Virus record (IMG/VR): IMGVR_UViG_3300029258_002996
Reading direction: 5' to 3' (one strand)
Length of the DNA: 64,000 nt
Source: a virus
The translations under genes were made by a program, and so were the position numbers. Positions 1 to 64,000 of this stretch are shown here, in pieces; positions within the stretch are counted from its first letter, which is position 1, and the number at the start of each line of letters is the position of its first letter. The notes beneath the pieces were generated by a model. It was not told the DNA's origin. It made no database searches and saw only the letters and a program-made list of their open reading frames with translations.

Positions 1-1056
1 CGCATCCAGAGTATCGCCTGCCCAGTACGCAGCGACGGCGTTCCCCGCCATGCCCTCGTCGTAACCCTTCTGCATGAGGTAGTAGGTCACGTCATCCTTG
101 GTTGTGCTTTCCTCGTCAGAAGGGGTGTAAGACCAGAACTGAGCCCGGAGGCGACGGCGGACGAGCTTCGGATCCAAGTTTGCGTGGCGCTCAACAGTGA
201 AAGAGACGATGGGCTCCAACGGTGTGGAGAGATCGACACCCTCCATCAGGCTCGCCAGATCCGCAGCCATGTTCGGAGCCGCGTCCATCCCGGTCGGCTC
301 GACCACGTTCTGCTGGAGGCACGTCAGAGTCAGCTCGTGCATCTGGGTTTCGAGCCTCTCGCGCTTCATCCAGCTATCATCTGAGTTCATTTGGGCTTCG
401 TCGATGGCATCTTCGAGATCGAGCAGCTCACGAATCTTGGCAATCGCTTGAGGTTCGAGCGGATCCCCGACGAATCGAGCAAGGTAGTCCTCGATGTCGC
501 ACCAACCCCAAAACGCTTTCTTCTTTTTGGCTGAGATCACGATGACCGCAGCGGCTTCGGAGGAGGTGGCTTTCATCCGCTCCAGATTGAGCATGTCGAG
601 GTCGTACATGATCTTGTCTTTTTGGCGGTACAGATCGTTGATCGGTTGGTTCTCAGTCTCCTGCATCCCCAACTCGAAGTAGGTCTGGAGCATCGCAGCG
701 GCTTCCTCTTCGAACTGAGTGCCTTTGAACGACATGAACCAGTCCTCCCACTGCATCGAATCGAAATAACCTTTTTTCCGCATCGCCTGTACCTCCGCAG
801 CAGCTCCTTGACCTAAAGTGCCTTTTTCGGACTCGTAAAGATCCACGGCTGCGTTACTCACGTAGTTCAAAAGAGCGTCGGAGCCGTCAAGCTCTTCATT
901 CTCCCCTTGTAAATTATCAAGATCAACGGGAACATCCGTCTCCCATCCTAAGCTTCCGTGCTCGGACACATTGACGTGATAAGAATCCGGGACATCGGAC
1001 GGTGAAACCGTCACGTCGTAACCCCGGATAAGCGTGGTGTAAGTGTCCTGTCCCAT
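1..1056 (-). CDS. Acidic putative head/internal protein, runs off the left edge (3'-truncated)
   Basis: ATG at 1056 just after the TAG of the upstream gene; frame reads open (MGQDTYTTLIRGY...) to position 1; contains SAKKKKAF and RRRLRAQ linker-like motifs; missing from the ORF track because there is no stop in the window. Confidence 0.75.
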   Translation of the reverse strand, partial: MGQDTYTTLIRGYDVTVSPSDVPDSYHVNVSEHGSLGWETDVPVDLDNLQGENEELDGSDALLNYVSNAAVDLYESEKGTLGQGAAAEVQAMRKKGYFDSMQWEDWFMSFKGTQFEEEAAAMLQTYFELGMQETENQPINDLYRQKDKIMYDLDMLNLERMKATSSEAAAVIVISAKKKKAFWGWCDIEDYLARFVGDPLEPQAIAKIRELLDLEDAIDEAQMNSDDSWMKRERLETQMHELTLTCLQQNVVEPTGMDAAPNMAADLASLMEGVDLSTPLEPIVSFTVERHANLDPKLVRRRLRAQFWSYTPSDEESTTKDDVTYYLMQKGYDEGMAGNAVAAYWAGDTLDA

Positions 1057-1058
1057 CT

Positions 1059-3929
1059 CTACCAGTTCTGCGCTATCGCGAGAAGAACGTCCTCGATGAG
1101 CGCCTTTGACCCCTTTGCGATGAAGTGAGGAAGCTCTTTCAACAGCTCGTCCGCGCTCCACTCCCGGAAATGGTACTCCTCGCCGTTGCTGAGCTTGATG
1201 TCGATTGAAGGGAGACTCGGATCGTAATTCACTTCACCGCCAGCAGCACGCTCGGATTCCGCACGCTCGATGTACTGCTGGACCATTTCGTCTTCCGATA
1301 CCTGAGCCCCCCGTCGATCAAAAGGGCGCTTATCCCCCTTCTTCGAGGCGCTCTTTTCTTCATAAATAAACTGCTCCCAAACACCTTGATTGCCTCGAAG
1401 AGACTCCAAAGCATCTTCGAAGATTTCCTGCTGCTCCTCCTCATCTTCAGGGCGTGGCACCTCATCGTAAGGATGCGAGTTCGCTATGGCGGACTTGAGG
1501 TGTACGTAAGTCACCGGTTCCGTATCCGCAGCACCTTCCATAATGTAGTCGTACAGTTGTTCCCGAAGCTCGTCGTCCTCGTAGACAAAATCCTCGAAAA
1601 CAGGGACAGTATCGATCAGATGCAGTTCGGCAGACGGAGTTAACTCTGCGACGTGAACGCCGAGATTTGCATCGAACAGGTAACCGCTGTAGACCTTCTT
1701 GATGCCTTTAGGAAGAGAAGTCCAGTATTCCGTATCGTCCATCAGGTAGATACGAAGATCCATCATCTTCTGCTCTTCTTGAGCCTTCTTCTTCGAGGCG
1801 CTTTCCACTTCCCATCCTTCTTCCGCTTCCCCTACCGCGCCTCCGCTAACCAAAGTCTCCCTACCAAAGGATTCGAAAATACTTTCGTTCCCGCAAGCAT
1901 TTCTTTGAGCCTCTTCAAGTGAGTCATATTCCGCCGCTTGACCTCGATCATTAGTATAAGAACTTAAAGAACCGGGACGAGACACATACATGCCGTCTTC
2001 ATTTCTTTTAAGCACGTACTTACCTACTTTCTTCGAGGCGATCCTCTCCGTCCCCGGGCGCATCCGTCCTCGGTTGCTGCCGTAAGGATTGATGATGAAC
2101 CCATCGTTTGTCAGGTGGACCATCCAGTGATGCGACGAGCAAGTGGAGAGCCTCTTCAGGATGTAGTTTTTCTCGACGTGCGCGTAGGAACGCGGGAACG
2201 TGTCGAGACCTTCCTCCTCGGCCTGGACCATGTCCCCGAGAACCAGATCATAACCGGGCGGAGTGAACTTCTGAAGCTCGGGTTCACGCTTCGAAGTGGG
2301 GTCGAAGGGATCGAACTGCTGAGCTTTTTTATCCATTTTATCACCTGCTTTTCTAACGCCAGTTACGTACTCAGCGATGATTCTCGCCGCGAGCTTACGA
2401 CCCGTTGCCGTCTGCATTCCGGACTGACCCACGTAGGTCACGAGATCCTGAGTCAACTGATGCCAGTCGATTTCCTGGTCCGGGTAGATTTGCATCGAAA
2501 GAGGTCGCACGGCATCATAGACCATCGAGACCTGCTCCTCGAAGGTCGGAGGAGCAAGAGAAGCTTCGATGTAACTCAACATCTCAGGTTGCTGGACTAC
2601 CTGGTTGTACATATCCGCAGTGGGAGTGGCGGCTCCGTACTGAGGTTGGGTTTGTTCTGTCGGTGCATAGATGTCCGTCTGCTGCACCATCGTGGGATCC
2701 GTAGCTACGTCAGGACGACCGCCCTGCTCGGGAGAGAGGACGCGAGTTTCTTGAGCTTCCCTCTTAGCCCACATCTTCTTGAAGGTCCTCGGAAGCGGCT
2801 CGATATCATCTACCGTCACCCGGTATTCCATTCCCTTGGCATTGACAATCATCGTGTTCGCGTCCGGGTCCAACTCGACAATCTTTCCTCGGATGGAACC
2901 ATCGAGACCGTTGAACTTCACCGAGTCTCCCGCTTCAATGGGAGTTTTGGTGTTCGGGTACATGAGGTGTGTCGGCGTAACCTCGGGACTCTCCTCGTCC
3001 GAAGGGGGCTCCGAAATGTCGGTGTTGATCTGAGCAGACCTCTGAACTCCCTTTCCCTTCTCAACCACCTCGACAATCGATTCCTCGAACCCGGAGGTCT
3101 CCATGCCCGTCGCGGGATCGATCCCCGAAAAACCGGGCTTGCCGCCCCACAGCTCGGGGTGACGTTCGGTGACGATGGCGGTCGTGAACTCGCCCGGGCT
3201 CACCTCGTACTGAACGAGATCCCCGATCTCGTAAGGAACACCACCAGGCTCCTGCCCCATCATGGGAAAGAGTTGCTCCTCTTTTCTCCGGTAGGTCCTC
3301 CGGTTGTAGTTTTCGTCCATCGGAACGCGCCGAGGTTGATAACCCATTTCGTTTCGTCGCTCTACCGCGATGTCGAGTTCCTCCCCTTGGTTCGGGGCTT
3401 GGTATTGCCTCCGAAGGGGATCCAGAAAGTACGAGCTATTGCGACGGATGATCTCGTCGATAGCCCCTTGTCCGAGAACGTACAGTCGATCCTCGAACAT
3501 CATCGTCGAGGGGGGAACCACTGCTCCGGATACTACGGGCACAAAAATCGTCGCATTCCTAACAGCACCTGAAGTCGTCGCAAAGCGGAGATTGAAGAGC
3601 AGCTCACCAGAGACGAGCTGGGATTCGTCGTGCCTGGCGTACTTGAGCTTGCGGGCTTGGCGGAACTCGACCCTCGGCACCAACGGCCAGTCGAGGACGT
3701 TCACCACTTCCTGCGTGGCAATCGCAGCTTCCTGAATGTAGGCGTTCAGATCCCGCACTCCAGACTTCATACCGACCTGCTTGACCTTGGAAAAGATGTC
3801 ATCGAGATCGACTTTCTCCGAAGTCTTCGTCATCTTCTGCCGCATTGCGGCCATGCGCCTGTCGTAATCGTCGAACAGAGGATGTTCGGCAACGTGCTTT
3901 TTTTTCTTCAGTTCCTCAAAAGTCGGCAT
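1059..3929 (-). CDS. 956-aa modular acidic protein, putative virion head polyprotein (two SH3/KOW-like modules plus acidic modules)
   Basis: Long ORF with a GAGG RBS; modules separated by RSAQ, KREAQ, KKAQ, KKKAQ, RRGAQ; YEIGDLVQY and IEAGDSVKF starts resemble KOW/SH3 barrels. Confidence 0.7.
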   Translation of the reverse strand: MPTFEELKKKKHVAEHPLFDDYDRRMAAMRQKMTKTSEKVDLDDIFSKVKQVGMKSGVRDLNAYIQEAAIATQEVVNVLDWPLVPRVEFRQARKLKYARHDESQLVSGELLFNLRFATTSGAVRNATIFVPVVSGAVVPPSTMMFEDRLYVLGQGAIDEIIRRNSSYFLDPLRRQYQAPNQGEELDIAVERRNEMGYQPRRVPMDENYNRRTYRRKEEQLFPMMGQEPGGVPYEIGDLVQYEVSPGEFTTAIVTERHPELWGGKPGFSGIDPATGMETSGFEESIVEVVEKGKGVQRSAQINTDISEPPSDEESPEVTPTHLMYPNTKTPIEAGDSVKFNGLDGSIRGKIVELDPDANTMIVNAKGMEYRVTVDDIEPLPRTFKKMWAKREAQETRVLSPEQGGRPDVATDPTMVQQTDIYAPTEQTQPQYGAATPTADMYNQVVQQPEMLSYIEASLAPPTFEEQVSMVYDAVRPLSMQIYPDQEIDWHQLTQDLVTYVGQSGMQTATGRKLAARIIAEYVTGVRKAGDKMDKKAQQFDPFDPTSKREPELQKFTPPGYDLVLGDMVQAEEEGLDTFPRSYAHVEKNYILKRLSTCSSHHWMVHLTNDGFIINPYGSNRGRMRPGTERIASKKVGKYVLKRNEDGMYVSRPGSLSSYTNDRGQAAEYDSLEEAQRNACGNESIFESFGRETLVSGGAVGEAEEGWEVESASKKKAQEEQKMMDLRIYLMDDTEYWTSLPKGIKKVYSGYLFDANLGVHVAELTPSAELHLIDTVPVFEDFVYEDDELREQLYDYIMEGAADTEPVTYVHLKSAIANSHPYDEVPRPEDEEEQQEIFEDALESLRGNQGVWEQFIYEEKSASKKGDKRPFDRRGAQVSEDEMVQQYIERAESERAAGGEVNYDPSLPSIDIKLSNGEEYHFREWSADELLKELPHFIAKGSKALIEDVLLAIAQNW
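1338..2040. repeat. Three in-frame copies of TTCTTCGAGGCG (minus strand encodes ASKK) at 1339-1350, 1789-1800, 2029-2040
   Basis: Identical 12-mer (15 bp identical for the first two), spacings 450 and 240 nt. Confidence 0.85.
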
Positions 3930-3932
3930 CGA

Positions 3933-4283
3933 TTACCTCGGACTTTGTCTAGGTATGGGTTGAGTCATCGGAGAAGGAGCCGGATTTCTAATCTTACGTC
4001 TCCGATCTTTGTCGTTCTGTCTTTGTTGGTCCCGAGTCGTTTGTACCGGCTCCGAGCCAAACGGATTGTCCACTCCGATAATCAAGCTGGATTTTACTCT
4101 TATGTTTGCATAACCGCCCGATTTCTTGGGATTCCAAAACGGAATCTCGTCATTCCCGGATCGAATATCGGCCCACAGCTCGTCGATTGTCTTATGCTCG
4201 CACAACACCGAAAACGTAGCTCCGGAACAAAACAAACGATACGGGTACAGAACCTCGGGAATTTGAACCAAGCTCGACATCAA
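3933..4283 (-). CDS. Hypothetical protein
   Basis: 116-aa ORF fitting between flanking genes, with a 4-nt overlap to the upstream gene. Confidence 0.7.
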   Translation of the reverse strand: MMSSLVQIPEVLYPYRLFCSGATFSVLCEHKTIDELWADIRSGNDEIPFWNPKKSGGYANIRVKSSLIIGVDNPFGSEPVQTTRDQQRQNDKDRRRKIRNPAPSPMTQPIPRQSPR

Positions 4284-4852
4284 AGCTCATCCTCGATCAA
4301 TGCGCGAACGATGTTGTCGGACCTTCGTTCATGCTCTAAATTTCGGTCGTCGATTTCGGAAAAAGCGAAAATGGCGATTTTGTCTCCGGGGCTCACTTCA
4401 TTCAGATCGCAAAATCCGCCATTGACTTCGATCACTCCATCGCAATTTCGGCAGCCCCACCTCTCCTTCGAGTTGACCTGAGTATTTCTCTGGACTTTGG
4501 AAACAACGCTATCTTTCAGGAACAACAGGTCTAGGGGGAACTTCACGGATCCTTGATGGAACACGACATCGTGATATCCCGGATAGGGGAAGTACAGACC
4601 GCAATCCTCCGGCAGACAATCGTAGTTTTGCAAGCCGACTCTCTTCTTTTCGAGGGTATCGGCGACATCGCAATGAACTTTGATCGATTTGTCCAGCCAC
4701 ATCGCGGTGACGTGGGTTACCGGAACAGGTTTGAGATCATCCGTCAGTCGCACAACTCCGGCTTCGAACATGTGGACATGCGGCGGCCCGTCCCAGTTGA
4801 TCAGGAGGCCGTAGTCCTCTTCGAACTGCCGTGCGTGCAACTTGACCAGCAT
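4280..4852 (-). CDS. DUF192-family protein
   Basis: Motifs VADTLEKKRVGL, LPEDCGLYF, FPLDLLFL, VIEVNGG..GDKI typical of DUF192. Confidence 0.8.
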   Translation of the reverse strand: MLVKLHARQFEEDYGLLINWDGPPHVHMFEAGVVRLTDDLKPVPVTHVTAMWLDKSIKVHCDVADTLEKKRVGLQNYDCLPEDCGLYFPYPGYHDVVFHQGSVKFPLDLLFLKDSVVSKVQRNTQVNSKERWGCRNCDGVIEVNGGFCDLNEVSPGDKIAIFAFSEIDDRNLEHERRSDNIVRALIEDEL

Positions 4853-5256
4853 TACTTCTTCCGAGTCTTCCTCGTTTTCTTGGACTTCTTCTCTTTTGGA
4901 GGCTCGGGTTCCTCTTTCGGCGCAGGCTCCGTCTCCGGCTCGGGTTCCGGAGAGGCTGCTTTCTTCTCGGCCTTCTTCGGCTTCTCCTCGGAATCCTTCT
5001 TCTCAAAGAGCTTAGGCACCCTCGAATGGAGCATATGCAGCAGCTCAGGCTGCTCCTTCAGGTCCGCCACGCTCATTCCCGTAAGCTCAACCAGATCCAC
5101 CGAGGACTGCTTCGTCACCACCACCGGAATCGCAGAGGAACGTAGCAATCTGCGTTTCTTGTGCCGAGACATTTCGTCGGGAAGGTCCACTTTCGGATAG
5201 AGCGTGAAGCTCACCGAACCTTGACCCGGGTTGAAAACTACGAATTTTTCAGTCAT
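4852..5256 (-). CDS. Hypothetical protein with K/E/P-rich low-complexity tail
   Basis: 134-aa ORF, AAGGAG RBS. Confidence 0.75.
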   Translation of the reverse strand: MTEKFVVFNPGQGSVSFTLYPKVDLPDEMSRHKKRRLLRSSAIPVVVTKQSSVDLVELTGMSVADLKEQPELLHMLHSRVPKLFEKKDSEEKPKKAEKKAASPEPEPETEPAPKEEPEPPKEKKSKKTRKTRKK

Positions 5257-5268
5257 GAATCTCTCCTT

Positions 5269-8200
5269 TTATTCAAAAAGGGCCGACATCGATTTGTTCT
5301 GCGGAAGACCGAACAGCTTGCGGGCGTCCGACAGATTGAGCCCCAGCTCCAGGAGCAGACGACGGGATAGCTCGGCCACCTTCTGCGTGGTTACTTGCTC
5401 CGGGCTCGTAGCGTTCACCGGCATCGACTGAACTTCTGCCAGAATCTGAAACGCCTGCTGCTCGGCGGGCATCTCCTTCGGCATCCCCTCCCCGAACTCA
5501 GGCATCGGGGCCGCAGGTTGGGTTAGCGCGGGAGTCTCTGGAGCTGCGGGAGCTGCCGGGGCCATCTGCGCCCGGCGCTTGTCGATCTTTTTCTGGATCA
5601 GGAGCGCCATCCGCTTGGCGACCGGGGGCGACACCGCAGGTCCCGTAGGCGCGGCAGGAGCCGGTACCCCAGGCCCCGGAGCCGATGGGCCGGGCGTGGC
5701 TGGAGCAGGCCCCGGAGCCTTCGGGGCACCTGGCATCTGTTTCTCGGGACCTTTCTTCTTGGTCCCGGGCTTGTTGAGCTTGATTTCGAGGACCTTCTTC
5801 TTGTCCTCGTCATCCATCAGCGAGATGTCCTCGGGAGTCCACCCGAGAGCCTGGAGACCCTCGTCTCCCGTTCCCGGAGACATTCCGGGGGCCTTGGGGG
5901 CTCCTGTAGCGCCGGGAGCCTTCGGAGCACCAGGAGCGGCTGGAGGAGCCGCAGGAGCAGGTCCGGGAGCCGGAGCGGTAGGCGCCGGTGCGGGAGCAGC
6001 CGGTTGGGCCATCGGAGCGGCGGCTTGGGCCTCGCGCTTGGCGCGGATCCATGCCTCGCGGCGCTTCTTGCGACCGGCTTTTCCCTTCAGTCCCTTTGGA
6101 ATACCCATCGGGCCTTTGCCTTTCCCCCGCATCTTCCCTTCACCTTTGCCCTTGGGAAGCTTCTTCTCCGGCTTCGGCTTGGTGACATCCCCATCCTCGG
6201 TGAGCTGCTTCCCGTACTCGCCCGCGTAGCCCTGCCAGTACTCCTTGGCGGATTCGTCGACCGCTTCCATCTCGCCGCCAGCAGAATTGCCATACCTACC
6301 TACTTTATTGTTTTCACGAACTTCCCATTCATCCTCCGGACCAAAGTCACTTGGAGGATCGTAGTCGGAACCTTCCTCGTCCAGAATACGACGCAATCTT
6401 TCAGGAGAAACAATCTGAACCATGCGACCGAGATCTTTATCGTATCTATGAGTAATCTCTGATGCTTCCATCTCGCCGCCAGCGGACTCTTCCTTCTTGG
6501 AGCTTGGGCACCCGGCTGCGGCTTGGCGAGATTCCTTATCCCAGCCTTGTCGCTTAACGTACTCTTCGTACTCCTCACGGTACTCCTCGTATTCTTCGAG
6601 AAGTTCGTCAGCTCCATCTGTCATGTACATTTCGAAAAGGTAGTCCAACGCATCCTCTTCTGTATCGAAAACAGACAAATCAGTTCGATCCATATAGCCA
6701 GGAGCGGACATGTAAGCGCCGTAACCTTGACGAAGCTCGATATCGTGAATCTCGCTATTCTCCAGATAGTCTCGAAGGGAAGTCCCCTCGACGCTCGCCC
6801 TCCCATCTTTCTCGATCTCCCGTTTCAACTCTTCGATCTCTTCTCCATCGACATACTCAGCCGAAACAGATTCACCACCCATCGGACCATCTACCTCAAC
6901 CCACTCACCATGTTCAACGAAAGGCTCCATGAACGCGGCCTGCTTCCGAGCCTGAACGGCAGGAGCTTGCTCCATCGGAGCCTGACCTTCTACCTCACCC
7001 GAGCCGGTCGGTTCGCTCCCTTCCTCGGGTTGAGCTGGGCGAAAAGGGCTCCAGTCCACCTCCTCCCCGCCAAACGCCATCGTCAGGGCGTGAAGCTCCT
7101 CGGCGGACTCGGCCTCAATGTCGCGACCGTAGCCGCCCTCGGGAGACCACTTCTCGCGAAGCTTGGGGCCAGCGACCTTCCAGTTGATCGCGCCAGGCTT
7201 CAAATCCCCGTTCCCGACGAGCATCCAAGCGAAGTCTTTAAGATCGTCGAGCTTGAACTCATCAACTTCCGCAACGAGCCGCGAAGCAATCTTAATGAAG
7301 TCGTCAGTGACATCCAGATCACCGCGCAAGATGGAAGCAATCAACTCGGACTTTTTCTTCTTGTCTTTGCCACCCGGAGTGTAGCCCTCGCCCTCCATCC
7401 AGTTGGCCAACGCCCATGGGTTGTCGATCTCGGGATCTCCCTTCATCTCCTTGACCGTCTTCTCCCACTTCTTCGGAACCTTGGCCTCGGTGTTGCCACC
7501 GGCTTCATCCATCGCACGGCGAGCGTGGCGCTGAGTCTTCTCGGTCGGCAGGAACACGTTGTTCGCAGCCCACTTGTCCGGATCCATGATGTCCCGGAGA
7601 AGCTGCTCGCTCGGACGTGCCCGTTTCATTTCCCGGTAGATATGGGAAGCATCGGGGGGTGAGTCGAAGGAGTCGACGATCTTGGAACCTTCCCGCTCTT
7701 CCCCTAAAAACTTGGAAATGAGCATCGGCTGAATGCCGGAAACGTCTTTGTAGTCAGTACGCATCAACTCAGCAGCGTGCTGCATCGTCTTGGTATACAA
7801 AGGTTCTATACCAGGGATCAGTAAGATGTAGTTGTAACCTTTTTCCTGCATCCCACGAGCGACCTCCTCTTCGTCCATCGCCCTGCGACGACCTTCCTTC
7901 TCATCTCGCAGATCCTTGCCCTCACCCTTCTCCTGGTCGATGACCTTCGACGGATCCGAGGGAGTCTCGCCCTTGTTCAGGTTCTTGCCAGGCTCCTCCT
8001 GGACCTTGACCTTGAAGGGGTCTTTACCGCCGTCTTCGGCACGGCGACGAGAACCCTTACCCGGGTATGAACGAAGTCGATTCTCAAAGGACGTCCAATC
8101 TACCGGACCTTTTGGAGTATCCCAATCGGGATTCTCTCCAGGAGCGGCGATGAAATAATCAGACCACTCCGAGATTTTTCCGTTTTCGATTACGACATTA

Positions 8201-8850
8201 TCCAAATTTTCGGGAGCATTCTCGACTAGGTCCCCTAAAGTCCCTATGTAGTTGGATTCATCGTCGTATACTTCTAATTCCGACCAATGAATTCCCGATT
8301 CGGCTCGGCGACGAGCATCCTTTTCGTTCCGCATCCTTCGATCACCCCAGTTTGTATCCGCGCCACCGGTATCCTTCCCGAGACTCGTGTCCGGAAGACC
8401 GCCACGTCCTTCGTCCTGTCGAGGACGCTTGTTGATGGCCGGGTCGAAGTTTCGAGGATTTCGATCCGAAGTATCTGGACCGAGCCGTGGGTTCGAGGTC
8501 GAAGTACCCTTCGAATCCGTCCCCTTCGGAGTCTCGTTCACGGTCGGATTGTACTTTGGATATTCCTTGGTCGAGGTATCCTTTTCGAGAACTTCGGCAG
8601 GCGAAGGAAGGCTCTGAGAAGGTCCTTGCGTCTCGTTCACACCCGGGATGGGCATGTCGGCTTCCTTGCAGAACCGGCGCACCTCCTCATCGAGTCGGCC
8701 AATATGGGTGGCGAAGCCATCGCCCTCGGGTGGCCAGATCTCTACATCGTCGTTGTCGTTGATTCGCATCAACCAGCCGCCAGGATTCTCGACAGTCTGA
8801 CCGTCAAAGAGTGCGCTCTTTACCTGCCTCGGATTCAATTCCTTTGCCAT
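5269..8850 (-). CDS. ~1190-aa modular protein, putative head/scaffold-cargo polyprotein with Pro/Ala-rich C-terminal region
   Basis: Probable start ATG 8850 (GAGGA RBS, MAKELNP); linkers RRRAE x2, RRRAM, RRAM, RKQAA, KREAQ, KRRAQ. Confidence 0.72.
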   Translation of the reverse strand: MAKELNPRQVKSALFDGQTVENPGGWLMRINDNDDVEIWPPEGDGFATHIGRLDEEVRRFCKEADMPIPGVNETQGPSQSLPSPAEVLEKDTSTKEYPKYNPTVNETPKGTDSKGTSTSNPRLGPDTSDRNPRNFDPAINKRPRQDEGRGGLPDTSLGKDTGGADTNWGDRRMRNEKDARRRAESGIHWSELEVYDDESNYIGTLGDLVENAPENLDNVVIENGKISEWSDYFIAAPGENPDWDTPKGPVDWTSFENRLRSYPGKGSRRRAEDGGKDPFKVKVQEEPGKNLNKGETPSDPSKVIDQEKGEGKDLRDEKEGRRRAMDEEEVARGMQEKGYNYILLIPGIEPLYTKTMQHAAELMRTDYKDVSGIQPMLISKFLGEEREGSKIVDSFDSPPDASHIYREMKRARPSEQLLRDIMDPDKWAANNVFLPTEKTQRHARRAMDEAGGNTEAKVPKKWEKTVKEMKGDPEIDNPWALANWMEGEGYTPGGKDKKKKSELIASILRGDLDVTDDFIKIASRLVAEVDEFKLDDLKDFAWMLVGNGDLKPGAINWKVAGPKLREKWSPEGGYGRDIEAESAEELHALTMAFGGEEVDWSPFRPAQPEEGSEPTGSGEVEGQAPMEQAPAVQARKQAAFMEPFVEHGEWVEVDGPMGGESVSAEYVDGEEIEELKREIEKDGRASVEGTSLRDYLENSEIHDIELRQGYGAYMSAPGYMDRTDLSVFDTEEDALDYLFEMYMTDGADELLEEYEEYREEYEEYVKRQGWDKESRQAAAGCPSSKKEESAGGEMEASEITHRYDKDLGRMVQIVSPERLRRILDEEGSDYDPPSDFGPEDEWEVRENNKVGRYGNSAGGEMEAVDESAKEYWQGYAGEYGKQLTEDGDVTKPKPEKKLPKGKGEGKMRGKGKGPMGIPKGLKGKAGRKKRREAWIRAKREAQAAAPMAQPAAPAPAPTAPAPGPAPAAPPAAPGAPKAPGATGAPKAPGMSPGTGDEGLQALGWTPEDISLMDDEDKKKVLEIKLNKPGTKKKGPEKQMPGAPKAPGPAPATPGPSAPGPGVPAPAAPTGPAVSPPVAKRMALLIQKKIDKRRAQMAPAAPAAPETPALTQPAAPMPEFGEGMPKEMPAEQQAFQILAEVQSMPVNATSPEQVTTQKVAELSRRLLLELGLNLSDARKLFGLPQNKSMSALFE
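6263..6483. repeat. 20-bp perfect direct repeat GCTTCCATCTCGCCGCCAGC (6263-6282 and 6464-6483), 201 nt apart, encoding AGGEMEA
   Basis: Directly visible; in frame; flanks a ~59-aa module. Confidence 0.9.
8035..8314. repeat. 16-bp near-perfect direct repeat TTCGGC(A/T)CGGCGACGA (8035-8050, 8299-8314) encoding RRRAE
   Basis: 15/16 identity, 264 nt apart, in frame. Confidence 0.75.
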
Positions 8851-8891
8851 TTTATTCCTCGACCTTCCTTTGTGAAAAAGGTTTTTAGTTT

Positions 8892-9953
8892 TTATTCGAA
8901 ATCCTCTTCGTCGTCCTCGAAACCCCTCAACCACAGCTTCGCTTCAGGATGCTCGGACGCTCTCAGAGTTTGAACAAAATCCTCAAGTGTATCAAACTCT
9001 TCAGACCAGTATTGCCACCCTTCGGTAATCGCGTTCATATAAGCTTCTTCAATCTGGTATTGATCTGCGTCGGGACCGAACTCTTCCCTGATTTCGTTCC
9101 AGAGACCTTCGTCCAACTCTTCGGAAAGTTTGTCATTGAAGAAAGCGTCATGAGCCTTTTCAAGACCGTGATCGATACCCCGTCCCGTAATGACGACGTA
9201 GGAGTCCGCCTCCATCTCGTCGCCGTCATAAACCCCAACTACGGAGACGGGGGAATCAGCATCTTGGGGGTAGAAAACGTCTTGATCGACGATGTCCTTG
9301 ACTGGATACTGGCTGAGGAGAGCGTCAAGGTTGGCTTTCTTTCTCCGACCCTCACGTCCGAAGTCCTCTTCGTCGTCCTCGAACTCTTCTTCCTCGGGTT
9401 TGTCCCAGTCCGTGTCGTACTCTTCTCCAAAGAGTTCGTGAACCTCTTTGTAATTGAGAGTGAGTGGGTATTGGTCGAACTCGAAAGGTCCGAAGTACCA
9501 AATAAGATCTCGATAAGCCTGCCCACGTTCGGCAGGGTCGTCCGACTTCAATTCGTTTACGAGTTCTTCTTTAGAAGACCCTACACTATCGGCAACCCCT
9601 TCCAAATCCTTCGCCCAGAAAGGTTCATCAAAGCGGGAAACTCCTCGATTAAATGTCAAGGCAACGTCGGGAACTAGATAACCGTCGATCTCCGCGAACT
9701 TCTCGATGTCAAATCGAGAGATGGTCCAGGTGGCTTGGTACTCGTTCTCCGCATCTGGATTCCAGTCCAGATCGTTCTCGACGTACCAGCCTTCGGGACC
9801 GTACTGGGTCTGGACAATCAAGAGACCGCCGTAGTCAATGAAGTTCACATCTCCGAGATTGGCGATAATGTCAGGTTTGTCACTCTTGCCTTCCTGAGCT
9901 TTGACGTTCTTGGAGATCCTCTTCAATGCTTCGTCAGGGAGTACTTGTCTCAT
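8892..9953 (-). CDS. 353-aa very acidic two-module protein (putative head cargo)
   Basis: Short basic leader ending NVKAQ, module 1, linker GRRKKAN, module 2; D/E-rich. Confidence 0.72.
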   Translation of the reverse strand: MRQVLPDEALKRISKNVKAQEGKSDKPDIIANLGDVNFIDYGGLLIVQTQYGPEGWYVENDLDWNPDAENEYQATWTISRFDIEKFAEIDGYLVPDVALTFNRGVSRFDEPFWAKDLEGVADSVGSSKEELVNELKSDDPAERGQAYRDLIWYFGPFEFDQYPLTLNYKEVHELFGEEYDTDWDKPEEEEFEDDEEDFGREGRRKKANLDALLSQYPVKDIVDQDVFYPQDADSPVSVVGVYDGDEMEADSYVVITGRGIDHGLEKAHDAFFNDKLSEELDEGLWNEIREEFGPDADQYQIEEAYMNAITEGWQYWSEEFDTLEDFVQTLRASEHPEAKLWLRGFEDDEEDFE

Positions 9954-12319
9954 CTTTCCAACCCCTCTTCCTCGCGCATTTCGGCAAGGTCGTTCAGAAT
10001 TTCGAGCAGCTCAGGGTCTCCCGCGTAGGCCAACTCCGTCTCCATTCCCGCAGTATGTGGGATTTCCAACCCGTGATGCTCGTGACTGTCGTACCACCCT
10101 ACTCCGTGACCCATTCCCTCCATCGCGAGGTAGTGACCGAACTCGTCGCGGTTGAAGTCCTCATCCTCACCAGGAGGAATGAAGGTTTCCAGGTCGACGT
10201 TGTTGGAGCGCTCGATATCTCGGTAGAAGTTGGTTGCAAATTCGATAGCTTCGGGTGGAGTCTCCGGGGCAATGTTCATCAACTCGGCCCCCATGAAGTT
10301 CGGGGACTCGATTTCGACATCCACTTCATCGGCAAGGCGGTCAGCCTCCTCCCATTCGTCTGCCCACGAAGAGACAAAGAAGGCGCGAGCCATCGCTTCG
10401 ACAATAGTAGGATCCGGTTCACCCGCTTGAGCTTGACGACGAGCCTCGTGTCCAGGAGTTCCGAGAAGGTTTAACACATCCTTCAAATCCCACAAAAGCT
10501 CCGTACCTTCATCCAGAGCTTCCCGGTATTCCCTTTTCTTTGATTCATCCGCGACTACGTCAGGTTGCTTGATATTCACCTCGTACCATCTAACCGCGTC
10601 CTCAAGCTCCTCATGCGCGGCTTCGATTACGTCTTTTTCTACCGGATGCCCTGCGGACCAGTTAGATCCCAGCGCATAGAGTGCAGATCCTTGCCCTCCG
10701 TGCCATTTGAGAAGATCTTCCGCAAGCCCCCGATCTGGCTTGATTTCTTCTTCTTGAGCTTGACGACGAGATCCCCTCCAAGCAGGACCCCAAAGCTCAC
10801 CCTCGGGGGGTTCCTCTTCGCGGGAGGGCTTGTCCCAATCGAAATCCTCGACGAGGTGGAAGTTCCCGTGATCGGAAACGTGCCAAATATTTGGCCAATA
10901 CTGTTGACGGTTCCCCTCTTCTCGAATGGCATCTTCAATGCCATCCCACTCGACAAACTCTCCAAGATGCTTTCCTGCGAAGTAGACATCTTCGCCCCCA
11001 AGATATGAAGCGGACTGGATGAAAACATCATCTTCGTCGGGCTCAAAATCGTCTCCCTGAGCTTGGCGACGAGCAACCGCTCCAGAACCCATCCCGCCAT
11101 GACCAGGACCAGCTTCAGGACCCGCCTGCGCTTTACCTTTTCCTACCTGACCAGGTCCGCGCTTGGGTTTCTTGACTTCGTGGAGAGATTCTTTTTCAGC
11201 TTGCTGCTGAGACTGAGGTCGAGGGGGAAGGGAGGGATCTGGTTCGAGACCGAGGAGATCTCCCATTGCTTCACCCGGACGCATGTTGAGCGCAGGATCT
11301 TCCCCTAAAGGATCCGAAGGGAAGTAATCCTCAAGAGGATTCCAAGTAGCCCATTCGGGTGCCCCGCTCATCGCACGCTCTTCTTCGGGACTTAACCATC
11401 TCTGTGAAGGATCCGAAAATGTTTCTTCCGGTGTTTTCGCGAATGGCGCATCCTGCTGCACCGTTGCAGGTCCTCGCGGAGTCTGAATGTACTTGACGCC
11501 CGGTTCATTGCCGGACGCCTGAGCGTCCCTACGGTAAAAAGGGCGCTTCCCACCCCCTCGACGAGCATTCGGACCTTGACGCTTGCGCTTGGGGGGAGGA
11601 TTCTCCTTACGGAACTCCCCGGAATCACCACCCCCGACCTCGTGCTTGATCTTCTTCTGCACCCAGTCGGCAGTCTCCTCGCCATATTCCAGGTCAGGCT
11701 CTTCCCCGTTTACCATTGAAAGAACAAACCGGCGAGCCTTTACCTGATGTGGGAGAGGACCGTTCAAACCGTGCTTTAGGATCAGACGGTCGTAGTCTTC
11801 CTGAGTTTCGATCTGAGAGGCGATGCGCTGGAGGTCGTTGATCGGGAGAGTCGCGTAACCTTTCTGACCGATTTCGACGATCACCTCCGCCGCCGCCGAC
11901 TTGGGGAAGTTCCGTTTGTAGTGATCGTGGAGCGTGAGGTAGGAGCTGGCAGTAATGGACCCGGTGCGGTTCTTCTTCCACATCCCCTCCAGATGACCGT
12001 ACAAAGCCCGAAGACCGTGATCAGTCCCGAGGTCCTTGCGCGCCTTCACGATTCGATAGGCGTCGAAGACGGAAGCTACGGGAAGATTTCCGTTGATCTG
12101 CCCCGCTTCTCGATCAAGCTCCTCGGCGATCTTCTTCCGAACCTGCTCGACATGGGGAATATTCAACCGGAACTCCCGGGAATTCGCCTCATCTTGAGCT
12201 TGACGGCGAGCGACGGCTCCCGAGTAGAGTTTCGCAAGCCTGCCGACTCGAAGATCACCGACAGATTGCTGGGAAAAATCCGCGAGGTCCTGTTTGACGT
12301 TACGCCCGAATCTATTCAT
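9950..12319 (-). CDS. 789-aa modular protein with four RRQAQ and one RRDAQ linker (putative head polyprotein)
   Basis: GAGGAG RBS; three C-terminal acidic modules each begin immediately after RRQAQ. Confidence 0.75.
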   Translation of the reverse strand: MNRFGRNVKQDLADFSQQSVGDLRVGRLAKLYSGAVARRQAQDEANSREFRLNIPHVEQVRKKIAEELDREAGQINGNLPVASVFDAYRIVKARKDLGTDHGLRALYGHLEGMWKKNRTGSITASSYLTLHDHYKRNFPKSAAAEVIVEIGQKGYATLPINDLQRIASQIETQEDYDRLILKHGLNGPLPHQVKARRFVLSMVNGEEPDLEYGEETADWVQKKIKHEVGGGDSGEFRKENPPPKRKRQGPNARRGGGKRPFYRRDAQASGNEPGVKYIQTPRGPATVQQDAPFAKTPEETFSDPSQRWLSPEEERAMSGAPEWATWNPLEDYFPSDPLGEDPALNMRPGEAMGDLLGLEPDPSLPPRPQSQQQAEKESLHEVKKPKRGPGQVGKGKAQAGPEAGPGHGGMGSGAVARRQAQGDDFEPDEDDVFIQSASYLGGEDVYFAGKHLGEFVEWDGIEDAIREEGNRQQYWPNIWHVSDHGNFHLVEDFDWDKPSREEEPPEGELWGPAWRGSRRQAQEEEIKPDRGLAEDLLKWHGGQGSALYALGSNWSAGHPVEKDVIEAAHEELEDAVRWYEVNIKQPDVVADESKKREYREALDEGTELLWDLKDVLNLLGTPGHEARRQAQAGEPDPTIVEAMARAFFVSSWADEWEEADRLADEVDVEIESPNFMGAELMNIAPETPPEAIEFATNFYRDIERSNNVDLETFIPPGEDEDFNRDEFGHYLAMEGMGHGVGWYDSHEHHGLEIPHTAGMETELAYAGDPELLEILNDLAEMREEEGLER
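10426..12210. repeat. Four copies of an 18-bp repeat CTTGAGCTTGACGACGAG (10426-10443, 10753-10770, 11056-11073, 12193-12210) encoding RRQAQ
   Basis: First two identical, others with 1-2 mismatches; all in frame. Confidence 0.88.
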
Positions 12320-12421
12320 TTTGGATACTCCTCGGTGGTTTCCATTGTCATATTGAAAAACAGTTGTACCATAAGATGTTTGCTATGCTCTAAAGGCTGG
12401 GAAAGGAATTTTTCAGATTTT

Positions 12422-12724
12422 TTACAAGGCTTTGCCGATATCTCGCATCAAGTGAACCTTCCCGCACTCCAAGCATTTGATCTCTAAAGGTAATGTACCA
12501 AAGATCGTCTCCATCTGCGCGGAACAACATGGACTTCGAACCTCGTCACAATCGTCTTCGTCCTCGACGCAGGGATCCCCCTTGTCCTGATCTTCCTCTT
12601 CGGATTTACTCTGCTTGGCCCGTTGGAAAAGCTCGAACAGCTCTTGGACTTTTTCCTTGTTCAGATTTTTGAGGTTCTCGGGGACGTTCTCCAGCGCTTG
12701 CTGGAGTTCGGGAGGAAGGCTCAC
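12422..12724 (-). CDS. Small protein with C-terminal Zn-ribbon-like Cys motifs
   Basis: SPCC...KCLECGK. Confidence 0.65.
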   Translation of the reverse strand: MSLPPELQQALENVPENLKNLNKEKVQELFELFQRAKQSKSEEEDQDKGDPCVEDEDDCDEVRSPCCSAQMETIFGTLPLEIKCLECGKVHLMRDIGKAL

Positions 12725-12727
12725 GGA

Positions 12728-13603
12728 TTACTTCCGGACGTTGGAAGGGGAGAGCTTGGCGGGTACTACAGACACCCAAGCAGAGCCGTATGCCCCATAG
12801 TAATTTTCCCAATAAGCCGCAGCTACATCGTCCACTCCGTTCTTCCTCATCCAGGCACCCGCCATATCCGCCTTGACGCGCTTTTTCACGTCCTGAACGA
12901 GATCTTGGCCGTACAGCCCGTAGTACTCTTCGTAGTACGATTTGGCTGCCTCGTCCACCGCGATTTTTCTCGAACTGGCGTCCGCGAAATCGCGGAAAAC
13001 TTTCGAGACCTTCTGCGCGATTCCCCCATGTTTCAGAAAGGCTTCCCGGACCCGTCCCAGCTTCACGAGATCTACCGTCTCTCGCAGCACAGCGGGGGGA
13101 ACATCCTTACAGGTGTTGAGAACGTCCTTCGTCATGATGAAGGGAAGGTTCAAATACTTTGAAGCGCTTCTCGTCCGGATGCCGTCTGCAACCGACTGAC
13201 GAATCTCTTGCACGGTTTCGGATCCGTAAGCTCTGCGCAGCTCTTCCCAGCTCGGAACGCGGGGAGACTGCTCCCTGCGGTCAGACGCATTGAATCGACG
13301 CACCACCGCCACGGGGATGTCCGTAGAGAAAGTGGAGTCGTCTACAAGGTCGGCTCCGAAGAGACCCCACATCGCGGCGCAGGTATCCTTCGCTTCCTGC
13401 TTCCGCTTGGCTTCGTCACGACGCTTGCTTGCAGCTTTCAGCATCGCCCGACGTTTTTCCTGCTCGAAGCTTTCCTTCTCCTGCTTACTCCGCCGAAGAT
13501 GGACTCGACCATCCTCGCCCCTTCCGGCGGACCACATGTGGTGCGCATCTCTTCGGGGATTTTCGGAACGTCGCATTTCGTTTGCCTCCATGTTTCGTCT
13601 CAT
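12728..13603 (-). CDS. Putative head-associated protein with two Tyr-rich VDxxAxxY(W/Y)xxYYGxYG repeats
   Basis: Repeat shared with the 5269-8850 protein; first copy preceded by the linker RKIA. Confidence 0.65.
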   Translation of the reverse strand: MRRNMEANEMRRSENPRRDAHHMWSAGRGEDGRVHLRRSKQEKESFEQEKRRAMLKAASKRRDEAKRKQEAKDTCAAMWGLFGADLVDDSTFSTDIPVAVVRRFNASDRREQSPRVPSWEELRRAYGSETVQEIRQSVADGIRTRSASKYLNLPFIMTKDVLNTCKDVPPAVLRETVDLVKLGRVREAFLKHGGIAQKVSKVFRDFADASSRKIAVDEAAKSYYEEYYGLYGQDLVQDVKKRVKADMAGAWMRKNGVDDVAAAYWENYYGAYGSAWVSVVPAKLSPSNVRK

Positions 13604-13872
13604 AAGTACGGGGCGACCAAGTAATCGTAAGATTTATCGACTTCGGATTCTACTTGATCTGCCTCCCGATCACTTACCCAGGATTGTAACAGCTTTGTGA
13701 TCGCAGTCAACTGCCAATCCATCGACCAGCTAGCTACCTGTTCCAGGGATTTCAACGCCCCACGAACGAGCGTACCCCAGTAGGTATTGGCCAAAGGATT
13801 TTGCGAGGTTTTTCGAAGGAGGGTATCGTCCTCCAAGATCAACCTCAGAAATCTTTCGGCTTCTGGTCTCAT
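13600..13872 (-). CDS. Hypothetical protein
   Basis: 90-aa ORF after an AT-rich intergenic region; ATGA overlap with the next gene. Confidence 0.65.
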   Translation of the reverse strand: MRPEAERFLRLILEDDTLLRKTSQNPLANTYWGTLVRGALKSLEQVASWSMDWQLTAITKLLQSWVSDREADQVESEVDKSYDYLVAPYL

Positions 13873-13920
13873 GCCGATCTTATATTAACATAAATATTTT
13901 AGATATTTTTAAGCAAAGGG
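13873..13920 (-). promoter_or_regulatory. AT-rich putative promoter upstream of the head-protein cluster
   Basis: Minus strand reads TTGCTT-N18-TATGTT within a very AT-rich gap. Confidence 0.35.
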
Positions 13921-13981
13921 AAGGTAGGAAAAAGCAAAGATCAGCTACTTGCGATCTTGAATCCGTAGGTTCCGAAAATCT

Positions 13982-14878
13982 TCACTTCCCGTATTTGGAG
14001 ATCAGCTCCTGAGCCTTGGCTTGGCCGACAGGGGTGAGAACCATCGTCTGCTTGTCGGTGGGATGAAGCTGAAGAAGCTCGGGATTTTTGTAAACCTCCC
14101 GTCTCGTGTTGTTCTTTCTGGGGTGAGTCGTCCCGTCCGAAGTCGTCAGGTTCTTCACCAACTCATCTACCCGAGCGGATCCGCCCATCTTGTGAAGGGC
14201 CATCAAAACCTTGTCGGAAAACACCGGCCCCTCCACGTGTCGTTTCCGCTTCTTCTTTTGTACTGTCGTATTTCCGTTTTGCGAATACTCGGGCATCTTC
14301 ACTCTCCTTTTTTTCTTCAAACGAAGATCAAAATACACCGGATGGCAATCGCCGAAATGTATCGGCGAAGGGGCCAGTGCAAACTTGTCGTCCGATATTT
14401 GTTCGATCCTCGGTCTTCCTCTCAGGATCGATTGAACCACCGACACCGGTGCGTTCGTCATTATGTAGTTTTGATCCAATGCGTTCAAACAGGCGCAGAA
14501 CCTCTTCGACCGAAGTTTTTTGAGGACGTAGTCGTGGCGGCTGTAAGAGCTTCGCCGGATATCGAGAAGGTAACACTTGTCCGACTTGCAGATGTACTTC
14601 CGACGAAACTCCTGGAACGGCAGGTTGAAGTACCGTTTGATCCAATGATAGATGGTGACAAAGCTGACTCCGATGTAATCGGCCATCCCACCTGCCGATT
14701 TGAAGATCGCGGCGTCGAGAAGAATGTCCCGAATCGGCATCTCGTGCTCGACCTGGGCAATGAGGACGCGGTACGAGTGCGCTGCCTTGCATTTGTCGCA
14801 AAACAGATGCCCCTGCAATTCCCGGTTCGAAATTCCCGAAACCAACTGGGTGCAGTAGGGAGTGTCGCACTCTCTCAT
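13982..14878 (-). CDS. Putative DNA-binding regulator (Cys-rich N-terminus, HTH, C-terminal winged-helix-like region)
   Basis: CxxxxC/CxxC motifs; MADYIGVSFVTIYHWIKR HTH pattern. Confidence 0.6.
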   Translation of the reverse strand: MRECDTPYCTQLVSGISNRELQGHLFCDKCKAAHSYRVLIAQVEHEMPIRDILLDAAIFKSAGGMADYIGVSFVTIYHWIKRYFNLPFQEFRRKYICKSDKCYLLDIRRSSYSRHDYVLKKLRSKRFCACLNALDQNYIMTNAPVSVVQSILRGRPRIEQISDDKFALAPSPIHFGDCHPVYFDLRLKKKRRVKMPEYSQNGNTTVQKKKRKRHVEGPVFSDKVLMALHKMGGSARVDELVKNLTTSDGTTHPRKNNTRREVYKNPELLQLHPTDKQTMVLTPVGQAKAQELISKYGK

Positions 14879-14884
14879 ACAAAA

Positions 14885-15331
14885 CTAATCCTCATCCGTA
14901 TCGAAAAACTTCTTGACGTAACCCTCCAAACTGAGCAACGCCGGGGGAATGTACAGGAGCGCCGGAGTATCCGAAGTCTCTGGTTTCGTAAATCTGATCT
15001 GATCTACGTATACGTGAAGGTTCTGCCGGAGAACCGACAACGTCTGCTCATTGTCCAGATTGGAAACCTTTTGCAAATCCTCCTCGGAAGGTTCTTTCGC
15101 GGCGTGTCCGTCAAGAACTTTCATATCCCCCGGCATCGGGACTCCGATCACCTCATCCACCCAATGACAATCCCGGTACGGGTGCGTACCCGCAGAGCGG
15201 ACGGTCATCTGGAACTCTTCTTCGGTCATCACATCGTCCGGTGAGCCGAACGACGGACACTCACCCGGGCAGCGTTTCGTCTTCTTGATCAGATCGACTG
15301 CCCAATTCTTCCACGCTTGTTTCATCGGCAT
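14885..15331 (-). CDS. Hypothetical protein
   Basis: ORF overlapping the trigger-factor stop; start chosen at ATG 15331 (or 15325). Confidence 0.6.
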   Translation of the reverse strand: MPMKQAWKNWAVDLIKKTKRCPGECPSFGSPDDVMTEEEFQMTVRSAGTHPYRDCHWVDEVIGVPMPGDMKVLDGHAAKEPSEEDLQKVSNLDNEQTLSVLRQNLHVYVDQIRFTKPETSDTPALLYIPPALLSLEGYVKKFFDTDED

Positions 15332-16586
15332 CTGTCCACTTGATCCTTTCCATAACGTCATCGATAAACTCCGCACCACCGGGATCCACATCGTACTCAC
15401 TCCCGTACCAGAGCATCGCTAGACGTTGCATGTAATCTCGGTAAATCTGACCTTTGAATCTATTTCGAAACGATTCTTCATCGGTCACCCCGACCGCCAA
15501 CATCGCTTGCTTTTGATTTCCCCGAAATCTATCGAGGTGCAAGTCGATCATCCGGTCGATGTTCTTTTTCAACCATTCTTGAGGCAGCGGTGGTATTGGA
15601 GAATTTCGGATAATCTGTCCAAGAATATGATCGGTAGCGGTCGCTTGCTCGGCGTTCGTCTTGTACCTTTTGTAATCTTCAACGAACTTTTTCCGAAAAG
15701 CTTTCAGATCATCAAAACCCGCTTTCTTCGCAAGATCATCGTCGACTTCCGGATAGTTCACGATTTTTATCTCATGAACTGTGATCTCGACCTGCACGGT
15801 TTTCCCCAAAACCTCGGGGTCGTGTTTCGGCTCGAACTCCAGCTCGAACACGTCCCCCCTCTTGTGCTCCAGTAAAGCTTCCTGGATTTCAGGCACGACC
15901 ATTTCCCGCCATTCAATCCATTGATCTCGGATGGTGCCGTTGGGGTAAGGTTCTCCGTCGATTTCCGCGAGAATCGTAAGATTCAGATCGTGGTTCTCCT
16001 TGATCTGATCCTCACCTTCAGGAACTGCTACATGAGTTTTCTGATCTGCTTGAATTTCCTTGCAGCGACGTTCCCACTCTTCCTTCTCGCTCAAAACCGG
16101 TGGATAGGGACATGCAAAGTTGATCTCCTTTTTCGGTTTCAGCTTCGGAGTGAAGTAGACGACGGCCCCCAACTGAACTTGCTCGCCAGGTTCGAAATTG
16201 AAAAGCTCATAACCGTCAATAAACATAATTTCATCGTTGAGATGATCATGAATCTCGTTGATCAGAACCTCTGAGTACAGGCGCTTGACGCCGATCTGCT
16301 TCTCGACGATCTTGCGCGCATTTCGCGCTTTACCGCCCTTTTGTTTTTTACTCTTCGCCAACCGGGAAAGCTTCTTCTCGTTCTTCTCCCAGAACAAGTC
16401 GAACTTCGCCTTCAAGTCCTCGTAGTAAAACCAGCAGACGAGCCGATAAGGCTGCGCCAAGGGCTCGACTACGATAGGGGGGAGGGGCTCGCGCTCGGAC
16501 TCCTCCTCCTGCTCTGCACCAACGCCCTCTTCCTGGGCATCCTCAGTAAGGTCGGACGATGATTTCTGTTCGAGGTTCTCCGTCAT
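15261..16586 (-). CDS. tig: Trigger-factor homolog (N, FKBP-like and C domains), divergent
   Basis: 441 aa; IDGEPYPNG, LGKTVQVEITVHEIK, YPEVDDDLAKKAGFDDL match the trigger-factor pattern; GFRxGxxP absent. Confidence 0.8.
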   Translation of the reverse strand: MTENLEQKSSSDLTEDAQEEGVGAEQEEESEREPLPPIVVEPLAQPYRLVCWFYYEDLKAKFDLFWEKNEKKLSRLAKSKKQKGGKARNARKIVEKQIGVKRLYSEVLINEIHDHLNDEIMFIDGYELFNFEPGEQVQLGAVVYFTPKLKPKKEINFACPYPPVLSEKEEWERRCKEIQADQKTHVAVPEGEDQIKENHDLNLTILAEIDGEPYPNGTIRDQWIEWREMVVPEIQEALLEHKRGDVFELEFEPKHDPEVLGKTVQVEITVHEIKIVNYPEVDDDLAKKAGFDDLKAFRKKFVEDYKRYKTNAEQATATDHILGQIIRNSPIPPLPQEWLKKNIDRMIDLHLDRFRGNQKQAMLAVGVTDEESFRNRFKGQIYRDYMQRLAMLWYGSEYDVDPGGAEFIDDVMERIKWTDADETSVEELGSRSDQEDETLPG

Positions 16587-17010
16587 AATCCATATCTCCT
16601 TTAACTACCTTTCTACTGTGCTCCTCACGTACCAAACGATCATCTTCGATAACTACGGCCACCTTCATTCTACGGTTCCCGCGAACCGGGACCCCCTGCA
16701 TCGCATCAAAGATGAATGCGGGGAGATTGTCCAAATCGGGCTCATGGACCCGCTCTACATAGAATACCAAATCGACCGAAATTAGATAACTGATCGGTCT
16801 CCGACCCCCTTGTTTTTTGAATTGCCGATGGAGATCGACAGATGCCGCATCCCTCGCCGCGCGCATATCGGCGGAGTGATCGACAAAAGGCCCAATCTTT
16901 CTGCGGGGATTCCGGTACATAATCTCCAGATTGTTTTTCTGGACCCAAGATTTTCCCAAGATCAAAAATTTATAGGTAGGACGCTCTGGAAAATGAATCG
17001 GGCGGACCAT
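16543..17010 (-). CDS. RusA-like Holliday junction resolvase
   Basis: PDLDNL...DAMQG...EDDRLV acidic motifs. Confidence 0.75.
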   Translation of the reverse strand: MVRPIHFPERPTYKFLILGKSWVQKNNLEIMYRNPRRKIGPFVDHSADMRAARDAASVDLHRQFKKQGGRRPISYLISVDLVFYVERVHEPDLDNLPAFIFDAMQGVPVRGNRRMKVAVVIEDDRLVREEHSRKVVKGDMDYDGEPRTEIIVRPY

Positions 17011-17011
17011 G

Positions 17012-17269
17012 TCATTTGCAAACCAAGCTGTTGATGATCTGAACTACTCGATCATCTCCCCGAAACCACAGGTTCTTGACGATGTAGTCCCTTTCAATCG
17101 GACCTTGAACAAACAGTTCGCGCACCTTCCGTCCTCCGTAAGGTCCGTTAGTCAAGAGAATGTCGTCTCCCTCAACTTGGTAGCCTACGAGGTTTAGTTG
17201 CTTCTGCTGCCGTTTCGCAGCTTCGTGCGCCTTCTCGCGGCGAGCCATAGAAGCAGGTTTGTTCATCAA
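17012..17269 (-). CDS. Hypothetical protein
   Basis: 85-aa ORF, overlapped junctions. Confidence 0.65.
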   Translation of the reverse strand: MMNKPASMARREKAHEAAKRQQKQLNLVGYQVEGDDILLTNGPYGGRKVRELFVQGPIERDYIVKNLWFRGDDRVVQIINSLVCK

Positions 17270-17733
17270 TGCGCTCTTCCTATGTTCGGTGGCATGGCGG
17301 AGATAACCTCGATACCCGAATCCTGACCTTGATGAGACTTGAGCGCGCCTTCGTACTGCTGAGTGAGCATTTTATCCGAACGTCGATCCTTAGAAAAAAT
17401 GTAGATAGATTCAGGATGGACGAGCTGATAAGGGAGGGTCTGCAAGATCAAAGAAGGCTTCTGGAACGCAGGAGCAATGCCCACGGAACGACCGTCTTCG
17501 CTCTGCTGCATCGGAACTTCCGCATAGAGCAACGGCCCATACAGAACCAAAAATCCTGCATCCGGATCCGGTAAGTCGTCGATACCACCCATCATCATGC
17601 GCCCGTTCACAGTGAGCAGAGCCATGTAGGTATCTTCAATCATCGGATTGACGAAAGGAGCGAATCCGAAGGTTTCTTCGATCCACGCTCCGAAATCAAC
17701 ATCCTTTTTTTGATCTTTCCGTTCATCTGTCAT
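17266..17733 (-). CDS. Hypothetical protein
   Basis: 155-aa ORF, ATGA overlaps. Confidence 0.7.
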   Translation of the reverse strand: MTDERKDQKKDVDFGAWIEETFGFAPFVNPMIEDTYMALLTVNGRMMMGGIDDLPDPDAGFLVLYGPLLYAEVPMQQSEDGRSVGIAPAFQKPSLILQTLPYQLVHPESIYIFSKDRRSDKMLTQQYEGALKSHQGQDSGIEVISAMPPNIGRAH

Positions 17734-19796
17734 CTCGCCACCTCTATCGCAGTAATACCATTTTTCTTCCGAGCTACCCAGGTTTCATTGAAACTGAGAA
17801 GATCATTTACGTGCCCCGAGTTGTCCGTGATCAGAATCGTCCCGGCAGGGATGTTCGTAAAGCTGCCCACGAGCTTCTCCGAGTTGCTCTGATCGACGAA
17901 CGCGAATATCTCATCGAGTAAGATCAAATTACAACCTTGACCATTTTGGACAGCCATATCGTGAAGCGCTCTGATCAGAGCGTTAGAGAGTTTACTCGTT
18001 TCCCCATCCGAGTAGAGCCGGGGATCGATGTTCTTCTCCCCGTCGATCACCTCGACGCTCACCTCGGACTTGAGGAGATCCTTGATGTCGCCCGCGCCCT
18101 TCTTCACCTTCTTCTCATCGAACGAGGAGAGATTCATCCGAACGGTCTCGCCCATTTCGGAAAGATATCGATTGATCTGCTCCGAGAGCATCCCGAGGGC
18201 TACGGACAACTTGTGCAACTTGATGTAGGGGATGTTCTGAATCAGCCAACCGAGAACTTCGACTTCGGCAAGCTGATCTGCGATTCTCTGTTCGGCGGAA
18301 AGGACATCGTCCTGAGCGCGTTGAATGTTTCCCTCAATCTCCGCAAGCTGATTGAGGTTATGATGGCACGATTGAGCCCACTCCTCGTACTGCTCGGCTT
18401 CTCGAACCGCCGCAGCAACGAGACCTTTTATTCGCGCCACCTCGGTTTGAAAGACCTGAACCTGTTGAGTAATCTGCTCGTACTCAGACGAGCTTTTCTG
18501 CATTTGGAGTTTCTTTTCCTGGACTTGTTGAGAAATCTCGGTGACTCGCTGTTGACGATCTCGGTAAGCTTCCTCCCGGGCTTTTTGAATCTCAGCCTCT
18601 TTCGCCTGCTGCTGACGAAGAAGATCGGCGTACTGTCCATCCTGAAATTGAATTTCCGATTGAAGCTCGCCAATATGTTTTTCGATCTGCACCTTTTTCG
18701 TCTTGGTGATTTTCGACCCGCAAGTCGGGCATTCATCGATGTTTCGAAAGTCTCCGGTTCGAAGAAAAGCTTGCAGAGTTCCCTTCGCTTGATCAAGCTT
18801 CGCCTTGGTATCGATCACCTGCTGTCGCAGAATCGGATCAAAAGATGGAAGATCCTGTTCGAGGGCTCTGGAGTTCCGAAGTGATCTTTCCTCGACCTCC
18901 AAATCCGCGATCTCCTGCGTGAGCGTTCCGATGCCGCTGCTCGCATATTTCTCCTGCTGTTTTTGCAAAAGTCTTTGAATCTGATCTTCCTTTGTTTCAA
19001 CCTCTTGAACCCATGCGGCGGCATCGTTGCGTTTTTGGTCTCGGGCAGCTACGTACTCACTCTCTTTTTGCGCCCAGTCGGTCTGTTCGAGATTCCTCTT
19101 CGACGTTTTCAACTGTTCTAAGGTTCCTTTGAGGTAGGAGATCTCCTCCTGAGCAGCTTGGACAGTCGACTGGAGATTGCTCTTCTCGGACCGACATCGA
19201 GAAAGAACTTGATCCCACTCCTCTATGCCGGTGACCCCCGTGAGGATGCCCACACGCTCCTTGTTCGTGCCTCGGAGAAACCTGGAACCTACCCGGTGGC
19301 TCAGGTAGGAAGTGGCGACAAAACGCTCGTAGGAGACCCCAAGCGCATTGATAAGGATCTGTCGGGTTTGGCTCATCTTCGAGCCCCGCGAGTCCCGCCA
19401 GGATCCGTCCACGAACTTATCGAGAAACAGCTCGGTCCCCTTGTAGACGGTTCCATTGTCATTGTCGGTGGGGTACATCTCCGGGTCCTTCCAGTCCCGG
19501 CAGTAGGTGACTCGATAGTAGATTCCTTCCCAGGAGACGAACTCGACTCGACCGGCGAATCCGTACTTCCAGACCTGGTTGACGACTCCGTTCCCGCTTA
19601 CGCCGGTCGGGTTCTCCCCGTAGAGGATCTCGCAGAGGGCGTTGAAAACGGAAGACTTGCCAGCTCCGTTCGAGTCGCCTCCGGTGTCCTCGTTCTCCCC
19701 GAGCAGGTTCACCAGCCCCCGCTGCTGGAGATCGATGTTCTCCGAACGACCGAACGAAAACAGGCCAGTGGGATTGAGATATCTAATCACCAACAT
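17730..19796 (-). CDS. sbcC: SbcC/Rad50 (T4 gp46-like) recombination ATPase
   Basis: Walker A SNGAGKSS, coiled coil with CPTCG zinc hook, signature YSDGE, Walker B ILLDE. Confidence 0.92.
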   Translation of the reverse strand: MLVIRYLNPTGLFSFGRSENIDLQQRGLVNLLGENEDTGGDSNGAGKSSVFNALCEILYGENPTGVSGNGVVNQVWKYGFAGRVEFVSWEGIYYRVTYCRDWKDPEMYPTDNDNGTVYKGTELFLDKFVDGSWRDSRGSKMSQTRQILINALGVSYERFVATSYLSHRVGSRFLRGTNKERVGILTGVTGIEEWDQVLSRCRSEKSNLQSTVQAAQEEISYLKGTLEQLKTSKRNLEQTDWAQKESEYVAARDQKRNDAAAWVQEVETKEDQIQRLLQKQQEKYASSGIGTLTQEIADLEVEERSLRNSRALEQDLPSFDPILRQQVIDTKAKLDQAKGTLQAFLRTGDFRNIDECPTCGSKITKTKKVQIEKHIGELQSEIQFQDGQYADLLRQQQAKEAEIQKAREEAYRDRQQRVTEISQQVQEKKLQMQKSSSEYEQITQQVQVFQTEVARIKGLVAAAVREAEQYEEWAQSCHHNLNQLAEIEGNIQRAQDDVLSAEQRIADQLAEVEVLGWLIQNIPYIKLHKLSVALGMLSEQINRYLSEMGETVRMNLSSFDEKKVKKGAGDIKDLLKSEVSVEVIDGEKNIDPRLYSDGETSKLSNALIRALHDMAVQNGQGCNLILLDEIFAFVDQSNSEKLVGSFTNIPAGTILITDNSGHVNDLLSFNETWVARKKNGITAIEVAR

Positions 19797-20076
19797 TTTT
19801 TTTGCCTGGATAAACGGCCAGCACATCATTAGCGCCGTAACTCATGTCAAAGTCAGCCGCCGAAGGCATACGCAGCCACGGAACCGCTCCATCTTTAGGG
19901 ACCATGAACAAATCCTCGGGACAAACCATCAAGACGACAGCTCGATAATGACTGAAATTCTTATCCTCATCCAGAATCGGGAACTTGGCTTCGATTAAGC
20001 AATATTCGGAGTGCCCTATTTTCGGTTCAAAACCTAAAATCCGAATCTTCGGAGGTTCTATGAATACTCGATTCAT
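19783..20076 (-). CDS. Hypothetical protein (probable start MNRVFIEPP)
   Basis: ATG 20076 overlaps the stop of the upstream zinc-ribbon gene. Confidence 0.55.
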   Translation of the reverse strand: MNRVFIEPPKIRILGFEPKIGHSEYCLIEAKFPILDEDKNFSHYRAVVLMVCPEDLFMVPKDGAVPWLRMPSAADFDMSYGANDVLAVYPGKKNVGD

Positions 20077-20252
20077 AGGCCGTTTCTGTCGTTGAAGGAC
20101 CACCGATGGCAGTTGTCCTTGCGGTTGAAGACCTGGAACGTGCCCCCGCACTCGCACTTCTCGTCGAGTTTCTCCGGGAAGTCTTCGGTGTCGTTGCACA
20201 GCTCTTCGCGGTTGCGCTCGCACTTGTCGCACTTGTAGTTGACCAGCTTCAT
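20073..20252 (-). CDS. FmdB-type zinc-ribbon protein
   Basis: YKCDKC...KCECGG pattern. Confidence 0.75.
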   Translation of the reverse strand: MKLVNYKCDKCERNREELCNDTEDFPEKLDEKCECGGTFQVFNRKDNCHRWSFNDRNGL

Positions 20253-20596
20253 TTTCCACACCCCTTTCCAGAGAGAAAATCGCGAAGTATTCGGTTCCTC
20301 TTATCTCGATTCTCGTTCATCTTCAGACAAACCCAGCTTTCAGGGGGAAGCCCCAACAAGTTGTCGGTATCGTAGGACTCGTCGATATAGGCTTCGAGAA
20401 TGCGCCTTACAAGATCCTCATCGGGCGTCAAGTCTACCCAGATCTTCTCCTGTAAATACCTATTATATTTCTCAATCTGCTGATGAAGCTCGTCAATGAC
20501 AGAACGAAGTTCCGCATTTTCCTTCTTCAGTTTGGCTGGTTTAATTTCGTTTTCTAAGATTTGCTGTATTGTTTTCGGATGTGGGATTCCTACCAT
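20249..20596 (-). CDS. Hypothetical coiled-coil protein
   Basis: 115-aa ORF with GGAGG RBS. Confidence 0.65.
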   Translation of the reverse strand: MVGIPHPKTIQQILENEIKPAKLKKENAELRSVIDELHQQIEKYNRYLQEKIWVDLTPDEDLVRRILEAYIDESYDTDNLLGLPPESWVCLKMNENRDKRNRILRDFLSGKGCGK

Positions 20597-20598
20597 CT

Positions 20599-21711
20599 CT
20601 AACCCTCCTGAAGCATTCGTTGCAGGACCTCGAAGATTTTGTCCTGGTTGAGGTTACCGATATTGGCGAAACCGCTCCCGAGGTAAATCCCCAGGTCGTC
20701 GACCGCGTTCGTCGACGAGGTGAGGTCCACAACGGCTTCTTTTTGCTGAACCTTGTAATCCCGAATAATCTCGATGCTGCGCGCCATCATGATATCGGTG
20801 TAGTTCGCCCATTTCGGGTCGTCAGCCACGCGGTCTACGTCCTTGCGGTCACCGACGAGCTTCACCTCGACCGCCTGGTCGTCCACGTAGCGCTCGTCGA
20901 TCCGGATATCCTCGAACTTGGTGTCGGGACCGACCTCCCAGGTCTCCCGATGGAAGAAGTTCCGGGTGGGTTTGAACTCGGTCTCGACTTCCCAGCCGGA
21001 TCCGTTATTGGTCGCGGTCACTTCGAGCCATCCACGTTCCTGGTCCGCGTCTGCCCTGGTGCGCTGAAGCACAGCTCCGAGGTAACCACCTCTCGTGTTC
21101 CGGAACGGAATCTGCTGCGGAACGTGGACATCGCCGCCGAGCACAAAATCCCATTCCGGACGGTCAATCTCCGATACCGCAATTCCGTCCTGGAAAACCG
21201 CATCGCTGTTGTCGGCGATGAATGAGCCCCGAACTACGTTGTGGAAGATGAACAGATTGAATCTCTCTGGATCGACTTGGTAGTTCGCCATGTCGAAGGG
21301 TACGTCCGCAGGAAGGGAATGGATAACTGCGTTCCCGCAAGTAATCGACTCAGGAGTGTCCATCACAAAAAGGTACTGATCGGAATCCATCAAGTACTTC
21401 AAGGACTCGGAAGTGTGCCACCCACGGTCGTTCTTTGTCCAATCGTGGTTCCCCACTAAATGAAAATGAGGGACTGCCCGCTCCCCTTGCCGCGCAGATA
21501 GCAACGCCACGTCTGCCCGAACCTTCACCTCATCCTCGGGTTCGCGCTTCAGATAGCGGTCACCTCCGAACACCGAAAAGTCAAAACCTCCGTCTCGAAT
21601 ATAGTGATGAATCTGCGATTCCAGGTTCACCGTGTCGTCGAGAGTAATGCACCTCGCGGCCTTCCGGTCGTGGTGAATATCGCTATAAGCAAGAAAACGG
21701 ATCCGTTTCAT
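20599..21711 (-). CDS. sbcD: SbcD/Mre11 (gp47-like) metallophosphoesterase nuclease
   Basis: SDIH, GGD, GNHD, GDVH motifs; near sbcC. Confidence 0.9.
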   Translation of the reverse strand: MKRIRFLAYSDIHHDRKAARCITLDDTVNLESQIHHYIRDGGFDFSVFGGDRYLKREPEDEVKVRADVALLSARQGERAVPHFHLVGNHDWTKNDRGWHTSESLKYLMDSDQYLFVMDTPESITCGNAVIHSLPADVPFDMANYQVDPERFNLFIFHNVVRGSFIADNSDAVFQDGIAVSEIDRPEWDFVLGGDVHVPQQIPFRNTRGGYLGAVLQRTRADADQERGWLEVTATNNGSGWEVETEFKPTRNFFHRETWEVGPDTKFEDIRIDERYVDDQAVEVKLVGDRKDVDRVADDPKWANYTDIMMARSIEIIRDYKVQQKEAVVDLTSSTNAVDDLGIYLGSGFANIGNLNQDKIFEVLQRMLQEG

Positions 21712-21986
21712 GCCTGGCTCCGGGCCAACAGAGAAGGGGAGTTCGTGACGGTGATGAAGGTCACGAGGAACGGGTAGATTGCCTTGGTGAACTTCTCCAA
21801 TTCATCCATTACGGCCTCTGGAGTTGAAGATGGGTTTGCGTGCGGAGAAGTCTTGAGAAAACGAAGAACGACGTACTTACAGATCAGATCAATATCCTCG
21901 ATTAGGAGATCCTCACCGAGCTGGATGAGCTGGTTTCGAACCAAGTGAAAGTAGGCTGTGCTACTGGGATCGAGCGTCGATTCCAT
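21708..21986 (-). CDS. Hypothetical protein
   Basis: 92-aa ORF between recA and sbcD. Confidence 0.6.
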   Translation of the reverse strand: MESTLDPSSTAYFHLVRNQLIQLGEDLLIEDIDLICKYVVLRFLKTSPHANPSSTPEAVMDELEKFTKAIYPFLVTFITVTNSPSLLARSQA

Positions 21987-22992
21987 GTTTCTCCAGTACC
22001 GTCTTCTCGATGAAGCTCATCACGTCGGGATATTGGCTAAGAGCGAACGCGGCCTTATCCGATCCCTGACCGAGAGTGTTGTCCCCGTAGTAGTACCAAG
22101 CACCATTCTTCGAAATGATTTTGTTTTCGACTCCTTGCTGAAGAAGATCCTTGGTACGAGAGAAGCCGCTCCCGAAATACAGCTCCAAGATCTCCTCTTT
22201 GAAGGGCATTGCGATTTTGTTTTTGACAACCTTCAGTCGGACTTTCTGCCCTACGATTTCGTCCTTCGGGCCTTTAATCCTTCCGGCAGGCTTTACCTCA
22301 ATCCGCTGACTCGCGTAGAACTTGAGCGCACGACCTCCTGTGGTTGTTTCGTTGGACCCGTATATCACCCCAATTTTATGCCTGAGCTGATTTATGAAGA
22401 TCACAGTCGCGCCCGATCTCGAAACAATCGCCGTGAGCCTCCGCATAGCTTGGCTCATCATCCTAGCCTGCAATCCTACGTGCTGATCCCCCATCTCTCC
22501 CTTCAGCTCCAGCTCAGGAACGAGATTGGCAACAGAATCGACCACAATGATGTCGCCCGGCTGCATGTTCTCACAAAAGGCTTCGACCGCTGACAGAGCT
22601 TTCTCACCGGAATCCGGCTGTCCGAAAAGAAGCCTCGAAACATCCACCCCTAGCTCCTGCGCATATGGAAGACTGACTGCATGCTCTACGTCGACGAAAG
22701 CACCAACGCCGCCCCGAGATTGAGCAGAAGCGACAGCTTGCAAAGCCAACGTGGTTTTTCCGGAACCTTCGGATCCAAACAACTCCACGATTCGACCTTG
22801 CGGATAACCCCCACCCAAAATGAGATCGACGCTCAAGAGTCCGGAAGGAATGGTGGGGATATTCTCGATCTTATTGGCATCCGCCACCGTGAAATCCTCG
22901 AACTCAGATCCTACTTGAATCTTCTTCAGAATTTCTGCGGTACGGCTCAATTCCTTCTTAGGTTCTTTTTCCTTTGTTTTTTTCTTCGCCAT
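21961..22992 (-). CDS. recA: Recombinase RecA
   Basis: GRIVELFGSEGSGKTT, IVVDSVA, GLQARMMSQA, GGRALKFYAS, VVKNK. Confidence 0.97.
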   Translation of the reverse strand: MAKKKTKEKEPKKELSRTAEILKKIQVGSEFEDFTVADANKIENIPTIPSGLLSVDLILGGGYPQGRIVELFGSEGSGKTTLALQAVASAQSRGGVGAFVDVEHAVSLPYAQELGVDVSRLLFGQPDSGEKALSAVEAFCENMQPGDIIVVDSVANLVPELELKGEMGDQHVGLQARMMSQAMRRLTAIVSRSGATVIFINQLRHKIGVIYGSNETTTGGRALKFYASQRIEVKPAGRIKGPKDEIVGQKVRLKVVKNKIAMPFKEEILELYFGSGFSRTKDLLQQGVENKIISKNGAWYYYGDNTLGQGSDKAAFALSQYPDVMSFIEKTVLEKHGIDARSQ

Positions 22993-22994
22993 CT

Positions 22995-24485
22995 CTACCA
23001 CTTCCTACGCTTGGCTCCCGGAGGTTGATCTCCTCCCGGAGGGGCGCTTCTGTCCGGAGGCTGCGCATGAGCGGGTTGCTGAAATCCCGGAGCAGTCGGA
23101 ATCGGCGGCTGAGGTTGCACTGCGGGCGGCTGCTGCGGAATCGGCGCTTGGGGCTGAGCCGGAGCCGTCTGAGCCGGAAGTTGCTGTTGCGGAGGCGCTC
23201 CCGGAGGGGGCGAACCCGCAGGGGCCGGAGGTTGAGCCGCTGGAGGAGTTCCCGGAGGAGGCGGGCTGCCCGGAATCGGTGTGCCAATCTGCGCCCCCGG
23301 AGGAGGCGAGCCGGGAGGAGGGGGAGCCATTGCGGCAGTACCCGCAGGCTGAGCGGGGGGAGCGCCCTGCGGAGCGGGAGGCGCCCCCTGCTGCTGCGGT
23401 AGAGATCCGGAAGCTCCCATCGGAGGCGCTCCAGGGGGCAACTGAGCGCCCGAAAAAGCCGGAGCAGTGTTGTACTCCTGCGGAACCTGCGTCTGCTGTC
23501 CTTGCGGAACGTTGGCCGATTCCCGAAGCTGAGAAATGTAAAAACGGCCCTCTTCGTAGGAAAGTTGATGCAGGTACTGCGTCGGGTCCACCTGAGACTG
23601 CTGGTTCCTGATGTAGTCCGTCCATTCTTGCGGATAGAGATGCATTTTTCCCATGTAAGAAACCGAGTACTTCGTGTTTCTCAGATTGTTGCCCTCGCAC
23701 TCGCTGGTATCCTTCGTGACGGTGATGATCGGCCAGCCTTGAGGCGTGGGCTCGAAGAAGGGGAATCCTCCAGGAGTCATCTCATAGAGGTTCCACAACT
23801 CAGTGTAGACCGACTTCGGGGCGTACCAAATCTGGTGGTGGACCCCCTCCTCTCCGTCATCGAGCTTGCGAACCCCGGTGAATTTGTCATGATCAAACAC
23901 TGACACGATGCACCGGTCGGTTGTACCCAGCTCCTTGGCGGTCCGATGTGTCGCGCTAAGAATGGGATCCCGTTTGATTTGGTCCCAATAGCCTTCGTTA
24001 CTGAGACCCTTCTTGTCGACACCGATGGAATCCCAACGCTCATTGTGGCTATCCCACATCTGGGAAGCCTCTTCGCAAAATGCGCAACGAGGCATGTCGT
24101 ACAGCGGTTGCTTACCTAGAGTCTCAGTCAAGTACCTGTTAAATTCGATGGGACATATGACGTTCGCGTGACCAACCTTGCCATCCTTATGGTGAAACTT
24201 CCGAACCTGATGAACCGCGATTCTCAGGTAAAACGTCTGCAAAGGATTGTTCGCGTCCAGCGAGACCAACCCCCCGCCGCCCGCGATTCCGTACTTCTGA
24301 GCGTCCTCCACTGTGGGGTTGAACAGCGCCCAGTTGTTCGGAGAGAACAACGGAATGATCACTTGATTTCGATTTGTTTGCTTCGCCTTGTCGGGAAGCG
24401 GTCGGTAGAAATCGAGAGACCAAGATCCCTTCCCGCCGTCCATCGACTCCTTGTCTTGTTGGTAAGGCATATTGAAGTTGCTCAT
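22995..24485 (-). CDS. Putative gp32-like single-stranded DNA-binding protein with long Pro/Gln-rich tail
   Basis: H..CP..CAFC zinc-like residues, NTKYSV C-terminal strand, location beside recA; disordered tail. Confidence 0.55.
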   Translation of the reverse strand: MSNFNMPYQQDKESMDGGKGSWSLDFYRPLPDKAKQTNRNQVIIPLFSPNNWALFNPTVEDAQKYGIAGGGGLVSLDANNPLQTFYLRIAVHQVRKFHHKDGKVGHANVICPIEFNRYLTETLGKQPLYDMPRCAFCEEASQMWDSHNERWDSIGVDKKGLSNEGYWDQIKRDPILSATHRTAKELGTTDRCIVSVFDHDKFTGVRKLDDGEEGVHHQIWYAPKSVYTELWNLYEMTPGGFPFFEPTPQGWPIITVTKDTSECEGNNLRNTKYSVSYMGKMHLYPQEWTDYIRNQQSQVDPTQYLHQLSYEEGRFYISQLRESANVPQGQQTQVPQEYNTAPAFSGAQLPPGAPPMGASGSLPQQQGAPPAPQGAPPAQPAGTAAMAPPPPGSPPPGAQIGTPIPGSPPPPGTPPAAQPPAPAGSPPPGAPPQQQLPAQTAPAQPQAPIPQQPPAVQPQPPIPTAPGFQQPAHAQPPDRSAPPGGDQPPGAKRRKW

Positions 24486-25135
24486 CCGTTCCTCCTACTT
24501 TCCATGTTTTCAATGAGCCTCCGTTCATCCAAAGGCTCGACGTTCGACTTCTTCGCTCTGAGCATCCGAGCGTACAGATCCAGATGGAACGACCTCGAAT
24601 GCAACCTCTCTGCTGTTATTTGTACCAATTCCAAGCCCTCTCGCAGCGAGTGGGCGGTGTCCATCAAGGTTTCGTAGTACCAAGGAGGGTCGAAATAAAG
24701 ATATTTATACATAGATTTCACAAATTCTTCTTCGGACTCGTAAAGCTTTTTTGTGGAAGCCACTCCAAACGCTGTCGTGCCGTACTTATTTCTTTCGTTC
24801 TGAGTTGTGTCGGCGGAATAGAGAATAACTGTAGTATCGATGATGGAATCCACGGTGGGTTTAGACTCTCCATAAGAAGTTAAAACATATTTCGCGAACC
24901 TCTTATTATGAGCCCACCATTTTTTCATCCAGCCTTCCTTGAATCTCTCGTAGCGGGTTTTCAACCGAACTGTCAGCGCCTCCCAGTAGGCTTGCGTAGA
25001 GGACTGAGTCCTCAGAAGAGTTTCGATATCTTCCGCATCGAAACGAAGCATCTCGACGATATCGGCCTCTTCCTTACTCTCGTTCACCGTCGCCATTACC
25101 CCGTTCGGAGTTATCTGGATCCCGAAATCGCTCAT
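24482..25135 (-). CDS. Helical hypothetical protein, possible UvsY-like recombination mediator
   Basis: Position upstream of SSB/recA; helical composition; function inferred from synteny only. Confidence 0.4.
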   Translation of the reverse strand: MSDFGIQITPNGVMATVNESKEEADIVEMLRFDAEDIETLLRTQSSTQAYWEALTVRLKTRYERFKEGWMKKWWAHNKRFAKYVLTSYGESKPTVDSIIDTTVILYSADTTQNERNKYGTTAFGVASTKKLYESEEEFVKSMYKYLYFDPPWYYETLMDTAHSLREGLELVQITAERLHSRSFHLDLYARMLRAKKSNVEPLDERRLIENMESRRNG

Positions 25136-25463
25136 TCTCACTCTCTGGCTCGCGCATCCGCTGCGCCATCGCCCGGCGCACTCGATTGCGACCATACGTT
25201 TGCTTACCGAGACTTTCGCCCCCGGTTCTTACCCTACTCGCCGTTCCTTTCTCAATTCTCTCGGCTTCCTCCTTCACAATTTTTGAACCCATCGAGTCCA
25301 AAGGAACCTTGCGCTTCTGGTAGAACCCACAATTCCCGCAAAAAACTTTCTCGATTCGATACGCACTCGTAACGATCAGTCCTCTGGACCTCAACCACCT
25401 CCTACAGCGCGGACACCTCTCGTCGAGATGCCACTGACTTTTGTAAATTTTTTGATCTTCCAT
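25074..25463 (-). CDS. Zinc-ribbon protein
   Basis: CPRC...CGNC. Confidence 0.6.
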   Translation of the reverse strand: MEDQKIYKSQWHLDERCPRCRRWLRSRGLIVTSAYRIEKVFCGNCGFYQKRKVPLDSMGSKIVKEEAERIEKGTASRVRTGGESLGKQTYGRNRVRRAMAQRMREPESENERFRDPDNSERGNGDGERE

Positions 25464-26540
25464 TCATTGACCGCATACCCTTGTTGCAAACAATTCCCAA
25501 ACCACCTTCGGATAGGTGGCGTACTTCATAGCTTCGAAGCTCTTCTCCCACAACCCGTCAATCCTTCGCACATCCTCAAGGGACAAGGTTAAATTACCAG
25601 AAAGGGATTCGTAGGGGATTCCAGTCAAGTAGGATACCTCGGGTCCGAGACCGCTCAAATACACCGAAAAATCCCTCAAAAGTATAGGGATTCCGTCAAT
25701 ATAGAGCTGAACCAAATCTCGGCCCTCCCAATACCATCTGGAAATTTCTTTCAAAAAAAGTGGGAGATTTCTCTGGTCGAGGACATCTGCAAGGTCTCCG
25801 TACTCCTCGACAGAGACAATTCCTACCGTATCACGAAGTAAATTCACCGACAGTTCACCGCCCTGCGCGGCGAGCATCAGACGTTCGAGCACCTGCTGCA
25901 CGTCCCGGAGAGATCCGCCGCCGAGGAGGGCCAGATTCTCCACGAAGGCGTCCTCAGCCGCGTGCCCCTCTCGTTCGAGGAGGGAGCGCACATTCGAGGC
26001 CACGTCCGCCACGGAAAGCGGCTGGAGGGGCATCTGGAGACATCTGGAACGAATCGTGTCTTCGAGCCTCTGCGGATCCGTCGTCACCAGAATGAAAACG
26101 GTGTTGGGTGGCGGCTCTTCGAGGATCTTGAGCAACGCGGCCTGCGCGGACTTGGAGAGCATATGGACCTCGTCCAGGATGAGGATCCGGTATCGATGGA
26201 GAATCGTGTGCTTGACGAGGACCTCGAAATCGCGGACGTGCTCGACCCCCGAGTAGGAAGCCGCGTCGAACTCCAAAATGGACTGATTCGCACCCCGGGA
26301 GGCGTCCACGCAGGACTCGCACTGGTCGCAGATCTCCTGCTGCTCGGAGAAAGTCGGACAATTAAGAGCCTTGGCGTACAGCCGCGCCAGCGTGGTCTTC
26401 CCTACGCCCCGCATCCCCGAAAACAGCAAAGCTGCCGGAACCCGACCCATCAGAATCGAGTTGATCAAGATTCTCACCGAAGCAGACTGTCCCGCTACCT
26501 CAGCAAACCGCTGAGGTCGGTATTTCACCGACAATTGCAC
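25464..26540 (-). CDS. dnaX: DnaX (gamma/tau)-like clamp-loader ATPase
   Basis: KYRPQRF, GMRGVGKTT, Zn module C..CDQCESC, DAAS, DEVHMLS, LEEPP, SRC. Confidence 0.95.
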   Translation of the reverse strand: MQLSVKYRPQRFAEVAGQSASVRILINSILMGRVPAALLFSGMRGVGKTTLARLYAKALNCPTFSEQQEICDQCESCVDASRGANQSILEFDAASYSGVEHVRDFEVLVKHTILHRYRILILDEVHMLSKSAQAALLKILEEPPPNTVFILVTTDPQRLEDTIRSRCLQMPLQPLSVADVASNVRSLLEREGHAAEDAFVENLALLGGGSLRDVQQVLERLMLAAQGGELSVNLLRDTVGIVSVEEYGDLADVLDQRNLPLFLKEISRWYWEGRDLVQLYIDGIPILLRDFSVYLSGLGPEVSYLTGIPYESLSGNLTLSLEDVRRIDGLWEKSFEAMKYATYPKVVWELFATRVCGQ

Positions 26541-26547
26541 TTATTAC

Positions 26548-26743
26548 CTATTGACCTCGTCTTCTCAGCTCTACTAACGCCCGTGACAAATCCATACTGG
26601 CCCGTTTTAGATCTCCAGTTTCTCGACTTCCTGAAAATGCGGCCCATTTGTCTTTTTTTCAGCAACTCTTTGACTTTCTTAGCTCTCTTCAAAAATCTCT
26701 GAGCTTCGAACACCGCTTCATCCAGAGTCTTTCGCGTAATCAT
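26548..26743 (-). pseudogene. Small phage gene apparently frameshifted at an A7 run (or recoded)
   Basis: Removing one A at 26653-26659 joins MITRKTLDEAVFEAQRFL... to DKWAAFSGSRETGDLKRASMDLSRALVELRRRGQ*, ending 7 nt before dnaX. Confidence 0.6.
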
Positions 26744-26752
26744 GATCTTCCC

Positions 26753-27646
26753 CTACTTGTAGAGCTTCAGATCGATCCCATAAAACTCTTTCATAGCCTT
26801 CTTGATCCGAACCACCCGAGGAGACTTGTTCTCGGGCTTTCCGTAGCCCCAGTTTCCGAACTTGGACCGGCACGCCTTCTTCCACGCCAGCCCGAAATAG
26901 CGCTCCTCGGTGACACCCGAATTCTTCACCGTTTTGAACAGCCGGTACGCAGCTCCGGGGTTGTTCTGCCACAGATTAAAAAACAAAGCGGGAGCTGGCG
27001 TGTCCCACGTCCCGTCGAGAAGCCACGCAATCGACTTGCCGCCGAGCGGAGAACGTTTGAACTGAAGCTCGCGCTTGAACTCCTGGATGGCGAACTGGAT
27101 CTGAGCTTCCGGCACCGCGAACTGATGTGCGAGATCGACGAAAATCTTCGCAAGCTTGAGAGCATGGAACTTTTGGTCCTTAAGGGTTTTGTACTGCGTG
27201 CGCCCCATGCACACATCGTCGATCCTCTTCTTCTGACTCTTGTTTCGAGGATCCAGCTTCTTCCCCGTCGCCAACTCGACAAACTTACCGCCTTGGATAC
27301 AAAACCCGCAACGTTCGAATATCTGCACGTCTTCCTCAAGCTCACAGACCTCATCGAACAGGGTGTGATGCACCTCGGAGGGAGTGTCCAGATCGTAGTA
27401 CGGAATAGACTTGAACGATTCGAGCAGCTTCTGGAGTCGACCCGAGGTGAAGGTCCACTGCATGAACCCCCAGGTGATTCCCGTCGCATCGTAGGAGACC
27501 ACCGTATCGTGGTTACCTTCGCACCTGGCGATAACGCCCATAATCTTGTCCCACATGTCCCACGGCTGCGGAGGATCGTACTTGAGAGACCCTCGATGCT
27601 TTGCACCCTGGTGATTCTTCCATTTTACCCATTGAACTTTGCCCAT
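26753..27646 (-). CDS. Putative lysozyme-fold peptidoglycan hydrolase
   Basis: AGGAGGAG RBS; CEGNHDTVVSYD..GITWGFMQWT resembles the E..D..GxxQ lysozyme-type catalytic pattern. Confidence 0.5.
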   Translation of the reverse strand: MGKVQWVKWKNHQGAKHRGSLKYDPPQPWDMWDKIMGVIARCEGNHDTVVSYDATGITWGFMQWTFTSGRLQKLLESFKSIPYYDLDTPSEVHHTLFDEVCELEEDVQIFERCGFCIQGGKFVELATGKKLDPRNKSQKKRIDDVCMGRTQYKTLKDQKFHALKLAKIFVDLAHQFAVPEAQIQFAIQEFKRELQFKRSPLGGKSIAWLLDGTWDTPAPALFFNLWQNNPGAAYRLFKTVKNSGVTEERYFGLAWKKACRSKFGNWGYGKPENKSPRVVRIKKAMKEFYGIDLKLYK

Positions 27647-27654
27647 GACTCCTC

Positions 27655-29880
27655 CTACGCAGCTTCTTCCTCTTCCTTGAGGTGTTTGTCCGACCACCTC
27701 TGAACGATTCCCGTATCGACCTTAATCGGAACTCGTAGCTGAGTGAACTCCTGAAGACGGTCCTCCATGCAATAATCCATGATTCGATCTACCTGCTCCA
27801 GACAAGACCGATGACAACATACTACCAACTCGTCGTGAATATGAAGAATCGGGGCCGCGTCGAGGTTTTGCCCCCTCAACTCCTCGCCAATCCAGATCAA
27901 AGAAAAACTCGCCATATCCACGGCAGTTCCCTGAATCGGTGCATTCACGCCCTGACGCAGCGCACGGCTCACGCGACCTTTTATGTACTTGACTTCAGTA
28001 TTGACAAAACAGGAATGCAGATGAGGACAATCGGGACAGCGTTTGCTGTGTGGGTAGTAATGTTTGGCCTTCAGATGACTCTTGAGCTGCGGTGCGGTGA
28101 TGTCGAGCACATCATCGGGGTCGATCCCCATCATGCGCACCTGAGGACCGTCCCGGTAACAGCTTGGTCGATACTCCTCATCCGGCCATTGCATCCCGGG
28201 AGGGGGCTCCAACATTCCATCGGGAAGGTGGCGACGGCGACCAAAAAGATTGATAACGTATCCGTACTCTCGGATGAACTGATGGGTTTGCTCAATCCAC
28301 TGACGAAGGACTGGAGCTGCCCCAAAATACTCATCATAGATGAGATGGTGCGCTTCCTCAACGGTGATTCCGAGCCTCTGCGCCAATGAAAAGTCAGACT
28401 CTCCGTAAGCAATCCCGAAATTCACGGTTTTCGCGCTCGAACGCTTATCCGGGTAGAGTTTTTTGACATCCTTGACATCGCACGGGAGATTCCAAATGCG
28501 GTGCGCCATCGCCGCATGCATGTCGTAACCCTGGTTGAAACCATCAATCCACACCGGCTCACCTGACATGTGCGCGATGACTCGAAGCTCGATCTGGCTG
28601 AAATCCTTGAAAATGAGAACATAGTCTTCGGGCGTACACCACACGGATTTTACGATCATGCCGCCATTCTCAGGGCGAGGAAGAGTCGTCAAGTTCGGAT
28701 CCGTCAGCTTCAGCCGACCGGTACGGGAGTCCATCCAGTACTCGGGGTGGACCCAACCTATAGCGCCATTGTTAGTAACCTCCACCACCCCTTCGAGCGC
28801 CGGTTCGATGTAGTGTCCGTGGATTTGCTCGGCTCGTCGAAACTTGAGCACATGATCGCCAATCGGATGCTTGAGATTCTTCATCGAGTCGGCATCGGTC
28901 GCCCACTTACCATCTTTGGTTTTCTTGCCTCCGGCAAGCTGCATCACCTCGAAGAGAATCGCGCCGAGCTGGGAACTGGAGGCCACGTTGAACTTTTGCC
29001 CAGAGATTTCCTGGATCTTCTCCGCCGCCTCGGCCATCGCACGAGCTTGGTCATCGCGGACGTAGCGAGCCATTGCCATATCGAGAGGAACACCGTGCAG
29101 CTCCATCAGCATCAAAGCGTGCTGCAACGGCATGACCAGCTCACGAAACAGACGCAACATCCCCTCTTCTTCCAGCATTCGCTCGAACACGAGCTTGAGG
29201 GACAAAGTCAAATCGGAGTCCGCGCAACCATAAGGGTAAAGCACCTGAAGAGGAACCTTCGAATATCGACGCATATGAGGATCATAATGCTCCAGAGCAC
29301 TCTCCAGACCAGTCTTGAACAAGCTCGACTGCGCATCAAGGTACGAATCGGACATTCCGAGCTTGATTACTTGACCTTCTTTTCCATAATCAGATTTCAA
29401 AGCATGTGAGCAAGTGCGCCGGTCCTCATCGAGCAACGAATGGGCAAGCATCGTATCGAAAGTAAAATTCTGAACCTCGATGTCGAGCAATCTCTTGAGA
29501 TTCTTACAGTCAAACTTTCCATTTTGCGCGATCTTGGGGACATCGTTTTCTAAGATCTCCCGAACTGCCTTAAGAACGGCTTCTTGCCGGGATCCCCACG
29601 CTGGAGAATCGTCAGAACGGTGGAGCTGGATGTAAGCAGCGTTCCCCGGTTTCCAAGGGTCGGTAACTTCAGTACGGCCCCAGGCAAAGGACACCCCGCT
29701 GACTAAATGTACAAATTCGGGTGGAAGCTTCCGCTTCCCCCTCCAGGTCGGATGGTTCGTCTCAATGTCGAACGCGAACTCAGTAGTCTTCTCCAGCTCT
29801 CGAATAAGCCAAGAAAGCTTCTTCGGATTATCAATCAGATGATAGGTAGCTGGAATCTTATCTTTTAAAAAGTAGAGCAT
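27655..29880 (-). CDS. polA: Family A DNA polymerase with 3'-5' exonuclease (no 5' nuclease)
   Basis: ExoI FDIET, ExoII NGKFD, ExoIII YGCAD; motif A DFSQIELR, motif B RSSAKTVNFGIAYG, motif C HDEL. Confidence 0.96.
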   Translation of the reverse strand: MLYFLKDKIPATYHLIDNPKKLSWLIRELEKTTEFAFDIETNHPTWRGKRKLPPEFVHLVSGVSFAWGRTEVTDPWKPGNAAYIQLHRSDDSPAWGSRQEAVLKAVREILENDVPKIAQNGKFDCKNLKRLLDIEVQNFTFDTMLAHSLLDEDRRTCSHALKSDYGKEGQVIKLGMSDSYLDAQSSLFKTGLESALEHYDPHMRRYSKVPLQVLYPYGCADSDLTLSLKLVFERMLEEEGMLRLFRELVMPLQHALMLMELHGVPLDMAMARYVRDDQARAMAEAAEKIQEISGQKFNVASSSQLGAILFEVMQLAGGKKTKDGKWATDADSMKNLKHPIGDHVLKFRRAEQIHGHYIEPALEGVVEVTNNGAIGWVHPEYWMDSRTGRLKLTDPNLTTLPRPENGGMIVKSVWCTPEDYVLIFKDFSQIELRVIAHMSGEPVWIDGFNQGYDMHAAMAHRIWNLPCDVKDVKKLYPDKRSSAKTVNFGIAYGESDFSLAQRLGITVEEAHHLIYDEYFGAAPVLRQWIEQTHQFIREYGYVINLFGRRRHLPDGMLEPPPGMQWPDEEYRPSCYRDGPQVRMMGIDPDDVLDITAPQLKSHLKAKHYYPHSKRCPDCPHLHSCFVNTEVKYIKGRVSRALRQGVNAPIQGTAVDMASFSLIWIGEELRGQNLDAAPILHIHDELVVCCHRSCLEQVDRIMDYCMEDRLQEFTQLRVPIKVDTGIVQRWSDKHLKEEEEAA

Positions 29881-30512
29881 TATTCTTCGGAATAATAGCC
29901 GCCTTCGATCCCAGCAGTATTTCCAAAATTCTCAGATTTCGATTCGGACTGTGAGATATTTTCTTTTTCAAATTTTTCGAGATATCGCCAACTCTCACCT
30001 ACCGAAATCAAGAGATCCCGAAGACTACGCTGTTGGATAGACATTGACAGCCTGCGCTCACCCTCAGAGACGAACTCGTGGCAACATCGAATCGCCAAAT
30101 CGCCATCTACGGAGCGGTTGTACGCTTCGACGAGCACGCTCCCACGTTTAAATTCGGTGAGCTTCTTTCGCCCTTCGATCCCCTCGTCAACTTCCCGAGG
30201 AATGACCCCGAACCGCTCTCCCACTACTTCATGATTATCGATTCGTCGTTCGCGAGAATTTCTCATCTCTTTATGACGCTTGGAGATGAACTCCAGGGCC
30301 TCGGTTACGGCGATCACTAAAGAGGGGATTTGATCCTTGGGGATAAAATGCGAAAGGCGTCGATCACCGTCCAAGATCATCTCCGCAGTGCAAAACACGT
30401 CGAAAACGATCATCAAGTCCGACTTTGATCGGTTGTCGATGGCCTTCTGGTAAACTTCTACGGTGGCGTTGTCCTTCACGAATTCCGCCACCTTAAAAGG
30501 TCGTGTAGACAT
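29880..30512 (-). CDS. Hypothetical protein with an internally duplicated ~75-aa domain
   Basis: VAEFVKDNATVEVY..RRLS..IAVTE versus LTEFKRGSVLVEAY..RRLS..ISVGE. Confidence 0.6.
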   Translation of the reverse strand: MSTRPFKVAEFVKDNATVEVYQKAIDNRSKSDLMIVFDVFCTAEMILDGDRRLSHFIPKDQIPSLVIAVTEALEFISKRHKEMRNSRERRIDNHEVVGERFGVIPREVDEGIEGRKKLTEFKRGSVLVEAYNRSVDGDLAIRCCHEFVSEGERRLSMSIQQRSLRDLLISVGESWRYLEKFEKENISQSESKSENFGNTAGIEGGYYSEE

Positions 30513-30528
30513 AGAGTTCACCTTCCTC

Positions 30529-31221
30529 TTAGCTCTCGACGACCGTTTTTCTCGACTCTCGTAATTTTTCGACTTCTTCTCGGAGTACATAGTTACACCC
30601 ATCGATTACGATTCGCTGCAAGTTCCCACGCTTGACGTGAGAGTACATGTTTACGTAGGTGCATCCGTAAAGTCGGCTCGCTTCCGTGATCGAGAGCAGC
30701 TCGCGACCGGTGTCGTCGTAGAGCGGACCCAATCGCCGTTTGGGTTTCTTTTCCGGTTGATCTGAGCCGTTCGGTTCCGGCTCGACTTCGATCTCCAACT
30801 GCATTCCGTCGTGAATGACGGGATCCTGCAACGTTTTCTCCTTTTTCGAAGGAATAGTACAACGCTCCATCACGAGTTGGTAGAGTTTTTTGTACGTCAA
30901 GCTCCCAAGATTGTGCTGAATCGCCTTCGGAATGCTGTTCTTTTTGGATGCGCCTATCCCGAGACGAAAAGCGTACATTCCCAAGCAGAAGTAGTTTATG
31001 TGACAAGTGATCTTGCATTGCCTCCCTAATATATTACCGCAATGCTCGCAGGATTTCCCACCCTCCACAGGAGCTTGAGGGTTGCAGTAGTGCGAATCTA
31101 ACTTCGGATCCGAGAAACATTCAGTCCCGAGTACTTCATCGCCCAGCGCACAAGAGTAGAATTTGTTGATACGTTTGAGCATTTCGGAATCCAGAGTAAG
31201 TTTTGGCTTTATTTCCTCCAC
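30529..31221 (-). CDS. Cys-rich protein with C-terminal excisionase-like HTH
   Basis: LLSITEASRLYGCTYVNMYSHVKRGNL. Confidence 0.65.
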   Translation of the reverse strand: MEEIKPKLTLDSEMLKRINKFYSCALGDEVLGTECFSDPKLDSHYCNPQAPVEGGKSCEHCGNILGRQCKITCHINYFCLGMYAFRLGIGASKKNSIPKAIQHNLGSLTYKKLYQLVMERCTIPSKKEKTLQDPVIHDGMQLEIEVEPEPNGSDQPEKKPKRRLGPLYDDTGRELLSITEASRLYGCTYVNMYSHVKRGNLQRIVIDGCNYVLREEVEKLRESRKTVVES

Positions 31222-31230
31222 ATTCTCCTC

Positions 31231-32352
31231 CTAGATCAAATCTTTCATCAGCATTGTCACGCCGCACCGCTCTTTACCGTCAGACAGGGCAAACATATTG
31301 TCCATGTCGCGCAGCACTGGATTACCATCACATTCTTTGACCGTGTTCAAGAAAATCTTCCTATTTATTCGAAAAGACGGCAATTCAGACTCGTTGCCAT
31401 CTACGCATTCGAGATTCTCGGAAAGATCGAAACCGGTAACGGACTGTGCGCTGATTTTCCAGACCGGAAGCTTCGAAGAGGACATTCCGACAAAATCAAA
31501 GCGTACCAAGGTCTCCTCCTCGCGCATCACTGACGAAATCATCTCCAAAGTTACGACAAGCTGTTGCTTATCGAAGACAAACGTTTCCCGACTTGGAGCG
31601 AGCTGCGCAACACTATCCTCCAGGTGTAGGTAAGACCCGTACTCGGACGGATGCGAATCTACTAGAGTCGGCATGTAGAAATACAAACCACTCTCCAAAA
31701 CCACGCCAAAATGATCTTTTCGATACAAAAATGACTGAACTCGATCCGAGAGAGAGCGAATCGCCTGGGAAATTTCCGGAGGTATGAGAATTCGAGAGTG
31801 CGCCAGCGATACTTTTGGAAAAGCTGCGACTCGAAATGCGTTATCGCCAAACTGAATGAGCCTTGTGATATTCCGATAATCGTTGTCAATCAGGATCCCC
31901 GGATATCGTCGACTATTCGGAATAATTTTCGAGCACTGAGCCACTTGTCGCGACATCCACTTGGCAAGCTCCGTATCCATAACTTCAAAATTGGGAACTC
32001 CGGAATGTTGGATGAGTATCGAAGTGGGAAATTTCGCGGAAATGTTGTCCTGTTGGATCAGTACGGCGTTCTTGAGCAACGTCATTCGGATATCGCTCTG
32101 GCCGTGAAGCTTTTTTACCAAAGCGACGAATCTCGCGGCGTCGAGACCGAAACCGAACGTCGAAAGTCCTTCGATCTGCACCCCTCCGATCACGGAAGCA
32201 ATCGAAGAGCTGGTATAGACGGAGAAACTCTTTCCGTCCGAGTTAAAATAGAGCATCTTGACTTTTTTATCGATATTTTCGATAGATTTGTACAAATCGA
32301 CCAAGAACTCGTAGTTGAGCAGCAAAGAGTTCCCAACTGCGCGCAGCAACAT
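31231..32352 (-). CDS. Putative sliding clamp (beta-clamp-like), divergent
   Basis: 373 aa (beta-clamp size), alternating alpha/beta pattern, in a replication block containing DnaX. Confidence 0.5.
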   Translation of the reverse strand: MLLRAVGNSLLLNYEFLVDLYKSIENIDKKVKMLYFNSDGKSFSVYTSSSIASVIGGVQIEGLSTFGFGLDAARFVALVKKLHGQSDIRMTLLKNAVLIQQDNISAKFPTSILIQHSGVPNFEVMDTELAKWMSRQVAQCSKIIPNSRRYPGILIDNDYRNITRLIQFGDNAFRVAAFPKVSLAHSRILIPPEISQAIRSLSDRVQSFLYRKDHFGVVLESGLYFYMPTLVDSHPSEYGSYLHLEDSVAQLAPSRETFVFDKQQLVVTLEMISSVMREEETLVRFDFVGMSSSKLPVWKISAQSVTGFDLSENLECVDGNESELPSFRINRKIFLNTVKECDGNPVLRDMDNMFALSDGKERCGVTMLMKDLI

Positions 32353-32354
32353 TT

Positions 32355-33260
32355 CTACACTTCCCCTAAGCGAATAAAGCGACGCGCATTGATATCAAGC
32401 GGTGCTTCACGATCAATACACACCTCGTAACCACGTACAATCTCTTCCCTCGCCAGTTTTACCGACTTCTTCGTCAGCCTACACTTCTCCGCAATCTCGC
32501 CGTCCGACAACGTCGGGTTCTCCAACATACAGCCGAAGACCGTCCCTGCGGAAGAGGATAGCAATCCCCATAGATCCGATATCGATTCGCTCAACGCTAC
32601 CGCTTCCTCCGGATTTGATCCTTGACTACATAAATACCGGGAAACTTCCGAAATCGAAGGACGGCCAGGATTAAACCCCTTCACAGGATAATCAAAGGAT
32701 TCATCTACATCTACGAAATACGGGGATCCCACCACTTCGTACATCGGCATCTTGCGCCCAGTACGTTTTGAAATTCGGGTTCCAACCTTCTTACGAGTAT
32801 ACCCCCGTTTTTTCGTGAAATTCGAAGTTAGCATATCAGTACATTGGTTTTTAATTTCTCGGTAAATCGAAGACTCCAGTTTACCCGTTCGAATAAGTTT
32901 GAGATTCGAAACCGAAGTCCATAAATCTTCGTGCAATCGAACGTTGCAGCTCAAAGTTTGAAGATGAGCCACCAGAGGACCGTCGTAACCTACGATTTTG
33001 TAGTTATGCCCTTCGTAGCGACACATTGACGAATTATTGATCTCGTCAACCTTCACCACTCCGAGAAAAATCTCTCCGAGAACGTCTTCCTCGTCCCTGC
33101 CGGTTACCCTCGAAACCTTCGAAACCGCTTTCAGGATATAATTCTGCCACCTTTTAATCCCGTCCGCTAACTCAGGTTTCGTCCTCCCCAGGGAAATCAA
33201 CATTCCCTCGATACGAGCTTTGAGCTGCATCGCCTTGGCCCTCCGAACGTCGTACTCCAC
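32355..33260 (-). CDS. Putative divergent sigma factor
   Basis: DEEDVLGEIFL (region 2-like) and SNPEE...LSDGEIAEKCRLTKKSV (region 4 HTH-like). Confidence 0.45.
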   Translation of the reverse strand: MEYDVRRAKAMQLKARIEGMLISLGRTKPELADGIKRWQNYILKAVSKVSRVTGRDEEDVLGEIFLGVVKVDEINNSSMCRYEGHNYKIVGYDGPLVAHLQTLSCNVRLHEDLWTSVSNLKLIRTGKLESSIYREIKNQCTDMLTSNFTKKRGYTRKKVGTRISKRTGRKMPMYEVVGSPYFVDVDESFDYPVKGFNPGRPSISEVSRYLCSQGSNPEEAVALSESISDLWGLLSSSAGTVFGCMLENPTLSDGEIAEKCRLTKKSVKLAREEIVRGYEVCIDREAPLDINARRFIRLGEV

Positions 33261-34188
33261 TTAGAACTTCCCGAACTCGGTCGGCAGATAAATTGCCGGG
33301 GTCTTCGTGCGCGGACAAATGGACCAAATGAGGTTCCAAACCAAACGCACAAAGCTCATCGAAAATTTTTTTCCCAAAATCTCTGAAGGGAGGTTCCCTC
33401 AACACTGCATCCCCATCCAGACACACGATTGGCTGAAGGCCAAAGTCGAGGCAAAGCTCTCGAATCCTATTGATTTGCGCAGCACTCGCTTCCTTGGTGA
33501 AGATGCCGACCGCCTGGATCCCGTACTTGTGGAAATTCCACACGTCAGAAGCCCCCTCGACAATCCAGAGCTGGCCGGTACGCTCCGACACGAGCCAGCC
33601 CCCGTAGAGAAGGTTCTGCAACGGAGATCCTGCGGGCGACTTCCACCGAAGACCGCTAGGATGCAAGTTGCGCGTTTGAAATGTAATATACGACCCGTTG
33701 AGATCCCAAATAGGGACTATGATTGAATTATCGATGTGAATTCCGGAGTACTCACCCCGCACACCGTAGAGTAGGCCAAAAGCATCGACAATTTCCTGAC
33801 CCAGGCCCCGATCCGCCAGATACCGAACTCCCACAATAGGTTCAACATCGGGGGGTTGGGGGAAATCACTGATTTGATAGGGTGACTTGGAACTCTTGCG
33901 CGGAGTAGCAAATAAATCGTCAAAATCTTTAGCAATTTTCGTTACTTTTAAGCGTTTATATACCTCCGCCCAAGTCTCAATACCCTCCATGAGTTTGTAG
34001 AACCGAACAAAATTTCCCCGAACCCCGCATTTTGGCGATCCACAGATGAATACTCCACGGTTTACGTCAATACTGAACGAGGGGCTATGGTCATCATGAA
34101 AGGGGCAGTTCGTGTGGATGCGGCCAGACGAGTTCGGAGACTTGTCCGGGAATTTTTCCAGTATATACGAACGTGGATCCACTACCAA
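33172..34188 (-). CDS. DnaG-type primase (CHC2 zinc finger plus TOPRIM)
   Basis: CPFHDDHSPS..CGSPKC; IVEGASD; LDGD; DPG. Confidence 0.92.
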   Translation of the reverse strand: MVVDPRSYILEKFPDKSPNSSGRIHTNCPFHDDHSPSFSIDVNRGVFICGSPKCGVRGNFVRFYKLMEGIETWAEVYKRLKVTKIAKDFDDLFATPRKSSKSPYQISDFPQPPDVEPIVGVRYLADRGLGQEIVDAFGLLYGVRGEYSGIHIDNSIIVPIWDLNGSYITFQTRNLHPSGLRWKSPAGSPLQNLLYGGWLVSERTGQLWIVEGASDVWNFHKYGIQAVGIFTKEASAAQINRIRELCLDFGLQPIVCLDGDAVLREPPFRDFGKKIFDELCAFGLEPHLVHLSAHEDPGNLSADRVREVLSGVRRSEGQGDAAQSSYRGNVDFPGEDET

Positions 34189-34230
34189 ACCCCATACAAA
34201 AATTCATACAATCGCTACGAACAGAAAGAG

Positions 34231-34259
34231 ACCTTAGCAGCCCTAAAAAACCCTGTCAA
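34231..34259 (-). promoter_or_regulatory. sigma70-like promoter TTGACA-N17-TAAGGT upstream of primase
   Basis: Perfect -35, 17-nt spacer, TGn extended -10; same -10 hexamer as 49488. Confidence 0.6.
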
Positions 34260-34310
34260 CCTTATTTTCCACCTAAAATCCGTTCAGTAGTGCGTTTTTT
34301 TCTAAATACC

Positions 34311-35648
34311 CTAAATATAAGGATTATTACTTGCAGCCACCTGCCAAAGCCTATGTAATTGTCGTGTAATTACCATACGTGGAAGATCAGTATCTAAGAC
34401 GATCTCCGGAATAGTAATCGGACCGGCTCGAAAAAACAACGGACTCAGAACTATAATCCCTTCAGCTCGTTCCGCTTTGGTTTGATCAATTGCAATGGAA
34501 ATATCGATTCCACGAGAAATATCGGTACTTAACCCACGATGGCCGATGTCGAGACGCTCGGATTTTGCCCCTTCAAGATTCGATTGGGATGCCTCGAAGA
34601 TAGCCACCCCATGTTCTTCGGCGTGATTCTTCAAATCCCAAACAATCTGCTTCTGTTGATGTCGTTCTTCCCTAAAATCTTTGGAAGGAGCGATGATATT
34701 CAGATAATCCCACACTTCTACGTCATGTGTTTCTCCGGTTTTGTCTTGGATACGTTTGATTTCATCGTTTATCTGCGGCACTGTTGTTTCCTGTGGGGTC
34801 GCCTTGATAACGTACAGTCGGTTTTTCCAGCTACGCATCCACTCGAAGGTCGCGTCCATTGCATCTTTTTCTTCTTGAGTAATCAACAAGTTCGAGATGC
34901 GGTCGTAGTTCAACTCACTGAACATTGAATCATACCGGTCCATCGTGAGTTCGAGGGAATTCTCGTAGGTAACGTGAATCGCGTTCCAACCCTGAAGAAG
35001 AAACGAGTACCCGAGCGCATTGAGCACGATGCTCTTGTACCGTTTAAACGGGGCGATGAAGTCAATGATCATCGGGGCTTTCAAGCGGAATTGCTGGTCT
35101 AGTCCAACAATGCCGGTCAGGATCCGTGGATTCAGATTCGGATTATCCCGAACCATCTTTCGTTGATGCTGCCGATCCTGATAGCTTTCGACGTAGTCAA
35201 CTACCGGCAATTTTCCTTCAGTGATGACGCTTCGAGCAATGTCGATGCCTTCGGCCACATCATTGATCAAGAAATCGATGCGGTCAGTGCGTTGAAAACC
35301 TTGAAAAGCATCCCGCACTTTGGAATTCACCGTGCAAAATGCAACATAAGCTTTGAACTTGTCGGCAGCGTCTGCCTCGAACGTCAGTTGACGAACGTAC
35401 AGCGCATAAAGCTGATTTCGGTACTTGCTGCGCTTCTCCTCGTCTTCAATTGTGAGCAACTGCTGATCCAGAAAATCGAAGGCGATGGGCTCCCAGTCTC
35501 TGTTCTTGAGAACTCGGGCAAACCACTGATAGGAGTCGATCTGGAAGTACTCGGGCTCAATATACGAGAGCAGCTCCGAATCCACGGCCTCGGACTTTTG
35601 GAGAATCGCGGAGAGGAACTCAGCCTCGACTTTTACGTCAATTTCCAT
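34311..35648 (-). CDS. DnaB/SF4-like replicative helicase
   Basis: TGIVGLD, degenerate P-loop APFKRYKS, TYEN, WDYLNI, ASQSN; between loader and primase. Confidence 0.8.
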   Translation of the reverse strand: MEIDVKVEAEFLSAILQKSEAVDSELLSYIEPEYFQIDSYQWFARVLKNRDWEPIAFDFLDQQLLTIEDEEKRSKYRNQLYALYVRQLTFEADAADKFKAYVAFCTVNSKVRDAFQGFQRTDRIDFLINDVAEGIDIARSVITEGKLPVVDYVESYQDRQHQRKMVRDNPNLNPRILTGIVGLDQQFRLKAPMIIDFIAPFKRYKSIVLNALGYSFLLQGWNAIHVTYENSLELTMDRYDSMFSELNYDRISNLLITQEEKDAMDATFEWMRSWKNRLYVIKATPQETTVPQINDEIKRIQDKTGETHDVEVWDYLNIIAPSKDFREERHQQKQIVWDLKNHAEEHGVAIFEASQSNLEGAKSERLDIGHRGLSTDISRGIDISIAIDQTKAERAEGIIVLSPLFFRAGPITIPEIVLDTDLPRMVITRQLHRLWQVAASNNPYI

Positions 35649-36398
35649 CTATGCAGGCCAATTCTTCTCCGCGTTGGCGAGCCGAAAGTCTTCCGCGCCG
35701 CCCACCTCGACTTGTCGGAAAAACTCACCGTGGATCCGACCGTCCGGGCGAATTTCCAACACTGAATCGAGATATCCGTTGTAGAAAGAGGACAAAGTAC
35801 GTGGATCGTAGTTCGAAGTAATGATAGTCGGCAACCGGTTGCCTCGTCGGTAGTGCAACAGCTTGTGGAGCGTGGACGTGTACGACTGCTTCTTCCAGTC
35901 CGAGCTTCTCTCCTCGTTTCCCAGATCATCCAACACGTAAAAGGTCGACTTCCAGATTTCCGAGGTCTCCCGAAAAGAGTTGTCGTCCTCGAACAGCTTG
36001 TGAACGTCAGAAAAACCATAGGTTCGGTCGCGTTTGTAGTTTTCCGTGTGCGAGCACGGCCATGCCAGAGAATACGCCAAATAGTGCGCCAAGGTAGTTT
36101 TCCCCCGACCGTTCTCCCGAGAAAAAATGAATAAGCTCAGGCCCTTTTCCAAAACCGTAAACGGATTCTCTATGAAATACCCCAAGGATCCCTCTCCGTC
36201 CTCGATAAGCGGAACTTCGTAGGAATAGGAGCTGACAAGATCGAGAAGCTCCTCTCGGAAGTCACCTCCGACCAATCGATTAAACACCCGAAACTTGATC
36301 GAACAGGCGCAGAGAGAGTCTCCGTACATACCGCTGCCGTCACACGTCCTGCAACGTCCGATAATTCGGTCTCGCAGCGTACTCACGGTCTCCTCCAT
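35649..36398 (-). CDS. DnaC/IstB-like helicase loader AAA+ ATPase
   Basis: CxxC..CxC, ENGRGKTT, LDDLGNE, LPTIITSN. Confidence 0.88.
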   Translation of the reverse strand: MEETVSTLRDRIIGRCRTCDGSGMYGDSLCACSIKFRVFNRLVGGDFREELLDLVSSYSYEVPLIEDGEGSLGYFIENPFTVLEKGLSLFIFSRENGRGKTTLAHYLAYSLAWPCSHTENYKRDRTYGFSDVHKLFEDDNSFRETSEIWKSTFYVLDDLGNEERSSDWKKQSYTSTLHKLLHYRRGNRLPTIITSNYDPRTLSSFYNGYLDSVLEIRPDGRIHGEFFRQVEVGGAEDFRLANAEKNWPA

Positions 36399-37552
36399 TT
36401 TAGATCTTTGATTCCGCGATAAGTGGAGACGTTGCGACCTGCTTCGTCCCAAATACCAGGATACGCAGCCCAAGTGTTGTACTCTTCCCACGTCGGTTTT
36501 CCCGTGAGAAGTCGATTGTCGTACCAGCTACTTCGAAAACAGTGAAAGTTCTCTGGAGTACATTTTATGACCAGGTACTTGTTCGTGGCATAGTGGCGTT
36601 TTCCCCGCCATTGAGTGCCATCAGCATAATAGTAGTAACCGTCTTTCGTGATCGATACGATTTTCCGACGATTCTCCTGATCTTCCGTTGCAGGAAACCA
36701 CCCCTTCGGAATACTGCCATCCGGCATCGAACAATGATCCGGCAATTCCAAGAATTTCTTAATCTCTCTCCACGGATCCGCAATCTGGGTACGTAGCTTC
36801 TCCAAATCAGGGTCGAGAGAATTGACGTTGAGAATAAAAGGTAAGGTGAACTCGTCCGCACCCACTTTCTGACGTAAGTTGTCGACTTTCGCCCGCATCC
36901 AATCGGCGTAGTCGACCCCGAGCTGTTCGAACTGCCCAATCCGGTCACAAACAGACCGATAGATCCCCAACACCTTCTTGGGGGCTTTCTTCTTCTTCAC
37001 CTTGGTCGACCACGAATGGTAGTGGGTTGGGTCGTTAGTCAAAAAATCACTGACAACCGGCAACCTGACGCGACCCATGTATTCGATCTGAAGCTGAATA
37101 AACTCCATCATGAAAAATGCGATGTCGTCCATTCGCTGCCGGGAACCGGCGTACTGACGAAGATTTTTAAAACGATTTCGGAACGCGGCATTTCCGGTCA
37201 GGAGCGACGGACGGTCGTAGTACTGATAATCCAACATACATAGGGACAGTACCAACAGGGTCTTCCAGTGAACGTCCGTCATCTCCGAAAAGTTCAACCA
37301 GTTGGTCAAGCTCTTCTTAAAGTAGTTGAACGTCCTTCTAGGGTTGTCCCCGTCGTGCCACGGATGCCCGAGCCCGGTGTACCCCCGGTAGGTCCAGAAC
37401 TTCCGAGACATCTCCAGGAAGCCCTCGAAACAGTCCCCAATGTGAAAATTGCGCTCAATGTATATCGGCGACAATCCCAACTCAGAAGCTGTGACGAGGG
37501 GCCTTCCGGTGCGGTCGGAGCGCACCATCGCATTCAGAGTTTGTTTGTCCAC
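36383..37552 (-). CDS. Hypothetical protein, possibly replication initiator
   Basis: 389-aa ORF directly upstream of the loader; function inferred from synteny only. Confidence 0.55.
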   Translation of the reverse strand: MDKQTLNAMVRSDRTGRPLVTASELGLSPIYIERNFHIGDCFEGFLEMSRKFWTYRGYTGLGHPWHDGDNPRRTFNYFKKSLTNWLNFSEMTDVHWKTLLVLSLCMLDYQYYDRPSLLTGNAAFRNRFKNLRQYAGSRQRMDDIAFFMMEFIQLQIEYMGRVRLPVVSDFLTNDPTHYHSWSTKVKKKKAPKKVLGIYRSVCDRIGQFEQLGVDYADWMRAKVDNLRQKVGADEFTLPFILNVNSLDPDLEKLRTQIADPWREIKKFLELPDHCSMPDGSIPKGWFPATEDQENRRKIVSITKDGYYYYADGTQWRGKRHYATNKYLVIKCTPENFHCFRSSWYDNRLLTGKPTWEEYNTWAAYPGIWDEAGRNVSTYRGIKDLKWRRP

Positions 37553-37553
37553 G

Positions 37554-39362
37554 TTACCTCAGATACTTGAGCAGCTCTTCTCTTCCCATTTCTACCAGTT
37601 TTTCGTTTTTCGTCGTCAACGCATCTGACATATTCTGCTTGGCCTGGATGGAATCTCTCGCCAGCTCGTCCACGGAGTTCGGCACGTCCAGGAACATCAA
37701 AGTTGCAGGCTTCGCCCGGATCCGCTCGATCCGCGAGGTCGGATTCTCCACGACGCGGCGATGGAGCCGGTCCAGGCTCTGCGTGTACAGCGTGAACGAG
37801 TACGGCCTCTCGATATAGATACCAGTACGGGCGCGGGCAAGCCAGTCTACACCTGAGCCTGCTTTTGCCGGAGTGGCCACTACGATTCGAGGATGATCCT
37901 CATTCACGAATTTCCAAGAAATCTCCTCTAACGATTCGTTGGAGACGCCTCCGTAGACCTTCACCGCTCCATAGAGCTTGTCGTAGCGTTCCTGGAGCAG
38001 CTCAACGGCCTTGCGAAATTCAGTCCAGACGACTACCTTTTGCTCCGGATCGGCGAGCAGCTCCTCCAAGATATTGTCCAGCTCGACGTACTTCGCCGAA
38101 TCCCCGCTTTCGTCGAGAAGAGCGGGGTGATTGAGCAGTTGGCGCAATCTGAGGGTCTGAGTCGCCGAGGACAGGAACTTGTCGATGTTGATTCTCGAAT
38201 CCTCCGGAAGCTGCGCAAGAATATCTCCGCAGATCACTCGATAAAGCGCTAACTGCTTACCCGAAAGATGAACGTTGCGAACCATGAACACCTTTTCCGG
38301 GAATCCGCGCATCTCGTCCTTGGTTCTGCGGATCGAGACCACCTCGATGAGCCGCTTCAGCTCGTCCAGGTTCTGATAGCCAGTGATTTTGTCGAACTTG
38401 CCTTTCTTTCCGTACTGAATCTGCTGTCGAACGACAAAGTGATTCTCGAACCTGGAGATATGCGGGATCACATCCTGGCTGAGGATCCGAAGTGCCACGT
38501 AAGAATTCATCGGGCTCTCGGGAACCGGCGTTCCAGTGAGCAGCAGAGCACGGGGACGCTTGTTGGCACGGTCCTTTGAATCCTGAAGAAGAGAAAGAAC
38601 GCACTGGGTACGCTTCGCTTCTACGTTTTTATACATGTGGAATTCATCGACAATAACCATGTCCCAGGTCATCGAACGAAGCAGTCGAGTGAGATCTCCA
38701 AAGACGTTCTTCTTGCCCTTCCCTCCTACCAGATTTTCCGGATGCACGAGGAGAACGTCGAAGTCGGAGTTCTTTTTCAACTGGAGCCATTCCAGCGCTC
38801 GTTTTCGACCAGCGGGAATGACCTCAGCCTTCAAGTATGTGTGTTTTCGAATCTCCTTGCTGAAATCGATATGAACCGTTCGCGGACAAATTATCAGAGT
38901 TTTTCCGACGAGGTTTCCGAGGGCAACCACTGTTGCCAACGCCTGGGCTGATTTTCCACAACCCATCTCATCAAAGATACCCCACCTGCGATTTCGAACC
39001 CCGAGGGCGACAGCGGTAACCTGGTCCTCGTACAGCTCACTTTTGAGCTTCCCTTCGAGATCTTGCTTGATACGCTGATTTTCGGCACCGCTCTTCAGAG
39101 ATTCGTTTATCCGCCGACATGAGTTCAGATACTCGATCCACTGGTACGCATCTTCGGTCATCGTGCGACCTTCGACGAGCCCGAGCATGTCGAGGTGATG
39201 GTGGAGAGTCAGGAAATCCTGATAGCTGACCGCCCACTTATTGTGGTCAACTTCGTAGGAAGAGAGCAACGAGCGCACGAGAATGTACGCCCGTTGATAG
39301 TAGGGGTAGTTCGGATCCAGCTCGACGTGAATCCGGTGACTCTCTACGGAAACGTCTATCAA
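37554..39362 (-). CDS. SNF2-like DNA helicase
   Basis: DEMGCGKS, VDEFH, LTGTP, IRRTK, KVVVW, QSLDRLHR. Confidence 0.92.
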   Translation of the reverse strand: MIDVSVESHRIHVELDPNYPYYQRAYILVRSLLSSYEVDHNKWAVSYQDFLTLHHHLDMLGLVEGRTMTEDAYQWIEYLNSCRRINESLKSGAENQRIKQDLEGKLKSELYEDQVTAVALGVRNRRWGIFDEMGCGKSAQALATVVALGNLVGKTLIICPRTVHIDFSKEIRKHTYLKAEVIPAGRKRALEWLQLKKNSDFDVLLVHPENLVGGKGKKNVFGDLTRLLRSMTWDMVIVDEFHMYKNVEAKRTQCVLSLLQDSKDRANKRPRALLLTGTPVPESPMNSYVALRILSQDVIPHISRFENHFVVRQQIQYGKKGKFDKITGYQNLDELKRLIEVVSIRRTKDEMRGFPEKVFMVRNVHLSGKQLALYRVICGDILAQLPEDSRINIDKFLSSATQTLRLRQLLNHPALLDESGDSAKYVELDNILEELLADPEQKVVVWTEFRKAVELLQERYDKLYGAVKVYGGVSNESLEEISWKFVNEDHPRIVVATPAKAGSGVDWLARARTGIYIERPYSFTLYTQSLDRLHRRVVENPTSRIERIRAKPATLMFLDVPNSVDELARDSIQAKQNMSDALTTKNEKLVEMGREELLKYLR

Positions 39363-39784
39363 AACCCGTCCCTCAGAAATTCTTCTATCTCGGACTCGCG
39401 CTTGTCCTTCTCGGAGACGCTCCCTAGCTCGACCACGCGACCCTTGAGTAGGGGGTAACCCCGTTGACCAACTCCCGAGACCTTGATGGTCTGGACGGAT
39501 GCCGAAGAGTCGACGTAGTAAAGAGCCTCGAACGTGCGGGATTCGTCCGGACCGACCCCAAGAAGCATCGTCTTGGCCGAAAACCGGATAGTGTCTTGAT
39601 CAGCCAGTTCCCCGGACCACAGATACCACAAAAAACCCTTCGTGGCTTCAGCCCGAGAAGTCAGGTACTTGCCATTTCCATCGTTCCAAGAACATTCGAT
39701 ATCATTCACCCAGGCACGGACGCTCTGACCTTCGCGTCTGCGACCAAAAGTCTTGATGTATCCGATCTGGATGATAACTTTCAT
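39359..39784 (-). CDS. Hypothetical protein
   Basis: 141-aa ORF with overlapped junctions. Confidence 0.7.
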   Translation of the reverse strand: MKVIIQIGYIKTFGRRREGQSVRAWVNDIECSWNDGNGKYLTSRAEATKGFLWYLWSGELADQDTIRFSAKTMLLGVGPDESRTFEALYYVDSSASVQTIKVSGVGQRGYPLLKGRVVELGSVSEKDKRESEIEEFLRDGF

Positions 39785-40743
39785 TCAGACGCCGTTTCGA
39801 TGGCGTGAGAGTAGTCGTCAAAGACCTTCCCAGGCTCCGCAGTCGGGGGCAGGCTCGCCTTCATCCAGCGAACCACGAGGTCCACGATGGACTTGGCCAT
39901 AGGAACCACCTGGTTTCCCGAAAATCCGGCTGGATCGAAATCTTGATACGAGAACTTTTCGTAGATGTGCGCCGGTTCCACTCCGTAGCGGAGTAGCATC
40001 GAAACCGCGATGGCCCAGCAATCGGCCAAGCCCGCCACGGTCGAACCCTCTTTGCCTACGTCGATAAACACCTCTCCAGGCGTTCCGTCCGAGAAGCAAC
40101 TCACCGTAAAGTAGCCTTCCGTATCCCCGAGCTTGAACTTCACGGTGCGACTAGGGCGCTCAGCGTCCAAAGAAAACCATCGGGGAGGGGGGCAACTCCT
40201 CGGAGAAGGTTTCCTGTAATAAATCCTATCTTCGAGCAGGAACTTAGGAGGATCGAACCTCTCAGGCTCAATAAGATCGCCCCCCTTCCCTGCAAAATGA
40301 GAGTCAATCTGCCGATCAATCTTGGACCAATCGTACCACTCCAGAATTTTATCGATCTCTTTTTTAACGATTTGCAGAGGAGCGATATCACCGTTCGAAC
40401 CACCCCTCAAAAACTCGATCAAATTGAAGATGGCGTTACGCTCTTGGATTTCAAGATCCTGTGATTCGAGAAACGCCATCACGTCAAGAGAACCCTCCGG
40501 GAGCGACGGTGTCCAGTGACCGGCTCGCATTCGAGCTTCCAGAACCCCCAAGTACCACTTGGCCTTGGCTACATCCTCGCGACCCCCCTTCTTCCGATGG
40601 CGACAGAGATACTTAACGATAGACCCCTCCGCAAATCCCAGACCCCACAACTCGATGAAGTCGATAGGCTGATAGATCCCGGAATAATGTCCCTTTTCAT
40701 TCCCCGGAGAGTTTCTGTCGATTTTCAAAACGTTTTTAGGCAT
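39781..40743 (-). CDS. DUF3310 domain fused to a class II ribonucleotide reductase C-terminal (TSCPD/NrdJb-like) domain
   Basis: HY..IDFI..KYLCR..KGG.EDVAKAKWYL; then GYFTV..DGTPGEVFI..GKEGST..SMLLRYGV..FDPAG..AKSIVD. Confidence 0.8.
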   Translation of the reverse strand: MPKNVLKIDRNSPGNEKGHYSGIYQPIDFIELWGLGFAEGSIVKYLCRHRKKGGREDVAKAKWYLGVLEARMRAGHWTPSLPEGSLDVMAFLESQDLEIQERNAIFNLIEFLRGGSNGDIAPLQIVKKEIDKILEWYDWSKIDRQIDSHFAGKGGDLIEPERFDPPKFLLEDRIYYRKPSPRSCPPPRWFSLDAERPSRTVKFKLGDTEGYFTVSCFSDGTPGEVFIDVGKEGSTVAGLADCWAIAVSMLLRYGVEPAHIYEKFSYQDFDPAGFSGNQVVPMAKSIVDLVVRWMKASLPPTAEPGKVFDDYSHAIETASE

Positions 40744-42310
40744 CTTCCGTCACCTTGTCCAAGAGGTTTTTCACCATTTTTTCGGCATACTGCATATTCT
40801 TCTCGTCCTGCTGATTGCGAAACGTTGAAGACGGATGAACGCAAACCGCCACTTTCGCCTCGATTTGCCCGATCATACCAGTCGGGCTCTCCAGTATTTC
40901 CCCGCAGTGCTTGCGCACACGGCTTCGATACGGCGTAAGCTGCATCATAGCCTCGTTCCCGAACGCAATAATAAACTTGGGGCGCAAAAGATCGATTTCG
41001 GCTCGTAAGTACCTGGAGCACGCCTTGATCTCTCCGAAAGTCGGCGGTCGGTTGTCCTGTGAGTAGCATTTGCAAGTGTTCGTGACCCAGCACTCGTCGC
41101 GAATGAGCCCGACGTTCGCCAAGAACTTTTCGAGACGACTCCCCGCAGGAGCCCCCGGAAAAAACGGTTTCCGATTTATCAACTCCTGCTCACCCGGGTT
41201 CCGACCGACGATCATGATCTCGCAGTTTTCGTGCCCCGAGGGAAGCGTGGGGCCGAATTCGGCACAATGCGACCTCAGCTCGCATTGGGCACACTCCAGC
41301 ATTGCATTATCGACTTCCAGCAGAGAGCCCCAGGAGGGCCTCTCAGACGGCGCGCAGTTCTCCATGTAGTTCACCATACCCTTCAGGTCGGCGGAGGACG
41401 TAGGGAGCAGCCTCTCTTGCTCAGCGTAGGATTTGCCGAACCGCTCGTACATCATCCGCACCCGGAAATCTTCCCGAGCGAGCGGCTTCTCGACCTCTTC
41501 CTTGAAAATGAGCATCTCGGCAGGGGAAAGGTAATAAATCGCCTCCCGCAGGGAGGGGATTTTCACAAGCCGATAGGTCTCGGCGATAAGTTCACCACTT
41601 TCCAGGATCCGAGCCGTGGTCTTGCGTTTCGACAGCTCTTTGATTTGATCCTTGTCAGGGAAGCACAAGGTACCGAGGTGCTCGTACTGCGCCAAGAGCT
41701 TTGCACCGGTCTTCGCCCCAATTCCCTTGACTCCAGGGATGTTGTCCGAAGCGTCACCCATCAACGACTTGAGATCGGCTACGCGCTCGGGCTCCACGCC
41801 AAAGGCGCTCTCGACGCCCTGCTCGTTGAACAAGGTGGAATGTAGATGATCGTAAACCAGGACCCGGGAGCTGACGAGCTGCCACAGGTCGCGGTCGCCG
41901 GTCGCAATCACTATCCGAGGATTTTGCCTGTTGTACAGGAGTGAGTAGTACTCGGAAAGCCACCCGAGCACGTCATCGGCCTCGACACCCGGAATAGTGA
42001 TCTGGCGAACCCCTACGGCGTTGAAGTAACGGCGGACGTAGCCCATCTGCTCTTTCACGAGCGCCAAGTCGACATCCTCGCGCTTCTTCTCCAGTCGGTC
42101 GGCCTTGTAGTCGGGGTAGATCAGCGAACGCCAGCGGGACTTTCCCCTGTCCCAGCAGATGACAACCTCTTGAGGACGGAAACGCTCCAGGATCTCGTAG
42201 AAGTAACGCACCACCTCCCCGGCGATACGGGATTCCTGGCTACTCTTGCGTTCGGCATAGGCCGCTCGCCAGACAAGAGGGTTTCCGTCTACCAGTAGAA
42301 CACACGGCAT
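40736..42310 (-). CDS. 5'-3' exonuclease/flap endonuclease fused to a family-4-like uracil-DNA glycosylase domain
   Basis: VDGN, YKADR, EADD, GDRD, GDASDNIPGVKGIG; then CxxC, IVGRNPG, PF, TNTCKC, C, HPS. Confidence 0.9.
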   Translation of the reverse strand: MPCVLLVDGNPLVWRAAYAERKSSQESRIAGEVVRYFYEILERFRPQEVVICWDRGKSRWRSLIYPDYKADRLEKKREDVDLALVKEQMGYVRRYFNAVGVRQITIPGVEADDVLGWLSEYYSLLYNRQNPRIVIATGDRDLWQLVSSRVLVYDHLHSTLFNEQGVESAFGVEPERVADLKSLMGDASDNIPGVKGIGAKTGAKLLAQYEHLGTLCFPDKDQIKELSKRKTTARILESGELIAETYRLVKIPSLREAIYYLSPAEMLIFKEEVEKPLAREDFRVRMMYERFGKSYAEQERLLPTSSADLKGMVNYMENCAPSERPSWGSLLEVDNAMLECAQCELRSHCAEFGPTLPSGHENCEIMIVGRNPGEQELINRKPFFPGAPAGSRLEKFLANVGLIRDECWVTNTCKCYSQDNRPPTFGEIKACSRYLRAEIDLLRPKFIIAFGNEAMMQLTPYRSRVRKHCGEILESPTGMIGQIEAKVAVCVHPSSTFRNQQDEKNMQYAEKMVKNLLDKVTEDA

Positions 42311-42384
42311 ACCCCTAATCTACCGAATTGGTCTTGAAAAATGATCTAAATTAGACAAAAACAGCCCAAACAAGGTGGAGATAG

Positions 42385-42702
42385 TCACTTTCCTCCCCGA
42401 TATTCCTCTGTAGTTCTCCAGCGGCGTTTTTCCCATACCCGATCTGCGCGTTCTGCCCGCAACTGATGGGCTATTGCAACCGCATCTGAAGATAAGCGGC
42501 ACCAATACGCACCACGTCTTCTAGAATCGAGATCTTCGGAGCAAATTCGCCCAAATTTCACAAAACCAGCCTTGTCCCATTCTTGGGCTTTCGAGAAATC
42601 CGCTCCGTTCATGTTGGCCCCGTCAACCGTGCCCCCGTAATCAGTGGCTCTAGTCTCGAAGTACAACAGTAAAGACTTCTCTTCTTTGGTCAATTCAGTC
42701 AT
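42385..42702 (-). CDS. Hypothetical protein
   Basis: 105 aa, GGAG RBS. Confidence 0.7.
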   Translation of the reverse strand: MTELTKEEKSLLLYFETRATDYGGTVDGANMNGADFSKAQEWDKAGFVKFGRICSEDLDSRRRGAYWCRLSSDAVAIAHQLRAERADRVWEKRRWRTTEEYRGGK

Positions 42703-42739
42703 TTTATTCTCCTTCTGGGGAGGAAATGTCCTCTTGTCT

Positions 42740-43141
42740 CTACTTCTTCGTCTTCTTGACCCCGTACTTGGAGCGTCCCTGGTTGCGCGGCATGATCTTA
42801 TCCTTCTCCTGTCGGACCCCCTCGCAGTCGGTGCGCCGCGCCCCCCGGATGACGTGGTACCGGACGCCCGGAAGATCCTTCACACGGCCCCCACGGATCA
42901 GGACGACGGAGTGTTCCTGAAGATTGTGATCGATGCCGGGTATGTAGCAAACCACCTCCTTACCGTTGGTCAACTTCACCCGGCAGCATTTACGATTAGC
43001 CGAGTTCGGCTTCTTCGGCGTCACCACGTAAACCCGAGTGCAAACACCTCGCTTCTGCGGGCAATTTCCCAACGCAGGGGACTTGCTCTTTTGGATCTTC
43101 TTCCTACGCCCGTGTTTCACGAGCTGCTGAATCGTCGGCAT
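42740..43141 (-). CDS. rpsL: Phage-encoded 30S ribosomal protein uS12, divergent
   Basis: [40 protein letters not shown]; AAGGAG RBS; no rpsG/fusA downstream. Confidence 0.97.
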
Positions 43142-43376
43142 CATGTCTCCTTCTTGCGGACTTCTCTCGTTCTCGCCGCTTGCTTATTGCGTATTTGGTT
43201 GCGCGTCGGAAGCTTGCCAGCTCCACCTTACAGAGATCCAGCGCATTGTAGATCTTAGCGTTGTGTACGCCCGCGTCGACCATCTCGGCAGTAGCGGCGT
43301 CCAAGAGCGCCTGGACACGTTTCGTCGCTTCCAATCGCCGCTCTGCATCCTCCCCGCCCCACTTGTACTTACTCAT
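43104..43376 (-). CDS. Hypothetical protein
   Basis: 90-aa ORF overlapping the rpsL start. Confidence 0.55.
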
Positions 43377-43419
43377 TACAATCCTAACTTAGAAAACGCC
43401 TCACCGTGCTTTCGCATCA

Positions 43420-44505
43420 CTAAATGGGATCGACCCTCAGTGCGAAAGTGTCGTCGTTCTGAACGATCTCCTCGACTTCGCGAATGAACTCGTCAGGAAC
43501 GAGCTTCTTCGCTTTGGCCTCTTCCCACTTCTCGACATCGAGGGTGAAGCGCAGACAGTTCGAGGCCCAATCCTCAGCCGAGTTGGTAAGGAACTCCTCG
43601 ATCTTCTGAGTATCGCGCTTGATCGCAGGCTGCCCGGGGGTACGGATCAAGTGAGCCTTGTAACCGAACTCCTGAACGACGAAATCGCCTTTCTCGGGCT
43701 CGGACTCGGTACCATACTCGCGCACAAAACTCTCGATGGATCCGCGCTCCTCGCTGCTGACTTGTTTGAACTCTTTCTCGGCGGCGGACTTGGCCTTTTT
43801 CGCCTCTCCAAACCGCTTGATGCTCGGTTCGTAGCTCCTCAGAGCCGCCTCTTTCTTCTTCGCGCGTTCGGCTTCCTTGCGCTTGCTCTCCTCTTCTGCG
43901 GGATCCGTCTGGGGAGCCGCAGGAGGAATCACCGGAGGAGGCGGTGCAATCTGAGGGACCATTCCAGGCACCTCCAGAACACGCAAGCTGCCCTGGAGCA
44001 CGGCCTTTTCCGGAACCGCCCAGATAGCGCTGCCGCCGCGAACAGCGCAGAGCAGGGAAACGGAGCCATCCCCGGTCACTGAACGCTGTACCACCTTGGC
44101 CGGGGGGAGATTGTCGGCGGTCTGAGGACTCCAGTTTCCGGTCGCAGGATCCCTCCAGTAGAGGGTTCCAGTCAGCTCGATGATCGAGCCTTCCGGAATC
44201 TCCGTCAACTTCGGGGGAACCTCGACAGGAGCCGGAGTGATGGGCGGCAGCCCCTCTGCAACCGGAGGAACCGGACTATCTTCCGAAAGATTCTTCGCAG
44301 ACGATTCGGGCTGCTCACGTTCCGGCTTTTCCGGAGGGGAAATCTCCGGAGGAGCGGCTTCGGAAGAAGAACCTTCAGGGGAGGCAGAGTCATTCACCTC
44401 CTCCGAAAGCTCGATCCCCTCTTTGTGGACCTTCCCCATGTGAACCTTGAGACCGGCCACTGACTTGAAAGGTTTCTTGCAGATACTACAAACTTGGGTA
44501 GACAT
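43420..44505 (-). CDS. C2H2 zinc-finger protein with Pro-rich linker and C-terminal coiled coil (Gam/gp157-like architecture)
   Basis: CSICKKPFKSVAGLKVHMGKVH after AAGGAG RBS; charged helical C-terminus. Confidence 0.65.
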   Translation of the reverse strand: MSTQVCSICKKPFKSVAGLKVHMGKVHKEGIELSEEVNDSASPEGSSSEAAPPEISPPEKPEREQPESSAKNLSEDSPVPPVAEGLPPITPAPVEVPPKLTEIPEGSIIELTGTLYWRDPATGNWSPQTADNLPPAKVVQRSVTGDGSVSLLCAVRGGSAIWAVPEKAVLQGSLRVLEVPGMVPQIAPPPPVIPPAAPQTDPAEEESKRKEAERAKKKEAALRSYEPSIKRFGEAKKAKSAAEKEFKQVSSEERGSIESFVREYGTESEPEKGDFVVQEFGYKAHLIRTPGQPAIKRDTQKIEEFLTNSAEDWASNCLRFTLDVEKWEEAKAKKLVPDEFIREVEEIVQNDDTFALRVDPI

Positions 44506-44659
44506 GTTTCTTCTCTCCTTCTGCCCTACGATCCAGTCGAGAGCTTTTTCCGCGAAGTGCGAGACCACATCATCTACCATACCAAAACCCTCCTGTAAAC
44601 TTAGGATGGCAGTTTGTTCATACTACAGAGAGGGGAATCTCTTCCCCCAGAAACCCATA

Positions 44660-45259
44660 TCACTTTTTACTTCTCTGACTCCACCTACGTAGAACTGAAC
44701 GAGAAATTACATCTACAGCAAACGCAGTCATGGAGACCCCGGCAAGCTTCGCCAACCTCCTAAGCATATCGTGGATACTTTTCGGAATCGGCAACAACAT
44801 ATTCTGAAACTCTTCAGGTTCGTACAGAACGCCGGTCAACTCCCATGAACGCCGGGAGCCGGATTCAAAGCCCCGAACTACTCCAAGCTTCCTCAATATT
44901 CGTAGGTTATTCCCAAGCTCCTTGGGAGACGGGATTTTTTCGTTCATCTTGAAATAGTGGGCGATTGCCTCCTCGATGAATTTTCTATCCTCGGCGGAGA
45001 CTTCTTTCCGACTACCGATCTTGCGCCGGTCGACGCCTTCGTAACGCTTTTTCCAGATGGTGGAATAGTAAGTGTTTAATTTTTCGATAAGCACGTCCAT
45101 ATCATTCGCAGAAACTCTTCCGGAATGACGGCGCGTACACATTTTGAAGTAGTGCGCTAGCATTTCGGACGATAGGAACTCCTCATCATAGAGAATTTCC
45201 ATCGCCCAAATAATTAGGATCCGCTCTACGTTTACTCTGTCGATACTTTTTCGGGTCAT
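44660..45259 (-). CDS. Putative transcription regulator (winged-helix plus ribbon-helix-helix-like C-terminus)
   Basis: LRILRKLGVV..; MLLPIPKSIHDMLRRLAKLAGVSMTAF. Confidence 0.55.
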   Translation of the reverse strand: MTRKSIDRVNVERILIIWAMEILYDEEFLSSEMLAHYFKMCTRRHSGRVSANDMDVLIEKLNTYYSTIWKKRYEGVDRRKIGSRKEVSAEDRKFIEEAIAHYFKMNEKIPSPKELGNNLRILRKLGVVRGFESGSRRSWELTGVLYEPEEFQNMLLPIPKSIHDMLRRLAKLAGVSMTAFAVDVISRSVLRRWSQRSKK

Positions 45260-45285
45260 CTACTTTCTCGCTACAGCTACTACCA

Positions 45286-45315
45286 CATATATACCAGAAT
45301 AGTAGATCCTGTCAA
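45286..45315 (-). promoter_or_regulatory. sigma70-like promoter TTGACA-N16/18-TATATA/TATATG
   Basis: Perfect -35 in an intergenic gap. Confidence 0.55.
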
Positions 45316-45360
45316 TAGTTACAAAAAGGTGATCGCTGAAATTAAAAGGCATTTTCTCGT

Positions 45361-46290
45361 TCACTCCCCATGATATCGAGACTCCTTGTACTCCTCCCAA
45401 CTCATGCTCTTAAGGGCTGGCTTGAAATTCACCCATCGTGCGAAGTGGGCTTGGAGTTTCGTGGGCGGAGTTCCTTCTCGATCTATGTAGGGCTGCGCAT
45501 GAGGGTCCACGTAGAGCGTCTTCAGAACCTTCAGCCGCTCTAACGCCTCCTCGATGTCCTTCACCAACATGTAGCAACAATATCTGGCCGGAGTTACGTT
45601 ATTCCATCTCAGATTCGCCACTGCCTTCACCGCGTACTTGATCTGACTCTGGCTATCGCACGCGATCCGGAGAGGTTCGAGCCATTTCACCTTCGCCAAC
45701 AACCGCGCCATCGAATCGTCGATAAAGCGAGCGTCAAGACCCTGGTTGAAGTCCACTTTGACACCGAGCTTCGCGATTTTTTCTATCTGGGCGATGCCGT
45801 GATCGCTGGCGAGGATGTTGTTGTCCATAATGATAACGGAATCGTGCCGCAGGAACTCCTCGATGTCCGCGTGCGCTCGAAGCTTCCCCTCCTTCTCCGG
45901 TACGAAACAGAAACTGCACTTGCGGTCGCAACCTCTCGTGAGAAAACCGAACGAACTCTTGGTTTTGTATAAGTCGTAATCCGGGCAGATATGCTCAATC
46001 TCGTCGGGAAGCCATTCCGTGTAGCCGTAGCCGAATCCTCCACAACGAGCTGTAGGGGGAAGGTCCGGGTCCGCCTCGGAATACGTAAAAACCCGACTGG
46101 AATAGATTAGGTCGAACGGCCCCGGATCCGCCGGAATGAACCCTTCAATACCTTTGAACCACCCGACCGAGTCCCCGCGAGCTTTGTGCCACGCAGAGAG
46201 CTTCATCAACGCCAGATTGGGGAATACGTCTCTCTTCCTTTTTTTAGAAATAGGGGTTGGCTTATCAGGTGTGTGTAGTCCGACTCGCAT
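45361..46290 (-). CDS. Radical SAM protein
   Basis: TRGCDRKCSFC (CxxxCxxC); FPNLALMKLS N-terminus; DNN, FNQGLDAR. Confidence 0.9.
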   Translation of the reverse strand: MRVGLHTPDKPTPISKKRKRDVFPNLALMKLSAWHKARGDSVGWFKGIEGFIPADPGPFDLIYSSRVFTYSEADPDLPPTARCGGFGYGYTEWLPDEIEHICPDYDLYKTKSSFGFLTRGCDRKCSFCFVPEKEGKLRAHADIEEFLRHDSVIIMDNNILASDHGIAQIEKIAKLGVKVDFNQGLDARFIDDSMARLLAKVKWLEPLRIACDSQSQIKYAVKAVANLRWNNVTPARYCCYMLVKDIEEALERLKVLKTLYVDPHAQPYIDREGTPPTKLQAHFARWVNFKPALKSMSWEEYKESRYHGE

Positions 46291-46441
46291 CGATGCGCGC
46301 TCCTTCCGAGGACCCCGCCCTGTTTTTCTTTCGGAAATCCTCTGTAAGGATTTCTACCAGAACAAGACTCGGGGATCCACCTTAAAATCTCGGCGTCGAC
46401 TCAAAAAGTCAAAACACCGGAAATTACCAAGGCACGCCCGA

Positions 46442-47461
46442 TCACTTCGATTTCAGACCGATTTCTCCTTTTTTCAAAGCCTTGCGACGCAGTTCCACGC
46501 GCCTGTTTCTCGCCTCCTTCATTAGGCGCTTTTCCCTTTTGTACTGTCTCTGCAACTCCCTTATTTGACCCTCTTCCGCTTCATAATGATCTCTAGAGTA
46601 AGATAGGAGATTCACCTTATTGTGCTCCTTGCTATAGTTGTTGTAGATCTTATTCAATAGCTTGAGATAATAATCTCCATCAGGCTGCTTGACCATCAAG
46701 TGGTGGTGAGTGCTTACCTTCTCAAGAAACCGAGAAGGACGAAACTTGGGATTCCGCGCCAGTGCGACAAGTGCGCGCACAAACTCAATCCCGGTAGCGA
46801 ATTTAGCATTTTTTGGATGCTTCACCGCCAGCACGGCGGCGCTCTTACAGGCGTAAAGCAACTCCCCAACCTGATTTGCGAACGCCTCATCCGTCACCAC
46901 GAACTCCTCCTTGCGCACTGTGTCGTTAACCATCCCCCCGACACCGCCAAGTAGGTACGAGGCTACCTTGAAGCCACACCCGTGCTTAGCAACAAACGCC
47001 TCAAGCTTGTGATAGTCCTCACTGCCGCCTCTCTCATACGCTCCTGAGAAGCCCGGAGCGCTCCATGCCTTGGAGGTGGCCTCTTCGTGGTAAGTGCTCA
47101 CCTCGGTATTGTCAATCACAAACCAGATGGGGAGTGCCATCTCTCGGGCAATACAGAATCGGTGATGTCCGGATACGATCTCCAAGCGACCATCCGCGAG
47201 AGCCTTCACCCCTATGGGATGGCGCTTGAGATGCCCATGAAGATCGAAGGACTCTCTTAACAATTCGGCTCGGATCGTCTCTACGCGGTTTTTCTCTCCC
47301 AACAAGAAACGGTCGTAATCCCAAGTCTTGAAAACACCGCCAACTTCCTCAATCCACGGCTCCTCCCCCGCTAGCCCGGCACTCTCGATTTGCCGTGCCA
47401 TAAGGTCGGACACTTCTGCCCTTGCGTCGCTTCTCTCCTTTGGATTTCCCATCTTCTTCAC
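46442..47461 (-). CDS. ParB/Srx N-terminal-domain protein
   Basis: HPIGV..LEIVSGHHRF. Confidence 0.7.
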   Translation of the reverse strand: MKKMGNPKERSDARAEVSDLMARQIESAGLAGEEPWIEEVGGVFKTWDYDRFLLGEKNRVETIRAELLRESFDLHGHLKRHPIGVKALADGRLEIVSGHHRFCIAREMALPIWFVIDNTEVSTYHEEATSKAWSAPGFSGAYERGGSEDYHKLEAFVAKHGCGFKVASYLLGGVGGMVNDTVRKEEFVVTDEAFANQVGELLYACKSAAVLAVKHPKNAKFATGIEFVRALVALARNPKFRPSRFLEKVSTHHHLMVKQPDGDYYLKLLNKIYNNYSKEHNKVNLLSYSRDHYEAEEGQIRELQRQYKREKRLMKEARNRRVELRRKALKKGEIGLKSK

Positions 47462-48546
47462 TCCCTTTCGTTTGATTCTTCATTGCAAACTTCCCCCACC
47501 GAATCTTCTTCAGTTTCAGAAGAGTCGATGAAAAAATCATCCACTTTGTACCAAAATGGAATTCCCAGCTTCTTCGCCACATCAAACAGATGTTTTCCAT
47601 CCACAACTTCGTATTTTCCGTCTTCCCGAGATTTCACGATTACCGGCTTCGACTTATCGAATCCGGACGCTTCCATAAAGTTCTGCAACATGCGTTTTTT
47701 TCCTTTGACTTCTTTATACGGAGGCACTATAAAATCTTCGAAATTAGAAGACTCCTTCGCTAAGATGATCTTTTTCTTCTCTTCGTTTTCGTCCAACCAT
47801 TTTCGAAGAAGAGCCCACGCAGCTTTACGTTCCGGATCGCCATTCTCAATCCGGGACATCGAATCAATCGCGCGTCGTGCCCAACCAAGTCCTCTAAGAG
47901 GTGCAGTACATTGTTTCATCGACTGTTCTCTTTTCTTCTTCCTGCGTTTGGACGCAGCAATATACCCAGGTGACTTTCTCTTTGAAATTTGATCTTGTAG
48001 TATTGGATCCGGATCTACTTTATCGCGCACGCGAACACCGCAATGCTCCGCATACATGGGACCTTTTCCGTAAAATTTCCCCAAGCGAGCCCTAATCTGT
48101 TCGGTAACCGTCCCGTTGTTCCTGACTACTTTTTCAGGAAAACCCCGCTCAATAATGGCGCTCACGTATTTCTTGGAAATCCCGGGATTTTTCGCGTTGA
48201 GCAAGTTATGACGACGACCTACCGCCACTTTGAACGCATCTTTGTCGAGAGTCTCTGTAATTTTCCCATTCGCTAGCTGAGCCGCCATGACATAGTCCTG
48301 AGCGTCGTCGAAGGTGATGATGTAGTCAGGGGCCATCACGATCTTAGGCTCAATTCCCAGCTCTTGACAGATCCGATAACGTTCGTGTCCTTCAAGAATT
48401 ATAAGATCGTCACTGTCCTTATCCGCTTTCCATACGACGAGAGGTTCTTTCAGCCCCTCTTTTTGAATACTCTCTTTCAGCTTCCGATAGGCGGAAGCCC
48501 TCAGAGGGGGAAGCGGCTTTTTCAATAGCGGGTCTATCTTAATCAT
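47458..48546 (-). CDS. Protein with two ParB/Srx-like domains
   Basis: LKESIQKEGLKEPLVVW..LEGHERY and KPVIV..YEVVDGKH. Confidence 0.75.
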   Translation of the reverse strand: MIKIDPLLKKPLPPLRASAYRKLKESIQKEGLKEPLVVWKADKDSDDLIILEGHERYRICQELGIEPKIVMAPDYIITFDDAQDYVMAAQLANGKITETLDKDAFKVAVGRRHNLLNAKNPGISKKYVSAIIERGFPEKVVRNNGTVTEQIRARLGKFYGKGPMYAEHCGVRVRDKVDPDPILQDQISKRKSPGYIAASKRRKKKREQSMKQCTAPLRGLGWARRAIDSMSRIENGDPERKAAWALLRKWLDENEEKKKIILAKESSNFEDFIVPPYKEVKGKKRMLQNFMEASGFDKSKPVIVKSREDGKYEVVDGKHLFDVAKKLGIPFWYKVDDFFIDSSETEEDSVGEVCNEESNERE

Positions 48547-48645
48547 TTTTACCCATACGACTGCTTACGATTGCACGGCCTCCATACCCTTACAATACCA
48601 AACAGGTAGCTCCGGAGACCTGCGAAATCTCAAACTCAGCCTCTT

Positions 48646-48674
48646 CATATACTACAGAGCCGGGGGTCTGTCAA
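48646..48674 (-). promoter_or_regulatory. sigma70-like promoter GCTATA-TTGACA-N17-TATATG
   Basis: Perfect -35; the 12-mer GCTATATTGACA is shared with the 49511 promoter. Confidence 0.6.
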
Positions 48675-48719
48675 TATAGCGGAAAGAAAAAATTTAGCCA
48701 ATACGTATCGGAATCCGAA

Positions 48720-49469
48720 TCAGGGGTGGCAGATGTCGAACGGGTCTGCGGGAAGGTCCCTGCAAAGTTGACCCGGAGGGCATTGGTCGTCGTGGCCGCA
48801 TTTTAACGTACAGTTCCGACCGGTCACCAACGCACACTCTCCCTGAGCATCGTATGAATGTTCGCAACCTGAGATCACATCCCCGCTTATCGGATCCTTG
48901 CACTCCCGAGCGCAAACCCCAAAATCAGAAGGTGTGATAACCAAGCCGATACAAGGAGACCCGTCGTTGCAATCCTGACCGCGAGGATTGCACGCACACG
49001 GCCACCCCGAGTTCAGCGGACACGGCTCTCGGCATTCACACACCGTCCAACCCATCCGGTCCGGTCGACATTCTTGCGTACCCGGATCCGCAGGAGGGCA
49101 AGTACAAATTTGAGTTTCCCCAGGATCGCACACAAAGCCGGTTCCGGTATCGCTGCCAGTTCCGGTATCTGAGTCAGCGTCCGTGTCGCCATCCACATCG
49201 AGATCAGCATCTCCGTCGAGATCCCCATCGGAATCCGAGTCGGAGTCTCCATCCGCGTCCAGGTCTGCACCACCGTCTGCGTCAGAATCCGTGTCCCCGT
49301 CACCGTCCGCATCTCCGTCCGAACCGGGTCCATGCACAGACTTCTCGGAATCCTGAGAATCGACCGCTGCCTGAAAATCAGTGTCGGTGTCTGCGTTCTC
49401 CCCCGGCTCCCCCAGCTCCGCGTTGCAGCCCAGAAACACAAAGCTCAAAGCCAAAATCCAACAAGTCAT
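48720..49469 (-). CDS. Lipoprotein with Asp-rich (DxDxD) repeat and Cys-rich C-terminal domain
   Basis: Hydrophobic leader with lipobox FLGC; DGDADGDGDTDSD repeats; CDPGETQICTC and many further Cys; AGGAGG RBS. Confidence 0.8.
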   Translation of the reverse strand: MTCWILALSFVFLGCNAELGEPGENADTDTDFQAAVDSQDSEKSVHGPGSDGDADGDGDTDSDADGGADLDADGDSDSDSDGDLDGDADLDVDGDTDADSDTGTGSDTGTGFVCDPGETQICTCPPADPGTQECRPDRMGWTVCECREPCPLNSGWPCACNPRGQDCNDGSPCIGLVITPSDFGVCARECKDPISGDVISGCEHSYDAQGECALVTGRNCTLKCGHDDQCPPGQLCRDLPADPFDICHP

Positions 49470-49487
49470 GGCACACCTCCTGAAGCT

Positions 49488-49516
49488 ACCTTACCAAGGA
49501 GTTGGACTCTTGTCAA
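49488..49516 (-). promoter_or_regulatory. sigma70-like promoter TTGACA-N17-TAAGGT driving the lipoprotein gene
   Basis: Perfect -35, TGn extended -10, RBS and ATG just downstream. Confidence 0.62.
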
Positions 49517-49533
49517 TATAGCAAAGAGTGGAG

Positions 49534-52500
49534 CTAGAAAACGGTCGCCAGACCTCCATCATCCATCCGAATGTTGGTAGGCGCAAGAGTAAGTCCAACC
49601 GTAATCACCTTGGTCCCCATCTGAGTTTTTGGCTGCCCGCTCAAGTTTGGAACGCTCATCACGTTGTTGCGAACGACAGGATAAAACTTAAAATTCGCAT
49701 TTGCGGAGGTTTCTACATAGAGAGCGTAGTAAGACCCGGTACTCAGATTGTTGTCCAAAATCAGATTACCCTCGATAAAAGCAGCCCCATGAATCAACCC
49801 ACCTCCGTAACCTGTTTCACTCACATATAGCCCGTGAATGGCCACGGGAGTAGGCGTTGCACTATGGTTATCAATCACGTTGTCTTTGATCGCAAAATGA
49901 CCTTTGTCGTATTTCGCGTAATCGCGAACAATAATATGCTGCCCAGTTCCGCTAACAAGACCATCGCAACTTATATAAGTTTTGTTCGATTGAATAGAAA
50001 AATGAGAACAAGATCCTAACGCAATGCAAGAACTATTGTCCAACAGTAAATTGTCACTACTACGCCCCTGCATAAAAATTTCATTACTATGAATCGTAAG
50101 ATGAGCACTGTTATCCGCTCCTATAATTCCATAGCCACCCAACAAACCTCCAAGACTGGTATATGGATTGTCGCGTTCCGTAACAATACGTATCGCGTTG
50201 TTTGAAACAATCGAACGATCTTGCTTAACGAGAATTCCAACACTTTCAGAATAAATTACGTTTCCGTCGATGGTAGTGTCGGTTACTCGCGCTATGATGC
50301 CCCCCTTAAATACTTTAAGATCATTATTGTTCAGAACCCAATATCGCCCTAAATTGCTAGGGAATATAACTCCTTCTCCAAGATCTTTAACTGTATTTTC
50401 TCCAATATTGCAATAATCGCTATTATAAACACGAAAAGCAGTGCCATCGATAGAAGTCGAGCCGTCCACACGCTTGATCGAATTTCCCTTAAAAACAGAA
50501 TTCAGGACAGTTCGAATTTCAAAACCAACTTCTACATCCCCCGTACTATCACCTAGCTCTACGTGATTTTCAAAAACCTTGGCATAATCGGTATCCTTCA
50601 AAAAAACCGGATTTACAAAACCAGTACCGCCAGAACACAAAAAACGATTTTCACTAACGATGGGGGCTTGGCAGTACTCCAAACGTAAGACCGAAACATC
50701 GTCAGTAGAGCGAAAATGATTCCCTGCGATCTGAAAATTCTGATATCCATTTGCAAGAGAAATCGCATTAGCAAAAATCGTAGCTCGGTTCAAAATAAAT
50801 TCACAATTCCGAATAGTGACATTCTCGATTTTCGACACACCTACCCAACTAGAATCATCAAGAGTCATAAAATATTGAGTAGGGTTTGCATGCGTATACT
50901 TACATCCACGTATCTCGATGCCGTTTGCAACTCTCAAAGCCGCACCCGCACCGCTCTGCGAGTGAATGCATAAATTCTCCAGAACATTACGCTCCGAGAG
51001 AGCCCATGCACCATCCGCACTACCGTAGTTAATGTATACCGTGCTTCCTTCCGGAGACGCATCGTGGCCCGCAGTCCCTCGCACATTCACATAAGTTGGC
51101 TGCACAATACGTCTGGAAATGTTGCTTTCGGCTACTAAGATCACCTCGATGGATCCGGCAAAATGAGGATACTGCTGAGCCAGCTCCGCATACAGAAAAG
51201 CGGATTCCAAGCTGTCGAAAGTAGCTGCAAAAGTCGACAATATGGAAGAACTCCTGCGATTCCCAACCGACCACTCAACTTCCACATTGTTAATGTTCTT
51301 AGAGATGTCCACAGTGTCCGTCACTGCCCCACCGGAAGCATCGACCAACCAAAGTGCCACACCGCGCTCGGGCGGATCCGTTTGGTCTTCTTCCCCGGTG
51401 GAAGCCACCGAGAAGTGAGTTTCGTCGTCAACCCGGGGTGTCAACGCAGACGCGCCGACCACGTATTTCAACGCACTGACTACACTTCCGCTAAAGTCAT
51501 TGGTCACGTCCAAAACGTCGAAATTTCCTTCAAAATCGACATAGACCAAATTCGTCGCGTTGTCTGCGAACCCTAAAGACGTGGCCCCCGTAGTCTCGAT
51601 ACGCTTTCCTCGGCAGTAGTACGCGCCACCTCGAATGTCGGCTGCCAAAGCTGCGATATTGTACAGCTCGAACTCGTTAGCGAAGCCGTTCCGGTTGAAG
51701 ACGATCCCGGAGGAGAGATACTCGTTGTTTGGGGAATAGATCATCTCCTGCAACGCGGAATCAGCCATGTTTTCGACGCACAGAGTTCCCCACGATCTTT
51801 TGTCAATAGTGCGACGAAGACCGGTATAGGGAGCATACCCTAGCTTTCTCTTTGGAGACACTGAATCATACCAAAGAGATAGGGAGGCAATTTGCATATT
51901 TTGATCACGATCAGGAGAAGCCAGAACGTCAATATTATCTTGATAAGGTCCGGCCCCTGATGGGAGAGTATCGTCCGCAGCAGTGGGAGTATCATTCCCG
52001 TTTACCCACAAATCAATCCAATCAATTCCATTCTTTGCATACAGCCGAATCACTTGACTTATCAGATCAGAAGAAGCGATGGATAAAGGTTTCCCGCCGT
52101 CCCAAGTGAATATGTAGTTACCTCCTGAAACTTCATATTTTAAAATAAGTCCCGAAGCAGCGGGGTAATCTTTCGAGCAATCCACAATCCAGGTTCCTTG
52201 AACATTCCGAGTTCCTGGAGGATAACTCATTTTCCTTTTTGCAAAAACATTCGATTCATCGTCTACGTATACTTCCAAAAGACCCGTAGATGTAGAATTC
52301 CCCCAATTGGCGTCCCAGCTACCTGGATCAAAGTAAATTTGATTGTTCAAAATCGAGTCGAACTGCTTCCCATTGATATAGAACAAATCTCCAGAACTGG
52401 GATCCTGAATGTTCAAGGTATCGCCACCCGTGCTACCGGTGTTGATGGTGGCCTGAAAAATATTCGATGAGGATCCCTTCCAGATCCCGTTGCAGTGCAT

Positions 52501-53487
52501 CACGTCCTGGTGCTGCTCCAGGTAAGGCAACGACTCTCCTGCGATGTCCTCTACCGACAGCCCGTGCGGATTGGTAGGACTGACGACACCGGTCCCTCGA
52601 AGATTCCGATGCAGAAGATCCGCAGCGGTGAGTCTCGGAACCGCCTGGTAGTAGAGATTCGTGACCGTGATGGTCTCGGTGATGGGTAGGCCGCTGGTAG
52701 GGAGAAGAGAAAGCGTCACCAAACACCGAATGTACTCCCCGGCCCCATCCGTGAAATTGTAGATTCCGTCCGAAGTGATGGACACGGTAGGTCCCGTACC
52801 GTTCGAAGTGGTCCACTCGAAATCATGAGGAGCGCCGGGCTTGTCGTACTCCAAGCTCCCATCGCCAACCGGGGTGTTCGGAGACACTTCGAGCACGGTA
52901 ACGCCCGTGATCTGAATGAGGGTGCTCGGGGTCGAATAGAGGATGTTGTTGAACGTGGTCGGTCCTTCGATGTTGCTCTGGGTCAGGGAAGTGGTCGCTC
53001 CTTGCGCCGTCACCTTCCCAATCAAGAGGCAGCGATCCTGGGCATCATTGGCCAGGTTGTCGTCCGTGGCGGGGAGAGCGTTGAACTCCGCGTCGGTGAA
53101 AACTCGAATCCTCCACGCGGCCTGCGCTCGGGTCGGATATCTCTCATTGTCGCTCTCGTGGGGCTGGTAGTAGTCTTCATCCTCGGTGTAGACGGCACAA
53201 ACCCGGTTCACCACCCCAGAGGTGTAGTCGGAAAGGGCGATATTGTAGTAGTCGCTCGTCGTCTCGATGTACTCGCCGTTCGGAGCGTAACCCGAGAGCT
53301 GCTTCACGTCGATGTTCAGATACGGAGCGGACCCCGATGTATTGACCGTGATTTCGCCTCCGGTGAAGATCCCGCGAGAAGTCCAGTCGACGCGATTTCT
53401 GAGAATCTCTTCGGCCTTTGTGACTTCGGTTCGACGAAGTGCGACGTGGTCTACGACAACGCCGTCCGGATAGGTGCTACCTCTCAT
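49534..53487 (-). CDS. Tail fibre/tailspike with C-terminal right-handed beta-helix (depolymerase-like)
   Basis: 1317 aa; NPHG motif; repeated IxxNxI/F beta-helix rungs in the C-terminal half; follows the baseplate genes. Confidence 0.8.
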   Translation of the reverse strand: MRGSTYPDGVVVDHVALRRTEVTKAEEILRNRVDWTSRGIFTGGEITVNTSGSAPYLNIDVKQLSGYAPNGEYIETTSDYYNIALSDYTSGVVNRVCAVYTEDEDYYQPHESDNERYPTRAQAAWRIRVFTDAEFNALPATDDNLANDAQDRCLLIGKVTAQGATTSLTQSNIEGPTTFNNILYSTPSTLIQITGVTVLEVSPNTPVGDGSLEYDKPGAPHDFEWTTSNGTGPTVSITSDGIYNFTDGAGEYIRCLVTLSLLPTSGLPITETITVTNLYYQAVPRLTAADLLHRNLRGTGVVSPTNPHGLSVEDIAGESLPYLEQHQDVMHCNGIWKGSSSNIFQATINTGSTGGDTLNIQDPSSGDLFYINGKQFDSILNNQIYFDPGSWDANWGNSTSTGLLEVYVDDESNVFAKRKMSYPPGTRNVQGTWIVDCSKDYPAASGLILKYEVSGGNYIFTWDGGKPLSIASSDLISQVIRLYAKNGIDWIDLWVNGNDTPTAADDTLPSGAGPYQDNIDVLASPDRDQNMQIASLSLWYDSVSPKRKLGYAPYTGLRRTIDKRSWGTLCVENMADSALQEMIYSPNNEYLSSGIVFNRNGFANEFELYNIAALAADIRGGAYYCRGKRIETTGATSLGFADNATNLVYVDFEGNFDVLDVTNDFSGSVVSALKYVVGASALTPRVDDETHFSVASTGEEDQTDPPERGVALWLVDASGGAVTDTVDISKNINNVEVEWSVGNRRSSSILSTFAATFDSLESAFLYAELAQQYPHFAGSIEVILVAESNISRRIVQPTYVNVRGTAGHDASPEGSTVYINYGSADGAWALSERNVLENLCIHSQSGAGAALRVANGIEIRGCKYTHANPTQYFMTLDDSSWVGVSKIENVTIRNCEFILNRATIFANAISLANGYQNFQIAGNHFRSTDDVSVLRLEYCQAPIVSENRFLCSGGTGFVNPVFLKDTDYAKVFENHVELGDSTGDVEVGFEIRTVLNSVFKGNSIKRVDGSTSIDGTAFRVYNSDYCNIGENTVKDLGEGVIFPSNLGRYWVLNNNDLKVFKGGIIARVTDTTIDGNVIYSESVGILVKQDRSIVSNNAIRIVTERDNPYTSLGGLLGGYGIIGADNSAHLTIHSNEIFMQGRSSDNLLLDNSSCIALGSCSHFSIQSNKTYISCDGLVSGTGQHIIVRDYAKYDKGHFAIKDNVIDNHSATPTPVAIHGLYVSETGYGGGLIHGAAFIEGNLILDNNLSTGSYYALYVETSANANFKFYPVVRNNVMSVPNLSGQPKTQMGTKVITVGLTLAPTNIRMDDGGLATVF

Positions 53488-53506
53488 GACATCCTCCTAC
53501 AATATC

Positions 53507-53992
53507 CTACCACCAAGCCCAGCGGTCGGTCATGCCCTGAGACCACTGTTCCTTGGGGATCTCGACTTTCTGGCCCGCATACGACCTGGCACCACGTTCA
53601 AACCAGTTGTCGTAGTAGCTGTGTTTGCTGCGCTGGAACAACCAAATCCAAATCGAGTTGATGATGTATATCGGATAGAAGAAGAGACCGCAAGCGTACT
53701 GCTGTTGACAATGTCGGTTTTCGTGCTTCACAGTACGTTCCCATCTCTCCGTATCCGAATCGATCACCACTATATTATTACCGCAACTCCAGCCACCCCA
53801 ACCTCGGTCGGAAAACGCCTTCCGGCAGAACCATCCTTCATTGGTCAGGTCCCACAGAAAAGTGAAATCCGGGTACATTTTGAACTTCTGGATCTGCCCA
53901 GTCACGAGCAAGACGATTCCGAAAATCCAAAAACCCAAAGAGACCGGAAGGGTCCACAAGAACCCGAGAAAAAAGGCGATTTTCTTAAACAT
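53507..53992 (-). CDS. Membrane-anchored HExxH metallopeptidase-like protein
   Basis: N-terminal TM segment; KHENRHCQQ and NWFERGA. Confidence 0.6.
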   Translation of the reverse strand: MFKKIAFFLGFLWTLPVSLGFWIFGIVLLVTGQIQKFKMYPDFTFLWDLTNEGWFCRKAFSDRGWGGWSCGNNIVVIDSDTERWERTVKHENRHCQQQYACGLFFYPIYIINSIWIWLFQRSKHSYYDNWFERGARSYAGQKVEIPKEQWSQGMTDRWAWW

Positions 53993-56900
53993 TTGTCAGT
54001 CCTGGTACGTTCGCGTTCGAGCCGAACAGGTGAAGCCCCTTCATGACCATCGATCTCAACCGAAAATCGCGCAGATCTCGGATGTTGCTGGCCGAGAAGC
54101 GCAATTGATGGATCACATGCCCTAAAGGGGTCTGTGTTACATTCACGTTCTCATTTTTCTCTACCACATTCCATGAAGCGGATCCGCAAGCCGTGGAGGT
54201 CGGTCCCGAGCGATGCTCGAAGGTGAGATTGATTCTCCGTTGGTCGTAGAGAACTACAGATTCATAAGTAAGCTGGTAAAGAACGCCTTCGACATACTGA
54301 GAGACATCGAGTTCGACTGTTTTCGAGTCAATGTACCTCCAGTTCGCCGGAGAAATGATTCTCGTTTCATCCTCGTCTTCCAAGAACAGCGTCGAAGTGC
54401 TTTGATCTCTGTTTGAGCGATTCTCCAGAATAGCCCGTCCCGTATCCGGATTGATGTAGATGGGTACCGTGATCTCTTTTGAAATTTCGTTGTGATCGAA
54501 CCTTTCCCACAACATATAGTCCACGAGCCACATGTAATCTTGGAAATTGGTGCCCAAATCAATAAAAGGTGTTGTAATTCGATAAATCGGATTGTAGTTG
54601 AACGTGTACTGCGCCGACGAGTTGTAGTAGGCGGTGTCAACTTGAATCTGAGAGGCAGAATTGAAATGCCACTTGTCGTTCGGAACCAAAACACCGTCCT
54701 CGAACAACATCGCGGCTTCCTGATCCTGATCCGAATCGTACAGGAGGGCGGCAACGTAGGGGGCGGATCCGGAAAACGTAAGCTCCTCCCCCTCAATCGG
54801 CAGCACATTCGGACCGACGAACGAGTACCTGAACGGCGTATCCGGATTGACATCCATATTGACCAAAGTGCAGTTCGAAAAATCGGCCTCCGTGATCGGC
54901 CCCTTCAAATTGAGAGGCTCCCCAGCCGTTCCGTATTCGGTCACGTCGAAAATGTCGATAGATGAATGCGCAGGAGAGATCTTCCGCACATGGCCCTGCT
55001 GAACAGAGGTGTCTGAAATCTCGACAATTCGGCTTTCCGTCGCCGCCGGGGGAGTACCGCTGAGAATCGGCAACAGGTCGTAATCCGCGAGAACCTGGAT
55101 CGAGGAGCTGTCCGGAGCGAGAAGCTGGTAGTAGCCCGAGCTGGTCACCGAAACCCATCCGACACCTGGAGTCCAAGTCGTTCCGTTGGGCGTCCACCGG
55201 AGGCGACGAAGATCCCCTACGCTGTTGTACTCGTACTCGAAAGTGCCGTTTCCCGGATTCGTATCCAGTGAGATGCTCGTCACTTCCACGCCTGAGAGAA
55301 CCGTAGGGGGAGTCGCTCGCTTGTGCGGCAAGCCGATGTACTCCTGTTCTGTCAGGGAAAGCGGATCCGGCGACCAACACCAGAGAAGCTCCCCAAAATA
55401 TTGTCGATGTCGATAACGGGCAATCGTCGTGTTGGCAAGCACACGCGAGGTAATGTACTCGACATCTACATTGAAGCTATCGATCATCACGTCGACGGAA
55501 CCAGCATCCGTGATTTCGATAGCGACCAGAACACTGTTGTCCACCAGATCAGCCGGAATGACAACGCTGAAATCCAGGAACGTGAAGTCTTCGTACCAGG
55601 AGCCCCCAGAGTCCTGCTGAACCGGCACAGCAGGTCCTGCGACCCAAGTAGCACCTCCGTCGAAAGAGAAGCTCAGGGAAGCTGTGGTAGGCCCTGCGGT
55701 ACCACTGAGAATCCAACCGCTGAATGTGGCAAGGTAGCCTTCGTAATCATAGAACAGTCCAGGGCTCTGTTGCGGGAAATTGGTTCCCCGAGGTCCTGGC
55801 CTCGGCATAGGCCATTGGAGAACCCGGGAGATCAAGGCATGGCTGCTCGCGGACAGATCCTGAAGTTGAATTAGAAACTGAGGGGAGGGATCATACGATT
55901 CCAGCTTGTCCGTAACCACCTTTGATGGAAGGATTGTCGAAACCGTGCTCGGAAGAGGGCTGAACAACCACCAGTTGTCGGGCAACTCAGGGTTACCGAA
56001 AGTAGCGTCGTCGACCACATCCACGTTATCGGAAGTGAGGATCGCGGGAAGCTGGGTTCGATCCACGAGAACCCAAGCTCCTTTCGTCTGTTCCAAGTTT
56101 CGGTTCACGTTCGTATAAGCCACCTTGAACGAACGGGCTGCCGCTATGGTCGGGTAGGGGCCGGGGGGAGCGGCCATCTCATCGGGGTAGCACTTGACTT
56201 TGATGGTCGCGCTCACGCTATCCGATACAACATACTCCGCGATATCCTCGGTTATCGGAGTCCACGGAGAAAATAGAGCGCCGCCAGAATGCCATCGAAT
56301 TTCCCGGGTAGGTGGAACGGTAGAACCGTCATAGCGATATTGAAATTCACAGTTCGAGTGAATGTCTTTGACCCCCAAAATCTCCACGCCGAAAACACCA
56401 TCAAAGATATTCTCATCGAACTTGAGATCTCCCGGCTTGATCCCGAACAACTCCGCAGCCGCATTGGACGGCCCGCTTTCGATCTTCACGCTCGAACCGG
56501 CGACCGTTGTGCTTTGAAGGAGCAGCTTGCCGTTGTAAGACGAAGCCACTACAGCCCCGAGGGCGGCGTTGATGTCGGCAATGACGTTCGCCACGGTCGG
56601 CGTCGGGAAACCTGTCGTCAAGGTGACTACTACGATTCCGACATCGTCGATGTCCAGGTAGAGCTTGTCTTCAAAAGCGCTGAGTAAAAACGGTCCCGCA
56701 AGTCCGAGGATGAATGCAGGTACCGTCGACGGCGGACCGGGGAGGAACAGCGCTCCGTTGTTGGCAGGTACATAAGGACCCCAACTTCCCCCGACCTGCC
56801 AACGAAGCGCGTCCGGAGTCGGATCGTACTCGATCACAGCCGCAGGAGATCCTGAAGGAAGATCGGCTTCAACACGCTCCAGTTGTACTCCTGAAATTCC

Positions 56901-57587
56901 GGCTCCGGCGTAGGCTACCGTGTGCGACCTCTCCTTATAGCGGTCGTTGATCAACATCGATTGATCCAACACCCAGTTCGGTCCCCACATACGACGCGCG
57001 TATCCAAACGGAGGCACCTGAGTAAACTCGGAAACGGCTTTGTCGAGACCTTCGTACTTTCCGCCGTGCTGCCGGTACGCCAGACGCAGCTCGTGAAGCA
57101 TCCGACGATAGGTATCGAGATCCTGGCCAAGATTTCGATAGGTCTGAATCGCCCGACCAAAGACATCCTCGATACCGTTGATGGTGGCGGTCTCAATGAA
57201 CATGTCGCGGTAGGCTTCGAGCCAATCAGCATCGATTGAATCAAACACAGTCGCGTAGGAAATCAGCCACAAAGCGTACTCGCGCACCGTGATCCAGCTC
57301 GAAGTACGCCGGGCAGTATTCTGATGAATGAGCAGCAGCTCATTGTCGCCGTAATCAAAGTGGCGAGCAAAGACGACATTGCCTTCCGCATCGGAAACGA
57401 CGGAACCTGAGAAAACCTCGTTGATGTAGAGACCAAAGTTGGAATTCGGATAATTCGTCTCCAGCCGAACCTCGGTGTTACCGAGACGGTAAGGGACAAT
57501 CGACCCCCGCGAAGCGTAGAAATTCCCCGAGACAATCGCCTTGATCAGCTCGGCATACCGATTCGTGTTCGCGAGAGGATCGGCCAT
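53985..57587 (-). CDS. Large baseplate/structural protein (~1200 aa)
   Basis: Probable start MADPLANT with GGAG RBS; wedge-like segment TYRRML.. followed by beta-rich repeats. Confidence 0.7.
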   Translation of the reverse strand: MADPLANTNRYAELIKAIVSGNFYASRGSIVPYRLGNTEVRLETNYPNSNFGLYINEVFSGSVVSDAEGNVVFARHFDYGDNELLLIHQNTARRTSSWITVREYALWLISYATVFDSIDADWLEAYRDMFIETATINGIEDVFGRAIQTYRNLGQDLDTYRRMLHELRLAYRQHGGKYEGLDKAVSEFTQVPPFGYARRMWGPNWVLDQSMLINDRYKERSHTVAYAGAGISGVQLERVEADLPSGSPAAVIEYDPTPDALRWQVGGSWGPYVPANNGALFLPGPPSTVPAFILGLAGPFLLSAFEDKLYLDIDDVGIVVVTLTTGFPTPTVANVIADINAALGAVVASSYNGKLLLQSTTVAGSSVKIESGPSNAAAELFGIKPGDLKFDENIFDGVFGVEILGVKDIHSNCEFQYRYDGSTVPPTREIRWHSGGALFSPWTPITEDIAEYVVSDSVSATIKVKCYPDEMAAPPGPYPTIAAARSFKVAYTNVNRNLEQTKGAWVLVDRTQLPAILTSDNVDVVDDATFGNPELPDNWWLFSPLPSTVSTILPSKVVTDKLESYDPSPQFLIQLQDLSASSHALISRVLQWPMPRPGPRGTNFPQQSPGLFYDYEGYLATFSGWILSGTAGPTTASLSFSFDGGATWVAGPAVPVQQDSGGSWYEDFTFLDFSVVIPADLVDNSVLVAIEITDAGSVDVMIDSFNVDVEYITSRVLANTTIARYRHRQYFGELLWCWSPDPLSLTEQEYIGLPHKRATPPTVLSGVEVTSISLDTNPGNGTFEYEYNSVGDLRRLRWTPNGTTWTPGVGWVSVTSSGYYQLLAPDSSSIQVLADYDLLPILSGTPPAATESRIVEISDTSVQQGHVRKISPAHSSIDIFDVTEYGTAGEPLNLKGPITEADFSNCTLVNMDVNPDTPFRYSFVGPNVLPIEGEELTFSGSAPYVAALLYDSDQDQEAAMLFEDGVLVPNDKWHFNSASQIQVDTAYYNSSAQYTFNYNPIYRITTPFIDLGTNFQDYMWLVDYMLWERFDHNEISKEITVPIYINPDTGRAILENRSNRDQSTSTLFLEDEDETRIISPANWRYIDSKTVELDVSQYVEGVLYQLTYESVVLYDQRRINLTFEHRSGPTSTACGSASWNVVEKNENVNVTQTPLGHVIHQLRFSASNIRDLRDFRLRSMVMKGLHLFGSNANVPGLTNV

Positions 57588-57588
57588 T

Positions 57589-58587
57589 TTATTCTCCGCC
57601 TCCGAGCCCCTTCTGCTCACCTTCCGGGGTGAACAACTGAGGATCGTTTATAAACGAGAGTTTCGACTGCGCTTGGGCACTATTGATCACTCGGAACTGT
57701 TCCACAAAGTAGTATTCATAGGCATTCGACTTCGTGTAATCGCCATTCGCAATCATCGACACATCGACCAAACCTTGATAGGCGCCTTCGGTGTGCTTCA
57801 CATCTCGGCTCGCGGGCACGATACCTCGACATCGCGTATCCGAAACGATAACAGTATCGTGAACGGGTTGATTTTGGAACACCACGAAGGGCCTGAAGTA
57901 GAACCATTCCACCCGGATCCCGGCCAATGAATATGACGTGGATCCGTTGGTTGAGAAAATCCGGAACTTCGCCGTAGTCGAACTAAATCGAACGCTCCGA
58001 TAGGCCAATGAGCCGTTGGCGTAGAAGTACACATCCGAACCGAACCTGAGAATCTTGAGCATCGTGACGCCCGTGGTCCACGGCAGCGGAACGATAAGCT
58101 CGTCGGCCAAGGCACCATTTCGATAGACCTCGCAACGAAGCTGAAGAACGCTGGGCGTCAGCTCGATGTACGCAATCGCGTACTCCGTAGCGCTCACGTA
58201 CAGCGATAGCGCAACGAGCTGGACAACGTCGGACGGATATTGAGCAATCCGAGGTAGATTGATTCGAATCTCCCCCTGCACATTGCCCCAAATGGTTTTG
58301 GATTCGATTCCGGCCACGGAACCCGGAGTGGCTCCGGTGTCGAGCTGGAGATGGAAAGCGCCTGTCGAGACGGACCCCGAGCCGGAGCTGAGATCCGTCC
58401 AGAGTACTGTGTCCAGACTCACGCCATCGAACAGATCATCCCACTGTCTGGGATCGAATCCGACGCCTTTCATGATGAAACGATTTCCTCCGGGGGATGG
58501 CCCTCGGTCCGGATTTACTTCGTCGATAGACGTAGCAGTACCATATAAAATTCCGCTCCCGTATTTGAAGGTGGCGAATTTTGCCAT
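57589..58587 (-). CDS. Structural protein with IPT/TIG-like and lectin-like beta domains
   Basis: IDEVNPDRGPSPGGNRFIMKGVGF...VSDTRCRGIVP. Confidence 0.65.
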   Translation of the reverse strand: MAKFATFKYGSGILYGTATSIDEVNPDRGPSPGGNRFIMKGVGFDPRQWDDLFDGVSLDTVLWTDLSSGSGSVSTGAFHLQLDTGATPGSVAGIESKTIWGNVQGEIRINLPRIAQYPSDVVQLVALSLYVSATEYAIAYIELTPSVLQLRCEVYRNGALADELIVPLPWTTGVTMLKILRFGSDVYFYANGSLAYRSVRFSSTTAKFRIFSTNGSTSYSLAGIRVEWFYFRPFVVFQNQPVHDTVIVSDTRCRGIVPASRDVKHTEGAYQGLVDVSMIANGDYTKSNAYEYYFVEQFRVINSAQAQSKLSFINDPQLFTPEGEQKGLGGGE

Positions 58588-58599
58588 AATATTCGGTCC

Positions 58600-60033
58600 T
58601 TAGCTCACCAAGTTCACGACCAAATCAGCAGCCTCGATTCTAGCATACCGATTTGGTCCGATTGCGAGGTCACCCACTCCGGAACCACCCTGAACTGCCA
58701 GTGTCGTCCAGGTCCAGTTTCCAACCCCGAAGACCTTCGAGATCTCCGCATCTAGGTCGAACTCCTCCACGTCCTCTCCGAGACGTAATGCATTGATGTA
58801 GTTCGTGATCCGGTCGCGCACGAGCTGAACCACGGAATCGGGATTTCCCGACGTGACCGTCAGGTTCCCCTCGATTGACAGAAGCTGCGGTTGCGCCCAC
58901 CTGAACAAAACGTCGGATCCCATCACGAAGTATCGAGATTGGCGATAGTAGGAGGTGATCACGTTGATGAGGGAGTTGTACTGGTATTCGATGTGAACGG
59001 AAGTCCCTACGGCAGGGAAACTCCCAGTCGCCAAGAACTTGATACCGCCCTGAGCCCGGTTGCTGTATCCGTAGACCCCCTCCCCACGAATCACTTCATA
59101 GTCGGTCCCCTCGATGTACGTGACCGGTCCTGCGCTCGTCACCAAGTTCACCTGAGAAATCGGCTGCCGGGGAAGCGGGATCAACGTCTCGACCCCGGGA
59201 AACGCGATGTCGTAGGAAGCAGACAGTGGCGTATCTCCGAGAATCCACATGTCCACGGCCCCTGCATCATCTTGCTCCCGCTCCAGGTTCACATTGTTCC
59301 CGTAGACCACGTAGGTATCGATGACGCCGGAGAAGGTATCTTCGAGGAACCTGGCGAGGCCAGCCGGGGTAGAGGTTTGATGACCCTCCACCTGCATGAG
59401 GTAGCGTGCGGCGAGATCCGAGTTCGTCTCGCGCCCGAGGCCGGAAGTCGTGGCAAACTTGTTGTAAAACTCGTCAAACTGCGGGAAAGGCCTTTTGGCG
59501 ACGGTAATCGTGTACGCACCGACTTGAGTAGTGGAGCCGCGAATGATGCTCGCACAAGCTACGTTCAACTCGTACCGTTCAGTCTCCGCGTTGTAGTAGG
59601 CGCTCGCCGGTGTCGACAGGGGTCCGTACATGATTCTTGACTCGACCGTTCGGAAATCCACAACCTCTCCGGTTTCGGGATTGAGAACCGTCGAAAGGGG
59701 GAAGTTGATGGGAACCAGAATGTCCGCAGTTGGAGGACGAATGCGAGCGAAGGTAACGGTCACGTAGGAAGGTGATCCCTCCCAACGAACAATGGCTTCG
59801 TTGTACACAAAATCGTCCAAATCTTCCGGGTTGAAACGAGCCGCGTTTTTGAGCGACATGAGCTGGCTGAGATAGACGATGTTGTCGTGCTGGTCCTTGA
59901 AGACCTCGGACGGAGGAGTGATGTACAAATCCTTGATAGGTCCGATTCTGGTGTCCAACGAAGGATCACGGGATTCGATTCCTTCGGTAATCTCGTTTTC
60001 GAACTCTGGTACTGTTTTCGCTCGAATGACCAT
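58600..60033 (-). CDS. Baseplate J/gp47-like wedge protein
   Basis: GLGRETNSDLAAR, GAVDMWI, YINALRLGEDV. Confidence 0.85.
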   Translation of the reverse strand: MVIRAKTVPEFENEITEGIESRDPSLDTRIGPIKDLYITPPSEVFKDQHDNIVYLSQLMSLKNAARFNPEDLDDFVYNEAIVRWEGSPSYVTVTFARIRPPTADILVPINFPLSTVLNPETGEVVDFRTVESRIMYGPLSTPASAYYNAETERYELNVACASIIRGSTTQVGAYTITVAKRPFPQFDEFYNKFATTSGLGRETNSDLAARYLMQVEGHQTSTPAGLARFLEDTFSGVIDTYVVYGNNVNLEREQDDAGAVDMWILGDTPLSASYDIAFPGVETLIPLPRQPISQVNLVTSAGPVTYIEGTDYEVIRGEGVYGYSNRAQGGIKFLATGSFPAVGTSVHIEYQYNSLINVITSYYRQSRYFVMGSDVLFRWAQPQLLSIEGNLTVTSGNPDSVVQLVRDRITNYINALRLGEDVEEFDLDAEISKVFGVGNWTWTTLAVQGGSGVGDLAIGPNRYARIEAADLVVNLVS

Positions 60034-60042
60034 CTCCGCCTC

Positions 60043-60474
60043 CTAGAACAGACCTTCCAGTGAAAAAGCGTATTTTCCCAAGAAAGAGTAGAAGTCAACC
60101 CTCCACCTGAAAGTCCTCGGATCTTCCGTATCCGGCCAAATCTGTACCGGAGTGTATGAATCGAGCAGCTCCTCGGGCGTGCGCCTACTGAACATCGTGT
60201 GTCTCTGGACGTAGCGAAACCGAGAGATGCCGGAAGAAGCGCGCGACTGGAACTCGAACATCGCGGGAGAGCCGAAAGCATTCTCGGGCTCTCCATCCGT
60301 GTGCTTTCCGATCACCTCGTCGAGACCACAACCGATACCGTCCGCGCGGATCCCCGTGGTCAGCACCATCCGACAGTCCTGCCGAAGCTTGTCCTTGCGG
60401 GTGATCGTTTCGTAGCCGGTGTTCGAATGATTTCGAACTACGTCGCCGTTTTCGATCTTCACCGTGTAGCTCAT
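60043..60474 (-). CDS. gp25/W-like baseplate wedge protein
   Basis: KLRQD..LTT..GCGL..IG; size and position before baseplate J. Confidence 0.65.
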   Translation of the reverse strand: MSYTVKIENGDVVRNHSNTGYETITRKDKLRQDCRMVLTTGIRADGIGCGLDEVIGKHTDGEPENAFGSPAMFEFQSRASSGISRFRYVQRHTMFSRRTPEELLDSYTPVQIWPDTEDPRTFRWRVDFYSFLGKYAFSLEGLF

Positions 60475-60968
60475 GTCGGCGTTTCCTCGGCTTCTCGAAT
60501 CTTCGCTAAGTAGATCGCATCATCGATTACCTCGACCGTGGCAACCAGGTCCGTCTTGATGGCGTCCCAGTAGCTGATCAGGTAATCGAGTTCGTCCACG
60601 TAGCTGATCATTGTCTTGTACCTCTCCCTCCATACTGTAAGGGCAGAGGTGTTGATATCTGAAAGTTGAACCAAAGGATCAACCAAAGCTCGATAAAACT
60701 CAGGACAGAGATCGGCAAACGGCCCCTCCGGAAATGCCGTGAGGGTGTCTCGAATCGCTTGAACCAAGGCTTCAAAGACACTCCAAGCCGCTTCTTCGAT
60801 GATCGCAAGCACATCGTACTGAGCCAAGAGAGCCCGAAGCCACAAAATTTGTGCATCGATGAACTGGATCGCGGCTAGGAGGATCAGCTTGAGAGCTTCG
60901 AGAACTGCGGCGATCTGATCATAAATCCAACGAAGGATGCAGCGCGCTATGGTTCGTCCGACAGCCAT
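60471..60968 (-). CDS. Helical hypothetical structural protein
   Basis: 165 aa within the baseplate block. Confidence 0.65.
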   Translation of the reverse strand: MAVGRTIARCILRWIYDQIAAVLEALKLILLAAIQFIDAQILWLRALLAQYDVLAIIEEAAWSVFEALVQAIRDTLTAFPEGPFADLCPEFYRALVDPLVQLSDINTSALTVWRERYKTMISYVDELDYLISYWDAIKTDLVATVEVIDDAIYLAKIREAEETPT

Positions 60969-60977
60969 GAAATCCTC

Positions 60978-62333
60978 CTATTGCGTCGCCACTTTGACCG
61001 ATAGCATACTACTCAAAGATAGGCCAAAAGCAGTAAGGATCGGAACAAAAGTCCCCGCCGCAGCCACCGTCGCAGGTGCAACCGCTTTCAAGCCAGTATC
61101 ACCCTGTATAGCACCCACGAACAACCCCAAACCAGTAAGAAATGTAGACAACTGCGAAACAAAAGAAGTACCCTTCAACAGGAACTCAGTAGCCCCTTCC
61201 GATCCTAAGCGAACCGCCACATCAGAGACTAGGGAGGCCAGGACCTTCCCTTCGAGCTTGAGGTTTGCCGCTGCGGAAATAGAAGCTGAAACACCTACGG
61301 TAAGATCAAAAGTCGAAGTCACTGTCCAGCTAGTTGACAGATTTGCGATATCCCACATGGCGAGTGGCGTAAACCATTGAAATCCCGTCGCCGTCTTCGC
61401 CGAAAAACCCCTATTCCCCAGGTTATCCACCACCTCGGTATAAAGATCGATCACTCCCGTCGCATCGTCTTTTATCGCCCGGTAGGCTCGAACCGAGGTG
61501 CCTACGAGAGAAGTCAGCTCCGGATAAGCCACTGAGGGGACCATGACCTGCTTGGTGTCGTCATCCACTACCTCCCCAAGAGAGTCGTGGACCATCAGGA
61601 GACCGCCCACGGCGGTCAGAGAGGAACGTTTGACGTAATTGGTACACTCCTGGGCCGGAGTCCCGAAAAGACCGTCCACGGGCGATTCTATGGAGTCTAC
61701 GCCGGGGACCAGCAGACGGCGAGCAGTGCCTTCCCGCTTCTCGGACGCATTCCCATACCAGGTATGCAGATGATCGGTCTGGATGGAGATCTCGCTGTTC
61801 GTGGTGTTCTTGTCCAGCGTGATCGAGTGCGGTCCGCTGGCGATTCTGGCACGATCTCCGAGGTAGAGAAAACAGTTGCGCCCACTCTTAAAATGCCAAT
61901 CTCCGGGTTTGAGACGCTTCCCCGAGGCGTTCCCCCATCCGATGCCGCCTCGATCTTCATTCGCTTCGTCGGCGCGATCCATCGCTCCGAAATCAAATGA
62001 GTAGTACCCGAGGGAATACGGAGCGCCTAAAGCATCAAACCCAATAAGAGTGATGTCCCCTTCTTGAGGATAGTAAACTCCCCACGCTGTTTTTCTGAAA
62101 TTTTGATCTTTCGCGGCGCTTTCCGGATCCCCCTTGGGGGGAAATGAAAAGCCCATGAGAGGTAGGGGAACATTCGGAAGGTACGAACCGCCGTCAAGAA
62201 ATTCGACAGCCATCGTACCGTTGCTAAAGTTTACGTCATTCACTTTACAACGATGAATCGAGGAGTAGAAAGCCTTGTTCAACCTCCGCTCATCCAGAAT
62301 TGAAGACTTTCCGCTTGCGTTGATACGGCCCAC
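60978..62333 (-). CDS. Baseplate central spike (gpV/gp45-like)
   Basis: N-terminal OB-like (PQEGD..LIGF), LKPGD, beta-strand repeats, C-terminal VRLGS..LLKG. Confidence 0.65.
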   Translation of the reverse strand: MGRINASGKSSILDERRLNKAFYSSIHRCKVNDVNFSNGTMAVEFLDGGSYLPNVPLPLMGFSFPPKGDPESAAKDQNFRKTAWGVYYPQEGDITLIGFDALGAPYSLGYYSFDFGAMDRADEANEDRGGIGWGNASGKRLKPGDWHFKSGRNCFLYLGDRARIASGPHSITLDKNTTNSEISIQTDHLHTWYGNASEKREGTARRLLVPGVDSIESPVDGLFGTPAQECTNYVKRSSLTAVGGLLMVHDSLGEVVDDDTKQVMVPSVAYPELTSLVGTSVRAYRAIKDDATGVIDLYTEVVDNLGNRGFSAKTATGFQWFTPLAMWDIANLSTSWTVTSTFDLTVGVSASISAAANLKLEGKVLASLVSDVAVRLGSEGATEFLLKGTSFVSQLSTFLTGLGLFVGAIQGDTGLKAVAPATVAAAGTFVPILTAFGLSLSSMLSVKVATQ

Positions 62334-62335
62334 CG

Positions 62336-64000
62336 CTACCTCCGGTTCCTCAACACATCGTTATAGTCAAACGGATACTTACCTCCGAAAAATTCGTAAA
62401 TCTCGTGCTCCTGAATAGTGCTTCCCGTCCACCCACGCACATTGTTCAGGTTGACTGTAGTGTCGCACGAGCTGTTCCACACAATCGAATGCTGCGCACT
62501 CACGAGATTCGCCATGTAGTTTCTCTCGCGCCAATAAATAGGGCGGTTCACCATCAATCCGAACATCGGAACCGTTCCTATTCCTAGATTTCTCGCTTCC
62601 GCATTTGATTTCCTCAACATCAAGGAGGCGAATACTTGAGCGCCCTCCTTGGTGGCCACAGGACACCAAGGCTGGTAGGAAGCGATTCGGAAACCCAAGA
62701 GTTGAGCCAACTCCGGAACAGTCACGTACACATTCCTTCGAAGCCCTTCGTCGTTGATTTTTGCAAAATTTATCAATAAATTAGGCATCGCGCGACCTAC
62801 GGTTTTCAATCCCGAATCGTTCAATGAATTGCTATACCCAGTTGTCTCGTGATGCTCAATGGTAAAGGCGCGAGTGTAGCTGTACTCATCCAAAAGGTCC
62901 TGATAGAAAACATCAAAGCCTTGCTGAGCAACCTCAAGTTTCGTCGGAAGATCCATCATTTCCCTGAAATCACCTTCCGTGTATTTATCGGAATCAGACA
63001 CCCAGAAATCGAAATACTTCGTAGTAAGATCCTCAAGCTCTTTTCGAATGCGGTCATTGTAAACACTGGGGTCCTTAGAATCCATAATGTCGACGCTGAA
63101 GTCGTAGAAAGGCATCTCAAATACTACATCGCCTCTCGGAGTGGCGTAGAACCTAAAGTCGATGGCGTCTGCAAGATCGTAAATGAACGACAACCTGTCC
63201 TTGAACTCGGAATGCTGAAGGGCAGTCCCCGCCGTAGACTGATCCAGGATACCCCTGGATACCTTCGGCCCCAAATTGGCAGGGGCTACGTAGTAGACAT
63301 TTCCGTGACCCACGGGATAACGTTCGATGTCAGTACCAATCTGCGTAATGACATCCTCCAGAGTCCAGCCCTTCTCCAAAGAAGGGATCGCGTCGTATTT
63401 CAGCATCGTGTCCAAATCCTCAACCCGAACACGATGATGCAAGAGATCGTTCAGTTCCCTAATATTCGCTATGGGTATCTTCTCCCCGAGAGCCTCGTCA
63501 ACAGGATTCAGCTCGTCACCGATGAAGAGCGCGCGAACGCCTTGCTCAACGGTCTTCCTTTTGAACGGAATCCCACGAGGAGTTGTGATCAACGGAATCG
63601 AAGAACCTGGAAAACGATCCTGTTTTTCATCCACGAGCCTTTTTTGAAGCTGCTTACGGCGTTCCGCAGGCTGCATCGAGGCAACTTCTTCTTTAGACCG
63701 ACCAAGAGTATTTAAAAGATAGGTATTGATCTCCGAATCGTCCATTGCGCGAATGGTCGCCATCACGGTGTCGTCAAGGATAGGACGAAAATCGTCCAAA
63801 CCGAAAAACAGGATTTCTAAAATTTCATAAGGACTGAATCCAGAAAAAATCTCATTGTAAAAATTCGCCTTCAACTCCCCCACGGGACTGTCTCCGAACG
63901 GACCCTGGAAAGCCGGGTTGTTTCGGAAGATTTTTCGAATCGCAGGATCGAGTTGATCCGTATTAGTCTGCAAAAAAGCGTATCGAACGGATTTGGTGAC
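62336..64000 (-). CDS. Baseplate hub (gp27/gp44-like), 5'-truncated by the window edge
   Basis: Frame open to 64000; FRFYATPRGDVVFEMP, YMANLVSAQHSI..TTVNL typical of hub proteins. Confidence 0.65.
   Translation of the reverse strand, partial: VTKSVRYAFLQTNTDQLDPAIRKIFRNNPAFQGPFGDSPVGELKANFYNEIFSGFSPYEILEILFFGLDDFRPILDDTVMATIRAMDDSEINTYLLNTLGRSKEEVASMQPAERRKQLQKRLVDEKQDRFPGSSIPLITTPRGIPFKRKTVEQGVRALFIGDELNPVDEALGEKIPIANIRELNDLLHHRVRVEDLDTMLKYDAIPSLEKGWTLEDVITQIGTDIERYPVGHGNVYYVAPANLGPKVSRGILDQSTAGTALQHSEFKDRLSFIYDLADAIDFRFYATPRGDVVFEMPFYDFSVDIMDSKDPSVYNDRIRKELEDLTTKYFDFWVSDSDKYTEGDFREMMDLPTKLEVAQQGFDVFYQDLLDEYSYTRAFTIEHHETTGYSNSLNDSGLKTVGRAMPNLLINFAKINDEGLRRNVYVTVPELAQLLGFRIASYQPWCPVATKEGAQVFASLMLRKSNAEARNLGIGTVPMFGLMVNRPIYWRERNYMANLVSAQHSIVWNSSCDTTVNLNNVRGWTGSTIQEHEIYEFFGGKYPFDYNDVLRNRR

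Follow-up and report, generated by a model that had tools for sequence, protein, structure and literature searches.

In phage T4, a protease of the gp21 fold acts at one motif, (L/I)xE, which serves both the capsid and the contents of the head (IPI-III, Alt, gp67/68, gp22, and gp23). In herpesviruses, the sites of assemblin (MEROPS S21) read (V/L)-x-A, with the cut between Ala and Ser, and are confined to the scaffold. The proteases of phiKZ, 201phi2-1, and SPN3US (gp175 or gp245) recognize S/A/G-x-E or AXE (PMC5694885, PMC10052503). In SPN3US, the capsid, the portal, and ejection proteins present in abundance all share one short site for the protease, AXE; the propeptides receive several cuts each and mostly exit the head (PMC10052503). 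Polyvalent proteins, from phages and conjugative elements (Iyer et al. 2017), are large and combine disparate domains; the prediction is that they accompany the DNA and that proteolysis frees them. An assemblin-like peptidase is part of some, and processing before transfer is not universal (PMC5512222).

The locus described here resembles each of these systems in part. As in T4, a gp21-fold protease is encoded, one motif is common to the capsid and the putative head contents, and in some of the cluster proteins the motif follows an N-terminal stretch of 17-40 residues, reminiscent of a capsid-targeting propeptide. However, the motif is basic-basic-x-Ala instead of (L/I)xE, and the T4 internal proteins are basic, whereas those found here are mostly acidic, long multi-module chains with many internal sites; they are without sequence similarity to T4 proteins, and their genes lie outside the head module. 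The likeness to phiKZ, 201phi2-1, and SPN3US is that of a large phage whose capsid, portal, and internal proteins share a cut motif, some with multiple sites, the cuts being predicted in our case. The lineage is a different one (its capsid and protease are related to those of Rctr197k, phiRSL1, PaBG, mycobacteriophage cluster C, and phage G), as is the specificity, and the pieces resemble independent, exchangeable modules, not a propeptide plus a mature protein. With polyvalent proteins, and with the Dar proteins of P1, the cluster shares large proteins that string together disparate domains, and the polyvalent trait of large polypeptides with several unrelated domains is present here in a portal/terminase phage. 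In contrast to polyvalent proteins, the cluster proteins gave no match to the known hub domains or to an embedded peptidase, their genes are not beside MuF or packaging genes, and processing would occur in trans at a uniform short linker. Herpesvirus assemblin has the same fold as the protease and Ala before the cut (predicted here); the herpesvirus sites lack the basic residues at P4 and P3, and the system lacks cargo polyproteins.

The window, that is, the whole stretch of 64,000 nucleotides that was analyzed, is the reverse strand of positions 39623-103622 in a 127,888-bp single-contig phage record. A contig of 182,061 nt also encodes the same proteins, so the record is probably a fragment. 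All genes are carried on the minus strand of the window. Baseplate genes are followed by a replication module (ParB, family A DNA polymerase, RecA, a clamp-loader-type ATPase of the DNA polymerase III delta/AAA type, DnaB, primase, an SNF2 helicase, and SbcCD-like proteins) and then by the polyprotein cluster; downstream of the cluster, beyond the window, are a phrog_421 protein, a helicase, and a methyltransferase. The cluster is thus flanked by replication and helicase genes and is not part of the head or structural module. A scan of the cluster for promoters and terminators gave background levels, from which no expression timing can be deduced. Residues 71-400 of protein A match TIGR00115 (E 1.6e-28, below the curated cut-off), and the gene is syntenic in three relatives (G003, G004, and G005); its product is possibly a chaperone for the long multi-module proteins. 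The features are listed below; the arrow marks the predicted cut.

15261..16586, minus strand: protein A, a divergent trigger-factor homologue heading the conserved gene block
12728..13603, minus strand: protein D, 291 aa, net basic; RRDA↓HH close to the N-terminus, S-RKIA↓VDE conserved
9950..12319, minus strand: protein F, 789 aa, a conserved N-terminal part of ~250 aa and then four variable modules, separated by RRDA↓Q and three copies of RRQA↓Q
11522..11533, minus strand: F linker RRDA↓Q, residues 263-266; relatives have RKRAQ or KRRGQ at this junction
11060..11071, minus strand: F linker RRQA↓Q, residues 417-420, where F block 374-426, present in the H homologues of relatives, ends
10757..10768, minus strand: F linker RRQA↓Q, residues 518-521; its DNA (CGT CGT CAA GCT CAA) is that of the 627-630 linker
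10430..10441, minus strand: F linker RRQA↓Q, residues 627-630; the module that follows is a separate 185-aa ORF in G003
8892..9953, minus strand: protein G, 353 aa, two acidic modules with the joint GREG-RKKA↓N, and an N-terminal VKA↓Q at residues 17-20
5269..8850, minus strand: protein H, 1193 aa, N- and C-terminal parts conserved, middle variable, eight [KR][KR]xA sites
8038..8049, minus strand: H linker RRRA↓ED..DPF, residues 268-271; RR[RKN]A[ED] and then DPF in ~14 homologues
7879..7890, minus strand: H linker RRRA↓M, residues 321-324; G003 and G004 homology blocks stop at 321/322
6028..6039, minus strand: H linker KREA↓QAAAP, residues 938-941
5569..5580, minus strand: H linker KRRA↓QM, residues 1091-1094; [KR][KR]..AQ family-wide
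3933..5256, minus strand: three small conserved genes within the cluster, for proteins of 116, 190 (DUF192), and 134 aa
1059..3929, minus strand: protein L, 956 aa, a conserved N-terminal part of ~290 aa and modules split by KREA↓Q, KKKA↓Q, and RRGA↓Q
1..1056, minus strand: protein M, 540 aa (352 in the window), with KKKA↓F and RLRA↓Q, the weakest member
L001:12575-13492: head maturation protease, 305 aa, near the portal, scaffold, and capsid genes

The first-pass annotation had described six strongly acidic proteins, punctuated by short basic linkers that end in Ala. All six ORFs are present on the minus strand, the one at 1-1056 comprising the first 352 of the 540 residues of protein M, which continues beyond the window start. 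Each of the linkers named was found in its ORF: four RRQAQ and one RRDAQ in F; two RRRAE, RRRAM, RKQAA, KREAQ, and KRRAQ in H; and KREAQ, KKKAQ, KKAQ, and RRGAQ in L, for example. The acidic character applies to five of the six proteins; protein D, however, is net basic.

Motif counts were compared to those in 2000 shuffles of each protein. Over the 4122 aa of the six cluster proteins, [KR][KR].A occurs 24 times versus 5.7 expected (z 7.9), a count that none of the 2000 shuffles reached. Extended forms of the motif are in excess as well: 15 copies of [KR][KR].A[QEM] versus 0.98 expected, and ten of [KR][KR].AQ versus 0.24 expected (z 20). Control patterns ([KR][KR].G, S, L, or E, and the reversed motif) gave z values from 0.3 to 2.9, and [KR][KR]A. 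gave 3.6. The rest of the genome (29.8k aa) has no excess, with 29 copies of [KR][KR].A versus 32.4 expected, so that the anticipated enrichment over background was borne out. The sole other enriched set in the genome consists of five head-morphogenesis proteins outside the window (18 motifs versus 4.6 expected, z 6.5). In a logo of 82 sites from the phage and its relatives, 60% have Ala, Gly, or Ser at P5, against 23% in the background, and 26% have Gln at P1', against 4%; both preferences fall outside the search pattern. The linker consensus is small-(R/K)-(R/K)-x-Ala, followed by Gln, Ala, or Glu. Some copies of [KR][KR].A are not linkers: those at F residues 38-41 and 62-65 fall within a predicted helix, and relatives do not conserve them. 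Ends of homology blocks fall near the motif 2.1-2.6 times as often as expected, but the control [KR][KR].G scored 3.1 times, and this test is therefore not specific to the linker motif.

A search with the capsid protein recovered 24 related IMG/VR loci (65-83% identity), the longest contig measuring 212 kb. Among deposited phages, Virus Rctr197k is the closest; phiRSL1, PaBG, Lu11, the jumbo phages of Erwinia and Dickeya, mycobacteriophage cluster C, and phage G are further removed. The same search with protein F found no true relative because the cluster proteins diverge too fast, and L retrieved a single homologue apart from itself in a database search. Three complete relatives, G003 to G005, keep the order of the gene block from the trigger-factor-like gene to the last large protein; the modules within the large proteins are rearranged. 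A short block of F is found inside the H homologues of relatives, and the first module of G (residues 27-179) is inside the L homologue of G004, immediately following KKAGQ. Twelve metagenomic homologues of F share only the N-terminal ~250 residues (~30%) and carry differing C-terminal modules joined by (G)REG-RRQAQ; in one of them a module is duplicated in tandem, with EGRRQA on each side.

The motif itself persists through this shuffling. In 32 homologues of H there are 140 motifs versus 53 expected, and the sites 268-271, 938-941, and 1091-1094 are kept even beside unrelated sequence. At 938-941, [KR]x[AGS]Q[AQ] occurs in nearly all 33 family members, even with unrelated sequence upstream. 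Extra modules inserted into H homologues have the motif at both flanks; residues 268-271 are the insertion point for such motif-flanked modules in P0167, P0169, P0171, and P0176. In protein L, site 389-392 coincides with the starts of homology blocks (388/390), and the C-terminal modules are without counterpart in the relatives. Conservation of the motif extends to 45 homologues, drawn from many samples. It is looser in relatives, where often only R.AQ remains (3-5 observed versus 0.2-0.8 expected in homologous proteins), and strict copies are few in some F and L homologues. These observations support the view that the motif marks a real joint, kept by selection, between separable modules, which relatives reshuffle.

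The AlphaFold model of F has a mean pLDDT of 53.6, with confident blocks at 81-240, 430-490, 545-620, and 640-730. The segments with pLDDT below 50 (243-311, 377-425, 491-543, and 619-635) contain the four conserved linkers; since 45% of F has a pLDDT below 50, this placement is not significant alone. In this one modeled protein, no predicted domain spans any of the four conserved linkers; a domain running across them would have spoken against cleavable joints.

The linkers also carry a signature at the DNA level. The four RRQAQ linkers of F have almost identical 15-nt DNA made up of non-preferred codons, and in the RRQAQ linkers of F together with the RRRA linkers of H all seven RR pairs are CGT CGY, versus 12% of RR pairs elsewhere. 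The linkers of L use different codons. The near identity of the F and H linkers in DNA indicates that the pattern is in part a product of linker DNA having been copied. Taken together, the codons suggest that linker DNA was copied, or provides short homology for module exchange, and that the amino-acid pattern is kept independently. A recombination joint and a role at the amino-acid level may coexist in the same element.

The first-pass annotation had proposed looking for a prohead protease and capsid elsewhere in the genome and seeing whether the capsid propeptide ends in the linker motif. Both genes are in a head module outside the window (genome positions 9132-17512, locus L001), together with the portal, a 357-aa protein, a 640-aa scaffold-like protein, and an Ig-like decoration protein. 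The N-terminal extension of the 424-aa major capsid protein is very basic: the first 112 residues include 33 Lys/Arg, as well as four motifs versus 0.85 expected from local shuffles (P 0.005). One of these, RRDA↓M at 105-108, marks the start of the PHROG capsid profile and of the alignments with phiRSL1 and PaBG; both basic residues and the Ala are kept in 19 of 23 related loci, and DRDA, NKDA, and RRDV are the variants. The putative propeptide, as delimited by the start of homology, thus does end in the shared motif. The scaffold-like protein has a conserved RR[DE]A↓AEGNF ~45 residues before its C-terminus, and the portal a conserved RR.A at about residue 55, within a Gly-rich N-terminal stretch. 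By their sequence and position, these three are the putative maturation sites one would expect in the head proteins. Motifs that occur in the core of the protease and in the 357-aa protein are within conserved structured regions and are probably not sites. The papers on PaBG and phage G report no capsid cleavage site for this capsid lineage. The chain in PDB 6wkk begins ~30 residues past the proposed capsid site, which does not settle the site.

The protease matches phrog_18299, the PHROG head maturation protease (E 1e-31). PDB searches with its sequence, both single and as a profile, returned nothing, and the link to gp21 came from a fold search: an AlphaFold model built with 23 homologues (pLDDT 87.9) ranked T4 gp21 (5jbl) at the top in Foldseek. 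In VIA-align, 5jbl scores Z 12.2 (143 residues at an rmsd of 2.4 Å), ahead of the proteases of varicella-zoster virus (Z 6.0) and cytomegalovirus (Z 4.9). Two candidate catalytic residues, His110 and Ser182, do not vary among the 23 homologues. Herpesvirus assemblins cleave after Ala, which makes Ala at P1 plausible for a protease of this fold. In most of 1415 representative homologues, the protease is the N-terminal domain of a protein of 800-1460 aa, probably a protease-scaffold fusion. In these fusion relatives the motif is just 2-fold over expectation and occupies no fixed position at the junction; the specificity may therefore be limited to the close lineage.

Searches for function returned little. 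Pfam and PHROG scans of all the cluster proteins gave DUF192 only, and a Pfam search with ten pieces split at the motif (E<=1) gave nothing above noise. Neither the whole proteins (Pfam, E<=0.01) nor the ten pieces matched a polyvalent hub domain (zincin MPTase, ART, DdrB-ParB, helicase, primase, or others), and no embedded peptidase was found in either set with Pfam. An ESM Atlas search with the last F module gave no usable match, a megablast of the region against phage records gave nothing, and neither did tblastn of L and H against 50,697 phage records. In these searches (Pfam, PHROG, tblastn with L and H, and ESM Atlas), no module resembled known internal head, ejection, or anti-defence proteins.

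From the distribution of the motif we conclude that the cluster polyproteins are probably cut at the linker by the phage's own prohead protease: the motif is common to the polyproteins and to the places where the capsid, portal, and scaffold are expected to be trimmed. The proteins would be "beads on a string", with conserved end domains and variable, small, independently folding modules. A short linker bounds each module and would be the most likely recognition site of the prohead protease. The enzyme would cut after Ala, as assemblin does, and the same protease would trim the basic 108-residue extension of the capsid protein, the N-terminus of the portal, and the C-terminus of the scaffold. 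Because prohead proteases work within a head under construction, the polyproteins would join the prohead core as it assembles and would be cut there into many small proteins; these would then either remain with the DNA, as cargo for ejection into the next host, or exit the head. By analogy with the described systems, packaging with subsequent ejection is quite conceivable, but we rate it as somewhat short of an even chance; the location of the cluster among replication genes and the mostly acidic proteins speak against it. The complete reading, in which the linker is a prohead protease site and the polyproteins are co-assembled in the core, diced, and then kept as cargo or expelled, appears to us evenly balanced.

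The same observations can be read in other ways. The proteins could be uncut, multi-domain polyvalent proteins in which the element is a flexible linker whose DNA provides homology for module exchange. The 15-nt core shared by the F linkers, with its non-preferred codons, and the excess of CGT CGY for the RR pairs of F and H over the 12% seen elsewhere fit this account, and so does the occurrence of the linker on both sides of inserted modules, as expected of recombination at a repeat; moreover, polyvalent proteins are not always processed before transfer (PMC5512222). However, L and the relatives hold the amino-acid pattern through different codons and through exchange of Lys and Arg, the motif is conserved also at the termini of non-modular proteins (capsid, portal, and scaffold), and the preferences at P5 and P1' resemble a substrate logo. 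We therefore regard uncut proteins as unlikely. Cleavage at the motif could instead take place in the cytoplasm, by another host or phage protease, with the products acting there and never being packaged. This would suit a cluster that sits among replication genes, begins with a trigger-factor homologue, and has a DUF192 gene inside it, but it leaves the conserved motif in the head proteins unexplained, and no second protease was recognized in the cluster in the Pfam and PHROG scans; such cleavage seems to us improbable.

The polyproteins might also be a sacrificial prohead core, like T4 gp22, gp67, and gp68, which would be chopped up and expelled to make room for the DNA and would have no role in the next host. 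The modules are free-standing, shuffled, duplicated, and predicted to fold, which suggests that each has its own function, and a dedicated scaffold of 640 aa is already present; we consider this role a shade less probable still than cytoplasmic cleavage, even with the acidic sequence, the many closely spaced sites, and the precedent of SPN3US, whose propeptides are multiply cut and mostly exit the head (PMC10052503). That the pattern is a chance or compositional artefact of basic, low-complexity linkers is effectively refuted: basic clusters are generally near module junctions, and [KR][KR].G is equally enriched at the ends of homology blocks, but the motif reaches z values of 7.9 to 20 against shuffles, where most controls remain below 3, and it is conserved in 45 homologues. 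We thus return to cleavage by the prohead protease as the preferred reading. If the linker is both a cleavage site and a recombination joint, effector modules could be plugged in, duplicated, and swapped, and would automatically be packaged, released, and delivered to the next host. The most far-reaching form of this idea, in which a lineage of large uncultured phages has an assemblin-fold protease with basic-basic-x-Ala specificity that dices cassette polyproteins within the head as a plug-and-play capsid cargo system, is put forward only tentatively.

Should the linker be a protease site, it would represent a new prohead-protease specificity, with Ala at P1 as in the assemblins and basic residues at P4 and P3, and a simple sequence rule would predict head contents across a large group of uncultured phages. 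Phages would also have a modular means of evolving sets of small proteins and of delivering them, here including dozens without known function, and the motif would be a practical handle to load foreign proteins into such capsids. If the proteins are uncut, they would still illustrate clearly how phage proteins shuffle domains through linkers.

In most of 1415 representative homologues, the protease is the N-terminal domain of proteins of 800-1460 amino acids, which are probably protease-scaffold fusions; in this phage, protease and scaffold are encoded by separate neighbouring genes (305 and 640 amino acids). The protease gene lies in the head-module locus L001, outside the window:

L001:12575-13492, protease gene of this phage (homologues P0022-P0165)

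The portal ORFs of relatives are 979-1464 amino acids long, versus 612 amino acids in this phage:

L008:1683-4829, L013:289-4683, L020:145-4434 and L026:15-2954, long portal ORFs in loci of relatives

Similarity to these ORFs ends at about residue 350-400, which, together with their lengths, suggests that they contain large insertions; these are possibly inteins. Long insertions are also found in some protease homologues (P0038 and P0040). Residues 1-108 of the major capsid protein (L001:16238-16561) are extremely basic, with about 30% Lys/Arg, and this N-terminal extension exceeds the capsid leaders of phiRSL1 and PaBG by 60-70 residues.

The four RRQAQ linkers of F, one of the multi-module cluster proteins, share a near-identical 15-nt string, CGY CGY CAA GCT CAR (window 10430-12208, minus strand). 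Its codons are non-preferred, and this short repeat within the gene may drive module shuffling. Between the cluster proteins H and L lies a further gene:

window 4280-4852, minus strand, DUF192 protein (PF02643, E = 2e-16)

A recurring promoter-like element, a TTGACA-type box followed by CTCTGCTATAT(A/T), was found upstream of several genes just past the cluster; none was seen within the cluster:

genome 104190-104447, 105300-105369, 112623-112719 and 115710-116103 (L003/L004, outside the window), promoter-like element

The 127.9-kb record probably represents only part of the genome. In its scanned ORFs, no terminase was noticed; proteins L and H also occur on a 182,061-nt contig, and F on a 139,861-nt contig.

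The conserved gene block is headed by a trigger-factor-like gene, which keeps its synteny in three relatives:

window 15261-16586, minus strand, divergent phage-encoded trigger-factor homologue (TIGR00115, E = 1.6e-28, residues 71-400)

The TIGR00115 match scores under the equivalog cut-off, and Pfam does not detect the homologue. This protein may chaperone the long multi-module proteins.

Follow-up and report, generated by a model that had tools for sequence, protein, structure and literature searches.

Seven acidic sequence modules in four neighbouring genes of an uncultivated phage are confirmed here to be real, discrete protein units, and comparison with related phages supports their being variable accessory parts of otherwise conserved proteins. 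Phages and other mobile elements share these module families, in which the domain is sometimes a mini-gene of its own and sometimes one part of a multidomain protein. We give about even chances to the reading that the modules are folded acidic domains strung behind conserved N-terminal scaffolds, which would be freed in the phage head and injected as effectors.

Four polyprotein genes carry linker-separated modules

The window, i.e. the whole 64,000-nucleotide stretch of IMG/VR record IMGVR_UViG_3300029258_002996 that was analysed, derives from a ~190-kb uncultivated phage lineage whose nearest named record is Virus Rctr197k; the viral contig encodes portal, protease, MCP and tail genes. Seven motif-bearing stretches were located where the first-pass annotation had placed them, all on the minus strand and within four genes, whose products (P0001, P0002, P0003 and P0004) comprise 956, 1221, 353 and 789 aa. 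These genes lie downstream of replication/recombination genes, and some 75 kb of the record separates them from the block of head genes; that they follow the replication module instead of lying among the head genes speaks against a route through the head. A Pfam scan of the neighbouring genes found DUF192 as the sole family, and neither megablast of 20 kb nor tblastn of P0001 and P0003 matched cultured phages.

P0001 (1059..3929, minus strand), called as an open reading frame with its translation, is a 956-aa polyprotein with a conserved scaffold (residues 1-~220 and 390-634) followed by three C-terminal accessory modules: mod1 (YVSRPG motif; 1779..2030, minus strand, residues 634-717), an unnamed module that begins QEEQKMM (1302..1778, minus strand, residues 718-876) and mod2 (EEYHFREW motif; 1062..1301, minus strand, residues 877-956). 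The unnamed module is flanked by the linkers KKKA-Q and RRGA-Q and has a net charge of -0.13 per residue. The P0001 ortholog in a relative (L011/L014) has 810 aa and stops at residue 634. P0002 (5269..8934, minus strand) is listed with 1221 aa from a GTG, an ATG at 8850 being the likelier start and giving about 1193 aa; it contains mod3 (APGYMDRTD motif; 6535..6933, minus strand, residues 668-800), and its 1278-aa ortholog in L011 aligns at 34-349, 408-672 and 887-1221, leaving 672-887 unaligned.

The start codon of the 353-aa P0003 (8892..9953, minus strand) overlaps the stop of P0004 (ATGA). This protein consists of a short leader, mod4 (NLGDVNFIDYGG motif; 9339..9953, minus strand, residues 1-205 with the leader), the linker GREGRRKKA and, at residues 206-353, another acidic module; the syntenic site in both L014 and L016 lacks a corresponding gene. 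P0004 (9950..12319, minus strand), a 789-aa polyprotein, starts with a conserved N-terminal domain (about 1-250) and continues through a Pro-rich low-complexity stretch (268-421) into mod5 (WPNxW..SDHGN motif; 10754..11056, minus strand, residues 422-522), mod6 (WHGGQG motif; 10427..10753, minus strand, residues 523-631) and mod7 (AMARAFF ... FGHYLAMExMGHGVGW.D motifs; 9953..10426, minus strand, residues 632-789). Its N-terminal domain shares 45-64% identity with counterparts in L014, L016, L017, P0014-P0017, P0025 and P0027, and 27-30% with Rctr197k_034; an IMG/VR scan using the single P0004 N-terminus sequence returned nothing, and the relatives surfaced by an alignment-based scan.

The linkers are basic and lineage-specific; their core is [RK]-x-A, with Q, E or M as the next residue. 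The pattern [RK][RK]xA[QEM] occurs in 14 copies in three of the proteins (shuffled sequences gave 0.77, and 0/2000 shuffles reached 14), at a density of 4.7 per 1000 aa vs 0.30 in the remaining genome, and its strong excess is confined to these polyprotein genes. Homology to syntenic relatives begins and ends at linkers, and in distant orthologs the modules are separated by the same linker type. Together with the existence of homologues limited to one module for all seven modules, this enrichment and these breakpoints establish the discreteness of the modules that the first-pass annotation had proposed. A reading of the modules as arbitrary stretches of ordinary long proteins has nothing in its favour beyond missing annotation; it is already contradicted by homologues with E-values as low as 1e-26 for fused and 6e-15 for free-standing forms, by confident folds and by the breakpoints at linkers, and its probability is close to nil.

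Module families recur as small genes and move between scaffolds

The first-pass annotation had pointed to similar motifs in small free-standing phage proteins, and homologues confined to the same fused context would have spoken against it. Complete free-standing ORFs of 62-185 aa from other phages were found for six of the seven modules (all but mod2), typically in early-like regions of small genes and usually in runs of tiny genes (Phobosvirus, BcepSauron and metagenomic contigs). Small phages (43-58 kb) and an integrase-bearing element are among the carriers of such stand-alone homologues.

The mod1 homologue P0163, a complete 62-aa ORF with 69% identity over 48 aa, sits within a run of 45-89-aa genes. 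For mod2, no free-standing form was found in the homologue searches, its sole homologue being the C-terminal portion of the 247-aa P0087, a protein that bears mod5 too. mod3 is homologous to the free-standing 176-aa BcepSauron_040, whose initiator Met aligns at the linker cut, three residues upstream of a conserved Met of the module. A Met shortly after the linker had been read as the possible relic of a start codon; the Met is real, and in mod3 it is a conserved module residue that the fused copies retain as well. Six free-standing homologues of mod4 (P0164-P0169; 153-175 aa, 37-40% identity) begin at the module boundary, and those of mod6 (P0060, P0081, P0114, P0118 and P0138) have 99-163 aa.

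The mod5 family is widespread. A query with mod5 plus mod6 retrieved 428 representative clusters (50% identity) at E<=1e-3, most of them matching mod5 with its SDHGN motif, and many free-standing homologues of 75-130 aa are known from these searches; among 140 domain-bearing proteins from the top matches, 38 had <=140 aa, and the domain was C-terminal in 44 and internal in 50. mod7 is homologous to the free-standing ~152-aa Phobosvirus ORFs PspYZU01_08 and Pho57 and to eight metagenomic proteins of 137-250 aa. A further match to mod7 lies near the left end of a T7-like Ralstonia phage, in the C-terminal portion of an ORF of at most 271 aa at 2.6-3.4 kb. No homologues were found in searches with residues 718-876 of P0001, 801-886 of P0002 and 206-353 of P0003.

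Orthologous polyproteins of related phages carry the same modules at other positions or in a different scaffold protein. Thus, mod3 recurs outside the P0002 orthologs, in the P0004 ortholog P0014 (together with mod6 and mod5), with further copies in P0124 and P0070; mod4 is fused inside another P0004 ortholog, P0027, which also has mod5; mod6 lies within P0095 (an ortholog of P0001), P0014 and P0025; and P0017 combines mod5, a duplicated HGxGFWD module and mod7. In the syntenic relatives L014 and L016, mod1-6 are missing at these sites, mod1 being absent from both P0001 orthologs. In L011/L014, mod7 is a separate 185-aa gene (61% identity) immediately after the P0004 ortholog. Since module sets vary between close relatives and modules move between scaffolds, these genes behave like a rack whose cargo can be exchanged.

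Most accessory modules have a GC3 of 0.39-0.58, compared with 0.65-0.72 in the scaffolds (mod1, 0.39; P0001 scaffold, 0.66-0.69), and this deviation is, for several modules, as expected for acquired DNA. The claim that the modules are captured stand-alone genes accordingly stands in part: small-ORF homologues and deviant GC3 favour it, but transfer may have run in either direction, with fused and split states both present at the same locus among relatives.

The modules are acidic, and the two modelled ones are compactly folded

Acidity, likewise claimed at the outset, holds for all seven modules. Six have net charges of -0.11 to -0.23 per residue and pI values of 4.05-4.64 and fall beyond the 5th percentile of the genome (-0.087; median -0.015); mod1 is milder (-0.05 per residue, pI 4.83). 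Predicted disorder would have weighed against the proposal, and AlphaFold2 models were made of two modules. Both are confident compact domains (pLDDT 86-87), namely mod5 (pLDDT 86, core 95-97; beta-beta-beta-alpha-beta-beta topology) and the all-alpha mod7 (pLDDT 87, pTM 0.85), and neither model shows a recognisable known fold, fold searches having given no match for mod7.

The first-pass annotation had pointed to Ocr- and ArdA-type DNA mimics, here blocking restriction-modification, BREX and the like. The net charge of mod3 (-0.23 per residue), mod7 and the second P0003 module, about -0.22 per residue, would suit such a role and is in the range of Ocr; moreover, mod7 is predicted to be all-alpha, and the mod7-like domain of the T7-like Ralstonia phage lies where T7 keeps gene 0.3. 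Like these very acidic small phage and plasmid proteins (Ocr, i.e. T7 gp0.3, and ArdA), the modules combine small size with strong acidity, but they share no sequence similarity with them: Pfam matched no family, ArdA and Ocr included, in the modules or in 36 free-standing homologues, and neither protein was among the matches that the fold searches listed. In addition, the alpha/beta domain of mod5 has 65 residues, too few for a monomer to mimic a long piece of DNA, and the invariant His, Asp and Asn motifs of mod5 and mod7 suggest a specific binding or catalytic site and not a charge ladder. Strong acidity is common to most accessory modules, which fits a system-wide constraint better than seven separate cases of DNA mimicry, and we regard mimicry as improbable; the likeness of the modules to Ocr or ArdA is one of charge only.

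Searches for other functions gave little. Pfam matched none of the four polyproteins at E<=0.1; with the polyproteins of ten relatives it matched nothing at E<=0.05, save for a single match in P0027 that was below threshold and at chance level. mod5 had no match in Pfam or PDB; family profiles of mod5 and mod6 retrieved chance-level matches alone (designed Pizza proteins and ribosomal uS2) from PDB sequences, and the ESM Atlas held no usable match for mod7 or mod5. Across the Pfam, PHROG-function, PDB-sequence and fold searches, there was no match to Ocr, ArdA, an Acr or any other characterised protein. The PHROG scan of the four polyproteins returned nothing besides a weak match of P0004 residues 722-741 to phrog_15314 (E 0.004). 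P0009, a free-standing mod7 homologue (34-37% identity to mod7), matches this profile at E 3.9e-22 over positions 19-162 of 163, and P0008 does so at E 1.2e-5. By profile similarity, mod7 and its free-standing relatives belong to phrog_15314, a family without assigned function; its profile represents a stand-alone ~163-aa protein, whereas mod7 here is the C-terminal unit of the 789-aa P0004.

Linkers resemble candidate prohead-protease sites

The genome contains a gene for a head maturation protease (305-aa product; 12575-13492 of the record), and two other proteins of the phage have sites that resemble the linkers. The capsid protein has a conserved [RK]-[DE]-A-[ML] at residue ~105-109, kept in three relatives. 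MCP homology to other phages begins at residues 83-96, near this site; for other jumbo phages, it begins 10-25 residues upstream of the proposed cut, and this offset speaks against the mechanism. In a scaffold-like 640-aa protein, RRA-[MQ] and RR[DE]A-A form conserved islands. That the linkers look like these conserved sites, one of which lies at the boundary of the capsid propeptide and the others in the scaffold-like protein, supports release by the prohead protease, and we predict from sequence that the linkers are its cleavage sites.

In the mechanism that we infer, conserved scaffold domains would carry the polyproteins into the procapsid, where the prohead protease would cleave at the linkers. 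The released small acidic proteins would remain in the head, would reach the cell together with the DNA and, being ready-made, would act there as early effectors of host takeover or counter-defence. Precedents exist for single steps: effectors and polyvalent proteins are packaged in phage heads (PMC5512222), and prohead proteases cleave ejection-protein precursors at multiple sites bearing a short motif (PMC10052503). In SPN3US, protease-released fragments mostly exit the head (PMC10052503); therefore, release alone is no proof of delivery. Phage PaBG, whose virion proteins are cut at several sites, was considered as an experimental precedent and rejected. The two multiply cut proteins that the comparison covered, gp213 and gp215, have tail sheath and tail-fibre annotations, and on these PaBG lends no support.

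A somewhat unlikely alternative is that the polyproteins are cytoplasmic multidomain proteins of the polyvalent type that are never packaged, the modules either cooperating on one polypeptide or being released in the cytoplasm, and the basic linkers serving as flexible spacers, as contacts to DNA or RNA or as targets of a different protease from host or phage. The genes do adjoin replication/recombination genes and one for a trigger-factor-like chaperone and not head genes, mod6-like and mod7 domains are fused directly in the 250-aa P0006, and most other lineages have fused mod5-family domains that lack linkers of this kind. Indeed, 6/85 fused mod5 proteins of other lineages have the linker, equal to the background rate; this rules out the linker as a general companion of fused mod5 and indicates that it is not intrinsic to the modules. 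However, a mere spacer would not need a strictly conserved five-residue motif, and the motif is strongly over-represented in these genes only and recurs at conserved positions of the capsid and scaffold-like proteins of the same phages.

Comparison with known delivery systems

Among known concepts, polyvalent proteins and the T4 internal proteins come closest. T4 IPI, IPII, IPIII and Alt have a capsid-targeting sequence; they enter the prohead, whose protease trims them at a short motif, and are then injected, and IPI* is an anti-restriction factor. T4 uses one gene per cargo with an N-terminal leader of ~10-20 residues, whereas many cargos would here come from one precursor; the cleavage motif is [LI]-x-E in T4 vs putatively [RK]-x-A here, and the T4 internal proteins are basic whereas the modules are acidic. 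A summary of the T4 proteins is given in PMC9026906.

Polyvalent proteins (Iyer, Burroughs, Anand, de Souza and Aravind 2017, PMC5512222) are likewise large proteins of mobile elements with many small domains; delivery with the invading DNA has been proposed for them, and their mosaicism between relatives was taken as an arms-race signature. They have 2-15 distinct domains per polypeptide, as does P0004 with its scaffold and three modules, P0001 and P0002 being comparable, and the modules share with them the occurrence of domains both solo and in multiple combinations. None of the catalogued polyvalent conflict domains (MTases, MPTase and other peptidases, ARTs, ParB-like, ArdC-N and LPD) was detected here by Pfam, which we presume to include the LPD domains. 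The polyproteins also differ in lacking an association with virion or late genes or a T4SS and in having no embedded peptidase domain that we could find; their modules are split by a regular short motif matching putative head-protease sites, and the cargo is spread across at least four neighbouring genes.

The ejection or inner-body proteins of phiKZ-like phages (SPN3US gp53, gp54 and others; PMC10052503, PMC5694885) come from giant phages with much internal head protein, and their precursors contain repeated copies of the three-residue motif A-x-E at which the prohead protease cuts them. There, a long N-terminal propeptide is lost by degradation, leaving a single mature C-terminal protein, whereas here the pieces between sites are folded, conserved domains; no homology to these proteins was detected. 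An alternative is that the polyproteins are themselves structural proteins of a head core or inner body, with the acidic modules as bulk filling of a large capsid that organises or excludes DNA and has no effector role once injected. A large head (about 190 kb genome), several large adjacent genes with protease-type motifs, an acidity whose spread over most variable modules suggests a physical constraint and the precedent of >40 MDa of internal protein in SPN3US (PMC10052503) are compatible with it. Yet filler needs neither differing module sets among relatives with 45-64% identical scaffolds nor conserved His/Asp motifs, and would not have stand-alone homologues in 43-58 kb phages and an integrase-bearing element; we consider this alternative rather improbable.

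Delivery and screening implications

Should the mechanism of packaging and injection hold, a DNA phage could use it to bring in many small proteins together and to exchange them rapidly, by a polyprotein strategy of the sort better known in RNA viruses. We tentatively extend it, as a possibility that falls well short of an even bet, to the view that the polyproteins are a plug-and-play delivery chassis in which small effectors inserted between [RK]-x-A-Q linkers would be anchored, cut and injected. The near-identical 18-nt linker coding sequence would then serve as recombination joints, and the conserved N-terminal anchor domain would take an inserted module into the procapsid. Each infected cell would thereby receive a strain-specific set of at least 12 ready-made small acidic effectors, drawn from so far unannotated families.

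Independent of mechanism, the analysis defines several widespread, unannotated families of small domains. Their members occur as stand-alone genes in early-like regions and in cargo-like fusions and are nearly absent from cellular genomes in a narrow exact-motif DNA scan (one MAG contig vs seven IMG/VR contigs), a distribution that makes them good candidates for host-takeover and counter-defence screens. The linker, in turn, predicts a prohead-protease specificity for a group of large uncultivated phages, with a cut beside an Ala that follows a basic residue.

Acidic modules set between short basic linkers

The source phage's IMG/VR virus record is 127,888 bp long (estimated completeness 71%), and the window covers its bases 39623-103622, read on the reverse strand; complete relatives measure 188-192 kb with terminal repeats. 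No DNA-level match to cultured phages was found, the nearest named record being the metagenomic Virus Rctr197k. Genes for the portal, the head maturation protease, a scaffold-like protein of 640 aa and a major capsid protein of HK97 type occupy 9-18 kb of the record. Behind them come the tail genes, genes for two very large proteins, a complete set for replication and recombination, and then the polyprotein block. All genes in the window lie on the minus strand, the block comprising P0004 (789 aa; 9950-12319), P0003 (353 aa; 8892-9953), P0002 (listed at 1221 aa; 5269-8934), a trio of small genes and P0001 (956 aa; 1059-3929). In the start region of P0002 (8848-8934), the listed GTG entails a 43-nt overlap with P0003; because the relatives' alignment begins at about residue 34, translation more likely starts from an ATG at 8850 (residue 29). 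A 190-aa DUF192 (PF02643) protein (4280-4852) sits among the polyprotein genes and has conserved counterparts in the corresponding position of the relatives (50-57% identity). Upstream of the block, a 441-aa protein (15261-16586) that matches phrog_26774 and is present in all three syntenic relatives (43-46% identity) could act as a chaperone for the polyproteins. After P0001, a further modular gene extends past the window (window 1-1161, minus strand; record 102462-104189); it encodes a 575-aa protein whose ortholog in the relative L011 has 401 aa, and its ~170 extra residues (338-508) hold two similar ~70-aa units (..AYWA..TLDA..TM.IQ.AL..).

The first-pass annotation had singled out seven motif-bearing stretches, all of which we located at the positions it gave within translated ORFs: mod1 and mod2 in P0001, mod3 in P0002, mod4 in P0003 (residues 1-205) and mod5 to mod7 in P0004 (mod7, residues 632-789). 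Their limits are marked by a short basic linker, [RK][RK]xA[QEM], with six copies in P0004, five in P0002 and three in P0001 (14 observed versus 0.77 expected under sequence shuffling; 0 of 2000 shuffles reached 14). The polyproteins are 16 times as dense in linkers as the remaining proteome, and what every copy has in common is a basic residue, then any residue, Ala and one of Q/E/M/A. The acidity claimed for the modules is borne out by six of the seven (net charge −0.11 to −0.23 per residue, pI 4.05-4.64, against a genome-wide 5th percentile of −0.087), mod1 being less acidic (−0.05, pI 4.83). P0002 is basic in its conserved N-terminal and its C-terminal portions, and P0004 in its conserved N-terminal portion.

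Modules are exchanged on conserved scaffolds

In the polyproteins, the three relatives syntenic across the entire block (L014, L016 and L017) share only scaffolds with the source phage, namely residues 1-~250 of P0004, 34-349, 408-672 and 887-1221 of P0002, and 1-~220 and 390-634 of P0001. In two of them (L011/L014 and L016), the syntenic sites lack every listed module save mod7, which in L014 forms a separate 185-aa gene immediately after the 556-aa P0004 ortholog. Homology breakpoints coincide with linkers: in P0001, similarity restarts at 390 (linker 389-393) and stops at 634, the start of mod1, and in P0002 it stops at 349 (linker 349-353) and 672 (linker 663-667). The P0002 part absent from relatives consists of mod3 and a 67-aa segment flanked by two GGEMEA peptides (residues 801-886; 6277-6534), for which no homologue was found.

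More distant orthologs carry the modules in other combinations, joined by linkers of the same kind (mostly ...[RK]-x-A-Q). A P0004-type scaffold (P0014) bears mod3, mod6 and mod5; P0027 bears mod5 together with mod4, which sits in a separate gene in the source phage; and a P0001-type scaffold (P0095) bears mod6. An 814-aa metagenomic P0004 ortholog (P0017) contains mod5 and mod7 along with another module in two exact tandem copies; the duplicated unit is a 136-aa module plus its RRQA linker, and looks like the product of a very recent unequal crossover at linkers. Near-identical DNA (GCT/TCT CGT CGT CAA GCT CAA; 10421-10453, 10748-10780, 11051-11083 and 12188-12220, minus strand) codes for the RRQAQ linkers of P0004, and a second linker type, KRPF.RR.AQ, occurs in both P0004 (residue 263) and P0001 (residue 872). 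Short identities of this kind could offer joints at which modules recombine and are exchanged. Most accessory modules have a GC3 of 0.39-0.58 versus 0.65-0.72 for the scaffolds, mod2 and mod7 being exceptions; the lower values fit recent acquisition of several modules.

Free-standing homologues in other phages

The annotation had also proposed that the modules resemble small free-standing phage genes. Such relatives were found for six of the seven, mod2 being seen only in fusion, behind mod5 in a 247-aa protein. Mod7 (phrog_15314, without functional annotation) is matched by complete ORFs of ~152 aa in a pair of Phobosvirus genomes, located in small-gene runs upstream of recombination genes. 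Further matches are the C-terminal portion of a T7-like Ralstonia phage ORF (2.6-3.4 kb) and eight proteins from metagenomes (137-250 aa). Mod3 matches the 176-aa BcepSauron_040, whose initiator Met falls at the linker cut, three residues ahead of the conserved Met of the module in the alignment. Free-standing relatives of mod4 (n = 6, 153-175 aa) start at the module boundary, those of mod6 span 99-163 aa, and mod1 has a complete 62-aa relative (69% identity). When 1.84 billion representatives were scanned in full with HMMER, a joint mod5 and mod6 query returned 428 clusters at E ≤ 1e-3; among 140 mod5-bearing proteins drawn from its top matches, 38 were ≤140 aa, and the domain was C-terminal in 44, N-terminal in 8 and internal in 50. 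An exact-motif DNA scan for mod5 hit seven IMG/VR contigs versus only one contig among genomes representing 185,579 prokaryote species. In two IMG/VR contigs (L038 and L040), small proteins carry a C-terminal mod5 preceded by long poly-Glu or (Pro-Glu)n spacers.

Free-standing homologues lie in several settings: phage contigs where genes of 40-200 aa form runs; a 77-kb contig that also encodes a LexA-like repressor and a DUF3560-methyltransferase protein; an element bearing an integrase; and jumbo-like contigs carrying DnaJ/GrpE. In a single case, a Tad2-like gene lies ~5.6 kb from a mod7 relative. Fused and split states both occur at the polyprotein locus, so capture is a plausible but unproven direction of transfer. 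In a 250-aa metagenomic protein (P0006), a mod6-like domain (WYGG..DPLYA) is fused to mod7, which repeats the order seen in P0004 and hints that the two work together.

Mod5 and mod7 are predicted to be compact domains

AlphaFold2 models built from family alignments showed mod5 and mod7, the two modules modelled, as confident compact domains rather than disordered segments. Mod5 (pLDDT 86, core 95-97) comprises three strands, a helix and two strands, with a low-confidence tail at the linker, and mod7 is all-helical (pLDDT 87, pTM 0.85). Mod5 has a nearly invariant W..SDHGN signature and mod7 an invariant FGHYL...GHGV...D, whose H-x8-H-x5-D spacing also reads in a paralogous HGxGFWD module recurring in relatives' polyproteins. 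These signatures point to a specific site and not a generic charge surface; charge is the sole basis of the DNA-mimic idea. No recognisable relation to a known family, solved sequence or fold was found for the modules, so the proposed counter-defence or host-takeover function is suggested only by analogy and context.

Possible cleavage and packaging into the head

The closest concept is that of polyvalent proteins (PMC5512222), whose multi-domain, mosaic and solo-domain features are present in the source phage's polyproteins, whereas their catalogued domains were not detected and the virion-gene neighbourhood is absent. In mechanism, the nearest parallel is cargo of the head that the prohead protease trims, such as the T4 internal proteins and the phiKZ and SPN3US ejection proteins; the source phage would free many folded domains from a single precursor. 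We infer, from motif distribution and this analogy, that the polyproteins may well be cut and packaged into the head. As in T4 and phiKZ-like phages, in which one short motif serves capsid, scaffold and internal proteins (PMC10052503), a linker-type motif recurs in the capsid and scaffold-like proteins. The capsid protein carries [RK]-[DE]-A-[ML] at residues ~105-109, kept in three relatives including Rctr197k and close to the start of similarity with other capsid proteins (residues 83-96), and in the scaffold-like protein RRA-[MQ] and RR[DE]A-A form conserved islands amid variable, low-complexity sequence. Against this reading, the polyprotein genes lie far from the head genes, in SPN3US freed propeptide fragments mostly exit the head (PMC10052503), and beyond the source phage's lineage mod5 fusions do not come with the linker.

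The capsid protein (record 16238-17512) has a very basic, low-complexity N-terminal extension of ~100 residues, which varies in length among relatives and is not a coiled-coil delta domain. Finally, P0003 and the separate mod7 gene of L011 are stand-alone cargo genes at the polyprotein locus. They share a similar ~20-residue leader, ..PD[ES]AL.RI..K....AQ (P0003 residues 1-23, window 9885-9953; L011:10001-10090), which ends in Ala-Gln directly before the module, a weak match to the linker consensus, and could be a removable targeting leader comparable to the T4 capsid-targeting sequence.

Follow-up and report, generated by a model that had tools for sequence, protein, structure and literature searches.

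A phage-encoded ribosomal protein uS12 with a changed decoding-loop base and a linked upstream gene

What use could a phage make of its own copy of a protein from the decoding centre of the ribosome? The question is raised by an rpsL-like gene in the window, the whole stretch of 64,000 nucleotides of the IMG/VR virus record IMGVR_UViG_3300029258_002996 that was analysed here. uS12 is part of the decoding centre, where it governs the trade-off between speed and accuracy in tRNA selection, and to our knowledge it is not among the proteins that exchange readily on mature ribosomes. The features discussed below are the following.

42740..43141, minus strand: uS12 (rpsL-like) coding sequence, 133 aa plus stop, assigned by PF00164, alignment to solved uS12 and fold match
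43147..43151, minus strand: Shine-Dalgarno-like AGGAG, read directly from the sequence, 5 nt before the ATG at 43141
42995..43027, minus strand: decoding loop 1 and its remodelled base (E. coli positions 38-48), from the translation, the alignment of 31 members and the column comparison with 69 cellular proteins
42788..42841, minus strand: C-terminal loop with the 2-aa and 7-aa insertions, from the translation and the gaps against solved uS12
43104..43376, minus strand: orphan partner (P0124), 90 aa, the ORF directly upstream of S12, overlapping the S12 start by 38 nt

Profile, alignment and fold comparisons confirmed that the ORF is a genuine and intact uS12 gene. The family PF00164 (Ribosom_S12_S23) matched with 121.3 bits against a cut-off of 22.3, with residues 19-116 covering positions 2-107 of the 110 in the profile, and the alignment to solved uS12 of bacteria covered the full length of the protein, at 60-68% identity. 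The AF2 model contained an OB-fold β-barrel core (strands 29-40, 50-57, 62-66, 79-84, and 95-97) with pLDDT of 80-92, and the top 50 Foldseek matches in the PDB were all ribosomal uS12 chains (E~1e-13, TM~0.64). The ORF spans 42740..43144 on the minus strand (134 aa) with an alternative in-frame ATG at 43144, and the start region reads GAAGGAGAC-ATG-ATG-CCG. The second ATG, at 43141, is the likely start since the AGGAG is spaced 5 nt from it and only 2 nt from the first, and since translation from it gives the N-terminus MPTIQQL as in every homologue. The AGGAG sits within the 3' end of the upstream partner ORF, and scans for promoters and terminators around the gene gave no signal above the shuffled background. 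The initial annotation, which had described an intact rpsL with its own ribosome-binding site, was thus right in both the coordinates and the presence of that site.

The genome that holds the gene is that of a bona fide tailed phage. The source record has 127,888 bp and is about 71% complete by CheckV, and its large ORFs are all on one strand. A portal protein (E=9e-65), a head maturation protease (1e-31) and a major head protein (6e-57) are encoded on the same contig and strand, and the window contains genes for a family-A DNA polymerase, a DnaB-like helicase, an SbcC-like protein, an SNF2 helicase, ParB-like proteins and a baseplate wedge protein, while the Terminase_6N and Phage_sheath_1 profiles found no match in the 127,888-bp record at its completeness of about 71%. 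The flanks of rpsL consist of hypotheticals and phage replication genes, in agreement with the first description of the locus as lying among hypotheticals. The absence of rpsG and fusA, also claimed there, extended to the whole record, as profile searches of the 127,888 bp found no S7, no EF-G/EF-Tu GTPase domain (PF00177, PF00009) and no S4, S5 or S21. An identical uS12 protein with the same neighbours was present on nine other Logan contigs of 50-200 kb, which makes a chimeric join, the first of the artefacts that had been considered, unlikely; near-identity to a host rpsL was not found either, the best cellular matches being about 70% identical. No tRNA was found in the window. No Rfam family reached its gathering score in the window or in the 442-kb contig described below (L275), and none was found near S12 at E<=0.1.

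Several neighbouring genes deserve description in their own right. Downstream of uS12 a 105-aa hypothetical is followed by a single 524-aa ORF (40736-42310, minus strand), in which a 5'-3' exonuclease (N-terminal and SAM-fold domains) is fused to a uracil-DNA glycosylase superfamily domain, and by a 320-aa protein with DUF3310 and TSCPD domains (39781-40743, minus strand); a TSCPD protein also occurs near S12 in an unrelated phage locus (L019), with 39% identity over 129 aa. Directly upstream of the pair formed by the partner and S12 lies a 386-aa ORF (43420-44580, minus strand) with one C2H2-like zinc finger near its N-terminus and a proline/glutamate-rich, low-complexity middle, and two adjacent ParB-like (ParB_N) proteins of 339 and 362 aa are encoded at 46442-48546 (minus strand). 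A 309-aa radical SAM protein (45361-46290, minus strand; CxxxCxxC, phrog_9298 with E=1e-69, weak Pfam Radical_SAM) is encoded 2 kb upstream of S12. In cells, D88 of uS12 is methylthiolated by the radical SAM enzyme RimO, and the phage enzyme was considered as a RimO-like modifier of D88 and rejected, being too short and having no RimO domains; any link of the two would be speculative. Outside the window, the virus record contains a tmRNA at C1:122569-122907 (L149:770-1110; RF00023 with 88.8 bits), for which ARAGORN predicted the tag AEEQLQEAA*.

The phage protein shares with bacterial uS12 (rpsL; PF00164) the fold, the length class, the decoding loops (PKKPNSA), H76, D88 and the N-terminal extension. 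In E. coli mature numbering, L48 is replaced by Asn (PNSANRK), T38 and T39 by two Val residues and G70 by Asp (PGIDH), and two residues are inserted after GAR and seven before RSKYG, while K42, K43, H76, K87, D88 and P90 are kept; each of these substitutions, insertions and retained residues, as listed in the initial annotation, was recovered in the alignment to solved uS12 chains. V38/V39, N48 and the 2-aa and 7-aa insertions in the C-terminal loop thus distinguish it from bacterial rpsL. Among 31 members of the clade described below, P41-A47, H76, R85, D88-G91 and RSKYG were invariant and K87 was kept in 29. The N-terminal extension, which in the ribosome threads through the 30S body, was at least 90% conserved at most positions. 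The base of loop 1 varied. Position 38 is Thr in 66 of 69 cellular S12s and Val, Thr or Ile in the phage clade, where position 39 is Val in 26 of 31 members; position 40 is Thr in 68 of 69 cellular S12s and Lys, Asn, Thr or others in the clade; and position 48, which is Leu, Met or Ile in all 69 cellular S12s, is Asn, Gln, Glu, Val or others in the clade. The hallmark of the clade is therefore the combined change at the base of loop 1 (38-40 and 48) under an invariant loop tip. Lys at position 40 tended to pair with residues other than Asn at position 48, and N48 with residues other than K40 (raw Fisher p=2e-4); the coupling was not significant in a phylogenetically independent-pairs test (median p 0.25) and may be taken as a suggestion only. 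The C-terminal insertion loop varied in length and sequence across the clade and had low pLDDT in the AF2 model. The most divergent S12 of the clade (L015:5001-5396) contains PNSAKR, VWVMT and ERNNLKEH (H71N, Q74K) and still has an intact second decoding loop and RSKYG.

The substitutions listed in the initial annotation are not novelties specific to the phage, since G70D, the loop insertions and N48 all have precedents in cellular or mitochondrial S12. For G70D, a back-translated PGxDHNLQEH was scanned against one genome per species. At least 120 genomes matched; among the matches listed nearly all were Planctomycetota or Poribacteria, 108 of 120 had rpsG in the 8-kb locus, and all full-length ones had PNSALRK. 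The presence of G70D in the chromosomal rpsL of at least 120 species of Planctomycetota and Poribacteria implies that it is a normal cellular state. The motif IPG[I/V/E]DHNLQEH is thus common to rpsL of these phyla and phage uS12, and a 129-aa planctomycete subtype of rpsL has in common with it a loop insertion ending in PRNxxRSKYGVK. Insertions before RSKYG also occur in several other bacteria, including some with ordinary rpsL-rpsG-fusA operons. The rpsL of Planctomycetota and Poribacteria differs from the phage protein in that V[R/K]TQT and PNSALRK are kept and in that it forms a well-supported clade of its own.

N48 is native in mammalian mitochondrial uS12m and is therefore compatible with a working decoding centre. 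In a local stretch, uS12m (PDB 3j9m, 7pnt) is identical to phage uS12 at 25 of 29 residues, including N48, C51-C52 and V-C. With the 31-residue loop segment as query, uS12m ranked first; with the full-length query, the best PDB matches were bacterial, and uS12m was rejected as the closest relative of the whole protein. The resemblance is local and, as judged from these comparisons, probably convergent. A scan of metagenomes for N48-type loops gave at least 120 matches; among those listed, most looked like organelle-type sequences, eight loci had an adjacent rpsG and a few were phage-type. Since all of the changed residues have precedents in cellular or organellar S12, the phage protein could be functionally ordinary.

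An evasion of antibiotics had also been proposed for the phage protein. No substitution was present in phage uS12 at P41, K42, K43, P44, N45, K87, P90 or G91, which were taken as the classical sites of streptomycin phenotypes. With these sites wild type, a role in resistance is not indicated, and the proposal loses its ground at K42, K43, K87, P90 and G91 in particular. Sites of this kind in rpsL are described in PMC3884664.

Among 5.8 billion proteins, the closest relatives of phage uS12 were 67-82% identical to it, with named cellular S12s at about 70%, and about 32 of the best 120 matches contained the variant signature. The phylogeny against bacterial rpsL that had been proposed as a check was calculated by maximum likelihood from 101 rows and 131 columns, and the phage variants formed a separate clade in it. 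This clade was pure and comprised 31 of the 32 variant S12s (UFboot 94 / SH-aLRT 80, just under the star threshold of the tool), with all other bacteria sampled as its sister; the variant-like P0043 fell outside. Genomic context was examined at 11 clade loci (P0002, P0009, P0006, P0027, P0026, P0037, L012/L143, L144, L015, L166 and L275). All 11 were phage-like and without rpsG, and consisted of short same-strand hypotheticals and phage-type genes, including CobT/VWA, HNH, TSCPD and a peptidoglycan-binding protein. The contigs were mostly 95-442 kb where the length was known: 170 kb for P0009 (contigs from two sources), 95.7 kb for L012/L143 and 442 kb for L275, the last with a CheckV completeness of 100%. 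The lineage has so far been found solely in phage-like settings at the 11 loci examined. Its flanks had almost nothing else in common, which suggests that the S12 gene is old in phages or moves between them. Compared with bacterial rpsL, the phage copy is without rpsG, fusA and tuf, belongs to a separate clade and has an orphan partner upstream in place of the str operon.

The phage uS12 is under purifying selection. In a pairwise Nei-Gojobori comparison of nine phage S12 genes, all nine were intact, dN was 0.17-0.44 and pS was 0.5-0.88 with synonymous sites saturated, so that the dN/dS values of about 0.09-0.47 are upper bounds wherever dS is saturated. Intact genes with a dN/dS in this range or lower speak against the relaxed selection or decay that had been raised as an objection to a functional gene. 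As to its origin, the clade was not nested in any phylum in the unconstrained tree, and a constrained tree that joined it to Planctomycetota and Poribacteria was 0.9 log-likelihood units better and was not rejected (p-AU 0.51). Together with the IPGxDH motif and the loop insertion, this makes a PVC-type source of the phage S12 plausible, though unproven.

Genuine members had to be separated from mislabelled ones. The controls with rpsL-rpsG(-fusA) included P0065, L010, L011, L014 and a mislabelled "Acinetobacter phage" record. In INPHARED, all 19 of the tblastn matches were at most 65% identical, and several were bacterial whole-genome or fragment records; H5, the match whose locus was inspected and which also served as a control, was rejected as a phage S12 because of its rpsL-rpsG-fusA locus. 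Several entries filed there as phages, CAKLQF020000022.1 and AFYI01000003.1 among them, are pieces of bacterial chromosomes with, for example, rpsL-rpsG-fusA and fabB. Among the IMG/VR matches, L010, L011 and L014 were rejected for an adjacent rpsG and L013 for its bacterial-type sequence. Most matches to "phage S12" in public phage collections are thus host contamination, from which adjacency to rpsG separates the genuine cases cleanly, and the mislabelled bacterial records would yield false "phage S12" in naive surveys. The rpsG criterion can serve later surveys as a practical standard.

A linked gene upstream of phage uS12 is newly recognised here. Homologues of this partner lie directly upstream of S12 in L003, L006, L019/L147, L144, L166, L275 and the P0123 contig, in nine loci in all or about half of those examined, and the S12 loci L017, L012, L015 and L145 are without it; in L145 its place directly upstream of S12 is taken by a stand-alone response-regulator receiver domain (PF00072; L145:3764-4129). 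A profile search with the partner found only six clusters among 5.8 billion proteins, and the profile was not found in the 401 Planctomycetota genomes searched. The AF2 model (pLDDT 86) is a two-helix hairpin, with helices 8-34 and 40-89 and a basic C-terminus. The protein had no Pfam match better than E=0.05 and no PDB sequence match better than E=0.27, and structural searches gave generic helical hairpins only in Foldseek (E>0.6) and generic helical matches only in the ESM Atlas.

Other translation genes accompany S12 in some of these phages. Arrays of tRNA genes lie in or beside the S12 locus in L019 (22 tRNAs), L017 (6) and L015 (4), and a tmRNA (131.7 bits) lies about 800 nt upstream of S12 in L145. 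In L275 (G011; IMGVR_UViG_3300029288_005873, 441,904 bp, CheckV 100%), S12 and the partner occur together with bS21 (C1:107508-107669, 59 bits). The array of 22 tRNAs is dense and surrounds the S12 cassette on a 40-kb phage contig (L019:4361-9908 / L147:1013-2899), and the S12 gene there has a GTG start and shares 80 nt with the partner ORF.

Virus-encoded ribosomal proteins have been surveyed before. Mizuno et al. 2019 (PMC6375957) ran 106 profiles, PF00164 among them, against 424,225 viral contigs, and uS12 is not one of the 13 proteins that they list; Al-Shayeb et al. 2020 (PMC7162821) listed S4, S1, S21 and L7/L12 and no uS12. The proteins in these two reports are mostly peripheral or exchangeable, such as bS21, bL12, bL31, bL33, bL9, HPF, S1 and others, and our search of the open-access full-text literature found no report of a virus-encoded S12. 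The contrast that the initial annotation drew between uS12 and the commonly reported phage ribosomal proteins is thus borne out by both lists. Phage uS12 resembles the proteins of these reports in being a single phage-fixed gene under purifying selection, with presumed replacement of the host protein, and in that such genes often occur in large phages with other translation genes; it differs from them in its place at the decoding centre and in its conserved partner gene.

From these observations we favour, with a probability of about 0.6, the reading that uS12 of this phage lineage is assembled into host 30S subunits during infection and gives ribosomes that favour the phage. The phage protein would take the place of host uS12 in these subunits. 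It would keep the decoding contacts, namely the loop tips PKKPNSA and GGRVKDLPG and residue H76, and would introduce an altered collar of loop 1 (38-40 and 48) and an altered C-terminal surface loop; the decoding kinetics, accuracy or factor interactions of the resulting ribosomes would then favour the phage. A ribosomal role of the protein is probable from its conserved residues, and we favour incorporation into ribosomes mainly because the N-terminal extension is conserved; beyond this, we infer the incorporation itself, the change in fidelity and the role of the partner. Since uS12 is not known to exchange readily, incorporation would call for 30S subunits newly assembled in the infected cell or for an exchange route of a new kind. 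For such a route the partner would offer a candidate. It might form with the variant uS12 a ribosome-remodelling cassette, in which it would escort or exchange the phage uS12 into host 30S and so retune the decoding centre, an extension of the favoured reading that we regard as doubtful; if it were true, this would be the first virus to rewrite a core, non-exchangeable part of the ribosome.

The phage copy might instead serve supply and not tuning. As the functional equal of host uS12 it would sustain 30S biogenesis or repair under host shut-off, over the long course that infections by large phages of slow-growing hosts typically take. The residues needed for decoding and for binding to rRNA are all conserved, every substitution typical of the clade is also seen in ordinary cellular or mitochondrial S12, and these phages also carry tRNAs, tmRNA or bS21, as such a reading would lead one to expect. 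However, one ribosomal protein alone cannot sustain ribosome production, and one would not expect a simple spare part to have a conserved orphan partner. The clade also departs systematically from T40, present in 68 of 69 cellular S12s, and from L/M/I48, present in 69 of 69, which indicates a changed constraint rather than simple equivalence. Taken together, these points make supply an unlikely explanation.

The protein might also be used outside the ribosome. It might act on phage RNAs as a chaperone, it might be a decoy by which a host factor or a defence system that recognises uS12 is titrated, or it might have a regulatory task that it shares with the helical protein encoded upstream. S12 is an RNA chaperone in the splicing of T4 introns, the gene is closely linked to that of an orphan basic helical protein and overlaps it, which suggests a dedicated two-protein function, and the C-terminal loop is as variable as expected of a surface under diversifying pressure. 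But the loop tips that contact the codon-anticodon helix and the N-terminal extension are strictly conserved, and the conservation of features that matter only inside the 30S is hard to explain by a purely off-ribosome role; furthermore, no introns or ribozymes were detected near S12 in the window. We therefore hold an extraribosomal use to be quite improbable. A functionless passenger or an artefact, whether a recently captured host rpsL, an assembly chimera or a non-viral contig, drew its credit from the bacterial contamination with adjacent rpsG found among S12 matches in "phage" records and several IMG/VR matches. Against it stand the same gene order in nine independent contigs, the capsid, portal and protease genes on the contig, an identity of about 70% or less to any cellular S12, and the spread of the clade under purifying selection across phage loci with almost nothing else in common, so that this explanation is hardly credible for the present gene.

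Incorporation of the phage-lineage uS12 into host ribosomes would bear on how far phages reach into translation. From a conserved uS12 lineage found only in phage-like settings it follows that the changes made by some large phages may reach the core of the host ribosome and not just initiation or the stalk, and the recurring partner gene adds to the case for such an alteration. The natural variants at positions 38-40 and 48 are useful for studying the effect of the S12 loop collar on fidelity, and phage uS12 provides a testable handle on virus-made "specialised ribosomes".
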